Source of the DNA: Chiloscyllium plagiosum
Lineage: Eukaryota
Direction of reading: 5' to 3'
Assembly (NCBI RefSeq): GCF_004010195.1
Contig: NC_057716.1
Location: 38,277,250 to 38,341,249, forward strand
Length of the DNA: 64,000 bases
Each line of letters starts with the position of its first letter. Position 1 is the stretch's first letter. The notes below the pieces were generated by a model. That model saw only the letters and a program-made list of their open reading frames with translations, was not told the DNA's origin and did no database searches. Shown piece by piece: positions 1 to 64,000 of this stretch. Made by a program: the position numbers and the translations under genes.

Positions 1-490
1 ACATAATATTCCAGGTCCGGTCTCACCAGGGCCCTATACAGCTGCAGAAGAACCTCTTTGCTTCTATACTCAATCCCTCTTGTTATGAAGGCCAGCATGC
101 TATTAGCTTTAATAGCATTATTTAATGCTATTAAACTGCATTTGCCATGCATCTGTCCACTCACCTAACCTGTCCAGGTCACCCTCCTAACATCCTCCTC
201 ACATTTCACCCTGCCACCCAGCTTTGTATCATCAGCAAATTTGCTAATGTTACTATTAATACCATCTTCTATATCATTAATATATATTGTAAAAAGCTGT
301 GGTCCCAGCACTGATCCCTGCGGTACCCCACTGGTCACCGCCTGCCATTCCGAAAGGGAGCCATTTATCACTACTCTTTGTTTCCTGTCAGCCAACCAAT
401 TTTCAATCCAAGTCAGTACTTTGCCCCCAATACCATACGCCCTAGGTTTGCTCACTAACCTCCTATGTGGGACTTTATCAAAGGCTTTCC
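1..490 (-). mobile_element. CR1-clade LINE reverse-transcriptase fragment
   Basis: ORF 165-455(-) gives SGVPQGSVLGPQLFTIYINDI...KFADDTKLGG, the CR1 RT core motifs; runs off the window start. Confidence 0.9.
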
Positions 491-701
491 TTAGTTAGGT
501 TGCTGTATTGGGTAGGTTAAGTTTTCCAATAGTTAAATTTTTCTAAGTTCCATTTTCTTTTGTTTGTGTTTCAACTGCAGTGTTTAAATAAATTGTTTTG
601 TTTAAAGCCAAGTGGTTTGACCGGCTGCATCATACTGGGAATATCCATTTCACACCTGCCTTTAAAGTAAGCAAAAATCAGGTTCTGGTCTGGTCCGTAA
701 C
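491..701 (+). mobile_element. 3' part of an LTR-like sequence
   Basis: AATAAA near 587, then U5-like sequence ending ...CCGTAACA; no partner LTR or TSD seen. Confidence 0.35.
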
Positions 702-1059
702 AGTCAGATAAAAGCCAGTTTTGTAACTGTCCTAGAACAGGTTGGTTGGAGATGTGGCATGTTTTCAGTATTATTGTTGAAATGTTGTTTGGGAACACAG
801 CTTTCACAGTGTCTAGTGCCCCCTGCCATTGCTTTATCATGTGTAGCAAATCAAATTGACCGAAGGCCGGTAGCTGTGATGCAGAGAACCACTGGAGGAG
901 GTCAAAATCAATCATCTGCTGGGCATGCCTGGCTGAAGACTGTTGTGAGCGTTTCAGCCTTATCTTTTACAATGATGTCCTGGACACCTTCATCATTAAG
1001 AATGGGATATTAGTGAAGCATTTTTCCTCAAGTGAGTTTTTTTAATTGAAGGAAGATAA

Positions 1060-2130
1060 TTTTTTAAAATGCAGACAGTGGGAATCATTTAAGTGAACAT
1101 ATGAAAGAGATTATTTTGAGAGCTGCATATAACAGAAAGTGGCCAGAAAAATATTTTTAAAGTGGGCATTGTTATTGTAGCTTCAGACAATTGAAATCAT
1201 TCGGTAAAGACATTAAAGAAACAGAGATCATTTACTTAGGTCACAAATAGCAGGATTCATCCGGGGAAGCTGAGAAAATGTCAGGAATCCTCTATTCTGG
1301 CCATAACAAATTAGGGAGACTCCAGTAGCAGGGAATGCACCACAGCAATAATACGGATTAGTGAAAAAATGTGACGTGGTAACTTAATTGTTCTTGAAAT
1401 TGCTGAAGAGCCTTTGTCAGATTTATTGCAGTACAAGGAAGATTTATCTCTAGAGAAGCCAATACAGGATAGCGAATGAAGCTGGAATAGCACAAATCAA
1501 TCCTAAGTGGAAATGATTAACTTTATCACAGAAGATCAACAGAACCCATTCAGTTCTTGAAGGACAAAATTAGTAGAGAGACATGCAAGTTCCCAATACA
1601 GATACAAGAGACTAATAGTCACCATCGGTGCTGTGGAGCAAAGAAACCTCTTAGGTTAAGATAATGCCAATCTATTAAAAGTGAATGCTGTATCTGTCTC
1701 ATAATAGGTCACTTGCAGAAAATGTGCAAAGGTAGGAAAATTATGATGTAAAATAGCTATCCACACAAAGATGGATATGAGGTAGAATAGTCTATAACAG
1801 AAGAAAAGCTGCAAGTGTTCTTAGGGAAGATAGGTGAATCAGATCCAGTCTGGTCTGGGATATTTACATCAATAGACTTCTTACTAATTTCAAGCTTGGT
1901 ACAGGGATTTGTCATTACATGATCAAATAGTGAACCATGGTTGAAAACACATTATCTATAGCAAATAATAATGCAGTGAAGAATAAAGCTGTGCTACAAA
2001 CAACTATCCAACACATCAGATAGTAAAGAATCGATAGGACTTCACAATCAAGAGCTCTCACTCTTTACTCAGTTTTTTTTAAATGGCAGAAGGAGTCAAA
2101 CTAGTCAAACAACAGGTTCACAATCTTCCA
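1060..2130 (+). mobile_element. Highly decayed Gypsy-like internal (pol/gag) remnants
   Basis: GAGATCATTTACTTAGGTCAC near 1225 reads EIIYLGH, resembling the Gypsy RT YLGH motif; no open frame. Confidence 0.35.
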
Positions 2131-2254
2131 GTTAGGAACAGTCAAAGGGCATCTGATAGAAGACTTTAAAGGGCTGCTTAGACATGTGGTAGAACCCAAA
2201 CAGAAGACTGAATTCAGCGAGATTTATAATGTTGGTGGAAGAAATATAATTTGT

Positions 2255-2569
2255 GGGCGGCACGATGGCACAGTGGAGCACTGCTGCCTCACCGCGCCTG
2301 AGACCCGGGTTCAATTCCTGCCTCAGGCGACTGACTGTGTGGAGTTTGCACGTTCTCTGCGTGTCTGCACCCTCCAGGTGCTCCGATTTCCTCCCACAGT
2401 CCAAAGATGTGCAGGTCAGGTGAATTGGCCATGCTAAATTGCCCGTAGTGTTAGGTAGGGGTAAATGTAGAGGTATGGGTGGGTTGCGCTTCAGCGGGTC
2501 GGTGTGGACTTGTTGGGCCGAAGGGCCTGTTTCCACGCTGTAATGTAATGTAATGTAATCTAATCTAAT
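2255..2569 (+). mobile_element. HE1-type V-SINE (tRNA head, V-domain, CR1-like tail)
   Basis: A box TGGCACAGTGG, B box GGTTCAATTCC, V-domain TGTGTGGAGTTTGCAC..., (TGTAA)n/(TCTAA)n tail; near-identical copies elsewhere in the window. Confidence 0.9.
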
Positions 2570-2704
2570 TTATGCTGTAAGCATAAACTGAGAACATTCT
2601 GCCAATCCAGTAATGTTTTCCAGCAAGCAATCCAGCAAGTTTTACAAGTTAACATTGCTGATAATAGCCAATGACCAGTATAATCCATTGTGTAAAAAGA
2701 AATT

Positions 2705-4560
2705 GCATAGGATGTGGGTGACACAGTCTATCCCTAATTGTCCTGAAGAAGGTTCCGGTGAGTTGTCTTTCTTTGTTGTAGTGACATCAGAATATTATTT
2801 AGGAAGGCAGTTCCAGGATTTTGACCCAGCGACAGTGAAGTAACAGTGATATATTTATAAATCAGATTGATGTGTGCCTTGGAGAGGAGCTTCCAGGTGA
2901 TGGTTTCGCTACCATTTCTGATGAAGGGCTCTTGCCCGAAATGTCGATTCTCCTGCTTCTCGGCTGCTGCCTGACCTGCTGTGTTTTTCCAGCACCACAC
3001 TCTGGAATCTGCTATCATTCGAGCAAGTAGAGATTGCAGGTTTGCTGCTTAAGGAATTTTGGTATGTTATGGTAGTGCATCTTCTAGGTAGTACACACTC
3101 CTGCCAGTGTGCATCAGCAGTGAAGAGAGTGACTGTTGAAGGTGGCAGATGGAATGCTAATCAATGCAGGCGATAAGATTATCAAGTTTCTTGGGTGTTA
3201 TTGAAATGGCATCTATCCAGGCAAGTGAAGTATATTCCAGCACATTCTTGATTTGTGTCTTGTAGATGAAGGGCAGGCAATGGAAAGACAGGAGGTGAGT
3301 TACTCATCGCAGAATTCCAAGTTTCGATCTGCACTTGTAGCAGCTGTCGTTAATTGGCTTGTCTAGTTCAGTTTCTGGTTAATGGTAATCTCAAATATTT
3401 TGTTAGAGGGGAATTCAGTGACTGCAGTACCTTTCTGTATCAAGGGACAATGATTAGATTTTCTCATATTAGACGTCATTGCCTAGCACTTATGGAGTAT
3501 GGAATTTACTTATCAAAAATGCCTGAATATTGTCCAGGTCTTGCTGCAGATAGACTCAAACTGCTTCAGCATCTGATAAATCACAAACGATGCTGAACAT
3601 TGTGTAATTGACAGTGAATATTTGCATTTCTGATCTGATCATGAAGAGAAGATTGTTGATGTAGCAGTTGAAGATGCTTGAACCTAGGGCATTAACCTAA
3701 GGAATTCTACAGAGAAGTCCTTGGGATTGAGAAGATTGACTTTTAACACCACACCCATCTTCCTTTGTGATAGCTATGATTCCGAGTGAAGATTTTACCC
3801 CTGTTTCCCAATGTCTTCAGCTTTTCTAGAGCTCTTTGATGCCACTTTTATTCAAATACTGTCCTGATGTCAAGGGTAGTCACTCTAACTCTTCTAGAGT
3901 TTGTCTTTTTTCTTCATGTTTTGACAAAGCGTGTAATGAGGTCAGGATCTGAGTAGCTTTGGTAGAACCCAAACTGAGCATCAGTGACCAGTTTATGCCT
4001 TTGCAAATGTGGCTTTTTATCATTATTAACAATCCCTCCCTTTGCTTTGCTGACGATTGTAAGTAGACTCATGTGGTAATAATTGTCTGGATTGTATTTG
4101 TCCCGTTTCTTGTGAACAGGACATATCTGAAAAATTTTACACTTAGGTAGATGCTAGTGTTGTAGCTGTATATGAACAGCTTGGTTAGTAGCAAGGCTGA
4201 TTGTGGAGCACAAGTTTTCATTATATTGTTGGAATATTACCAGGAACCATCGCCTTTTGCAGTATTCAGTGCCTTCAAATGCTTCTGTGGCAAATTGGAT
4301 AAAGTATACGATACTGGAGACTTCTCATCGAGGCCAAGATTGATCATCCAATTGGCAGCACTGCAGAGCTTAAATCTAATCAGTTTGATTGTGGGATTGC
4401 TTTTACTGTTTGGCACGCAGTTCACCCTGTCTTGTAACTTCACATGGCTGATGCTTCATTTTCAGGTATGCTTGGTACTGCCCTTGACATATCCTCCTAT
4501 ACTTTTTATTGAACAGGCTGATCCTGTAGCTTAATGGTAGAGTGGGGAATGCTGGGCCAC
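2705..4560 (-). mobile_element. Old decayed LINE (CR1/L2 group) RT and 3' region
   Basis: Reverse strand ~3600-3885 reads RVTTLDIRTVFE*KWHQRALEKL followed by a degenerate VPQGS-type region; its 3' end resembles the tail of SINE family B. Confidence 0.7.
2916..3010 (+). mobile_element. Short Penelope(Neptune-type)-derived element with hammerhead core
   Basis: CTGATGA-AGGGCTCTTGCCC-GAAA-TGTC at 2918-2945; flanked by GCTACCATT/GCTATCATT imperfect TSD; same sequence as the PLE terminus at 52910-53036. Confidence 0.75.
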
Positions 4561-4577
4561 AAAAATGCAGACCTTTT

Positions 4578-4925
4578 TTATATTCATTCATAGGATGTGG
4601 GTGTCGCTGGCTAGGCCAGAAATTATTGCCCATACCCAATTGTCCAGAAGACAGTAAAGAGCAAACCACATTGCTCTAAGTCTAGAATCAATGTGGGCCA
4701 GACCAGGTAAGCATAGCAGATTTCCTATGCTAAACAGCATTAGTGAAACAGATACATTTTTAACAACTTGCAACAACGATTACATGGTCACCATTAGACT
4801 ATTTCTTTTTAAATTCCAGACTTTTATTAAATTCAAATGTCACCATCTACCATGGTGAGATTTGAATGCATGACCCCAACCTGGGATTCTGGATGACTGG
4901 GCTACTGAAATTGCTATGCCACCAA
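4578..4925 (-). mobile_element. tRNA-derived SINE family B
   Basis: Homologous to 11060-11455 and 21035-21380 (CCACCATGGCAGATGG, CCTGGTCTGGCCTACA and GATGGGCAATAA motifs). Confidence 0.7.
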
Positions 4926-5169
4926 AATCTCCTATTATGGCCCACAGTGTCTCATGGATACCCAGTTTGAGTTGCTACATCTGTTTGGAGTCTATCTGAT
5001 TTAGTACAGTGATTGTGCCAGAAAATACAACAGTAGGTATCCTCAATATGAAGATGGTACTTGGTCTCCACAATATGAGTTTACAACAATAAATGAATTT
5101 GAAGCAGACGTGGGCCATTTGGCTCATCATGTCTACTTTACCATTTAATAAGAATATGGTGGTTCTGTT

Positions 5170-8100
5170 CGTGGTAATCTTCGATTCTCTCACCTAACAT
5201 GATCTATCTGATTCCACTTTAAAAATATTTAATGATGCCAATTCCACAATTATCTCAGGCAGACGGTCCCAAAGTCAGCAATCCTCTGAGAGAGGAAAAG
5301 AAAATCCCCTCACTCTGTAATAAAATGACTACACCTAATTTTTAAAAATGCCTCTTAGTTCTGGACTCACCTACAAAAGTTAAAATCCTTTCCATGTCCA
5401 CCTTGTCAAGATCTTTCAGGATGTTATACATTTAAATCAAATCATCCCTTGTTCTTTTAAACTCCAGGGAAAACAAGCCCAAACTGTACAATCTTTCTTC
5501 ATAAAACAACCCAGGCATCCCGCAAATTAATCTAGTCAACTTCCTCTGATCCATCTCCAATGCATTTACACCTGCTTTAGGTAAGAAGAAAAACGCTGCA
5601 CACTGCATTTGAGATGTGGTCTCGCCCTATATAACAGAAGCCTAACATCCTTACTTTTACGTTTGACTTCTCACACAATAGAAGTAGCATTTCATTTACC
5701 TTATTAATCCTTGCTGTACCTGCACACTATCTTTTTGTGACTAATGCACTGGTACACCTCTACACTTTGTAAATCTGCAGTCTTTCACTATTTAAATCAT
5801 CTTTTAAATTTTACCTAGAAAAGTGAACAGTTTTGTTTTTTCACACATTAAACTTCATCTGCCAGATTTTTGCCCACTCCCCCAACTTATTTATATTGGT
5901 CTGCGTCTGTGTTATGTTATCTTTACCACAGGTTTTTATTTAACCTACTTTTGTGTCAAATTTAGCCACTCTGCCTTTGATCCCCTCATCGAAGACCCAG
6001 CACAGGGCCCAGTATTTAACCTTGTCACATCCTGCCAATCTGAATAAGACATATTTATTCATACTCTCTATTTTCTGCTCAGGCAGCCAATTTCCATCTG
6101 TGTTAGAACATAGTACATTACAGCGCAGCACAGGTCCTTCGGTCCTCGATGTTATGCCGCCCTGTCATACTAATCTGAAGCGCATCCCACTTACACTATT
6201 CCATGTACGTCCATTTGCCTGTCCAATGACGACTTAAATGCACTTAAACTTGGTGAATCTACGACTGATGCAGGCAAAGCATTCATTACCCTTACTACCC
6301 TTGCTACTCTCTGTTCTTATGTTACCATGAACTCCTACTTTGTGTGATGACCTATTTATGTTGAACTTTGCCAAATGTCCTCAGAAATCAGAGTACAGTA
6401 TATCAATGGGATCCCTTCTATGCATGTTAATCCTTCTAAGAATTCCAATAAATTTGTTCAATGGGATTTCTCTCTCATATACCATGCTGATTTCTCCTGA
6501 TTATCTTGACATTTCCCAAATGTCCCATTATAACCTCCTACACCATCAATTGTAACACGCTGTCCAGGACAGCTAACTGACTCATAGTTTCCTGTCCTCG
6601 TCCTCCTAACTCTCTTGAAATGAGCATTGTATATGTTACTTTCCAGTCTAATCGAACCTTTCCAGAAACTAGCAAATTTTGTAAAATTAATACCAACTCA
6701 TTTACCATCCCATTACTTCTTTTAAGAACCCAATCCCCATCAGGACCCAAGGATTTATCGATACACCACTCCATCATTTTGCTCAGCACAACTCCCCTTG
6801 TGATTCTAATTTCACCATATTCTGACCTTTCAAACCACCAGATTTACAGCTGTTACTGGAATGCATTTTGTATGTTCTCTAGTGAAGACAGAAGCAAAAC
6901 ATTTCTTTATTATATCTGCCATTCCCTCATGTATTATTAACTCCAATTCTCACCCTCTAGAGAATCAAGTCACATTACTTATCTTTTCTTTTTTTAGCAC
7001 CTTATAGAAACTCCTGTTACCAGTTTTTTAAAAAATTCTCATTATTACCCCCCATTGCTCTAATTTTAAACAAAGAAAATCATTTATTGGCCATGAACAT
7101 CACTGGCTGGCCAGCATTTATTGCCCATCCCTAGTGCCCCTTCAGAAGGTGGTGTGAGTTGTCTTCTTGAACTGCTCCAGTCCACTTGCTGACCCATAGT
7201 GCAGAATTTCACACGGAGGGAATTACAGAATTTTGACCCAGTGATGGTGAAGGAACAGGGATTTATTTGTCCTAATTTACCACTTGGTCATTCTTGACTA
7301 TTCTTTGTGTTCTGACTAGTCATCCGAATCACCTTTGCAAAAATATATCTTTTTCTTGACATTTGATGGTCCTTTTTTTTTAAGTTTTAAAGTAAGAATA
7401 TACTTGTTTTGAGTAGTCTGAAATGTCACTTTAGATATTTGTCACTGCACTCTACTGATCTATCTCCTATCTCCAGTTCACTTCAGTTTTCACACCTACA
7501 TAATTGTTCTTTAAGTTTAAATACTACTCTTGGACTCACTCCTTTCCCTTTCAAAGTGAAGGTAGAATTCAATCATATTATGATTACTGCTACCTAGAGA
7601 TACCTTTTTCTCAGAGGTCATTTATTAATCTTGTCACATTACACATATCAAATTTAGGTTGGCCTGCTCTCTGATCAGTTCTAGACCATGCTGCTTTAAT
7701 AGCATGAAAGCATTCTGTAAATCATTTATTGGTGCTGCTATTACCAACATGATTTTTCCACTTTAAAAGTAAATTAAAATCACTCCTAATTATTGACATC
7801 CTTTTATCACCAATGTTTATTGCTGTGTACTACTTCCTGTATCTTGTTAGAGTTTGGGGCCTATAGATCACTGTGACAAGTGACTTCTTTTGCCTACTAT
7901 TCCTCAGCTCTACCCAAACTGATTCCACATCCTGATTTCCTGAACCAAGATCATTTCCAACACGGCACAAATATCACTTTGATGAGTAGTGTAATCCAAA
8001 CAAGATAAGTAAACATCAAACTTGTGAGATAATTGCAAAGTCTGAGTGAAGCTCCTGGGTTCCTGGTGTCTGGGCCCCTTTATCTACCTCAGTTTCAGTC

Positions 8101-8350
8101 ACACCCAGTCCTTGACCACGGATCAAATCAGAAAACACTATATTGAGGAGTGTGCCTGTCTTCTGGAATAAAGTATCTGAGTCCCCTTTTCTGATGTGCC
8201 AATATCTGCAGCTCAGCCTCCTGCTCAATACCTCTGAGTTGAAATCACTGCAGTCCAAGCACCTACTGAAGATATGTTGCCCCAGATCACAGCAGGATCC
8301 AGACATTCTCTGATACTGCAAGCACAGAACATCACCTGCACTACTGTTGC
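5170..8350 (-). mobile_element. Old fragmented CR1 LINE with nested younger inserts
   Basis: Degenerate CR1 motifs (ORF 6538-6789 KSLGPDG...DWKV); a young CR1 3' tail is nested at ~6105-6315. Confidence 0.6.
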
Positions 8351-10383
8351 TAATGCACGTTAATTAAATAGGAATGATGTACACCTCCCAAAAGGTTTTA
8401 GCACTGCCAGTAACAAGACTCCTTATAAAATTGTTGAAACAACACAATACTGAGAAAACCTACAGTTTCTAATAATATCAGTTACTATTTTACTCATTCT
8501 TACTCCTGCAGAAAATTGTAGATCAAATACTGGAGACTGATAAAAGTAGCCAAAAGAAGATATCAGGACAGATAATGAAAAGTTTGCTTAAAATGTTGGC
8601 TTTAAGAGGAACTTTTTTTAAAGTGTGTGGAGAGGGAGAGAAGAAGTTACAAATCTTTGGTATAGGCAGCTAAAAGCCTTTAAAAAGGTGGAGTTTTCAA
8701 AAGATGAAAATTGGAGGGATACAAAGAGGTTAGAGTACTGTAACATTGGAGATAATAACAGATAATAATGAAGTTGTGAGGAACCATTGAGGGATTTAAA
8801 AACAGGGATGAAAATTTAAACATAGAATCTTTATGGACTAGCTGCCAAGGTAGTCCTACACACATAATTTTATATTTTGTTGGATCTGCCGTAAATCATT
8901 ACATAGTATCTTAAAATACTATGTTAGAAATCATGCTTGATGCTATTGACAACAAAAAAGGGCTGAAGTAATTACATTAAGGGGAGCAGTCATTTTCCAG
9001 TATATATTCTTGTCTCGAAACATTCAACACATGTTTTCCTCAGTGGCTAATTGATTATCTTATTGGAATTATAGAGTGCTAGCCTTGCAGAGATTCACTT
9101 AGTAACCTAGGTCACCAAGGTCAAACCCTAGAAAAGGACCATTTACCATTTCCATTTTAAAGCAAGTTAATAACCCTAGCAGGGAGAAAAAAAATTCATG
9201 CATGAGTGCTTAAGTGAGGTCACTGCTGTAGTCTCTGATTGATTGGTTATAACTAAGCTGTAATACATTCTGTCAGTCATAATTTTTTTTGTCATCCTTG
9301 CTGGTCATCAGAACCCTGTAAGTAGATTAAGAACAGATGGTAAAATGGAGCTGAGCCTTCCTGGAAACCGGGTTAGAGGAAAGATTAGACATCCAGAAAA
9401 CATCATGAAATGAGCATTGAAAAGCTTTGTAGCAATAAAGTAATAGGAATATCTAAGGTTGTAAAATACTAAGGATAAAGAGAAATGTATAATGATGCTT
9501 TGTCTGAAATAAAGATTGAAGCTGAGCAATACTTGAAACTGCTTCTGTCCATTTATTGAAAAGCTTCATCTGTTGCATTGTTCTGAGATATAGCTAAGCA
9601 CAGAGCAGGTGTCTTCTAAATTTGGTAAAAAAACAATAAACTAACTGAGCTGTCAGGAGAAACTTATTTGCATGTAGCATTTCAGCAAGCTATGAATCTT
9701 GCACAAATGTATTATTAGGCAAGAGATTACGGTATGTCTGGCATGGCAACTACAGTATTGGATTGAAGGAATCACACAGAGCAGAAAGTGACATTGCTCA
9801 TGTCATCGCCCCAGTGGTGAAGCCAAGACTCCTGCTGTGTAATGCCCTTAATTGGCAGTATTTGAATGAAATACATTGCCTCATAGGTCTGACTTGTGAT
9901 TTAATTCTCACATCGCATCTCAAGTAAAGTATATTCTTTTGAAGATAAATGTACTGTCAAATTACTATTATAGTATTACACAACAGCTGAATTGTGGTCT
10001 GGCTTTAAGGAAAGTAGTATTACAATCAATAATCCTATAGATGAGTAGGGTTGCATCTATAAACAATCTGAAATTCCTCATAAATTCAATTGACAGTGTG
10101 TTACTTGATATGTTATAAACAGAAGTCATTTGGTGAATTGATTTACCTAAAACATTTCTGAAACTGATCATTTTTGTTGATTGAATCTGTTCTTCTCAAT
10201 TCAGAACGAATCAGCGAATGCAATTTATTTCCGCAGACTGAGCCTCTTACAGACTGATGATTATGAAGAGGCCAAACTAGCTTTACACTGGATGAAGGGA
10301 GTATAGTAGCAAGTGGTATCACTGGCCAAAAATATGAGTGAAACTAAATAATTAACCATTGTCCACAAAGGATCATAAGCATT

Positions 10384-10409
10384 TCTCTCTCTCTCTCTCT
10401 CTCTCTCTC
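10384..10409. repeat. (CT)n microsatellite
   Basis: Direct dinucleotide run. Confidence 0.95.
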
Positions 10410-11059
10410 AAAAAGAAAAATGCAGATGATTACATATAGTGTGGAGGACAAAGGCATGTGACTAGGTAAAGAGCAGGCATCTGGGAACTACCACAGCCAG
10501 GATTGAACACAAGTCATCGGCATCATTCTGCATCACATGGTCAATATTTCGCCAACTGGGCTAATGGGCAGAATATTAACCTCATGACAAGCAGTGATGA
10601 TGTGCCTGGAAGGAAAGATAATTGGGAGGGTTGGCATTGGGGAGATACACACCAGCCTTCCACGAGCACAGAAATTAAGTTCTGGATGTGAAGACCCAAG
10701 ATTCACATTTCAGACTCACTGCCAATTGAGAGTCGTAAGTGGTTAACAAACACTTCAGGGCCTTTTCACACCATCGCTGTGATCAAACTCATTCCTCGCA
10801 TCCTTAAGTTGACTGATGTCTTCCCACAGCAGCCACCTCACAAAGCCCTTCTTGAATAAGTCATCCACATTGCCCGCTGCTCTGGGAACTCAGCATTGCT
10901 ATCCCACCAGTAGCCTCAGCCTCTGGGATTGGCTTTGCTGACATTTGCTTGGTGGATAGCTTCAGATAAAGTGGGACATGAGTGTACCAGGAAAGGACAT
11001 GTTGAAAAGAATTTTTTGTTTGCAACTTAGATATAAGATTTGATGGGCTTTCTCATTTA

Positions 11060-11458
11060 GGAGGCAATGGCACAATGATAATGCCACTGAAGTAGTAATC
11101 TAGAGTCACAACCTAATGTTCAAGCTGCATGCTTTGAGTCCCACCATGGCAGATGGTAACATTTAGATTCAGTTAGTAAAAATCAGGAATTAAACTCAAG
11201 TCTAATAGTGACCATATAAGCACCATTGATTTTCTTAAAAGAAACCATTTGGTTCACAACTGTCCTTTTCAAAAGAAAATCTGCCATTCTTACCTGGTCT
11301 GGCCTACACATGACACCAGATCCCACAAATTAACTGATTCTAAACCACCCTCTGAAGTGGTCTGACAAGTCATTCAGTTCATGGAGAATGAAGGATGGGC
11401 AATAAGTGATGATCCAGCCAATGATACTGACATCCTATGCATGATCAAAACAAAAACA
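11060..11458 (+). mobile_element. tRNA-derived SINE family B
   Basis: tRNA-like head GGAGGCAATGGCAC..., body homologous to 4578-4925 and 21035-21380, A-rich end. Confidence 0.7.
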
Positions 11459-11644
11459 AAAGTTGGTGAGATGTATTCTGTGTATCATGGTGCCCACTAC
11501 CACACACTTCAAAATAAACAGGAAGATACTGGCCCAAATGTTGTACATATCTTCACTGAGTAATGAATTCCAGATCAATGTTATTTATTGCCTTGGATAT
11601 CTGAATCTACCGTAATGGGAAGGTTGCTATTATATGAGGACTTG

Positions 11645-12346
11645 GGTTATAAGATGGAAGAGCAATGGATTTTAGTTTTTTAGTACTGTGAAAAACAGAC
11701 CCTTTGTTAGATCAAAAAGTCATTTTTAACTTGAATTCATAACAACATTTTCAAAACATTATGTGATTTCAGCTAAATGACCAGCAATCCACCTGTGGAG
11801 ATACTTATTAAGTTATTTGCTGACTTGAGTTTAGGACCCAGAGAGAGAGAGAGGGTGGGGCCGCAAAGCAGGTTAATTCAGAGAAGAGAGGCCTATGACA
11901 AAAGAGGTGCTATTGTTGCTGTTTCCAATCAGACTTGGGAAAGTAGGAACAGCAGCTTATTTTAAAGTCTGGGGGAGAGACATTAGCCAAAGAGAATAAC
12001 ATTGAGTGATTGCTTAAGAGAACTTTGCTGAAACGAAATAGACAGCTGACCAGAGAGTTTTTAACATTGAGAAAGGGGTTGATCTTCACTGAGGCTGGAT
12101 TTGTCTGAAAGTGGGGTTGATATTTGATGTTTGATCTTGAGGTTGTCACAATAGTTCTTGTTTCTCTCTTTTTGTGTAATAAATCTTGAAGTTCCTTTGT
12201 TATAAGTACATTAGCAACTCCTGTGGAAGCGTTCAGTGAGAGACCTCTATGGTAAACAAAAGAAAACTAATACTCCTGGTCTGTCAAATCGGGTTTCATT
12301 CTGCAATCTGTCGCATTCGGTATTACCCTCAGCTGGGATCATAGCA
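11645..12346 (+). mobile_element. Possible solo LTR
   Basis: AATAAA near 12178 and LTR-like end GGGATCATAGCA; termini degenerate, no TSD identified. Confidence 0.3.
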
Positions 12347-12647
12347 GCTGCTGTATCTTTGGACACAGATTCAAATTATTCTGATTTCAGATAATTTTTG
12401 AACAGGAACAAAAATTCATACCCTTGAAAGATATCTATATTTATTACAATGTAGTGTTTTACTTTGCTATTACCAAAAGCTGGAGTTAAAAAGTGCAATG
12501 ATAAAGGATACAATAAAAGTTGAAAAGAGCAAAACACTTCTGCTAATTTCTTAGTGATATTATCCAGTGAATACCTGAGTCATGTCAACTAAGAAAGTCT
12601 CAAATTTGATCCCTATGATCCCTATTTGATCCCTGATCCCTGATTCC

Positions 12648-12850
12648 AGGGGTCATAGTTTTATAGAAAAGGGGTAAACTTTTTCATACTGATTTGAGGA
12701 GAAAAGTCTTCCCCCAGAAAATGGTGAGCCTGTAGAATTCACAATCGTAGAAAGTGGTTGAGGCCAAGATATTATTTGTTTTAAGAAGGAATGAAGGGAT
12801 ATGGGAGAGTGAGCAGGATTAGGGTGTAGAGCTCAATGATCGGCTGATTT
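12648..12850 (+). mobile_element. CR1 3'-end fragment
   Basis: AGGGGTCATAGT (RGHS) followed by the characteristic CR1 ORF2 C-terminal region. Confidence 0.6.
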
Positions 12851-12965
12851 CAGCAAGAAAACATTACAAGAGCCTTACTACCTCAGATTTAAGGAGAGTA
12901 AGTTGATCAGATTGCTTTGTTTCTGATTGTTATGCAGTAACCCCTCACTGAAAGTGTGCCCATCT

Positions 12966-13094
12966 GGAAGACAGTGAGGTCTGCAGATGCTGGAGATCAG
13001 AGTTGCGAGTGTGCTACTGAAAACGCCCAACAGGTCAGGCAGCATCCGAGGAGCAGGAGAATCAATGTTTCGGGCAGGAGCCCTTCATCAGGAA
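12966..13094 (-). mobile_element. Short PLE-derived element with hammerhead core
   Basis: Reverse strand starts TTCCTGATGAAGGGCTCCTGCCCGAAAC; TSD TGTGCCCATCT (12955-12965) / TGTGCACATCT (13095-13105). Confidence 0.8.
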
Positions 13095-13784
13095 TGTGCA
13101 CATCTATACCTGGTTGAAGATCTCACATGCTATCAAGCCTTATACAGGCATAAATAATAGCACTCAGAGAAGATATTAGACAGTGATTAATGTTACATTG
13201 CATTCAACAATTACTTTAAATCTTTGAAAAAGGAAGAAATGGAAAGAAAATGGAGCAAATGATAGACCAGGTGGCAAGATGAAGTAAAGCAAAAGGTAAT
13301 GACTTATTAGTACAGGATTTAGATTTTAAGTGCTATAAATTGTAGAATAAAGACAACATCAATAGCTCAATAAAAATAGCCTGGCCATTGACCTTCAATG
13401 CTCGAGGTAAACCTCCTGATTACACTGTCCCATCATTTTAAATGGGCATCAGGGTAGTTCTGGGTGATTTACAATTCTCTCAGGTGACTTATAAAGTATA
13501 GCAGTTAAAAAGAGCATTACTGTGTGTAAAGGATGGCAACATTCCATAATCATCTACTCATGCTGTGCAAGCAAACAGGGCAAGGCAGTCAAAACATCAA
13601 GCCCTGGATAATCCCACATAAACAGGATTTCAGTATGGGAGTATCTGCCCATGTTCTTTTTTGTGATTCTCAGTTTTTTAAATTCTTTTTAAAATTTCAC
13701 TGAGATATTTTATGGCAATTTAGAAGACAAAAGAAAGGTACTTTGAAAGATTAGAAGCAAAGGAAAATTGCAGCAATTACACGA

Positions 13785-14470
13785 AAACATAGAAACACAG
13801 AAGATGGGAGCAAGAGTAGGCCATTTGACTCTGAGTCTGCTCCACTATTCAATATGATCATGGCTGATCATTGAGCTCTACACCCTAATCCTGCTCACTC
13901 TCCTATATCTCTTGATTCCTTCTTAAAACAAATAATATCTTAACCTCAACCACTTTCTACGATTGTGAATTCCACAGGCTCAGCATTTTCAGGGTGAAGA
14001 CGTTTCTCCTCATCTCAGTCTGAAAAAGTTTACCCCTTATCCTTAAACTATGACCCCTGGTTCTAGAATCCCCACCGTCAGGAATAACCTTCCTGCATTT
14101 AACCTATCTAATCCTGTCAGAATTTTATAAGTTTCTATGAGATCCCCCCACCCCCATTCTTCAAAAGTCCAGTGAATATAATCCTAACATGCAATCTCTC
14201 CCCTCACAACAGTCCTGCCATCCCAGGAATCAATCTGGTGAGCCTTCAATGCACTCCCTCTGTAGCAAGAACATCCTTCCTCAGATAAAGCAACCAAAAC
14301 TGTACACGATATTCCAAGTGTGGCCTCACCAATGTCCTGTATAAATTCAATAAGACATCCCATGATCTTGTACTCCAATCCTCTCGCCATGAAAGCCAAC
14401 ATAGAGTTTGCCTTCTTCACCACCTGCTGCACCTGCATGTTTACTTTCAGCAACTGGTACACAAGGTCTT
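13785..14470 (-). mobile_element. CR1 LINE 3' fragment
   Basis: ORF 14184-14501 KKANSMLAFMARGLEYK; CATAGAAA-type tail near 13790. Confidence 0.85.
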
Positions 14471-15404
14471 GTTGAATAGTCCCCTTGGTAGATCTGTGCA
14501 ATTATCATGCAACTTAGAGCCTACACCCACTGTTATCTTAGAGGTCTGATATTAATTTCCCAACATCAGATGATGTCAATATTTAGCATTTTTAAAATAA
14601 ATTTTCATAAATATACTTGTTTTATTCACCTGTGGGCTATGGGCAATATTAGCTGGCCCAGCACATATTGCTAACAGACAGGTATTGGAAAAGCCAAATT
14701 TTTAATACACAGGATTTAGGAGTAATAGGGGGAGAGGAAATTCTACAAATGTTCTATGGGTATTGAAGGCATCCCTGAAAAGTGCTACCCCTCTTTTTGT
14801 GCGTACCTGCTTGGCCAGTAAACACACCCAGTCTAACCGACTAAATATCCCCTGCCTCCCAGCTTCCTGATATCTCTGCTCCCAAGAAGCATAGGACTTT
14901 TCTGGTTCTGAGCTCTATTGACAATGTTTATGAGCCCCTGCATGCCCAGCTGAACTAAGAATTCTGTACTAGCACTGCTGGGACTGCTAGAGCTGCCAGC
15001 CAATCAGGTTGACTAGCAGCTCGAGGGCAAGACTTCATCTCACTAAAGAGTGAAATCCAATCCTTATCGCCCTACGGTTGCCAGGCAGTCTGGTTCAATA
15101 TTGGTCTGTGCGGGACTGACATTTTTCCTGGCATTGTGGAGAGGAGGAACGTTGGAGTTAGTGGTGAGCAGTACATCCCCCTCGCTGCAAAATTCTGCAA
15201 ACGGAAATCTTTGAGATTTTCTGTCATAAGTGTTTGTTAAAAATGCTCACCAAAGACTCCTACAATAGCTGAAGTCAGCATGAATTTATTGAAAACTCTG
15301 CAGGTGGATTCAAAATGGCTGGAAGCAATATGGACTCATTAAGGGAATATTGTTGGTGTGGGAGAGCAATTCTGGATAAATTGTTGGGCTCCTATTTTTG
15401 CTTT

Positions 15405-15428
<24 letters not shown>
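15405..15428. repeat. (TA)n microsatellite
   Basis: Direct run. Confidence 0.95.
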
Positions 15429-15435
<7 letters not shown>

Positions 15436-16232
15436 TATGTGACTTACATTCAATAAGCAATTTTAATTGGTGATGTTTACAGGTGATTACCAATGATTTA
15501 GAGGAAAACACATGGACCGATAAAATTAGTTAGGTAAAAGCTGTAAATGGACAGAATAGGGTAAATGGAATATAATACATCATGAACACAGTAATATATT
15601 TGAAGAATATGCATAGCTATCAAATGAACGTAGAATGTATTTGACTTTTCATAGTGATGCACACAGAGTCAACTGAATTTTCAGGTAGAGCAAAATTTGA
15701 GAGAGGATGGATTAAATTGACCAAGGCAAAAAAGGATAAATAAGAAATGAACAGCAGATGATGTGAAAGACAATGTTGATAGGGCAGAGAAGTAAATGTC
15801 GAAGGAAAGGGAGAAGACGAGATGCAGATGGAGATGGGAAGGAGGAGGCATATCAGTAAGGAGGAGGGAGTATAGGTAACCATATCCATGTGTGAAATGA
15901 GATAATTAACTACCTTGAGGGAGATCAAAATTTAGGTTAGTGAAGTTGAGATGAATATGGAAGGAATGAGTGAGGGAGACATAATGGAGGTATTGAAAAG
16001 TTTTTCAGTGAGGGAAGATTTAAAAATTTACTTCAATAGAGAGAAATGTTTGTTTGGATGTCTACTCTATGATAGACTAGGCAAATGGTTAGAATTTAAA
16101 TGAATGGTATCATAAAGGAGGGTTCAATGCTTTAACTAGGCTAATTCCTCACTAGCTAACAGTAAGATAATCAAAGCAGGTTACAGCAAGGTTAATGCAA
16201 AGAACAGTTCAAAGTCAATGTTGAATGTAAGT

Positions 16233-16546
16233 GGGTGGCACAGTGGCTAGCACTGCTGCCTCAGAGTGCCAGAGATCCGGGTTCAATTCCCACCTCAGGT
16301 GACTGACTGTGTGGAGTTTGCACATTCTCCCCATGTCTGCATGGGTTTCCTCCGGGTGCTCCGGTTTCCTCCAACATTCTAAAAGATGTGCAGGTCATGT
16401 GAATTGACTATTCTAAATTGCCAGTAATGTTAGGTGAAGGGGTAAATGTAGGGGAATGGGTCTGGGTGGGTTGCGCTTCGGTGGTTCACTGTGGACTTGT
16501 TGGGCCGAAGGGCCTGGTTCCATGCTGTAAGTAATCTAATCTAATC
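16233..16546 (+). mobile_element. HE1-type V-SINE
   Basis: A/B boxes, V-domain, (TCTAA)n tail. Confidence 0.9.
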
Positions 16547-17796
16547 TGCCAGAATGGGAATGGAAGCCATTATTCCAAATCACGTTCTGGCTTTGGGCCT
16601 CGGAGATAATAGCTGAAACTTAAAGGAATTGAAGAATGAGCACCACCAGGAGTAGACTCAACATGGAAAACCTCACCCAGGCTGGAGACAAAAAGGATTA
16701 CTAACTAGCAATTTTGTTGGTGACAATGCAAGGCTATTCTTAGTTGACAGAATGATTCATCTGTTTAATTCCAATAACAAATGTGATATCTCCATGCTAA
16801 AAGGTCATACAAACCCAAAGTGGTCCATATCCGAATTCTTAGAGGGATGAAGACATTCAAAAGTGAGCCCGTGGATGATCAGAGTTGTATGCATGCTACA
16901 TTGAATCAATCAATAAGTGTCTACTCTACATTGCCAGTTTTGAGTAAAATGTTGAATGCCATTTGTGGCAATTGCAATTATATGTATGAGAGAATCAGCC
17001 CCCATTGTAGCTCATTTCTAACCTAATGGGGCTATGGATACAATTACCATTAAAAGTCCATAAAATATTGAAAGTTACAACAATACATATTGTAGAAATT
17101 AATATCAGTAAATTGGAATGGATTGGTAATCAAAGTAAATTCTGTGCACAACATACAAAGTTAATATAGGGTTGCAATAAATCAAGCAAATAGATTACTA
17201 ATAAGACAAACTGGTAATCTAAGTGGCAGCTCAATATGCTTAAAATGTAAAGAGCTCTGGTAAAAGTTTGCTTTAGTATTATTTCCATTTTCAATACTGT
17301 GATATAATGGACACATTCAGACCATTGACGTGAAGCCAGAACATTAAAGAATTGAGTTAAGGGAAAAGGCAGAAACAAGGCAATTTTAACCATGCAGGAG
17401 ATAAATAAGAGGAGGCCTTATCTATTAGATAATGCAGAAGTTAAGTTAGAGCATCAACTTGAGACAAGTCAAGATAATACAACAATGGTCATAACATGAA
17501 AGCCAATGTTAAGAAGTTCTTCATACCATATCGGGATTAGAACAGTGAAGACAAAAACATTGGATTTCTTCCAGTGTGATTTGTATGCATGAGCTGAGCT
17601 CCAGCCCTCTCCTTGATTCACCTTGTGACTGTGTAAGTTAAGTGCTTTTCTTTCCAGTAAGTGCCTTTGCCCTGCAGATAACCACCTGTTGGGAACCTTC
17701 TGGTGTGGTTTCTTAGAAGGCCAGCTAGAAGTGCTGTGAATAGCTAAAATGGCAATTTACTATTTTTCCAGAGCTTCCACTCATGTTGGATTGAAC

Positions 17797-17952
17797 AGGA
17801 TTGAAGTCCCTCCAGTTCAAAGGAGAACTAAGGACTCCAGTCCAGCAGGAAGACAGTCTAAGTATTCCACCTTCTTCCCAACAAACTATAATCCTTCCAA
17901 GTCCAAAGAGCACAGTTTAGGAGAAAACAGTGAAGCTCCCTGACAATCTGAG
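17797..17952 (+). repeat. Inverted copy of 19727-19881 (Gypsy pol 3' end)
   Basis: Manual alignment gives about 11 differences over ~156 bp; twin ORFs 17725-17913(-) and 19766-19972(+). Confidence 0.9.
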
Positions 17953-18466
17953 GTATTCAATTCCAATCTTTATCGGGTTGGGGCCTTAGAATGTCAAGGA
18001 GAGGCATCACAGAAATTGAATTAACTGATCAGGAACACACATTCCAGGTACCTCTCCAAATATAAAACTGCCCCCTTCTAACTGGGTAAACATTTCAAAT
18101 TTGTCAAGTCCTTTGATAATCTGTTACGTATTAGATAGATTTGTAAATCTAGTTCTTTGAATATGTACACATACATTTGACATTTTAAAATAAATAAAAG
18201 AGTATACAACTCATCTCGAGGGGACAACAATAAGAATATTAATAATATTTGAAGTCACTACATTTAAAGCATGATGAGACAGCAATATGACACCACTCTT
18301 ACTTTGACTGATGAGAATATGTTAATCATTCATTTAAACGTGTTAGTTTTGCAGTTCATTATTTATTGACATACATGATTCTAACTAGTACAAATTGTAT
18401 TTCGGGAATTATTCAAAACAGTATAAGCTGTCCTATGACCACTGCTCTTGCTTCTCATAAACTTAT

Positions 18467-18780
18467 GGGCGGCACGGTGGCACAGTGGTTAGCACTGCTG
18501 CCTCACAGCGCCTGAGACCCGGGTTCAATTCCCGCCTCAGGCGACTGACTGTGTGGAGTTTGCACGTTCTCCCCGTGTCTGCGTGGGTTTCCTCCGGGTG
18601 CTCCGGTTTCCTCCCACAGTCCAAAAGATGTGCAGGGTCAGGTGAATTGGCCATGCTAAATTGCCCGTAGTGTTAGGTAAGGGGTAAATGTAGGGGTATG
18701 GGTGGGTTTCGCTTCGGCGGGTCGGTGTGGACTTGTTGGGCCGAAGGGCCTGTTTCCACACTGTAATGTAATCTAATCTA
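18467..18780 (+). mobile_element. HE1-type V-SINE, young full-length copy
   Basis: Intact A/B boxes, CpG-rich V-domain, TGTAATGTAATCTAATCTA tail. Confidence 0.95.
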
Positions 18781-20994
18781 TATTCCCGATTTAGCAAAAG
18801 TAAATTAATTGTGGACAGTGCAAATTTCAGAGCATTTATGTGTAATTAAATTACTTCATACATGTTAACTGTTAATTTTTTAACCAGTATAACAGCTTGA
18901 CGTAACTGGCAAGAAAAGCAGTTTTAGCTCTGGTTAATTCTGACAACATCCACACTGGCTGGATAGTGGTATGGAAAACTGCTGGAAAATCAATCAGACA
19001 TTACCCTCAATGTGAGTTGCATATAAACCTAAAGCAGAAATGGTCCTCATGAACATGGCATAATGTTTTGATTACCTAGATGCTGTCCAAATATCCAATT
19101 AGAGTCAAATGAAAAGTTGGACTATGCACACTGGTATTCATAATGCTGATCAGGTTAACCAGCCGTGTTCAAAAATATGTAGTTTTGTCGTGCACAATCA
19201 TCTCATTCAATATTTTTCTTCATTATTATTGGTAGGTGTGGTCATTTGCAGAATTTCTTTCAAAATGGTAAATGAGAATACTCGTTGCTGCATTTTCAAT
19301 GTGCTGGATTCTTCAACTGAATGAAAATGAACTTAATGTTGTGTGTGGGTTCCTTCAAGCTAACAGAGAGGTAGTATGCATTAGGATAACTATATTTCAA
19401 AGTCTTGTTGAACAAACAATTTCAGGTTTACTGCATTACTGCAACAATTTACAGATGAGATGAATATGACCTACGTTACTGCAGAGATTATTAGAAGCTC
19501 ACAGACCCCAGGTCTGTGTCCTATAAGCTTTTTTTTTCACTCTGTCCAATGTCTCTGTGACATCACCAAGGTGGGAAGTGTATCGTGCACTCAATCAAGT
19601 ACTAACCATTTCAGACATCTCTATTCAAGTCATTCTTCTTGTAATTATTATTTTGTTATACATTTATTTAGATATATATTTACATTTAACACAATCCCAT
19701 CTCACCCAAGCCTTGCACTTTACAAACTCAGATTGTCTGGGAGCTTCACCATTTTCTCCTAAACTGTGCTCTTTGGACTTAGAAGGATTATAGTTTGTTG
19801 GGAAGAAGGTAGAATACTTGGACTGTCTTCCTGCTGGACTGGAGTCTGTAGTTCTCCTTTGAATTGGAGGGACTTTAACCTCATATTTCTTTTACAGAGG
19901 ATTGTTTGTGCATTTGCTGCAATGCAGGCTTTTATTACTGCAGTGCAAAGATCCAAGAAACTTTCTGCTTAGTGGTATCTTCTGTAAGGTTGTATCTGCC
20001 ATATTTTCAACTGGAGTCAGTAGAATGTTTTTCTTATTTTGCATATAGGTTTATATAGAAGTAGGCAAACTTATTTCTTTGACTTCTTAAGTATTTTGAG
20101 CTTTCTCCTTTCCTATCAGTGATTGAATTAGTAGTGATAGCAGCTTGCTCATTCCTTGATTGTGTCACCTTGAGCTTCATTCTTGCTTGATGAAATATGT
20201 TGGTAAGTCTTTGATAAGTGGGGAAGTTTGGACATTTCCTTGATCTTGTCCCTCCCTAATCATAAAGCCACTAATGGCATACTTGAACTTGGAGTAAATT
20301 GTTCTTCACTAAACTATATGATGCTCTGACTCTTCAAATGCAGATACTTCCATTCTCTCTCTATTACGTTACATCCTCTTCAATGGTTCAGACAGTCCAG
20401 TTGCTGCTTCACCTTTGTTTGCATTTTCTGCTGAACTTTGTTCCCAGTTTCAATCTCCTCTCTGTACAGATTTAATGTGTATACAAAGCAGTGTAGCCAA
20501 ATCACTATAGTCACAGCTTTCCATTACATCTACTTGATGAAATAATGTTTTTTTATTCTTACATTATTAACTTCAGAAGATTCAGTTTCTTTGCTCTCAC
20601 AATCAAGTTAAATTTAAGTGATTCCTTGACCTTGTGCAGTTTAAACTCTTACAACTTTCAAATAATTTTGAAACCTTTCTCCTTTCTCATCAGGGGAGAG
20701 AATTCTTGATTTGAAGTGTATAAATGTTTTCTAGTATTCAATCAATCTTATTGTTATGACACAAAGACAGCCAGTTGATTGAATCAGCCTCGGTATCTCT
20801 GCAATTACAACAGTAAAAATTAGAGCACTCAAAATTAACCCCAATGGTCCTACCCAGACATTTCTTGATTACTCAATGCCAAACTCTGCCAATAATCAAT
20901 TCCAAACATCAGATTTGTAGCTTAAACAATAGACTAAATAGTTTATTAACAGTACAGTAACTTTAGGAGAGCAAACCTAAGCAACAAAACAATC

Positions 20995-20999
<5 letters not shown>

Positions 21000-21028
<29 letters not shown>
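21000..21028. repeat. (AT)n microsatellite
   Basis: Direct run at the tail of the adjacent SINE. Confidence 0.95.
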
Positions 21029-21032
<4 letters not shown>

Positions 21033-21033
<1 letters not shown>

Positions 21034-21380
21034 TTCACTCATGGGACTGGCCAGCATTTGTTGCCCCTCCCTAGCTTCCCTTGAACTGAGTGATTTGCCA
21101 GGTCATTTCAGAACAAAGTTGAGAGTCAACTATATTGCTGTGGGTCTGAAGTCACATGTAGATCAGACCAGGTGAGAATGGAAGATTTCCTTCCCTGAAG
21201 GACATTAGTGATGTCAGCAATGGTTTTATGGCCATGAGTCAATGCTTAATTTCAGCTTTTTAAAAAAAAATTGAATTCAAATTCTACCATCTGCCATGGT
21301 GGGATTCAAACTTGAGTCTCCATAACATGAGCTGAGTTTCTAGGTTAATAGTCTGGCGATGTTACCACTAGGCCATCATC
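21033..21380 (-). mobile_element. tRNA-derived SINE family B
   Basis: Homologous to 11060-11458 in reverse orientation. Confidence 0.7.
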
Positions 21381-24300
21381 TTCCATATGATTGAATGGTT
21401 TAAATCCAATAACTTTAGCTTTCATTATTATTCACACAGAAGGCAATCAGACAGACGCCTTTAATGGATAAAGTTAAGAAGAAGAAAATAACGAAAATGG
21501 CTAGATTATTTAAGCAACTTTCATGACACGTTCTTCCACAGCTATATATGAATGTTTCTTGTTGATCAATTCCACCTTTTCCAATGCACTTTGAGGGATT
21601 CAAAAATAATTTCCTGGGTTTTTCTCATTTTGAGGGGAAGGAGGTATGTGTGGTGGGAAATATATTTCACATAAAAGGTATGGAGATTGTGGCAGTAGAC
21701 CAGAGAAGGCACTGTTCCATCCTGTTAGGAAGCCTTCTGACCAGGACTCAAAATGCTAACACACCATCCATTTAAAAGGTTGCTCCCCTTTGTGATGACA
21801 GCCTGGAAGTTATGACCTATTATTTGGTTACTGTCCAATCTACGTTATTGACTTTTCTGGTGTATCTTTTTCGGGGTATTTTTTAACCTTAAGAATTAAA
21901 TAGATCTCCTGTGGCAACTTAAATCTCTCCTAGAACTGACTTGTTTTGATTCTGTATCTCTGCTTCACTTCCTACCTGAATTGTTTTCTCTAGAGTGAGG
22001 TCTTCATTAGGCTGTAATAAAATAATCTGACAAAGGTGCATTAGTAATGCTTCCACCAATCTATCTCTTATGAATTCAAACTTTAAATCACCATTACACT
22101 CTAAAGATCATGAATTAAATTGTCTAGAGTCGACCTGGACACTGTAATCTTTTGCAAAATCCTGCCTTTTAGAATTTTATTAGTTTTAAGGTTAAAATAA
22201 TTGTCAAAGCTGGGACTTTTTTATTAAATGACTGCTTTTTCAGCCTGAATTATTGTGCTGTTTAAGGTTTCTCCTTGGGTACACAGGAATTTTGACTTTG
22301 ACTTATGCAAGGTTGGCTCACTGGCTCAACTTGGACTCAGGACCACTTGCACAGACCACTACCTCACGATGTAGCCAGTATCACTGTGTTAGAGTTCCAG
22401 ACTTCTTCTGTTCCTGTGCATCCCCTGTCAGGTCTCAAACGATTTCAGTGTCATTCACTGAAGTATTCTTCCACATTGAATGTTACCATGTGGTTGGTAG
22501 GGTTTACTGTCAGCAGCAACCAACTACCTGTTTTCATTGAAATCTTCTGGGTCCTTTTTTTTTCTTGAGTTTTAAATGCGTAGTTTCTAATTTCTCTTAG
22601 TTCGCACCACATAGAAATATTGATAATCACTGCTGTTTACTGTGTGGTGGCAGGGACTCATCATTGCCTCCATTTTGTGTCTGGGTTACATCAAGCCCAA
22701 AGTGGTTTATAATGGATTGGGATGTCCACCTGTCTGGTCTAACAAGAAGTATTACATTGCCTAAACAACCTTTGTTGTATTACTGCAGCTAAGTACAGAT
22801 TACATGAACATGACCGACAATACTACAGAGACTGTTAGGAGCACACTAATGCTGCAGTTGTCTTCTACAGCTCCTTCTTGTGATATCATCATTAGTCTGC
22901 TACAGAATGACTTTCAGAAAACACTTAGAAAGAAGATAGTTGACCTTCTATATCTGAAGGTTACAACAGCACAAGACCTTTGTGCTGCTAGATTCTGCAA
23001 AATTAATCACCTCAGAAATATACCATATCTGATGGCCTGTAGTGATGTAAACATGTGATAGATTTTGGAAGTAACTTCTATTTTGATGTGTTAAGCAGGC
23101 GATGTTGGACTGGCTTTACAGATTTTTCATTTCTGGAAATAGATGTTTGACTGTCGGATAATCAAATATTGTCATTTATTCAATCATCAAATATTAAACT
23201 GTGACACATTCCTTGTGAAACAGAGGCATTAATTAGAAAAAGTGTTCAATGGATATAGGGAATCATTACTTGGGTGCTAATAGATTCAAATGTCAGTCTT
23301 TCAAGAAGTAAAATTATCTATGTTATCTTCATCTAGATTAGTCAATTAGCAAGGAAGAGCTGTTGTCAACCAACATTTGGGTGTTATTAGACCATGGATA
23401 TATTATTCTGCCTGTCAGTGGCTGTTATCCAGGAAGAAGTAGGTTGATGATATGAGGCAATGGTCCAGTGTCTGCATCTTTGAAAGGAAAGGATATAATA
23501 CTGAATGGGTAATGAGCTTTATTGGAGAGGAATGCCTTCTCCCTATATGTTTGCTGAGACTACTGAGAAAGCAGCCGACAGTATAGTCTGAAAACCTGGG
23601 CATCTGTTAACTCGTGTACATTTCTCATATACACTTGCTGGAGAGTATGCAAAATATTGTACTAAAATGGAAGTGTGTGAGAAGCAACAACAGTTTGTGC
23701 TGAAATGAGACCTCATGAAGGGGATGTGGAAATTCCTATTTCTGGATTATGTCCACTGGATAATCTCCAGATGGAAAAAAAAGGACAACAGTGACATACA
23801 CAGAGAACATCCTCTTCCTCCTTCTTCCAGAAAACCTCCAACAATTCAGGAACAAAGTGAGCACTGTTATGTGTACATTTCCACTGGGACTTCCTGATCT
23901 GGTCTTTGTTGTCCTATCCTCTCTACAACTTGCTCTTTCGCATGTACCTGATACCCTTTAAAGTTGATCCTTTACAGCAGGATTTTCCAACCTTTAGCCA
24001 AGTATGCCACAGGCTATGTTCATTGGTCAAGCTTTCCCAGTGCTTGTGACTGAACCAAATTCGGAGAAGCAGCTCCCAAGGGAAATCTGGGACAAGTCAT
24101 AACTCAGAGCCTGCAACTTGGAACAAGTCAATCCCAGTTCTGCTATACAGAATAAAAAAACTATGGCTGCGTAATGCTTTAGTTAATTCACAGAAACAGT
24201 TACACTCTGAGTTATAGATGACATCGATCCCTGAAGCTAATGGATGTTGTGTTAATAGGAGCAGATCTCAATAGACTACCTCTCCCTATTCTCCTCATTA

Positions 24301-25340
24301 AATACAATACTGCAACACAGGCTATTCATTTAACCATTATTTTCATTTTTTTTATAGTAACTGTAGATCACAAGTGCATCAATCCTAAATGAATAGGGAA
24401 AAGCTAGCATTTACTCTTTGTTCTTGAGCTGTTAAGTATTAGAGCAACAGTACTATGACTCAGAATTATTGCAAAATTATATTCTATCCCATTAAATGCA
24501 TAAGCCATACCTTACACTTTTCAAACAGAATAATGCATGAAAAAAAGTTGCAGTATTTAAAAGCTATTATTGTTTCAAACATATCACAATATTCATTTGT
24601 AAAATGTTCACAATAATTTTCAATATTACTTTTCAAGGTCTTATCTTTAGGACTTGTAGGTGGATTAGAAACAGTGAGCATGATTTATAAAATTAAACAG
24701 GCCCTTCCCTACTCATTACAAAGGGTACCCCAAAATTAAACAAGGAATGGAACTGAGTGCTAGTCAAAATATTTGGGCTGAACATTTTTTCCATATTTGT
24801 GTAATTTCCGCAGTTGGTCATGGGGCTTTGTTTTAATATGGCAATCCTTACAACCAGTTATCTAGAAATGCCTTGTTATTTAGTCAGATTCTTACCAATT
24901 TGCCTTGGCATTTCTTCAGGTGATATTTTAACATGCATTTAGTGAAATTACACCTTGCACTAATATGAGGAACAGAGAAAAGCAAATGAATGTATGGATC
25001 AGTCACCTACAAATATTGACAGCTGCAACTACTGGGTGCAAACCTTGAAGGATGTGATCCAAAAAGAAACTCATCTAGCAAATGTGCAACTAACCAGTTA
25101 GACGTGCTTTCATAAACAAGAAAACATTTTAAATTGTTACATCAATAGTAAGTTAGTTAGATGGAAGCACTTGTGCCATAGTTGTAGCATTTTCCAGCAA
25201 ATTAATGACTAAACTGAAATTCTATTGTTTGCAAAATTTTAAAAAATTGCCTATTATAATATTTAAAATGTATAGGGATCAATTTGTGTACTCAGATATA
25301 AGGCATGAACTATATGCAAAGTGTAGGGTGAATAATTTGT

Positions 25341-25659
25341 GGGCGGCACGGTGGCACAGTGGTTAGCACTGCTGCCTCACAGCGCCAGAGACCCGGGTTC
25401 AATTCCCGACTCAGGCGACTAACTGTGTGGAGTTTGCACGTTCTCCCCGTGTCTGCGTGGGTTTCCTCCGGGTGCTCCGGTTTCCTCCCACAATCCAAAA
25501 AAAAATGTGCGGGTCAGGTGAATTGGCCATGCTAAATTGCCCGTAGTGTTAGGTTAAAGGGGTAAATGTAGGGGTATGGGTGGGTTGCGCTTCGGCAGGT
25601 CGGTGTGGACTTGTTGGGCCGAAGGGCCTGTTTCCACACTGTAAGTAATCTAATCTAAT
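25341..25659 (+). mobile_element. HE1-type V-SINE, young full-length copy
   Basis: A/B boxes, V-domain, (TCTAA)n tail. Confidence 0.95.
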
Positions 25660-25901
25660 TATACCATTCTGTAAATGTACAAAGAAATAGTTAAATTCTG
25701 CAGTCCGGTTGATAGAACTGGAGCTTACAGATTATGTGGTACAAACTGGCACAACTGTGTTGTCAGATTGAATATAGTCAAATCTCAAAATCTACCAGAA
25801 TACTAGGAAGTAAGACATTATCATACTAGTTGATCTCATTGGCAAATGAGTGCAGTGACTGCAATGAGGTCAGCCAGCTGGACCTCATACACTAATCTGG
25901 T

Positions 25902-25934
25902 CCAATCAGGAAGTCCTGGCTGGCAGATATAAAC
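25902..25934 (+). promoter_or_regulatory. LTR U3 CCAAT box and TATA box (the insertion target)
   Basis: CCAAT 25902-25906 and TATAAAC 25928-25934 within the solo LTR. Confidence 0.55.
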
Positions 25935-25957
25935 TAAAAAAAAATAAACAGGGCTAT

Positions 25958-26361
25958 GACTGCCTGCCCCTCTTCCGCGGTTACGTTAGAGCCCGGGTGT
26001 CTCTGGAGAAGGAGCATGGGGTGTCCACCAACACCCTGGCGTTGTTCAGGGAGAGGTGGGAACCACAGGGAGTGGGAATGCATTATTTCTCCCTCCAACT
26101 CTATTTTGATTTAATCCCTGTCCTCCCCTTCACTGTTTGATCACACAGCATTGCCCTTTGATGTGAAAGTGCTTGTCACTGGCCACTCGGGTGTTTCCTA
26201 TCTTCCTGGTGGTGGAAATTGAATAAAGATTTGTGCACCTTGTGTCTCTCACTGTGTCTCATACCTACACACACACACACACACACACCAAGGGTGCTGG
26301 GGAAAAAATAAGCACTACCGCAGTCAGGCGGTAGTGTGGGGGTTAAAAGAGAAAAGAAACA
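25958..26361 (+). mobile_element. Tx1-like non-LTR retrotransposon 3' end, copy 1
   Basis: ORF2 C-terminus DCLPLFRGYVRARVSLEKEH...FRERW, 3'UTR with AATAAA, (CA)n, terminal hairpin and A-rich tail; preceded by ATAAACAGGGCTAT. Confidence 0.8.
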
Positions 26362-26375
26362 ATAAACAGGAGAAT

Positions 26376-26511
26376 CCCTTCACTGTTTGATCACACAGCA
26401 TTGCCCTTTTTCGTGAAGGGCACTGCTTGTCACTGGCCACTCGGGTGTTTTCCTAGTGAGAGTTGGATCGGTGTGAATATAAAAGAAAAAAAGAAAAAAA
26501 AACTAAAAAAA
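26376..26511 (+). mobile_element. Short Tx1-like 3'UTR fragment plus LTR piece and A-tail (copy 1b)
   Basis: Preceded by variant target ATAAACAGGAGAAT; UTR sequence joins LTR-like GAGAGTTGGATCGGTGT and then an A-rich tail. Confidence 0.65.
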
Positions 26512-26525
26512 ATAAACAGGGCTGT

Positions 26526-27033
26526 GACTGCCTGCCCCTCTTCCGCGGTTACGTTAGAGCCCGGGTGTCTCTGGAGAAGGAGCATGCAGTGTCCACCAAC
26601 ACCCTGGCGTTGTTCAGGGAGAGGTGGGAACCACAGGGAGTGGGAATGCATTACTTCCCCCTCCAACTCTATTTTGATTTAATCCCTGTCCTCCCCTTCA
26701 CTGTTTGATCACACTGCATTGCCTTTTGTGAAGAGCACTGCTTGTTACTGGCCACTTGGGTATTTCTTTTCTTCCTGGTGGTGGAAATTTGAATAAAGAT
26801 TTGTGCCCCTTGTGTCTTTCACTGTGTCTCACACCTGCACACACACAACATGGGTGCTGGGTAAAAAAATAACCCCCACTGCAGTTAGGCGGTAGTGTGG
26901 GGGTTAAAAACAAAAAAAAAATTAAAATATAAGCAGGAATGTCAGAGATTCTGTTCACTCTGAGAGCTGGCTCTGAGGAAGCTGGACCATTGTGTGAAGG
27001 ACTCTCCTCTTGATTAAAAAAAATTTTTAAAAA
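26526..27033 (+). mobile_element. Tx1-like 3' end, copy 2, followed by 87 bp of LTR sequence and a second A-tail
   Basis: ORF 26463-26708 contains DCLPLFRGYVRARVSLEKEHAVSTNTLALFRERWEPQG; target ATAAACAGGGCTGT at 26512-26525; LTR piece at 26929-27015. Confidence 0.8.
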
Positions 27034-27047
27034 ATAAACAGGGCTGT

Positions 27048-27347
27048 GACTGCCTGCCCCTCTTCCACAGTTACGTTAGAGCCTGAGTGTCTCTGGAGAA
27101 GGAGCACACGGTGTCCACCAACACCCTGGAGTTGTTCAGGGAGAGGTGGGCACCGCAGGGAGTGGAATGCATTATTTCCCCCTCCAACTCTATTTTGATT
27201 TAATCCCTGCCCTCCCCTTCACTGTTTGATCACGTAGCATCGCCCTTTGATGTGAAGGGCACTGCTTGTCACTGGCCACTCGGATGTTTCCATTCTTCCT
27301 GGTGGTGGAAATTTGAATAAAGATTCGTGTACCTTGTGAAAAAATAA
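27048..27347 (+). mobile_element. Tx1-like 3' end, copy 3 (ends at the proximal poly(A) site)
   Basis: Target at 27034-27047; AATAAA 27316-27321, A-tail begins 27339. Confidence 0.8.
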
Positions 27348-27361
27348 ATAAACAGGGCTGT

Positions 27362-27755
27362 GCCCCTCTTCCGCGGTTACGTTAGAGCCCAGATGTCTCT
27401 GGAGAGGGAGCGTACGGTGTCCACCAACACCTTTGAGCTGTTCAGGGAGAGGTGGGTGCCACAGGGAGTGGAGTATATTATTTCCCCATCCAACTCTATT
27501 TTGATTTAACCCCTGCCCTCCCCTTCACTGTTTGATCACACAGCATTGCCCTTTGATGTGAAAGGCATTGCCTCTCACTGACCACTGGGTGTTTTCTTTC
27601 CCTCCTGGTGGTGGAAATTGAATAAAGATTTGTGCACCTTGTGTCTTTCACTGTATCTTACACCTGCTCACACACAAACATGGGTGCGGGGGGAAAATCA
27701 GCACTACCGCAGTTAAGCAGTAGTGTGGGAGTAAAAGAAAAAAAAATTAAAAACA
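27362..27755 (+). mobile_element. Tx1-like 3' end, copy 4
   Basis: Target at 27348-27361; reads PLFRGYVRAQMSLERERTVSTNTFELFRERWVPQGVEYIISPSNSILI*; hairpin and A-tail. Confidence 0.8.
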
Positions 27756-27769
27756 AAAAACAGGGCTGT

Positions 27770-28029
27770 GCCCCTCTTCCATGGTTATGTTAGAGCCCGG
27801 GTGTCGCTGGAGAGGGAGCATGCGGTGTCCACCAACACCCTTGAGCTGTTCAGAGAGACGTGGGCGCCGCAGGGAGTGGAGTGCATTATTTCCCCCTCCA
27901 ATTCTATTTCGATTTAATCCCTGTCCTCCCCTTCACTGTTTGATCACACAGCATTGCCCTTTGATGTGAAGGTCACTACTTGTCACTGGCCACTTGGGTG
28001 TTTCTTTTCTTCCTGAGAAGAAAAAATAA
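27770..28029 (+). mobile_element. Tx1-like 3' end, copy 5
   Basis: Preceded by AAAAACAGGGCTGT; shortened UTR and A-rich tail, then the host LTR resumes ATAAACAGGGCTGTCAGG at 28030. Confidence 0.8.
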
Positions 28030-28231
28030 ATAAACAGGGCTGTCAGGGGTTCTGTTCACTCTAGAAGCCAGCTCTGAGCTTGCTGGGTCAGTGTCAAGCA
28101 CTATGCATGTATAAATAAAGGGTGACTTGGTGACAGAATACTAGTCTTCGTCGAGCTATTTCAATGAGCAAGTTATGGCATTTGAGATGGAGTCATGAGT
28201 TCCTGCTTACAGGACTTGTTGATCCCAGAAC

Positions 28232-29932
28232 TTGATGTTTTGGAAAAGTAAGCTTCAAGGCAAGGGTGTAATTGATATGTGGAGCTTGTTCAAGGAGCAA
28301 CTATTGAGTGTCCTTGATAAGTATGTACCCGTCAGGCAGGGAGGAAAGGGTCGTGTGAGGGAACCGTGGTTTAATAAGGAATTGGAATCCCATGTTAAAT
28401 GGAAGAGGGCGGCCTATATAAAGATGAGGCGTGAATGTTCAATTGGGGCGATTGAGAGTTATAAGGTAGCCAGGAAAGACCTGAAGAGAGAGCTAAGAGC
28501 AGCAAGGAGGGGACATGAAAGGACCTTAGTNNNNNNNNNNNNNNNNNNNNNNNNNNNNNNNNNNNNNNNNNNNNNNNNNNNNNNNNNNNNNNNNNNNNNN
28601 NNNNNNNNNNNNNNNNNNNNNNNNNNNNNNNNNNNNNNNNNNNNNNNNNNNNNNNNNNNNNNNNNNNNNNNNNNNNNNNNNNNNNNNNNNNNNNNNNNNN
28701 NNNNNNNNNNNNNNNNNNNNNNNNNNNNNNNNNNNNNNNNNNNNNNNNNNNNNNNNNNNNNNNNNNNNNNNNNNNNNNNNNNNNNNNNNNNNNNNNNNNN
28801 NNNNNNNNNNNNNNNNNNNNNNNNNNNNNNNNNNNNNNNNNNNNNNNNNNNNNNNNNNNNNNNNNNNNNNNNNNNNNNNNNNNNNNNNNNNNNNNNNNNN
28901 NNNNNNNNNNNNNNNNNNNNNNNNNNNNNNNNNNNNNNNNNNNNNNNNNNNNNNNNNNNNNNNNNNNNNNNNNNNNNNNNNNNNNNNNNNNNNNNNNNNN
29001 NNNNNNNNNNNNNNNNNNNNNNNNNNNNNNNNNNNNNNNNNNNNNNNNNNNNNNNNNNNNNNNNNNNNNNNNNNNNNNNNNNNNNNNNNNNNNNNNNNNN
29101 NNNNNNNNNNNNNNNNNNNNNNNNNNNNNNNNNNNNNNNNNNNNNNNNNNNNNNNNNNNNNNNNNNNNNNNNNNNNNNNNNNNNNNNNNNNNNNNNNNNN
29201 NNNNNNNNNNNNNNNNNNNNNNNNNNNNNNNNNNNNNNNNNNNNNNNNNNNNNNNNNNNNNNNNNNNNNNNNNNNNNNNNNNNNNNNNNNNNNNNNNNNN
29301 NNNNNNNNNNNNNNNNNNNNNNNNNNNNNNNNNNNNNNNNNNNNNNNNNNNNNNNNNNNNNNNNNNNNNNNNNNNNNNNNNNNNNNNNNNNNNNNNNNNN
29401 NNNNNNNNNNNNNNNNNNNNNNNNNNNNNNNNNNNNNNNNNNNNNNNNNNNNNNNNNNNNNNNNNNNNNNNNNNNNNNNNNNNNNNNNNNNNNNNNNNNN
29501 NNNNNNNNNNNNNNNAAGATCGTATGAGGAAAGGCTGATGCACTTGGGGTTGTTTTCATTGGAGAAAAGAAGGTTTAGGGGTGACTTGATAGAGGTGTAC
29601 AAGATGATTAGGGGTTTAGATAGGGTCGACAGTGAGAATCTTTTTCCACGTATGGAGTCAGCTATTACAAGGGGGCATAGCTTTAAATTAAGGGGGGGTA
29701 GGTATAGGACAGATGTTAGGGGTAGATTCTTTACTCAGCGAGTCGTGAGTTCATGGAATGCCCTGCCAGTAGCAGTGGTGGACTCTCCTTCATTATGGGC
29801 ATTTAAACGTGCATTGGATTGGCATATGGAGGATAATGGGCTAGTGTAGGTTAGGTGGGCTTGGATCGGCCCAACATCGAGGGCCAAAGGGCCTGTACTG
29901 CGCTGTATTCTTCTATGTTCTATGTTCTATGT
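28232..29932 (+). mobile_element. Young CR1 LINE (ORF2 part and 3' end) spanning an assembly gap
   Basis: WSLFKEQLLSVLDKYVPVR before the gap; LGLFSLEKRRFRGDLIEVYK...RGHSFKL after it; (CTATGTT)n tail. Confidence 0.9.
28531..29515. other. Assembly gap (985 N)
   Basis: Run of N. Confidence 1.
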
Positions 29933-30049
29933 TAGATGACTTATTGGCACTTCTTGCTGATGAATATTTTTCTGTTGGCTAAAGTGGTAAAGATAGTACC
30001 AAACTTAAAGAAAACATATCGGTGCAAAGACAAATGGCAAGTCATTGGT

Positions 30050-31875
30050 CAGAATATAAAAGAAGTCAACAATAACCAAAAAGTTGACGGGTAAATCATT
30101 AAAATGCAAGGGAAAGCTAGTCAGAAACATAAAACTAATAGTAAGAGTTTCTATAAATGTTTTAAAAAGAAAATAATTAACAATGTAAGTGTTGTTGTAT
30201 GGAAGATTTGTCTGGAGAATTGATAATGGGAAATATGGAGATGGTAGATGAATTGAACAGATGTTTTTGCATTGGTCTTTACCATAGGAGATATAAGTAG
30301 TATCCCAAAAGAAGTATTAAATCAGGAAATGGAATGAAATGGAGAGAGGAACTCAATAAATTCACAATCACTTTGGAGACTGACAACTGCCTAATGGACT
30401 TCATCCCAAGGATGGTCTTTAAAAAAGTGGGATGATTGATGCACTGGTTTTAATTTCGAAAACTCTCTTGACTGGGTAATAGCCTCACTAGATTTGCAAA
30501 TAGCAAATGTAATTCCTTTACTCAAAAAGGGAGTGATATAGAAAACAGGAAACTACAGGCCACCCTTCGACGTAGAGACAATGTTAAGAAGTTATAGGAG
30601 AATGCTTACAATAATTCAAGGTAATCAGGCAGAGTCAACAGAGTTTTGTGAAAAGAAAATCATGTTTGACAAATCAGTTAGAGATCTTTAAAGAGATAAT
30701 CTGTATACTGAATAAAGAACAGATTGATTTGCTGTACTTAGATTTTCAGAAGGCATTTGATAAAGTGCCAGATCAAAGGTTATTGTGGAAAATAAAAGTT
30801 AATGGTGTATGGTGTAGCATAATGGCATGGATAGCTATGAGGCAGGCTAGCTGAAAACACAGAGTGTAGACATAAATGGTTTTTTCCAGGTTGTCAAAAT
30901 GTAAGGAGTGAGATGTGACAAGGATTGGTATCAAGACCGCAGCTGTTTACCTTTATATTCATAACTTTGGTGAAGGGACAGAAGGTATGCTTGCCAAAAG
31001 TGCTAGATTAGTATGAAAGTAAGTTGTGAAGAAGATTTGAGAAGGTTGAATGAGTGAGAAAAGATGTGACAAATGGGGTATAATTGGAAAAATGAAAAAT
31101 TGTCCATTCCAGCACAAGAATATAAGAGAAGCAAATTATCTAAACAATGAGAGGTTGCAGAGCTTTCCAACATAGAGGAGTCTGGGTGCGCTAGTGTGTG
31201 AATCGCAAAAGGTTGATATACAGTTTTAGCAAGTAATTGGGATAACTAATAAAATGGTATTATTTATTGTGAGGGAATTGAATAGCAATATAGGGAAGTT
31301 ATTTTTCAGTTACACAGGGCATTAGTGAGACCACATCTGAGATTCTGTACACAGTATTGGTCACCTTATTTAAGGAAGGATATAAATACATTGGAAGCAG
31401 TTCAGAGGTTAAACAGACTAATACCTGGAATGAAAGGGTTATTTTGAGCAAAGGTTGGATGAGCTAGCTTTGCATTTGCTGGAGATTAGAAGAGTATGAG
31501 GTGACTTGATTTAAACATATAAGATCCTGAGAGGGCTTGACAGAGTAGATGTGGTGAGGCTGTTTCCTCTTACGAGACAATTTAGAACTAGTGGTCACAC
31601 TTTAGAAATCATTTAATATAGAGGTAAGGTGATTTTTTTTTTCTTCAGTCAGAAGACTTGTGTCTTTTAAACTCTCTTTCTGAAAAGATAGCAGAAGCAG
31701 AGTCTTTGAATACTTTCAACACAAAGGTAGATTGATTTTTGTTAAGCAAAGGAATGAAAGATTATTGGGGGCAATTGGTAATGCTGATCTGAGGTTACAA
31801 TCACATCAAGTGTGATCTTAATCAATGGTGGAGCAAGCTCAAATAGCTGAAAGATTTACTCTTGTTCCTTGTTTA
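30050..31875 (+). mobile_element. Old CR1 LINE ORF2 remnant
   Basis: ORF 30648-30854 KSCLTNQLE...YLDFQKAFDKVP; downstream ALVRPHL and RRxRGDL motifs are degenerate. Confidence 0.85.
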
Positions 31876-32593
31876 GGTGCAAGTGTCACTAAATTTGTCA
31901 TTATGTACTAATGCTGAAAGTAATTTCAGATGGGTATCCACCGAGTCCAATGTTCAGTTGGTAAATCTGAATTATAATGTCAACTGCAGTTGTGCCTGGA
32001 TATGTTCAAACTACAATAAAGAATATTTAATGTTGGTGAATACGTATTCAACTGTCTCTTTTCTATTAACATTAAATGCAGTGAAAAGTAAAGTTGTTCA
32101 AGTTTCCAGAAGGGTATTGGTCCACCTCAAGTTCCCAGCTGATAATTCATGACATGATATTTCAGACTGATGTTGTGAGACTGTGTACTTTAGGTGGTTT
32201 CTGATGTCAATCCATGGTTAAGTTCTGTTGGCTCTTTTATTTTAATTGTACAAGTGAAAACGTAAGTATGCCATAAGTTAGTCACCATGCTTCTGTCCAG
32301 ACTAAAAGAAATAGCATAGAAATTTTCTGTTAAAGCGTACTGTCAAAAAGCAAACACAGAAAATACATATTTAACTTAAAGAAACCGAGATTATTAATTC
32401 AATGCCACTTGGATGCTAGTCTTCATATTCTGCATCCATGATAACTAACTCATGTAAGAATTATATGTGTCATTATTCACAGAATCAGGAGTTACAACAA
32501 AAATCCCATTTGGAGCACTTTCAGTTATGAATGTGTTAAATATATCTGTTCCGGTACTTAGTTCTATCTGTTATCACAATACCAGGACTGTTA

Positions 32594-32797
<204 letters not shown>

Positions 32798-33008
32798 TCA
32801 TAATCTCATACTCCTTTGCTGAACATTTAGTAATTCTGTATCCCTTGGCTTTCAACATGCTGACACCTTGTATGTAAATTCTATTGTCATTAAAAATTTC
32901 TCGTTAAGTAAATATAAGTAATTTCAAGCTCAAAAGTGGTGTGTCAATGTGGCACAGAGCCAGCGAGACATTGTATTAACAATAATCCATAACAAATCAA
33001 GGCTAAAT

Positions 33009-33291
33009 TTAGATGAGATTACCTACAGTGTGGAAACAGGCTCTTCGGCCCAACAAGTCCACACCGACCCTCCGAAGAGTAACCCACCCACCCTCTGACA
33101 AATGCACCTAACAACTATTGACAATTTAGCATTGCCAATTCACCTAATCTGCACATTTTAGGAATGTGGGAGGAAACCCACGCAGACACAGGGAGAATGT
33201 GCAAATGCCACAAAGACAGTCGCCCAAGGCTGGAATTGAACCTGGGACCCTGTGAGGCAGCAGTGCTAACCACTGAGCCACCATGCCGCCC
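33009..33291 (-). mobile_element. HE1-type V-SINE
   Basis: Reverse complement of the HE1 copies, with internal deletions; 265 bp from the exon acceptor. Confidence 0.9.
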
Positions 33292-34357
33292 AAATGCCAC
33301 AATGCCACCCGTAATCGTGCAACTTATCCAAAACATATCCAAGACCTTTTTATTGAGTCTCAGCATTAACTAATACTCAGTAGATAGGTCAGGTAATGCT
33401 CATGCATTTGTATTTTCACAGGGTCTGACTTGCATATTTTAAGCCTCAGCCACTTCTCTGTATTGTGCTCAAGAATCAGGCTGAAACCCAACTTAAGAAG
33501 AAGTGAATAAAAATCAAGCAGTTCTAGCCATATTTTAACAAATAGTTAATTTGTCCTTTACATTTTTTCAAAACTTTGACAACATGAGAAAGAAAAATAA
33601 ATTGATTTTAAGACATATGTTAGAATGGTCATACTGGACCCTGTCAAAATATTGATCATCCATAAATTTAAAATGGAGTCTTAGGTAAGTTATTTCATCT
33701 TTATGTTCATGGAATTACTAGGTTTCAGAACGACAGAATTACAATGGTCTGAGATGGGTGTGGACAATCAAGCAATTCTGGTCTTTGAACAATCGGATAT
33801 AGCTTGTTTCTTACAGTATTTGAAAGCATAGCAGCCTTTAATTGGGTGTTTCCAAACACTATCTATAATTGTGGTTAGGCAGTTATTCACCCATCTTTGC
33901 CATTGAGCTTGCGGTAATTGTCTAGTTTAAAAGTTGAATCTTCTGCATTTGTTACATTAAGACCTAGCACTTTTTCTACATTGAATTCATCAGTATTTCT
34001 CTACTTCCTTCACATCTAGTCAGTTAATCTAATTGCCCCATTTCCTTCATTCACTTCATCATTCTATATTAAAAACAAAAAAAGTAAGCTCTGCATTTAA
34101 AATTTCCACCACTCCTTCATATGCATCTCTAAATCTTTTCCTATTTCTCTTTTGTTGTCTCCATGCTCCTCTTTCTCACACTTTTTACTTTTTCACTTTC
34201 CTTCTATTTTCTATGCAGTTTGTTTTTTTTGCATATGACTTCTGGATTTTTCATCTGCATCTTCTAAATCTTCTTTTATTTTGTTATACAATAAATATGT
34301 GTTACTTCATGTTTACTTCCTGTATGTCTTGCCAATATCCAAATTGACTGCTGTGTG

Positions 34358-34452
34358 AAAGAGTCAAAAAGTGTGGTGCTGAAAAAGCTCACAGCGGATC
34401 AGGCAACATCCAAGGAGCTGGAGAGTCGATGGTTCAGTCATAAGCCCTTCTT
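34358..34452 (-). mobile_element. Degenerate short PLE-derived element
   Basis: GTGTGGTGCTGAAAAAGC...CATAAGCCCTTC, homologous to 12966-13094. Confidence 0.65.
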
Positions 34453-35365
34453 TCTCCTGCTGTTTGAAAGATTCAAGTATTCTCTAGTTTACCTATTAAA
34501 TTTTAGATTTAATTTATCTGTATTGATTTCACAATTGGCTTATTGAAAATGTCTTTTACATTTGATTATCGTGGACTGATTTATACTGAAACTAATAATG
34601 TTATGGTCACTGTTTCCTAGTTATTGCTTTTTTCTCTCATTATCTGTTTGTTAAATATTAATTCCCAAAACTAAAATCAGTATTAGATTTGTTGTATAAA
34701 CTTTTTACTTTTAACCAAATCTATGAATCATTAAAGTCACTCATTATTACTGACCTGTTGTTTGTGCATTTTGTTCAATTTATGTAAAAAATTATCTCCT
34801 TTCCCTATTTGTCAGTCTATGATAAACTCCTAACAAAATTATTGTCCTTTCTTATTCTTTAAGAACAATCAAATAAATGTTCACCATCTATTTGACTTTT
34901 ACATTCAAATACTCTAATGAAGCTTTGGATAATGTAGTAAGACCTTATTTCGCCTAAATGTTTTGTGTTTAAGAATATTTTGTCCTAATCCATCTTAAAC
35001 TCAAACTCTGCCTCTGTTAGCTACATCATACTTTTGTACATGCTGTCACTAAAATCTTTCATTGTGATTCATTAATTTTATTCAGAATAATTTGGTGTAA
35101 TTGAAAGCTGCCTCCATTTGGCAGTCTTACACATCTTACCCTTTTGTCATTCTGATTTAATCTTTCTCACTCCACTCTTCATTTTTAAATTGCTCAAATA
35201 TTTTGTCAATTTTGCTCCTCTTTCTGTCTTCCTATTTATTTATTCTTTTTTTTTTCAAATTGGTTTTAATTTTAATTATGTACTCACTGTAGATAATAAT
35301 GAAGCACTTCTGGTTTGTATAGGTTTACTGAGCCCTAGATTTGATTGCAATATTCCAATAATATT

Positions 35366-35671
35366 GGGGTGCACAATGGCTTAATGTATAGCACTGTTGC
35401 CTCATAGCACCAGGGACCCAGGATCAGTTCCAGCCTTGGGTGACTGGCTGTGTGGTGTTTGCACATTCTCCCCACATCTGCATGGGATTCTTCCCACTTT
35501 CTAAAGATATACAGGTTAGGTGGGTTGTTCTTGGTGTCCTGGGGTGTGTAAATTAGGTGGATTTGCCATGGGAAATGCAGAGTTACAGGGATGGGATGAG
35601 TCTGAGTAAGAGGCAAGTTGGCATGGACTTGTTGGGCTAAATGACCTGTTTCCACACTGTTGGCATTCTAT
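35366..35671 (+). mobile_element. Older HE1-related V-SINE
   Basis: Diverged tRNA head, V-domain and GACCTGTTTCCACACTG tail. Confidence 0.75.
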
Positions 35672-36055
35672 TTTAATATTCAATACTGAGATCTTCTTTT
35701 CCTATATCATTCAATCCAATCAGATATTTACCCTACTGGATAGTCCTATTCAGATGACCATGTAATATTCAGATTAATAACTGGGAGTCCTACTCCAAAA
35801 TTGAAAGTTATTCTCAGTAACAGTGGCCATGAAACTAACACTGGTTGACATTAAAAACAACTCCTCTGGTTCACTAATATCTTTAAGAAAAGAAATCTGC
35901 CATCCCTATCTGGTTTGGCATCAATGTAACTTTAGCAATATGTTTGACTCTTATGCCTCCTCTGGAAATGTCTGAGCAAACCATTCAGTTTAAAAGCAAC
36001 TAAGGATGCATAACAAATTGTGACTTTGCCAATGACACTAATATTCCATGATTTC

Positions 36056-36187
36056 GACTGTGAGAGGAAACCCACGCTGGTACGGAGAGAATGTGCGAAC
36101 TCCACATAGACAGTTGACCAAGGCTGGAATCGAACCCAGGACCCTAGCACTGTGAGGCAGCAGTGCTAACCATTGAGCAACCATGCT
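36056..36187 (-). mobile_element. Partial HE1-type SINE (head and V-domain)
   Basis: GAATCGAACCCAGG...GGCAGCAGTGCTAACC. Confidence 0.75.
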
Positions 36188-37334
36188 GATTAACTTTTAG
36201 AAATATCATGTTTATCAAATTTTTAAGTGTCATTTTGTATTATTCCCAAATTATGATATCGAACACAGTTAGAAAATGGAAACTACATGTTCTTACCCAC
36301 ACTAGATAAAGTGCTTTAAACTATTTTCATTGGATAGTAGCTGATTTTTTTATGCTGGAAGCAATGTAGTAACAACTGATCATTAGTGCAATGTCCTTTT
36401 ACCTGTCTAACAAAAATCACCGAACAATGCTTTGTTCTGATTTTAATTAGAATTGATCTAGAATCATCCAACAGTTCAGGGAATTATTTCCACAGAAATT
36501 CGAAGCCAATGAGCCCTTCAGTTTTTCTTGCTGAATTACTGTTTCGCTTTCTGGGGCATTGCAGCTCATTCAATACTTACTGCTTTTTCATTCTGATTCA
36601 TTGCATATTATGCAAACACGAGTATTTCTTTTCTATTAACATAATCCTGATTAAACATTATCTCTGCACTATAGCTAAACTGTTCTACTTTGTGTTTATT
36701 CAATGTTTTGTGAAATGTTTTTGAACAATTGCATTTCCCAGAAGTTTGAATGGCAAAACAGAAATAAGAACCATGTATAGAATGTAGTATTATCCTTGAA
36801 AAATCCTTCTTGTTAACACCACAGCTGCCCTGTATCACTTATGATCATAGAACAGTTGAAACAATCCCATAATGCTTTGTGGAACTAGGACAGTTACATG
36901 ACACACGAATAAAGGCTTGTGTATTAACTTGTAATAATACTGAAGGAAAACTGGTCATGAGATCATTGCCATTTAATATAAAAATACCTCATTTTGATAA
37001 TCTTCACATTTTTTATTCTGCTTTTTAATCATTATCTTTTCTTAGACATCAGCAAAAGCACAAACTGCAAAGAAAAATCCTTCAGAGTGTGGGAGCAACT
37101 TGCAGTATTGAATTTATTACAAAAATGGTGTTATACATCAGCTTTGTCAAAAAAGTAGCAAATCACCATAAATATAATCTGATTTTAATGTGTTATCCAG
37201 ACATTTTAAAGAGATTTTGTATCGTTTGACAAATTTATGATGATCTGAGAAGTTTTATTTTCATTAAGGTATCAATAGCTGTGTGATTGAATGGCACTTT
37301 ATGAGTTTCAAAACAGAACAACTTTTTCTAAGCA

Positions 37335-37776
37335 CAGAGGAACCATGATTATCTGAATATCAATTATCCAAATTTCGAATTATCCAAAGGAAATCTCAAG
37401 GTCCTGATAGAAACATTATGTCAAAGAGCTGTTTCAACCTGATTGCATCTTTTGTTTTCAGGTACAATGATTAAAAACAAACTTGGCTCACTGAAATGCT
37501 GCCAAGAGCAATCCTGGACAGTCCAGGCACCGTCTCCAAATGACGGGGGCGGTGTTGGACGGGGTTGGGGAGCGGACAGGGGTGAGGGTGGATGGGGTGG
37601 ACGCAGAAGGGACTGGGGGATGGGTGGAAGTGGGGGTTTAAAGGAGCTAGTCTTCTGAACAGGGAGCAGACTTCACAGAAAACTCTGAGCCCCAGAGGAA
37701 ATCAGTTAACCGAATAATCAATTATCCGAACGAAATAATGCACGCCCATCTCGTTAGGATAATCGAGGTTCCTCTG
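37335..37776. mobile_element. Tc1/pogo(Tigger)-like non-autonomous DNA transposon (MITE)
   Basis: TIRs CAGAGGAACCATGATTATCTGAA / TTAGGATAATCGAGGTTCCTCTG; TA on the right flank (left flank CA); subterminal ATTATCC repeats. Confidence 0.75.
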
Positions 37777-37872
37777 TAGAATGTGAATGGACATTCTCAA
37801 TTATTTCATTCAAATTTTAAAGACATTCAATATTGTTATTATGTGTTAATATCTCAAATTCTGTGCACAGTG

Positions 37873-38440
37873 GAGTCATAGAGATATACAGCACGCAAAC
37901 AGACCCCTTGGTCTAATTCGTCCATGCCGACCAGATATCCTAAATTGTTCTGGACCCATTTGTCAGCATCTGGCCCATATCCCTCTAAAACGTTCCTAAT
38001 CATATTCCCACTTCGATGCCTTTTAATTGTTGTAATTGTACCAGCTTCCACACTTCCTCTGGCAGCTCATTCCATACACGCACCACTCTGTGTGAAAATG
38101 TTGTCCCTTAAGTCTTTTTTAAATCTTTCTCTTCTCACCTTAAACTGTGCCCTTTAGTATTGGACTCACCAATGCTGGGGAAAAGACCTTGACTATTCAT
38201 CCTATCCATGTCCATCATGGTTTTATGAACATTTATAAGATCATCCCTCAGCCTCCGACACTCTGGGGAAAACAGCCCCAGCTTACTCAACCACTTCCCA
38301 TAGCTCAAACCCTCTAACACAGGCAACATCCTTGTAAATCATTTCTGAACCATTTCAAGTTTCACAACATCTTTCCTATAGCAGTGAGACCAGAACTGAA
38401 CAGCCAATGTCCTGAACAGCCGCAACATGACCTTCCAACT
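37873..38440 (-). mobile_element. CR1 LINE 3' fragment
   Basis: ORF 38135-38329 LGLFSPECRRLRDDLI...KGHSL. Confidence 0.85.
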
Positions 38441-38443
38441 TCT

Positions 38444-38890
38444 CTGATGAAGAGTCATTAGGTTAGATTAGATTACATTAGAGTGTGGAAACAGGCCCTT
38501 CAGCCCAACAAGTCCACACCGACCCGCCGAAGCGTAACCCACCCATACCCCTACATTTACCCCTTACCTAACACTACGGGCAATTTAGCATGGCCAATTC
38601 ACCTGACCTGCACATCTTTGGACTGTGGGAGGAAACCGGAGCACCCTGAGGAAACCCACGCGGACACGGGGAGAACATGCAAACTCCACACAGTCAGTCG
38701 TCCGAGGCGGGAATTGAACCCGGGTCTCTGGTGCTGTGAGGCAGCAGTGCTAACCACTGTGCCACTGTGCTGCCCATCTAGACTTCAAAATGTTAGCTTG
38801 CTCTCTGTCCATGGATGCTGCCTGACTAGCGGTGATCTCCAGCATTTGTTGTTTTCTGCACAGATTCCAGCATCTGTCGTAATTTACTCC
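38444..38890 (+). mobile_element. PLE-derived hammerhead-bearing element interrupted by an HE1 SINE
   Basis: CTGATGAAGAGTCAT at 38445, resuming CATCTAGACTTCAAAATGTTAGC...GATGCTGCCTGAC...GATTCCAGCATCTG after 38775. Confidence 0.6.
38462..38775 (-). mobile_element. HE1-type V-SINE, young full-length copy
   Basis: Reverse complement of 18467-18780. Confidence 0.95.
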
Positions 38891-41699
38891 AATACTCATG
38901 TACTGACCATTCTTGTACCTATTGCGTACCAAATGATTGGGTACGCAAGGTGCATAATTTTGTTATCAGGCAATTTCCCTTATTGTAACAAGTCTTTTTA
39001 TTCTTGGCTTATCTTTTATTTTCTGCCATTATTAAATGACAATGCTACCAAGGGGGAGTGCATTTTAATAAATTAATCCTACAGTTGCAATATTAGACTA
39101 AAATAAGCCAAATGGCAGAGAGGCAGATTTGGCACTCACTTGAAACTTGAATGTGATAATTCAGGAGAAAATTCTTGTGTTTGTGATCAAATAGTAAAGC
39201 ATGTGCAGAAGAACTGACAACACAACAACATAAACATTTACATACATACAGCTACCAAATCTTACTTTAAAAGTTTGTTAAAACCATTGGAACTAGACTG
39301 TGAATGTGTCTCTTTAACTTTGAGCAATTGGTATTTCTAACATTACAATGGTATACATTTAGCAGACAAAAGGTGTATGGTTCCCTAGTGATTTTTTTGG
39401 TGGAAAGTGGTTTGCTGGAAGAGAGAAATATTTTTTTATATACCTCCTTCTGTTGTTGGAATCTCTAATGGCCTATTGTCAAGCTTAAGATATAACCTGA
39501 AATATTCCACATATCCTGCTATTCCTGCACATGACCATGACAGTCAGGTCTGGATGATTATCAGCTACACATTGTAAGGTATTGAGGGTAGGTACATCTG
39601 GGGATTGGAAACCTTCTGGAACAGATGATGAATGCATGAAAGTTATTTCTATGGCAGCCATATTCCCACAAGTATGGATTATGGAGCTGTAAGTGAGAAA
39701 CTTTCAGGAAGCAGTGTGTAAGAAATGGGATTAACTGCCAAAAGTCCAGTTGCTCAGTCTCTCATTAGGACTAACATACAGGCTCAAAGTTTAACTCATT
39801 CACTGCCGCAAGTTGTCTCTGATATAGCACCATTCCTCTGTCCTCATTCTTGTTATAGCCACATTACGAGTCAATAAAAACTCTTAATCAACACAAAAAA
39901 ATTTATTGATTTACATTTTACAAACTTCATTTTGACTTCAGTAAAATGAGATGCATAAGTGCACTTTATCAAACCAGAAAAGAACAACGTTATCAAACAC
40001 TTTCTTTTTGGGATACAGTAACCTCTCATTTTGTAGTGTTTTCATTTTTGTACCCTTCTAAAATAATTTATTTCAGTGATACATCATGTTAAAAGAATTA
40101 ATCGTGAAGGAGCTATGGCTCAAATTTTGATATTACTCAATTCCGGAATCAGACAGCTGAGGGCTAAGTTAGCTAACAAGTCATATTGACCTTGGCAGTG
40201 AGGCCCTACAATTTTAACTCCTAGGCCTTTTCTGTATGACCTGGTCAACTGCCTAAAATTGATAGGAAGAGGCAGCTGGCTTCTGTACAGCAGCAGATGT
40301 TGGCAAGCAAAAGATCAGTGGTAAGGACTCACATAATAGTCCCCAGCACTTAATTAAATTGAGGGAAAGAATTTTCAGAGGGCTTCATGATTGGAAAAGG
40401 TGGGGAATATTTTGAGGAATTCCTAAAATGTTCTCGTGGGGCTCATTACTCCTCACGATCCACCAGGAAAATTAAGGTACAACTTACTGTTTGTGACCCT
40501 ATATTTTCATGCATAGTTACCATCCTGATCAGTGAGGTTAAGTAGAATTGTAAATACTTGGCCAGGCTACAAAGTGATTAGCAACCAAAGCAACAAGGCA
40601 CATTTATGTAGCACCTTCAATATAATAAAAGGCACTTTTCAGGATATTATAAAAGAATATTTGACACCACATCATATCGGAGCTATTAGGACTGATGAAT
40701 AAATGCTTGGTCAAAATGGTAAATTTAAGGAGAGTTGGAATGGATAGTTTCCCAGAGAGAGGGGAGGAAAGATTTAGGGAGAGAATTCCAGAACTTAGGC
40801 ATCAGACAACTAAAAGTATGGGTGCTAATGGAGGAGTGATTAAAAATTGAGAGTGATCAAAATCAGAGCAACACAAATATCTCAGCTCGGTGGGAGTAAA
40901 GGAAATTATAGAGAAACATAGGATTACAAAGGATATATAGTATAGTATGCGCCATTCAAACCAACCAATCAACTGTCAGCGTTTATGCTCCATTTGAACT
41001 TCCTGTCAACTTTTCATATCTAAATACATCACCCTCACCCTCACCCTCATTTCCCTTTTCACTTATATGGTTGACTATCTTCTCTGTAAACACATCCATT
41101 ATGTTCATTTCATGCACTTTTTATAGTGACAAGTTTCACATTTTAACCATAATTAGGGTAAAGAAGTTTCTCCTGAAATGCTTTTCAGATTTCTTGGTGA
41201 CTATCTTATATTGATGGTTTCCATTTGAGGAAACATTCTCTTTTTATCCACTTTGTATCAGTACCTTTCACAAAGTTAGCAACCTCTATTGGGTCATCTC
41301 TCAGCACTCTTCTTTTCAAAAGAAGAAACCCAGCCCATCAATCCTTGCCTAATCAGCATATCCATGCATTTCTCATACTATCATTGCCAACCTTCTCCGC
41401 ACCCTCTCCAATGCTCCCATATCCTTTTTGTCATATCGTAACTGGAATTGCATTCAGTACTCTAGGTGCAGCCTAACTGAGCTTTGCAGCAAAAAGCATA
41501 ACATCCCTATGCAAGTGTAAGACCATAGTGGGAGTTAAAAACAAGTTGAAGAACTTTTAAAATCAAGGTGTTGTCTAACCATCAGAGTACAAGCTGGTCA
41601 TTTTTCTGATGCCAGGCGAAAAATTAAAAGTTTTCTTGAATTCAGTTCCAACAACTTGCCAAGACGTGAGTTGAACTCATGACCTTCAGCTGGATAATA

Positions 41700-41808
41700 T
41701 TAGATTGGATTAGATTACTTACAGTGTGAAAACAAGCCCTTCGGCCCAACAAGTCCACACCGAAGCGTAACCCACCCAGCCCCATTCTCCTAACACTACG
41801 GGCAATTT
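41700..41808 (-). mobile_element. HE1-type SINE 3' fragment
   Basis: TTAGATTACTTACAGTGTG...GGCCCAACAAGTCCACACCG. Confidence 0.8.
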
Positions 41809-41914
41809 CATAACCCCTAGGTACACTGAATCTGTTTTGCTAGTAGACCATTCACTTTCACAATGCTGTTCATTCCCTGAGGAGCTCTCAGAAGCAACAA
41901 CACATTTTTTTATT

Positions 41915-42247
41915 AAATAGGCAAAGTCTTTTCCCTGGAGTCGGGGAGTCCAGAACTAGAGGGAATAGGTTTAGGGTGAAAGGGGAAAGATATAAAAGAG
42001 ACCTAAGGGGCAACTTTTTCACACAGACGGTGGTACGTGTATGGAATGAGCTGCCAGGGGAAGTGGTGGAGGCTGGTACAATTGCAACATTTCAGAGGCA
42101 TTTGGATGGGTATATGAATAGGAAGGGTTTGGAGGGATATGGGCTGGGTGCTGGCAGGTGGGACAAGATTGGGTTGGGATATCTGGTCAGCATGGACGGT
42201 TGGACCGAAGGGTCTGTTTCTGTGCTGTATATCTCTATGACTCTATG
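41915..42247 (+). mobile_element. Young CR1 3' end
   Basis: ORF 41976 GERYKRDLRGNFFTQTVVRVWNELP; CTATGACTCTATG tail. Confidence 0.9.
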
Positions 42248-42303
42248 GTCACTAAACTTCAAAAGCAAGCCACATGAACTCTCATTGCATTACAAAATTA
42301 CGG

Positions 42304-42421
42304 GGAGAAAGTGAGGATGGCAGATGCTGGAGATCAGAGTCAAAACGTGTGGTCAAAGCAGTCAGTCAGGCAGCATCCAAGAAGTAGGAGAGTCAATGTT
42401 TCAAGCATTTCTTCATCAGGA
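42304..42421 (-). mobile_element. Short PLE-derived element
   Basis: GGAGAAAGTGAGG...GATGCTGGAGATCAGAG...TTCATCAGG, homologous to 12966-13094. Confidence 0.7.
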
Positions 42422-42467
42422 CTGGTCGTGATTCTCCTACTCCATTAAAAAATTGTGCCCATGTAAG

Positions 42468-42743
42468 AGGTGGCCCAGTACTACTACATCACAACACTGG
42501 GGACCTGGGTTCAATTTCACCCTGAGGCATCTGTCTGTGTGAAGTTTGCACATTTTCCTTGTGTCTGTGTGGGTTTCCTCCCACAGTCCAAAAATGTGCA
42601 GGTTAGGTGGATTAGCCATGCTGAATTGCCCATGGTGTTCAGGGACCAGGTGCATTAGTCATGGGAAGTGTAGGCTTACGGGGTAGGTTTGAGTGGGACT
42701 CAATGGTCTGAATGGCCAGCTTCCACGCTATAGGGATTCTATG
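42468..42743 (+). mobile_element. Older HE1-related V-SINE
   Basis: B box GGTTCAATTTC and V-domain recognisable. Confidence 0.7.
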
Positions 42744-43953
42744 AAAAAACATTAGTGTTATATCATTTCATTATGATATTTGGAGCCAGCAACACCTTAT
42801 GTATTTATTTTTCATATAGCTTCTTCCTCCTAACCAGGGCTCATCCTAACCAGGCACCTCTGAGCAGGTATGACTCATAATGCCTTTCAGAATTGGTCCG
42901 ACTCTAAAACAAAATTGTGGATGGTCTCAAATGCCCAGCTCTGCAATGTTGCCAGGAATGTCTGGACAACAGCATTCAGACTCCCAACCCACCCTTTTAC
43001 TAACAGCAGTGAGAACTACCAGTACTTGAAATGGGGGTAGAAATCCCATAAATTTGGTCCCAACTACAATTTTGAAAAACTGCTTGACAAATTGGTCCAG
43101 CATGGGAAAATCTCACACTTTGTGTTGATATTTTATGTAATACTACAGTTCTTTTGCCTGAACCCCTTAAAATCCAGCAATCACAATTTACCTGCATCTA
43201 AGCCAATTCATGCTGTTGCCACTGAGACTTGATGGTGAAAGTGGCATTGTAGCAGCATGACCCATTGCTCAATGATCTGTATGAGAACCAGGAACTAAAA
43301 GTCAAATCAGTCTGGATGAATAATTTCACCTTAACTCTCAGAACTCCAGCTGCAACAATTATCATCAATGCACAATTCTGATTCAACATAACTTGACAAC
43401 AAATTATGCCTTTATGAAGATTTGATTAATGTTTGGTGGAAAGTGTCATCCTATAGTCATGAATGTGAAGTAATTTTATAAGCACTTTCATTTCAGACTA
43501 TATTAGAGGTACTGAGACCAGCTTCACATATTTACACTTCTACCTTTATCAACTATCCATTACATGGATTTTATATGAATTTTTTGAGCACTAAGTTGAT
43601 AATAAGAGTTTTAATTAAAAAATGTGAAAGCAATATTATTTGCATAGTAGATCAATTGATATTTGTCAGCAGTCTTAGAAAAATAGCAATTAAGTCTGGT
43701 TCTTCTTATGATCTTTTTGTAGTAATTAAATCAATTTCTCAGAAGTCGGGGAAAATCCACTTTCCCCCTCTCAAAGCTAATAAATCCAATTGGAGAGGTT
43801 AATTGTTCAAATATTTTATTAAAATAACAAACATAGCATGAATTCCAATCAAAAGATCAGTTCAAACTTCTCTGAGGACAATCTTAGAAAACACTCATGA
43901 TAATGATCCATTAATTTCCTAACAAAAGTATTTAATATCAGATAAATAGATAA

Positions 43954-44773
43954 CAGGAATCCAATTCACGAGAGAAGAAGAAAAGGACAACCAACTCCCA
44001 TTCCTAGATGTGAGGGTACAGAGAACACCGAACGGAGAATTCACTACAATGGTATACAGGAAAGCCACACACACAGACCAAGTTGTCTGTAAGGTATGAT
44101 TCCACAGGTATGACCATGTTCTGGATACTACTATTAACAGAGTATATCCTATCCCACTGGCAAGATAGACCATCTAATAGTGGTATCATTGTACTACAAT
44201 GGCAGGAATGAGTTGCCCTGGGAGTCCTCAACAATGACTCCGTACCCTGTGAAACCTAGTCAGCCTTGGGTATAGGCAACCCCTTGTTTACCACTTTCTT
44301 CAGCCCAACTAATGTAGTGTACAAAATACCATGCAATGACTGCACATAACACTATATAGGACAAACAGGAAGACAGCTAACAATCCGCATACATGAACAT
44401 CAACTAGCCACGAAACGACACGACCAGCTATCCTTAGTAGCCACACACGCAGACAACAAGCAACATGAATTCGACTGGGACAACACTACTATCATAGGGC
44501 AAGCCAGACAGAGAACAGCCAGGGAATTCCTAGAGGCATGGCATTCATCCACAAACTCCATCAACAAACACATCGACCTGGACCCAATATACCAACCACT
44601 ACAGCGGACAGCTGAAACTGACAACCGGAAGCGGCAGGGACAGACCACTATAAACACCGGAGGAAACATCAAAGAAGCGCTTCGCAGGAGGCTCCCAAAC
44701 ACTGATGATGTCGCCTAGCCAGGGGACGAAACGTTTGCAACAAAAACTTCCAACTCGGCGAACAGAACCACAG
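43954..44773 (+). mobile_element. Penelope/Poseidon-type PLE, truncated and chimeric (RT piece, foreign segment, GIY-YIG endonuclease, 3' end)
   Basis: GIQFTREEEKDNQLPFLDV...VYRKATHTDQ; NVVYKIPCNDC..YIGQTGRQL..RIHEH (GIY-YIG); 15-bp TSD CAGATAAATAGATAA at 43939-43953 and 44774-44788. Confidence 0.9.
44702..44735 (+). ncRNA. Minimal type I hammerhead ribozyme motif in the PLE terminus
   Basis: CTGATGA-T-GTCGCCT-AGCC-AGGGGAC-GAAA-CGTT: conserved core boxes around stem II, palindromic stem III. Confidence 0.65.
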
Positions 44774-45924
44774 CAGATAAATAGATAAATACAAGCTGTC
44801 CCTACATGTTGCAGTAAAGTTTGTGAACTTTGTCAGTCAATTGAAGAATCCATCCAGTCAGACTGTATCATTGAAATGATGGATAAATATTATTTAACTT
44901 CATTGTACTAGCTCATTTTATTGACGGATCTATATTAATTATTTGATGGAGATAGATCTTCCAAAAGTTAAAAATATAGCTAGAAATGTTTAAACTTCTC
45001 ACCAAGATAAATTACAACATTGTGGTGACATATCAAGAAATTGCCCCATTACCACTGAGATCAATGCACTGGTCATTATATTTGCTAATGAGATTCACTA
45101 CCATGTTTGTTGTAGTGTATTCTCATTAGAAATGCGGAAGGTTAGCAATGACAAGACTGCCATGCTCAACAGTAACATTCATATTGCTTCCACCAGCCTT
45201 GCTGGCATATCTGGGCCATTCATATATGTCACTTGAATTTAAGAATAACTACTCACTCTCATTAGCATGATGGTAGTACCTCTATAAACTGAGTGCACAA
45301 AAAAAGCTAAATGATTTAGTCTGAAGTAGTACACTTTGAATTGACACTTTCAGTTATAGACAGTAAAACATTGGGTATAATTTGCATCAATATTTATAAA
45401 TGTATTGAAAATGTCAAGTAACCATGTTACTTAGCACAAAAGAATTTTCAGAAATACAAGATTGAATTTGCACGTTAAGATTGTTGAATGAAAACAGAAA
45501 TCAATTTGCTGGTGCCAAAAGTATTTTATGACTACTTCATCAGAGCTCTATAATCTTTAACTAATCTTATATCAAGCATTCAAGCAAAATCAAGATCCTG
45601 AACCAAAGACCTCTGAGGCTAAACTGTTTTTCTTAAATTAACAAAGCCTATTGATTGATGTAACTGCAAATGTTAGATGTATAATTCAGCATATAGTCAC
45701 ATCTGAAGGCTAAATACTCCATCTACAACTGCTAGTGACAATCAGAATTAATGTTTTTCTGTGCTGTTTTACACTTATCCTGCTTAGAATGACAAAAAAA
45801 GAATTACTTTAAATCAGATGAACAGTAAAATTATAAAGTTTGGATTATATTTGTGTGCTACAAATTCATGGGCTGCATTGAATAAATCATTCCCACGTCA
45901 GTGACCACCTTATCACAATTTTGT

Positions 45925-46395
45925 TCATTTATTCACAGGATGTGGGTGTTGCTAGCTGGGCCAGCATTTATTGTCCATCTGAAATTGTCCTAGAAAATGT
46001 GGTAGTGAGCTGATGTCTGGTGCCACTGCAGTTCTTGGAGGTGAAGGGCTACTCACACTGTTGTTAAGTAGGAATTTCAAGATTACTTTCCAAGCTACAA
46101 CGAACTGTATATTTGTAAATCAGAGTAATATGTGGCTTGGAGGGAAATTCATAGGTGGTGATGTTTCCATGTATTTGTTGATCTTGTTGTTCTCAGTAGT
46201 AGCAATCATGGATATGGAAGGTGTTGTCAAAGGAGCCTTGATGAATTCCTGCAGTTCATCTGGAGATGGTGCACATTACTGCCACTGCTTATTTGGTGAA
46301 GGGAGTCAACGTTGATGGTGTTTGATGAGGTGCTGAACAAAGAGCTGCATTGCCCAGATAGTTCCACCTTTTTGACCATTGATTGAATGTGGCAG
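45925..46395 (-). mobile_element. Old LINE 3' end (same family as 2705-4560)
   Basis: GGATGTGGGTGTTGCTAGCTGGGCCAGCATTTATTG tail motif. Confidence 0.65.
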
Positions 46396-46408
46396 AAATC
46401 AATTAGAG

Positions 46409-46635
46409 CTAAAAATGTGTTGCTGGAAAAGCGCAGCAGGTCAGGCAGCATCCAAGGAGCAGGAGAATCGACGTTTCGGGCAAGAGCCCTTCCTCAGGAA
46501 TCAGGATTCCTGAGGAAGGGCTCATGCCCGGAACGTCGATTCTCCTGCTCCTTGGATGCTGTGTGACCAGCTGCGCTTTTCCAGCAACACATTTTCAGCT
46601 CTGATCGCCAGCATCTGCAGTCCTCACTTTCTCCT
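46409..46635. mobile_element. Fold-back (head-to-head) short PLE-derived element
   Basis: ~97-bp inverted arms around a CAGG loop (46502-46505); 15-bp TSD AGAAATCAATTAGAG at 46394-46408 and 46636-46650. Confidence 0.9.
46470..46497 (-). ncRNA. Minimal hammerhead ribozyme core (host-gene sense strand)
   Basis: Reverse strand CTGAGGA-A-GGGC-TCTT-GCCC-GAAA-CGTC. Confidence 0.6.
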
Positions 46636-46787
46636 AGAAATCAATTAGAGACAATTTTAATCCTTTACAGCTTGGGCACTGATGCTCTCACTGATGCACT
46701 CAGAAGGGAGTGCATCACACTATTTTGTTCCCTTTGAGAGACAGAATTTCTGAGAAGCCTACTTGAAATCAGTTCTGAATATAATAA

Positions 46788-49780
46788 ACATAGAACATGG
46801 AACAAAACAGCACAGTACAAGCCCTTTAACCCTCGATGCTGCACCGACCTGTGAAACCAATCTGAAGCCCATCTAACCTACACTATTCCATTTTCATTCA
46901 TATGTTTATCCAATGATCATTTAAATGCCCTTGAAGTTGGTGAGTCCAATACTGTTGCAGGCAGGGCTTTCCATGCCCCTACTACTCTCTGAGTAAAGAA
47001 ACTACCTTTGACACCTGTTCTATATCTATCCCCCCGCAATTTAAAGCTATGTCCCCTCATGCTAGCCATCACCATCCAAGGAATAAGGCTCTCACTGTTG
47101 ACCCTATCTAACCCTCTGATCATCTTGTATGTCTCTATTAAGTCACCTCTCAACCTTTTTGTCTCTAATGAAAACAGCCTCAAGTCCCTCAGCCTTTCCT
47201 CATAAGACCTTCCCTCCATACCAGGTAACATACTGGTAAATCTCCACTGCAACCTTTCCAATGCTTACACATCTTCCTATAATGCGGCAACCACAACTGT
47301 ACGCAATACACCAAGTGTGGCCGCACCAGAGTTTTGCACAGCTGCAACACGATCTCATGGCTCCAAAACTCAATACCTCTACCAATAAAAGCTGACACAC
47401 CATATGCCTTCTTAACAACCCTATAAACTTAGGTAGCAACTTTCAGGGATCGATGTACATGTACACCAATATCTCTCTGCTCATCCACACTACCAAGAAT
47501 CTTACCATTAGCCCAGTACTCTGTATTCCTGTTACTCATTCCAAAGTGAATCACCTCACACTTTTCCGCATTAAATGCCATTTGCCACCCAGCACTGCAG
47601 CTTATCTATGTCCCTCTGTAACCTGCAACATCCTTCAGCACTGTCCACATCTCCACCAACCTTAGTGTCATCCGCAAATTTACTAATCCATCCTTCTATT
47701 CCCTCATCCAGGTCATTTATAAAAATGACAAACAGCAGTGGCCCCAAAACAGACTCTTGTGGTACACCACTAGTAACTGAACTCCAGGATGAACATTTCT
47801 CATCAACCACCACATTTTGTCTTCTTTCAGCAAGCCAATTTCTGACCCAAACTGCTAAATCACCCTCAATCCCATGCCTCCTTATTTTGTGCAATAGGCT
47901 ACTCTGGGGAACCTTATCAAATGCTTTACTGAAGTTCATACAGAGCACATCAACCGCTTTACCCTCATCAACCTGTTTGGTCACCATCTCAAGGACTCAA
48001 TAAGGTTTGTGAGGCACGACCTACCCTTCACAAAACTGTGTTGACCATCTCGAATCAAATTATTTCTTTCTAGTTGATTATAAATCCTATCTCTTATAAT
48101 CCTTTCCAACACTTCACCCACAACTGAAGTAAGGCTCAGAGGTCTATAATTTCCAAGGTTGTCTCTACTCCCCTTCTTGAACAAGGGGACAACGTTTGCT
48201 ATCTTCCAGTCTTCTGGCACTCTTCCAGTAGACAATGACGACATAAAGATCCAAGCCAAAGATTGTGCAGTCTCCTCCCTGACTTCCCAGAGGATCCTCG
48301 GATAAATCCCATTTGGCCAAGGGGACTTATCTTTTTTTACACTTTCCAGAAATACTACCAACTCCTCCTTGTGAACCTCAATCCCATCTAGTCTAGTAAC
48401 CTGTATCTCAGTATTCTCCTCAACAACATTGTATTTTTCCAGTGTGAATACTGTCAAAAAATATTCATTTAGCGTCTCTCTTATCTCCTTGGTCTCCACT
48501 CACAACTTCCCACTACTATCCTTTACTGGCCCTAATCTTACTTTAGTCATTCTTTTATTCCTGACATACTTATAGAAAGCTTTAGAGTTTTTCTTGATCT
48601 TATCTGCCAACAACTTCTCCTGGCTCTTCTTAGCTCTCGCTTTAGGTCTTTCCTGGCTAGCTTGTAACTCTCAAGTGCTCTAACTGAGCCTTGATATCTC
48701 ATCCTAACATAAGGATGAGATATCAAGAAGCCTTCTTCTTCCTCTTGACAAGAGATTCAACTTCGTTATTAAACCACGGTTCCCTCGTTTGACTTCCTCC
48801 CTACCTGACAGGTATATACTTATCAAGGACATATAGTAGCAGTTCCTTGAATAAGCTCCATATTTCAATTGTGCCCATCCCCTGTAGTTTCCTTCCCCTT
48901 CCTATGCATCCTAAATCTTGCCTACTCGCATTACAATTGCCTTCCCCCAGCTATAAATCTTGCCCTGCCATATATACCTATCCCTTTCCATCGTTAAACC
49001 GAATTGTGATCACTATCACCAAAGTGCTCACCTACCTCCAAATCTTACACCTTCCTTACCAAGTACCAAATCCAGGCCTCACCTCTTGTTGGCCTATCGA
49101 CACACTATGTCAGAAGTCCTCCTGGACACATTGGACAAAACTGACCCATCTAAAGTACTTAAAATATAACGTTTCCAGTCAATATTTGGAAATTTAAAGT
49201 ACTCCATAACAACTACCCTGTCACTTTCACTCCTATCCAAAATCATCTTTGCAATCCTTTCCTCTACATTTCTGGAACTTTTCGGAGGCCTTTAGAAAAC
49301 TCCCAACAAGGTGACCTCTCCTTTCTTGCTTCTAACCTCAGCCCATACTACCTCAGTAGATGAATCCTCATCAAGCTTTCTGCCACTGAAGTACTGTTCT
49401 TGTCTAACAATGCCTCACCTACCCCTCTTTTATTACCTTCCCTGTTCTTACCCCGGAACCTGCAACAACCATTCCTGCCCCTGCTCGATCAATGTATCTG
49501 AAATAGCCATAATTTTGAAGTCCCAGGTACCAAACCATGCTGCAAGTTCACCCACCTTATTCCTGATGCAGCTGGCATTGAAGTAGACACACTTGAAAGC
49601 ACCTTCCTGCCTGCCAGTACTCTCTTGCAACCTTGAAACCTTATTTATGACCTCACTACTCTCAACCTCCTGTGGACTGGAGCTACAATTTAGTTTCCCA
49701 TTCCCCTGCTGAATTAGTTTAAACCCTCCCGAACACCATTAGCAAATGACCCCATCAGGTTATTGGTACCCTCTCACTCC
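46788..49780 (-). mobile_element. Near-complete CR1 ORF2 (APE endonuclease and RT), frameshifted
   Basis: CVYFNASCIRNK (EN start), [46 protein letters not shown]; CATAGAA tail. Confidence 0.95.
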
Positions 49781-49845
49781 AACCCCAGAAAAAAGGATGG
49801 TGGTAGAAATCATCATTTACAGTTTGGTATATTGTGTTGCTTGTC

Positions 49846-50030
49846 AAAAGTGAGTACTGCAGATGCTGGAGATCAGAGTCGAGAGTGTGGTGCTGGAAAA
49901 GTACAGCAGGTCAGGCAGCATCTGAGGCGGCATCTGACATTCCTGATGAAGGGCTTATGCCCAAAATATCGATTCTCCTGCTCCTCAGATGCTGCCTGAC
50001 CTGCTGTGCTTTTCCAGCACCATACTCTCG
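49846..50030. mobile_element. Fold-back short PLE-derived element
   Basis: Inverted arms; TSD ATATTGTGTT(G/T)CTTGTC at 49829-49845 and 50031-50047. Confidence 0.85.
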
Positions 50031-51441
50031 ATATTGTGTTTCTTGTCTGTCAATTATTTTTCCAAGAACTTTTTACAAAGTTTATTTCTGAATGTTCAAA
50101 AGCAACATAAAACTGAAGAATCTTAATGCTCGTCATCATGTCTCCCTTTTCAACATCATTAAGCATGTTAACTTTGGATTTTGCAGAAGTACATATTTTC
50201 AAAGTGAGTAAGCTTAAATAAATAACATGAAGTTTTATTTTTTAAATATCTGACTCTGGTGAGTTAATTTTTTAAAAAGGCACAATCTCTTTAAGCTTAT
50301 AGCCTCAGCCAAAATACCACTCACCAATTCATAATCCTTCATTTAGTCTCTATGTGCCTTCTGGTAACATTTCCCTTAAAAGTAAACATTATTTATTCAG
50401 TAATTTAACATAAAAGGTAACTTATCATCTTTCACTTTCTGTTCAACAAATTCCATAAGCTCTGGAGGCAAATTGTGTCCCAGTGTTACATATTGCTCTT
50501 TTCAGAATTTCTTGCACAACAAACAGAACTTGCTGAGTTAATTGCTGTAGTTCTCAAATCTTTTACTTTTCTGATAAAAGTGAAATTTCAATAACAGTCT
50601 GTCACTATGAGAAGCTATTCTTGATTGTGTGTGAATAAATCAACTCTCACAATATGCCACTATCTGGGTGGTACTTCAATAGCTATCATTTTCTGCTGTT
50701 TGCTTAAGTACTTCTGGCATACTTTGCATGTAAATATCATTGTTTTGAGGTTTTTGCAGATTCCTGTCCACTACACAATGAATCTGCCTCTGAACTCTCA
50801 TTCTCCACTTCCATATGGCCATCATGTCGCTTCAAGAGAAGTTGTCCCTGCACTAGTTTGAGTATGGTAAGTCTGAATCCAGCCATCAGATCATCATCTT
50901 CCAATAAGATGTCACCTCTAATTGATCAAAGCAACCATATTAATGTTTTTTTTTTCGTAATTTATCAGGCCACCCCTGGATCGCTTACTGAAAAAACACT
51001 TCTAAATACTGATCTCCTCCCTGTTTTAATGTTGCATGTTCACTAGGTGATGAACCTTTACACTTAGATCTTTTACACATCTTTCTCATGTGATGACAAT
51101 TGAAACAAGGCATCTTCTAGCACAATTTCTCTTCCTTGTATTTCAGAGTGAAATCATAGCTCCAAGCCTCTACAATCTCGCAAGGCTATTTCTCTTGGGA
51201 ATCTGCTGATCACTCATTGTTATGAAGTTTCTCACTGGGATAAACGTATGGAATTTCTCTTGTCATACACAACATGGGAAACCTTTTTTTATACTAGCAT
51301 ACTTGGTCTTAGCTGATTTCGAGCTATTGACGTGAACGACTGGCTTTCCATCTTGTACCCAGTCCTCTACGATTTAAACAGAGTCAGATTTGGGAGGAGA
51401 AAAATAAATCCAAAGAGTAGCTGGCCTTCTTTTAGCAGGAA

Positions 51442-53036
51442 ATGTGTTGCTGGAAAAGCGCAGCAGGTCAGGCAGCATCCAGGGAACAGGAGAATCGACG
51501 TTTTGGGCATAAGCCCTTCTTCAGGAATGAGGAAGGTTTGTCCAGCAGGCTAAGATAAAAGGTAAGGAGGAGGGACTTGGGGTAGGGGCGTCGGAAATGT
51601 GATAGGTGGAAAGAGGGCAAGGTGAGGGTGATAGGTCAGACTGGGGTGGGGGCGGAGAGGTCGGGAAGAAGATTGCAGGTTAGGAAGGCAGTGCTGAATT
51701 TGATGGATTTGACTGAGACAGGCTGGGGGGAGGGGAAATGAGGAAACTGGTGAAACCCGAGTTCATCCCTTGTGGTTGGAGGGTCCCTAGCCGGAAGATG
51801 AGGCGTTCTTCCTCCAACCATCGTTTCACTGTGGTCTGACGATGGAGGAGTCCAAAGACCTGCATATCCTTGGCGGAGTGGGAGGGGGAATTGAAATGTT
51901 GAGCCACAGGGTGGTTGGGTTGGTACAGGAGTGGTACAGATAAGATGAATAGCAGTTCTCTTTTATATAGGGTGAGTTTTCAAGACTACAGGGGATATTT
52001 TTAAAGGTGAGAGGAGGAAGAATTTTAAAAAAAGACATGAGGATTATTTTTTAGAAACAAAGAAAGAGGTTTGTGTGTGGAATGAATTTCCAGAGAAAGT
52101 GGTGGATATGGGTATTGTTACAAAGTTTAAAAGACAATTAGATAAGTACATGAATAAGAAATGTTTGGAGGGATATGAGTCAAGCGCAGGTTTAGTTTGC
52201 GATTATGGTCAACATGGACTGGTTGGACCATTGGGTCTGTTTCTATGCTGTATGACTCAATTCAAGAACTAAATCAATGTGGCTCGAGGTAAGGAGCAAT
52301 TACATCACTCAGTATAGTCTATAGGCTCCCAGCAAGTGGGAAGAATGCAGAAGAACAAATCTGCAGGGAAATTAGAAGAATGTCCGTAATATAGAGAAAT
52401 AACAATGGGGAACTTTAATTACCGAAATATAAACCAGGATACTTGAATTGTAAAGGGCAGAGGGGGGCAAGCATTCCTTAATTTCATGCAGAAGAATTTC
52501 CTACACCAATACACGTCCAGTCCAACAAAGAACATACGCTTGGACTCATCATAATAATAGAAGCAGGAGTAGGCCTTTCGGCCCATTGAGCCTGCTCTGA
52601 CATTCATTAAGATCTTGGCTGATCTATCAATCGTCTCAGCTCCTCCTACCTGCATTATCCCCATAACCCTTAATTTCCCTACCATGCAAAAACTCACCCA
52701 ACTGTGTCTTGAATATATTTAATGAAGCTGCTGTTACTGCGTCCTTGGGCAGAGAATTCCTGCAATCTTCTTCCCGCCCTCTCCGCCCCCACCCCAGTCT
52801 GACCTTTCACCCTCACCTTGACCTCTTTCCACCTATCACATTTCCGACGCCCCTCCCCCAAGTCCTTCCTCCCTACCTTTTATCTTAGCCTGCTGGACAA
52901 ACTTTCCTCATTCCTGAAGAAGGGCTTATGCCCGAAACGTCGATTCTCCTGTTCCCTGGATGCTGCCTGACCTGCTGCGCTTTTCCAGCAACACATTTCC
53001 AGCTCTGATCTCCAGCATCTGCAGACCTCACTTTCT
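51442..53036. mobile_element. Neptune-type PLE with inverted arms enclosing ~830 bp of unrelated repeat DNA
   Basis: ORF 51680-51907(-) HFNSPSHS..DMQVFGLL..RWLEEERLIFRLGTLQPQGMN (GIY-YIG C-terminus); inverted arm at 52759-53000; TSD CCTTCTTTTAGCAGGAA at 51425-51441 and 53037-53053. Confidence 0.85.
52914..52941 (+). ncRNA. Minimal hammerhead ribozyme core in the PLE terminus
   Basis: CTGAAGA-A-GGGC-TTAT-GCCC-GAAA-CGTC with intact core. Confidence 0.65.
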
Positions 53037-53129
53037 CCTTCTTTTAGCAGGAATGACCTGACAAGATATAGCAAACACAGCCAACAATATGGTTATAGGT
53101 CAGTTGGAAACCAGAGTTGTACCAGGTTG

Positions 53130-53510
53130 TTATAGAGGCATAGGGTCATACAGCACGGAGACAAACCTTTTGATCCAACCAGTCCATGCTGAACATAATC
53201 CCAAAGTAATCTAGTCCCAACTGTCTGCTCCTGGCTCTTACCCCTCCAAACCTTGCTTATTCATGCACTTACTCAAATGTCCTTTAAACATTGTAATTGT
53301 ACCCACATGCACCACTTCCCCAGGAAGTTCATTCCACACACAAATCACCCCCTGTGTAAAAGATTTGCCGCTCATGTATTTTTAAAATCTCTCTCCCCTC
53401 ACCTTAAAAATGTGCTCCCTTGCCTTGAAATCCCCAACCCTAGGGAATGGACAATTACTATTAACCCTATCGATACCCCTCGTTATTCTATGAACTTCAA
53501 GTGATCAACC
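53130..53510 (-). mobile_element. CR1 3' fragment
   Basis: CR1 tail CATAGGGTCATACAGCACGGAGACAAACC and reverse-strand FYTGG..VWNELP-like region. Confidence 0.75.
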
Positions 53511-56500
53511 TTCTGATGTGAGTTTTACTTTCAACTCTCGATGTCACCTCCTTTATCTCAGGATTTGTTGACATCAAATGCAATCTTTCACAACTGCTCA
53601 ACTCCAGCATAGCAAGAGCATTGTCTTCAGTAACACTTCAGTAACAGTTAATGCATTTTACTTTGTATCCCTCTGAATGTGGCTACTACTTGCAATCAAT
53701 TATCAATTACTTTACATTTTCCCTGGTGTTCTTCTCTCCAGTAACTCCTTTCTTTGCTCTTCCATCTTTCCTAACTAACTTGTCTTTCCACAAGCTCTGC
53801 AGCTTGTTTGGTACATGGGGCATTTTCATCTTCCTATGGACTCATGGGTCATCACAGCTTTTGTAAATCTTTCTGCCAGGTTTGAAATTTTTGCTGCTGT
53901 TTAATTGCATAAACTCTACATTTTTTCTGTTGAGATGAAGACCAGTCATTTGGGCAGTCAATATCTTCACTTATCTACTCATGCCTTTATATGCTCCTGC
54001 AGTGGCAATTGATCCTGTTAGATGTGGAGATGGGGTCATTTGGTTGAAACACATTCCGAATGCTTGACACATAACTGCTGGGACAGATATGATATTGAGG
54101 AAGTGAAGGAGCATGCAGCAATACCCTCTTGACTGATCATTGTCAGCAACTACTGCTTGGCTTTGTATCTGCACCACAAGGCAAGGCAAGACAAAAGTAC
54201 TGCAAGGCTGTAAGTTCTGAATGAGCCAGCATTGCACAAACAAAACAAGGCAAGGTAGAAATGCAGTGAGTGAGTGCTAAAAGAGCAATTGAGGCATTCA
54301 AAATGGCATTAAATTATTATTTGGATAAAGCTAATGTGTAAGCCCAAGATTGATACTAGGTAATGATGCTAATATAACAAGTTGGTTGCAGGCATGATCA
54401 GGCCAAACAGCCTCCTTCTGTAGTGTAACACTTTGATGATTCTGTGAACTCTAAGTGAGTCAGAGATGTACCATGATGATGTGCTGAGGCTTGTGCACGT
54501 CCAATGCCAACATCTTTGGATAAAAGATGAAGGCAGTCACTGCCAATGGAGCATGCACTGAGAGATTGGGGTGTGCCGTCCAAGGTGGAGACCCAGAGGA
54601 ATAAGCAGCAAGTTGCAGCCACCAGGTACCTGCTCAGTCTTACATGGCAGGAATTGTCACTATCTCATTTCTCCCCACTACCTGGGAAAACAGCAACTTG
54701 CATATTACTGAAATGATAATAAGTGATAATGAGATGCTAATACGTACAATTTTAGTGGACAGCAAAAGAAAACTTACCTTATCTCACTGTTAAAACTTGG
54801 GTGGAAAATCAAACTCTCTTTTCTCTTGACATCAGGCATCTCATTTTCCAATTCTGTCATATTTTCAAAATTGTCATTCAGGACTAGGAAGATTCTGTCC
54901 ACTGTTTTCTTTTCTCATTCTCACTGTCAAGATGGGTTCTTCTCTGTTTTCAACATGGAACTGCAGTTGCTGCTTGTGTGTTCATTCTACTAGTCCATTT
55001 ATTTCCTCCTGCAGCAATTTCCCAAGATCACTGCAATTTCCGAACCGTAATTTGATCTCATCAGCAAGTTATAAAATTGTTTTAGTGTAAGTTAATTATG
55101 TATAGCATTTGTTTAATTTGTTAAAGTTGTGAGCACGAGATGGTGTTCCTACTTTATTCCAACTATTTTTTCATTAGTTAAATAAATATAATCCACTCTG
55201 TGTAAATGTTTCTAGATTGTACCTAACATAATTTACTACAATAAAATATAACAGATATCTGACAACAGAAGATTCAAATTTAATGTTTCAGGTTGATGAC
55301 CTTTCACTACCAATTTCATGAAAGCATTATGACTAGGTGTGGAGGGGTGATCAGCGTCATTGTTTTTCCAAGCTGAATACTCTGCACCAACTTTTCCTTT
55401 CAATGGGTAACTTCCAGAGAGATGTGAATCAACCGGGAGATACAAATCTACAGTATAAGTGCCTATTTATAACAATGATAATTTCAGCTCAGACTGACTG
55501 TCCACTGATGATTCCATGAGCTTGACCGAACTTAGGTAATAAAAGGCATGCCATTTAGTACTTGTCATTTTAAAAATAATTTGCAGTCGAAACAACGTCT
55601 CCAATATTTCTGCTAAAAAATAAAAAAATGCATACTGATAGTTGCTTTTCTCTGTTATTGTAACAAAAGTTTCAATGTCAGGTGAGCAATTTGAAAGGTT
55701 AACTATGCTCCTCTCTCTACAAATGTTACAAGACCTGAGTGCTTCCGGCTTGTTCTTTAAAAACATTTCCAAAATTCACAGCAGTTGGTTTTTGTTATCA
55801 AATATGGAGATGTTCAAACACCAAAGAATTAATTGTCCCTCAATTCAAGGATGATGTCAGCTTAGGGTCATAACTCTTACCTTGGGTTTTCAAGTGACTG
55901 AACAATTTATTTCTTGATCCACAGATCTTTGCTGAACTGTGGACATAGCATTAGCCCTATCTCAAGCATAAAGTGCCAAATGTGAAATTTGGTAAAGTTT
56001 TGTCTTTTGAACCCAAGTTGAAAAATTAAATCATTATTAACAATTTTCTTCTTGCATTTGACCTTTGTACGTTATTACCCTTCTTAATCATAAATCTGTT
56101 GCACCATGTTACCTCTGGGTTTTCTAAGATCCATCATTCCTGACTGCACTTTATATCTTGTGAGATTACCTGCCATGTATATTTAGTCACTAGGTTTGAA
56201 GAAAACAACCAAGTGCACATCTTTTAGTCCAGCTTTAACATTCATGTCAGCTCAGTCCAACAAGATTAATCAATTAATATATTTCAAACTCAGATGAATC
56301 CTTTTAATTAAAACAGCCAATTTAGATAGACATTCATTAGTGACAAAATCACTGATAAACAGAAGAAACAAAGTGAAAACATTGTTAATACTTAAGGTAG
56401 CCTCATAAAATGTATTAGCCAGAGAAAATACTTTGCAAGCATTTTCCCTTGAAAGGCATCTTGTTCGAAATACATTATTCTGACACTGCCTTTGAGAATC

Positions 56501-57214
56501 AGCTGGGCATATCTGAGAACATTTTTTCATTACATCCAAAATAGGCATGTCCTTAGAGAAACTCTGTACTAGCCATTCAGCTAATAGCTATGCATTTTGT
56601 TTTCAATTGTTGGTGTGAAGATTTACTTAAAACCACACCGAGTATAATATGACTCTGTAGCATAAGAGTTAAGGTTTTCAGTTTGCAACTCTGTATGAAG
56701 AATTTCTAGTTGTAGTAAAAGATTAGTTATGATGTTTGATGCAGCAGCTCCCAATAGACCAAGTCCAACATTTTGTTTGCAAAGTCCCAATGGATGGAAT
56801 GCATTTCAGATCCCTGGAGCGACAATGGTACTATCAGTCAAAATCCAAAGCTGTTATTGTTCCTGTCACAGATGTGCTGAGATTGAGCAGCTGTAATGTC
56901 CAGGTTGCTGAGAATCATAGAACACTGTCTTTTAGGTCTCATGTTGTCTTCAAATCAAATTTGAATAGAATGTATAAATGCCTTCTTATATTGTGTTAGC
57001 ATCAAAAATTCTGAAGTGAAATAATTTGAGAAGTTTTCATTTAAGTTCTTATTTATTATTAACCCATATTACAAAATCACCAAATAATTCCAGGATTGGA
57101 ATATGTAATTGAGGCTAATGCTGTATTGCTGTATTAATATGAACATATAAACCACCATCCAGGACATGTGGCTCCCAAGCCTGATTTGCCATTTAATAAG
57201 ATCATGGCTGTAAT

Positions 57215-57682
57215 CGTGGTGCATTATCAAATGTATTATCTTTTGAATGAGGTATTAAATCAGGCCGTCTGAAGGTTAGATGTTAACTTCAATGCAAAGT
57301 AACATGAGGTGTACGAAAAATGGCTAATGCAGTATTTCTGTCCAATACTGCAAGTTAAAATCACCCGGCCCCATTCACCTCTTCAGATAGCTCAGGTGGA
57401 TGGTGCATTCCCCCCCACCCCCGCCATGACATTATTCAAAAAACAGCAGGAAGTTCTTCCAGTATTCTGACTAGCAGTTTTTCCTCAACTAATAATGCCA
57501 TAGACAGATTAAATGGTTATTTATCTTACTGTCTGTGGAATCTTCCTGTACATATCAATGTCTGCATTTTTGTGCATAAAAGTAATCACCGTACTTCAGA
57601 GCAATTCATTCTGCTTGAAGTGCTTGGAGTTGTTTCCAAAAGATATCATTACGTATTGTGTTTATATGAAATCCTCTTCTTT
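57215..57682 (+). mobile_element. Old DeuSINE (SacSINE1/AmnSINE1-like) remnant
   Basis: Degenerate Deu-domain order: GATGAGGTATTAAA..CTCAGGTGGA..CCATGACATTATT..ACAGATTAAATGGTTATT..GTACTTCAGAG, recognised from recalled consensus. Confidence 0.55.
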
Positions 57683-57946
57683 AAACTGTCCATTGTAATA
57701 GTGAGCTAAAAATTATTACATCAAACCTAATTAGAAAGTCTCAATGGAATATTTGTCTCTATAGTGAAGGAGCCAGTGGATGTAATTATTTCATGTCTAT
57801 TTTACAGATTGATAGTTTACTGTAGAATTCATTTTGAACACCGATGCAAAATCCTTCCCTTGTTTTGAAGAAGCAGAATCCATGAAAAATGGAATCAAAA
57901 GGAAGATTCAGATGATTGTTCCTGCTTTTCTAGCATCCTGCATCCA

Positions 57947-59600
57947 TAGCGAGTTTGGTGAAGATTTGTAGTTCAGGTTGAGGTTCTGGATGTAGATTTA
58001 CTCACTGAGCTAGAAGGTTCATTTCCAGACATTTATTCACCCTACTAGGTAACATCTTCAGTGGGCCTCCAGGCGAAGCACTGTTCATGATTCCTGGTTT
58101 CTATTTATATGTTTGGGTTGGTGATGTCATTTCCTGTGGTGATGTCATTCCCTGTTATTTTTCTCAGGGCGTGGTAGATGGGGTCTAACTTGATGTGTGT
58201 TCATGATTCCTGGTTTCTATTTATATGTTTGGGTTGGTGATGTCATTTCCTGTGGTGATGTCATTCCATCATTTTTCTCAGGGCGTGGTAGATGGGGTCT
58301 AACTTGATGTGTTTGTTGATATCCATCAAACATGGAATACCATGTTTCTAGGAATTCTCGTACGTGTCTCTGTTTGGCTTGTCCTGGGATTGGATGTGTT
58401 ATCCCAGTCGAAGTGGTGTCCTTCCTCATCCGTATGTAAGGCTACTAGTGAGAGTGGGTCATGTCATTTTGTGGCTAGTTGATGTTCATGTCTCCTAGTG
58501 GCTAGTTTTCTGCCTGTTTGTCCAAAGTAGTGTTTGTTACAGTTCTTGCACGGTATTTTGTAAATGACATTAGTTTTGCTTCTTGTCTGTATAGGGTCTT
58601 TCAAGTTCATTTGCTGCTGTTTTTGTGTTTTGGTGCATTTGTGGGCTACCATGATGCCAAGGGGTCTGAATAGTCTGGCAGTCATTTCTGAGATGTCTTT
58701 GATGTAGGAGAGAGTGGCTAGGGTCTCTGGATGTGTTTTGTCTACTTGTTTGGGTTTGTTGCTGAGAAATCGGCGTTCATTGGGTACCCATTCTTTTTGA
58801 ATACACGGCATAGGTGCTTTTCCTCTGCTCTGCATAGTTCCTTGGTGCTGCAGTGTGTTGAATCATTGAAATAATGTTCTGATGCAGCTTCATTTGTGTA
58901 CGTTGGGGTGATTGCTTCTGTAGTTCAATATTTGGTCCGTATGTGTTGTTTTCCTGTAGATGCTGGTTTGAAGTTGCCCATTGGCTGTTCATTCTACTGT
59001 GACATGTAGGAATGGCAGTTTGTTGTTGTTTTCCTCCTCTTTAGTGAATTATGTGCCAGTAAGGGTATTATTGATGGTCTTGAAGATTTCCTCTAATTTG
59101 TTTCGATTCATGATGACAAAGGTGTCATCCACGTAGCGGGCCCAAAGTTTAGGTTAGATGGTTGGCAGAGCTGTTTGTTCAAGTCTCTGCATTACTCTGC
59201 TAAGAACCCTGATATCGGAGATCCCATGGGTGTTCTGTTGATTTGTTTGTAGGTTTTGTTGTTGAAGGTGAAGTGTGTGGCAAGGCATAGGTCCACTAGC
59301 TTGACAATACTGTCCTTGCTGATGAAGTTAGTGGTGTTTGGTGTTTGTGTTGATTGATGTAAACAGGGTTGTTACATCAAAGGAGACCATTATTTCATCC
59401 TCTTCACTAGCTTGACAATACTGTCCTTGCTGATGAAGTTAGTGGTGTTTGGTGTTTGTGTCTTTTGGTCTTCTAATGTGTAGGCAGTGTTTCCTTGGCC
59501 AGGTTAATGTTGATTGATGTAAACAGGGTTGTTACATCAAAGGAGACCATTATTTCATCCTCTTCTATCTTAGTGTCTCACATCAATCAATATTAACCCT
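57947..59600 (-). mobile_element. Penelope/Poseidon-type PLE, 5'-truncated with internal duplications
   Basis: ORF 58464-58835 NVIYKIPCKNCNKHYFGQTGRKLATRRHEH; RT motifs RYVDDTF (~59120-59140), PMGS and VSFDVTTL on the reverse strand; degenerate hammerhead ~58025-58060. Confidence 0.9.
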
Positions 59601-59639
59601 CTGTACTGCCTCCAAGTGGTGTTTCATATGCAGATAAAC

Positions 59640-59990
59640 TGCTTCATCAGTCAAGGGAAAGGGTGCTAGGTAATAATCACCCCGTGATTTACCTGATGTC
59701 ATGAGATTTCATGGAGATTGGAGTCAATGTTTAGCCCTCCCAGGGCAACTCCCTTCCAACTGTAAGTCAATGTCCCACCATCTCTGGTCAGTCTGTCTTA
59801 CCAGGGACACCAGACATACCCATGGACGATGATGTTGGGTGTCTAAGGTATTACCTGTAATGTACAATTTTGAGAAAATGATTGACAGGCTGTTAGTCTG
59901 ATGAGTCTATAGGACAGTTCTCCCAATTTTAGCAAAAGCACCCAGACGTTAGAAAAGGGACTGTACAGAATGGGTAGGGCTGTGTGTGTC
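59640..59990 (-). mobile_element. Old LINE endonuclease fragment
   Basis: CCCAGGGCAACTCC...CAGACATACCCATGG; homologous to the 44088-44295 insert. Confidence 0.55.
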
Positions 59991-60899
59991 TTTGTCATAG
60001 TAACACTGCTGTCAATAAGGAGTCATGTGCAGGCCAGATCATATGAGGATGGCGGACTTCTGTTTCTAAAATATTAGAGAACAAGATGTTTTTGTACACT
60101 GGTTTATTTGTATATTTGTACAATACCAATTGGCAATGGTTTCACTGGAGTAGCTTTCTTTTTTTTAATTCAAAATCTTTTTATTAATTCAACTCAAATT
60201 TTCCACAATCTGCCACACTCCTGGAACTTTACAGAAGGACTTTACTTGAAAAGTCAAGCTTTGTTTTAAATCCAAGTACTTTATTTTTACTAAAATAACA
60301 AGAAAGAAAATAAGTTTCTAATATTGCATATTCTTTTAGTGATTCTAAGGTGAAATCTCAAGTGCAATTGGATCCAAACATTATCCTATCCTTCTATGAG
60401 AGAAGCAAATATCAGGGGCTGATGTTTATCAGACATCAGGTAAGTGCCATTTTCCTGAGTTTCATGGCTGGTTTTGGCCAGCCCTTGTAGATTTTCTCAC
60501 ATTATCATTCCAAATTGTTGTATTACCCAACTGCCAAGTCTCTTTCATATTCTCCCAATTACCAAAGGCGGAAGAACTAGCCATAGCCAGGATCTCCTGG
60601 GATTCATGGTGCCAGTACCATCTCTATAGTCCCACAGTGTACCAGGTCAAGTGCAGGCAGTCCAGAGCTGTACTGCATAGTGAATGGCAAATGCCCCAGA
60701 CACGTTGAACAGTAAAAATTGGCACCTCACTTTGTTGATGGGAACCTGCTGATCCCTGTGGATGGGCTTTAGCAAGATGGGAGTGTATGTAGTGACTGTC
60801 CTGAAATTGGGTGACTGCTATTCAAGGTGGAGGGCTGGAGGAGAAAGCAGCAAGCTTGAGTCACCAGGAAACAGCTCTGATTTTCATGTCAGGAATTCA

Positions 60900-61110
60900 T
60901 GACCACAACATCATTCTTGACTGTACACTGACCTACAGCCAACATGCCTTGACCACCAAAAGCAATGTTAAGTCAACAGTGAATCTCATAAGGAACTTAA
61001 TGGGTACCACTTGGGGCAGCAGAGCACACAGAACTTGCATTGCCTCACTCGTCCTAGTCTACTCAACAGTGAAGGATTATTGCTCAACTAGGCTGAGGAC
61101 ATACCCCACA
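60900..61110 (+). mobile_element. Vingi/Ingi-like LINE RT remnant
   Basis: ORF 60811-61143 ILDCTLTYSQH...NLIRNLMGTTWGS...SLVLVYSTVKDYCS matches the recalled LDRTL..H...NL..KL.GTTWG...AL.YS..EYC motif. Confidence 0.6.
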
Positions 61111-63947
61111 AAATATAATCCAACTTTTGGCATAAGCTTGTGAATTTTTGAGTTGTATTCACAAATTTTCTAAAAGTTGAAAGGAAGTGTTAGGATTTGT
61201 TTGTTTTACTATCATTTATAGTTCATTACAATAGTTCATTACAATAAACTAAAACTTCAGTAAGTGACAATTTTTCTCACAATTGCCACATAATTCTAGG
61301 TCAACAAATGACCTAGCAAGCTGTAGTTTGTTGTCCCAATATGATATACTGAAGCAAGCAAGGACTTATAAGTTAATTGTCCATTAAAGCACTTCTTGCT
61401 TTTTGACATTTTAACAAAATATTTGAACTAGTATTCTAGAGGGGTTAGCTCCAGGGAAAATTGCCAAACTTAGTTCAGCAATTGTTCATCTTTGTGTTGA
61501 CAAGAGAATCCCTGAACGTGAAGGAAACATACCATCATCTCAGATGGTTTAAATGCTTTCAGACAGGAAGCAGCAGCAATCCAAGCAGGTCAAAAGAAAG
61601 CTGCCTGAAATGCTGTGAATTGTACACCAATTACTTTCCCGAGTTCACAAGAGAGTTGGTGTGATGAAGAATTAATAAATCTATTGTCATGTTCTATTTC
61701 TCCAAAGAAATAGCAAGTGAAATATTCTCCTTTTCCTGCCATTTCCACATTTTGCATTGCAGCATGATCAATCAACTTACGATTACCCAGAAAGCTTTGA
61801 TGTTTTCACTTTCCTGAACTACATTACAATGAATTAATATTTCATATAGATTCTAGTGGTTCTTCTGTGAATTGAACTTAGCAAATATTTCCAATGTGTA
61901 GTTTTACCATGCCTACCAGCAAAAAATTAATATTTTTCATAGATTCTGCTATTTAGATTTTAATTTCTCCTCAGCCCACATTGCATTCATTAGTAAAGAA
62001 AGGAGGTAGTAAACTTTTAGTAGTCCCTTGTCAACTGATTTCTAGAGCTTGCCACTGGGATAGTACCCTGGTGAATTTGGCAGTATCGCATCAAGTCAGG
62101 ACAGAAAGTCACTACAAGGGGAACTGCAACTCTGCTTGTGGATTCTGCAAGCCACACTGACTTCTATGAAGCATTCATGATCACTTCTCTTTTTGATTTT
62201 TCTCATGTTTAGCTGTTTTTCTTTGGTCCCTTATTCACAACCATGCCACAAGTACTTCATCTAGAGTTAAAATTAATTACTATCATTGAAGATGTTATCT
62301 TCTTTTAATTGTCAGTCATGAGTCATGATAATAATCTCACCTCCTGAGTCAGAAAGCTGTGGATTCAACACAGACTGGACGCACCCTGAATATGTGCAAT
62401 TCAGTGACTGAATCCAGCAATGACGTTGTAATTGCAGTGAAAAACAGAAATTTATAAACTTGACAATAGACTTAATGCTCAACCATCAAATACATGAGGA
62501 GCTTCTATCAATGTAAATAACTCCATGCTGCTAATAGAATTAAAAAGAAATCAGGTCAAGTATTGAGTTAAATTATTTTTGACCAAAACAGCAAAAACAG
62601 GATCATCTTATTTCAGGAAGAATCTGATTCATGTGCAAAAACACAAATTGATGTTGTTTGCCTTTAGTTACTTACTGCCTAGAAGCTCCTTCAAAGTGTT
62701 TTTTTTAATATAAAAAGAAGGCATTTGTCCTGTGGAACATCAACCGTTTACAGAAAGCTAGATGGAGAAAGAAAGCTCATCACTAAATCCCAGAATTGTC
62801 ACAGTACAGAAGGAGGTCATTTGATCCACAGTAAAGATAGAGGTAGAGAGACTGCCAGGCCAATTTATCTTACTAACTGGCATGCTGCTTTGTTTATTTT
62901 TGGTGGCAGCTTTCTCTACTCAAAACATTACCTTCTTACATAGACATAAATAATGTTTGCCCTCTGGTACCTTGGCCAGGTGACCATTACTTAGGTACCA
63001 GACTTGATAGTGAGTGTCGGCAAAGTACTGAATTACGTAAGATATCAGCGTGAAACCCAAATCTTCTTTTCATCTGACTTCTATACAAGTAACTTAGGAC
63101 AATGCTGGAGGCATTGTTTTGCATTAAGGAGTAAGATGACAATTTCTCTTCCATTGCTCAGAGACTATTTGGTCAACTGGACAGCTCCTGACACCATTCA
63201 AATGAGATGAACCAGCTCAGCATGGAACAGGCAGCAAACCTCACTGAATGACTCAAATAATGCTGAGATAAATTTGCTGTGCCTCTAAGGGAAACTTTAA
63301 TTAGGCCAATAAACATGCATTGTCAACTGAATTTCTCCATCAATACAATTGAGATTTCCAACAAAAACTATATTTAAAAAGAATACACCTGAAATTCGGA
63401 TGGAGCTCTACCAGGCTACCTATGGAACTATTAGCAAAATGTTATAAATGATTACTGCAGCCTTTTTCCCTGGTAGTGCTGCCAGTTCCCTGATAGAAAC
63501 ATCAAAGAATTTGAAAGGTTTTAATTTTTATCTATTTATATATCAAAAATTTGCAAGAAAGATTTGTCAGGTTTTTAAAAAAGATTTATCACTGAAATTG
63601 AACAGTGGAACAAGAGAACCTATAAAGAAATTCCAGATTAATATGTCATTCAAATCTAACATGCGTATTTCCTTTCTGCTCCACATAATCATATTGTCAG
63701 ACACTTGCTTCAACTTTCTCCCTTTTTTTTTGCCATTTCCCAGATTTAAAAAGCTGCTAGTTCCTATCTAGTCCATAAAGTTTACACTGTACCAACAAAA
63801 ATCACAGTTAGTTCTGAATCTGCTAATCATTTTCCAAAACTGCAAAATATAATTAGATGTATTCATTCGTTTGGATAGTGAAATAGCAACATTTTTAAGA
63901 GAATTATTACTGCACCTTATTTAATGTTTGAACCTTCCTCATTATAA

Positions 63948-64000
63948 GGGAATGTGATGGTCTAGTGGTATTATCACTGGACTGTTAATCCAGAGATCCA
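63948..64000 (+). mobile_element. Head of SINE family B (cut by the window end)
   Basis: GTGATGGTCTAGTGGTATTATCACTGGACTGTTAATCCAGAG tRNA-like head. Confidence 0.6.

Follow-up and report, generated by a model that had tools for sequence, protein, structure and literature searches.

Why should the 3' end of one LINE recur several times inside a single LTR, each time preceded by a short duplicate of LTR sequence, and do such arrays arise by repeated insertion at one site or by duplication of DNA? The question is raised by a locus of Chiloscyllium plagiosum, where the window (the whole stretch of DNA that was analysed, 64,000 nucleotides) holds an LTR running from TG to CA at 25851-28163 which, as read from the sequence, is interrupted within the TATA-like GATATAAAC starting at 25926. 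The first-pass annotation had described an ATGAG-flanked LTR split at this motif, and both the split and its coordinates were recovered, as were all of the target words that it had listed (at 25944, 26512, 27034, 27348 and 27756) and the point at 28030 where the LTR resumes. Each of the five LINE 3' ends sits behind such a target word, 13-14 bp that repeat the sequence of the LTR itself; the words in front of the pieces at 26362 and 26929 are unlike this local word at 3-4 positions and are referred to as foreign.

Structure of the array in the window

The interrupted LTR and its contents, from left to right, are as follows.

25846-25850 and 28164-28168, + strand: ATGAG, left and right copies of the 5-bp target duplication of the LTR
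25851-25934, + strand: left half of a solo Gypsy-type LTR, with TG start, CCAAT at 25902 and GATATAAAC at 25926
25935-25943, + strand: A-rich tail without LINE body, probably a tail-only insertion
25944-26361, + strand: unit 1, with local target word (25944-25957), Tx1 ORF2 C-terminus and 3' UTR (25958-26344) and A-rich tail
26362-26498, + strand: unit 2, with foreign target word (26362-26375), 3'-UTR piece (26376-26455), start of the LINE head (about 26457-26475) and A-rich tail
26512-26928, + strand: unit 3, with local target word, Tx1 3' end (26526-26905) and A-rich tail
26929-27033, + strand: foreign target word, LTR-derived 5' head of the LINE and A-rich tail
27034-27347, + strand: unit 4, with local target word, Tx1 3' end (27048-27338) and A-rich tail
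27348-27755, + strand: unit 5, with local target word, Tx1 3' end (27361-27732) and A-rich tail
27756-28029, + strand: unit 6, with local target word, 3'-truncated Tx1 piece (27769-28015) and A-rich tail
28030-28163, + strand: right half of the LTR, with the last target word (28030-28043), initiator-like TTCACTCT at 28055, AATAAA at 28114 and CA end

The left half of the LTR has a deletion of about 24 bp relative to intact copies, and the bottom-strand nick would fall after 25928. The tail-only insert ahead of unit 1 recurs ahead of unit 3, at about 26499-26511. The 5' junction is identical among units 1, 3 and 4, and again between units 5 and 6, so that the five copies, which had been described as differing in their 5' start, have only two starts (three copies at one and two at the other). 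Units 1 and 3 are alike at the first 103 non-CpG sites, whereas towards the 3' end 8 of 58 such sites differ, and the private changes common to both span about 180 nt. Unit 1 is the least diverged in the array (6/311 private changes), unit 6 is likely its oldest end, and the LINE part of unit 4 stops about 20 nt past the AATAAA at 27316. All of the LINE copies in the array are truncated and dead.

The five LINE 3' ends with A-rich tails were found as annotated, but the fragment at 26376, which had been taken for a plain 3' end as well, is a piece of a 5' head: in unit 2, the 3'-UTR piece is joined to the beginning of the LINE 5' head, an arrangement that forms the 5' end of a younger full-length subfamily, and unit 2 likely arrived together with unit 1 by 3' transduction. 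The head piece at 26929-27033, in which LTR sequence gives way at about 27008 to LINE 5' UTR that extends to 27015, is likely a 3' transduction accompanying unit 3. The LTR-like piece at 26929-27015 had been overlooked in the first-pass annotation; it is the LINE head piece behind its foreign target word. Because the units are 5-10% apart and mosaic, and because the pattern recurs in dozens of loci, an assembly artefact is ruled out for the array at the level of the assembled sequence.

Identity of the LINE

A first look at the 3.56-Gb genome gave 4136 candidates for the LINE 3' end, and one 31-mer taken from it has 687 exact occurrences genome-wide. From the longer copies, an element as it occurs in nature (L107) was obtained; it measures about 7.2 kb and has ORF1-like frames, followed by an APE endonuclease and a reverse transcriptase (RT). 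Pfam families were detected in ORF2 in the order APE then RT (Exo_endo_phos, E 4e-10 in L118; RVT_1, E 2e-36 in L111), while a zf-RVT match stayed below the cut-off. Upstream of the APE domain, L115 and L118 carry long frames and a CxxCxxxxHxxxxxC stretch; two ORF1 pieces gave no Pfam hit, and neither contained a CCHC-like knuckle.

The LINE is a member of the Tx1 clade (L1 group) and of its Tx1L lineage, which bears out the Tx1 identity proposed from the window. Among named proteins, an 883-aa stretch of ORF2 matches Tx1L of Xenopus laevis (P14381) best, with 53% identity over 91% coverage. In an RT tree of 30 rows (midpoint-rooted, with no outgroup and no row identified as Keno or Dewa), the LINE is sister to a stingray protein within a 10-row clade that also holds Tx1L and sturgeon and turtle proteins, with 100/100 support; teleost pol-like proteins and an alligator protein of unassigned family fall outside this clade. 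Between loci, LINE copies diverge by 8-9% at non-CpG sites, and a younger subfamily can be told apart by alleles that are linked; its private divergence is 2.0%, compared with 3.7%. ORF2 contains a 9-mer similar to the target word at about 35 nt before the junction used in the window; it is not the junction itself.

The host LTR

Intact copies of the LTR are about 235 bp long and contain CCAAT motifs, the TATA-like motif and AATAAA, together with TCACTCT, which is initiator-like; counted from the first T of the TATA-like motif, the A of TCACTCT follows after 29 nt. Solo copies carry 5-bp duplications, and five two-LTR loci were found, with TG..CA LTRs, a primer-binding-like site and a polypurine tract. 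The internal Gypsy pieces include RVT_1 in L068 and a weak rve near the 3' LTR side of L066. Thirteen of 15 homologues of L068 have RT and RNase H families, and 11 of these also have rve. The host is a Ty3/Gypsy element, with the order RT, RNase H, integrase pieced together across broken copies. The LTR pairs at the five two-LTR loci have diverged by 15-25%, compared with 8-9% for LINE copies between loci, which indicates that the LINE mostly entered LTRs that were already old. That the disabling of the LTR, which the first-pass annotation had put forward as an outcome of the insertions, is of consequence finds no support, given this difference in age.

Target preference across the genome

The flanks of the LINE were scored in a sample of 31-mer matches taken in position order on contigs C1-C3 (30 searched loci and 60 fetched stretches). 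One C3 match was left out, four overlapping or duplicated loci were dropped to leave 86, and the left end was unscorable in 11, giving 75 loci; three loci were assigned to the nearest hit, their anchor having none. LINE copies directly follow an LTR left half in 47 of the 75 (63%), and the other 28 are without a left half; the proportion is likely a floor, as a few of these 28 still have the LTR right half. Away from the LINE, the LTR background amounts to 5 hits in 172,724 bp of flank, and the flanking of the LINE by the LTR is far above chance. Counted the other way, among LTR copies taken in order of position, 7 of 30 hold the LINE, and in all seven it sits at the same site. Among 29 further LTR copies found via their right half, four have a LINE, one a tail only and one (L032) is a clear orphan transduction. 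The insertions are always in one orientation in the LTR. Target duplications were found in 48 of the 75 loci, mostly 12-16 bp long and starting at about GAT/ATAAAC (the slash marks the cut), and a fixed insertion point, a target duplication and an A-rich tail are thereby all present in the target-specific sense. In the passage of Kojima 2015 (PMC4494074) that defines target-specific families, more than 20% of flanks lie in one repeat type; here 47 of 75 do.

These counts substantiate the claim that one LTR site is hit repeatedly. The target word was also correctly placed outside the LINE: it is the LTR's own sequence and varies by locus, and the possibility that it belongs to the LINE 3' end is ruled out by these locus-varying, LTR-derived flanks. 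The claim of strict sequence specificity is not supported, since the 28 loci are without the left half and many of them have clean 12-17 bp duplications at unrelated A-rich sites. At non-LTR sites, T precedes the cut in 14 of 19 cases and the duplication is A- or purine-rich. Many non-LTR copies carry transduced pieces of the LTR right half, which implies that their donors sat in LTRs. With about a third of the copies elsewhere, the TATA-like site of the LTR is a strong preference and not a strict specificity.

Shared junctions and the direction of array growth

Growth was studied in a set of 127 loci, comprising the sample, 20 extended candidate loci, 20 long-copy loci and the window, of which 85 hold at least two units. 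Within arrays, 197 of 906 pairs have 5' starts that are equal within 2 nt, compared with 13 ± 3.6 (maximum 28) in 2000 shuffles, and at least one such pair is found in 55 of the 85 arrays; pairs within one array are not independent. Where successive units stand behind the local target word, the start is the same in 77 of 106 cases, earlier in 16 and later in 13. The prediction that units longer than the resident should be rarer than shorter ones did not hold (16 against 13). Extra bases at the junction are common to units at L143, L179 and L198.

Sharing of rare alleles was followed along 71 pairs (42 loci) that overlap by 150 nt or more, near-identical pairs having been removed. Such alleles are shared at 20 of 85 in the first 30 nt, then at 5/76, 13/160, 12/216 and 5/132 and, beyond 300 nt, at 3/186, while sharing between loci is 1% or less. 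This concentration of shared private mutations at the junction argues against duplication of whole units, which predicts an even spread. The 3' parts of units carry foreign target words and flanks. The first-pass annotation had treated the copies as independent insertions, a view that the common 5' junctions and the mosaic make-up of the units contradict.

The leftmost unit is the youngest, and the arrays grow at their left end in a polar and mosaic manner. The younger subfamily is represented more in the first unit in 41 arrays and more in the last unit in 6, with 21 ties; in this test, the way of sampling holds two of six subfamily sites constant in one unit of each array. Private changes likewise amount to 2.1% in first units compared with 4.3% in last units (45 arrays against 16). 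Between successive units with the same junction, there is no difference in private divergence (41 against 37). Among 114 successive same-junction pairs, 15 show no difference at non-CpG sites, in five cases over 90-181 nt, from which it follows that plain duplication of DNA, or duplication in the assembly, also occurs.

The LTR-derived head of full-length copies

Full-length copies of the LINE begin with LTR sequence from downstream of the TATA motif, in a head whose LTR part is about 55 nt long and which leaves the LTR 6-7 nt before its AATAAA. A pattern across this LTR/head junction has 210 matches genome-wide, the first 30 of which (about 28 loci) were examined. LTR-derived sequence is present in all 30 heads: 14 continue the LTR behind the target word, in about 12 cases across the initiator-like motif, and the other 16 come after a 3'-UTR piece whose end lies at one place (position 7060-7069 of L107, with one at 7039). 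The window pieces at 26362-26498 and 26929-27033 represent the two head types, 3'-UTR-fused and LTR-continuing, respectively. Many transduced pieces stop precisely at the boundary between 3' UTR and head, with 22 units ending at 7060-7069 of L107. None of the 30 heads abuts unique DNA, and most now lie behind later units and not directly behind the LTR left half.

At L113, the sequence upstream of a full-length body consists of a head fragment, a tail and a target variant private to L269, so that the RNA in question began upstream of the element; this is a 5' transduction from L269, a single case with two bodies of different subfamily. The heads and this transduction fit with transcription from the LTR promoter, which full-length copies likely use and which would be restored on insertion. 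The promoter borrowing that the first-pass annotation had considered possible thus receives genuine, if indirect, support from the LTR-derived head. A search of the head at three loci gave no Rfam ribozyme match near the cut-off, and single RNA folds of three heads, made without shuffles, showed nothing decisive. A single-cell poly(A) run has 2057 reads on the LINE, nearly all on the 3' UTR and strand-biased, with the head hardly covered and no start site visible, and a second run contributed no reads; as oligo-dT priming on genomic A-rich tails can give the same pattern, neither activity nor the start site can be judged from them.

Proposed mechanism and alternatives

The explanation that we favour, and consider reasonably probable, is that the LINE inserts preferentially and in the same orientation into the TATA-like motif of the LTR, that arrays grow at their left end with the first bases of the newcomer taken from the resident, and that full-length copies restore and use the LTR promoter. 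Insertion takes place at GAT/ATAAAC with the 12-16 bp duplication, a step that is shown by counts (47 of 75 loci). The APE endonuclease would nick there by sequence, with reverse transcription primed on the A-rich tail, and the leftmost target, which keeps its LTR context, would be the one nicked. The second strand would then be cut or resolved between a few and about 200 nt into the resident copy, annealing to the matching place in the cDNA. Annealing to the front of the resident would duplicate this front together with the target word, and the remainder of the unit would come from RNA made elsewhere. Such RNA would start at the LTR start site, so that copies begin with LTR sequence, and the homology of the head would let a full-length cDNA join seamlessly, rebuilding the spacing from TATA to start.

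A bolder version, which we offer tentatively, is that of a promoterless LINE living on dead LTR promoters. It would cut the TATA box and carry an LTR leader that ends shortly ahead of the poly(A) signal, whereby the promoter would be rebuilt upon integration; because resident truncated copies would force newcomers to the same truncation point, the younger subfamily would have gained a 3'-UTR piece of its own at the 5' end, letting full-length copies enter occupied sites.

The arrays could also be mostly a product of the DNA level, with the targeting being real but the growth due to slippage or unequal exchange of target word plus unit, and with 3' parts replaced by gene conversion or target-primed overwrite. 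The 15 identical pairs mentioned above agree with this (units 2 and 3 of L225 are identical including their tails), as do the 12 nt ahead of shared junctions, which are 94% identical. We nevertheless hold it to be unlikely, considering that the sharing of mutations drops steeply away from the junction where it should be flat, that tails and 3' ends differ between units, and that target words foreign to the locus, halves of LTRs and, at L150, even internal Gypsy sequence have come in from other loci with the 3' parts; a youngest unit at the left is moreover not predicted by duplication alone.

Less probable still are independent 5'-truncated insertions into a regenerated target, where shared starts would reflect short matches between target word and LINE, and the head would be a functionless old capture in a LINE with its own promoter. 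The target word of the window LTR does match the LINE over about 7 nt at the start common to units 1, 3 and 4, and R1 arrays are described as arising by plain insertion at the 5' duplication (PMC2718515, in the part concerned with arrays), but short matches can yield neither private mutations shared past the junction, as over the roughly 180 nt of units 1 and 3, nor the shared extra junction bases of L143, L179 and L198. These arguments concern the junctions, and the LINE may still have a promoter of its own. Very improbable, in our estimate, is a choice of site by open chromatin or by tethering to the TATA-binding machinery, combined with loose, L1-like T/AAAA nicking, or a LINE that hitch-hiked in a spreading Gypsy LTR. 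Tethering would fit with the non-LTR sites, which have little in common beyond a T followed by an A- or purine-rich stretch, and with the fact that several LTR subfamilies with different downstream sequence are targets; however, a likeness to the target word is seen at several non-LTR sites (L022/L061, L146, L192, L214), and repeated hits occur at such non-LTR sites (L147, L171, L192, L214). Hitch-hiking is excluded by the locus-specific truncation points and by LTR pairs that are older than the LINE copies.

Comparison with known systems

The targeting of LTRs by a Tx1 family is in itself already known. Among the transposon-targeting Tx1 families listed in Kojima 2015 (PMC4494074), the crocodilian Tx1-8_Crp and Tx1-4_AMi prefer LTR retrotransposons, a preference which they have in common with the shark LINE, so that LTR targeting as such is not the novelty that the first-pass annotation had suggested; 5'-growing R1 arrays are likewise in print. 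According to the passages describing them, these two families cluster with Keno, whereas the shark LINE sits with Tx1L; the main-text passages name no LTR site (figs S3 and S4 may), and copying of junctions does not figure in them (PMC4494074). The text also covers tandem SINEU-3 insertions around a duplication, for which transcription from the flanking target is proposed (PMC4494074). Tx1L of Xenopus laevis has APE and RT and targets another transposon (PMC4494074), as the shark LINE does, but its target is the piggyBac-type Tx1D and not a Gypsy LTR promoter motif, the likeness being judged by protein and target only.

Drosophila R1, in the sections of PMC2718515 that deal with its insertion, is an APE-type element with a 14-bp duplication and tandem arrays growing at the 5' duplication. 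As with the shark LINE, its off-target copies carry flanking target sequence, and its precise junctions result from the annealing of 5' RNA sequence derived from the target (PMC2718515), much as is proposed here. It differs in its target (28S rDNA) and in having a 5' tag from upstream of the cut, in contrast to the head from downstream of the cut here; in the same sections, its identical array junctions are ascribed to amplification of one event and not to mosaic units (PMC2718515).

A literature search whose coverage lay outside most subscription journals and Repbase/Dfam found no description of a Tx1 with a TATA site as its target, of a head derived from an LTR or of the copying of junctions within arrays. 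The joining of the 5' end of APE-type LINEs is still poorly resolved, and the arrays preserve in nature, ordered by age, hundreds of successive events at a single site. From them it seems that the point at which a new copy is joined is set by the DNA immediately beyond the cut, and a choice of junction by resident DNA bears on full-length, site-directed insertion with LINE proteins. Rebuilding of the promoter, if true, would account for the choice of a TATA box by a LINE.

The telomeric arrays of HeT-A and TART also grow at one end, and new copies carry the neighbour's 3'-UTR sequence at their 5' end; their additions to chromosome ends are endonuclease-independent, and the promoter lies in the 3' UTR. 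Set beside these, the shark LINE likewise has growth at one end and, in its younger subfamily, a 3'-UTR piece at the 5' end, but where HeT-A and TART rely on a 3'-UTR promoter of their own, the candidate promoter of the shark LINE is that of its host LTR.

Target site and transduced sequence

A second LTR subfamily was found in the right flanks of nine loci (L128, L141, L143, L180, L199, L205, L206, L229 and L230), where it is hit by the LINE at the same position as the first. The two subfamilies differ in sequence downstream of the target word, so that no more than about 20-25 bp of the target are common to both.

Three loci carry other transduced or inverted material (genome contig coordinates; positions in the oriented locus in brackets):

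G000:C45:4686559-4689692 (1285-1634), minus strand, insert of L032
G000:C1:147847377-147850407 (1566-1941), minus strand, transduced piece of L150
G000:C12:25084405-25087785 (about 2680-3015), inverted segment of L002

At L032, the LTR is occupied at the usual LINE target site, with target duplications on either side of the insert. The insert consists only of the right part of another LTR, about 20 bp of the flank of that LTR and an A-rich tail, without any LINE sequence, and is an orphan 3' transduction. The piece within the L150 array begins in the right half of an LTR, crosses the primer-binding-like site and enters the internal sequence of Gypsy; parts of the host element are thus mobilised by the LINE as well.

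Hairpins and array structure

In three copies in the window, a 9-bp hairpin closes the LINE 3' UTR directly upstream of the tail:

26313-26336, 9-bp hairpin
26874-26897, 9-bp hairpin
27702-27725, 9-bp hairpin

About 150 nt upstream of it lies a second, hairpin-like inverted repeat, which falls within the 3'-UTR piece that the younger subfamily carries again at its 5' end. These hairpins are possible recognition signals for the RT.

The L002 array holds a LINE 3' end, a tail and an LTR-like piece in inverted orientation, which could have originated by twin priming or local inversion. Array blocks are nearly identical on either side of N gaps at L266 and L130/L131 (G000:C1:54118063-54125342), L189 and L210, which suggests that the assembly is duplicated to some extent near these arrays; for that reason the counts leave out L131.

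Other repeats in the window

28170-28530, LINE-like coding fragment
28531-29515, N gap of 985 bases
46402-46605, 49879-50031, 12646-14060 and 51434-53004, palindromic or inverted repeat pairs
25332-25659, 2246-2559, 16234-16547, 18460-18780 and 38457-38776, tRNA-type SINE of ~320 bp

The coding fragment starts directly after the LTR, reaches into the N gap and is 72% identical to 48617-48894. The palindromic or inverted pairs (identity up to 96%) belong to a short repeat family, which is likely MITE-like. The tRNA-type SINE is abundant, an ordinary repeat which we take to resemble shark HE1.
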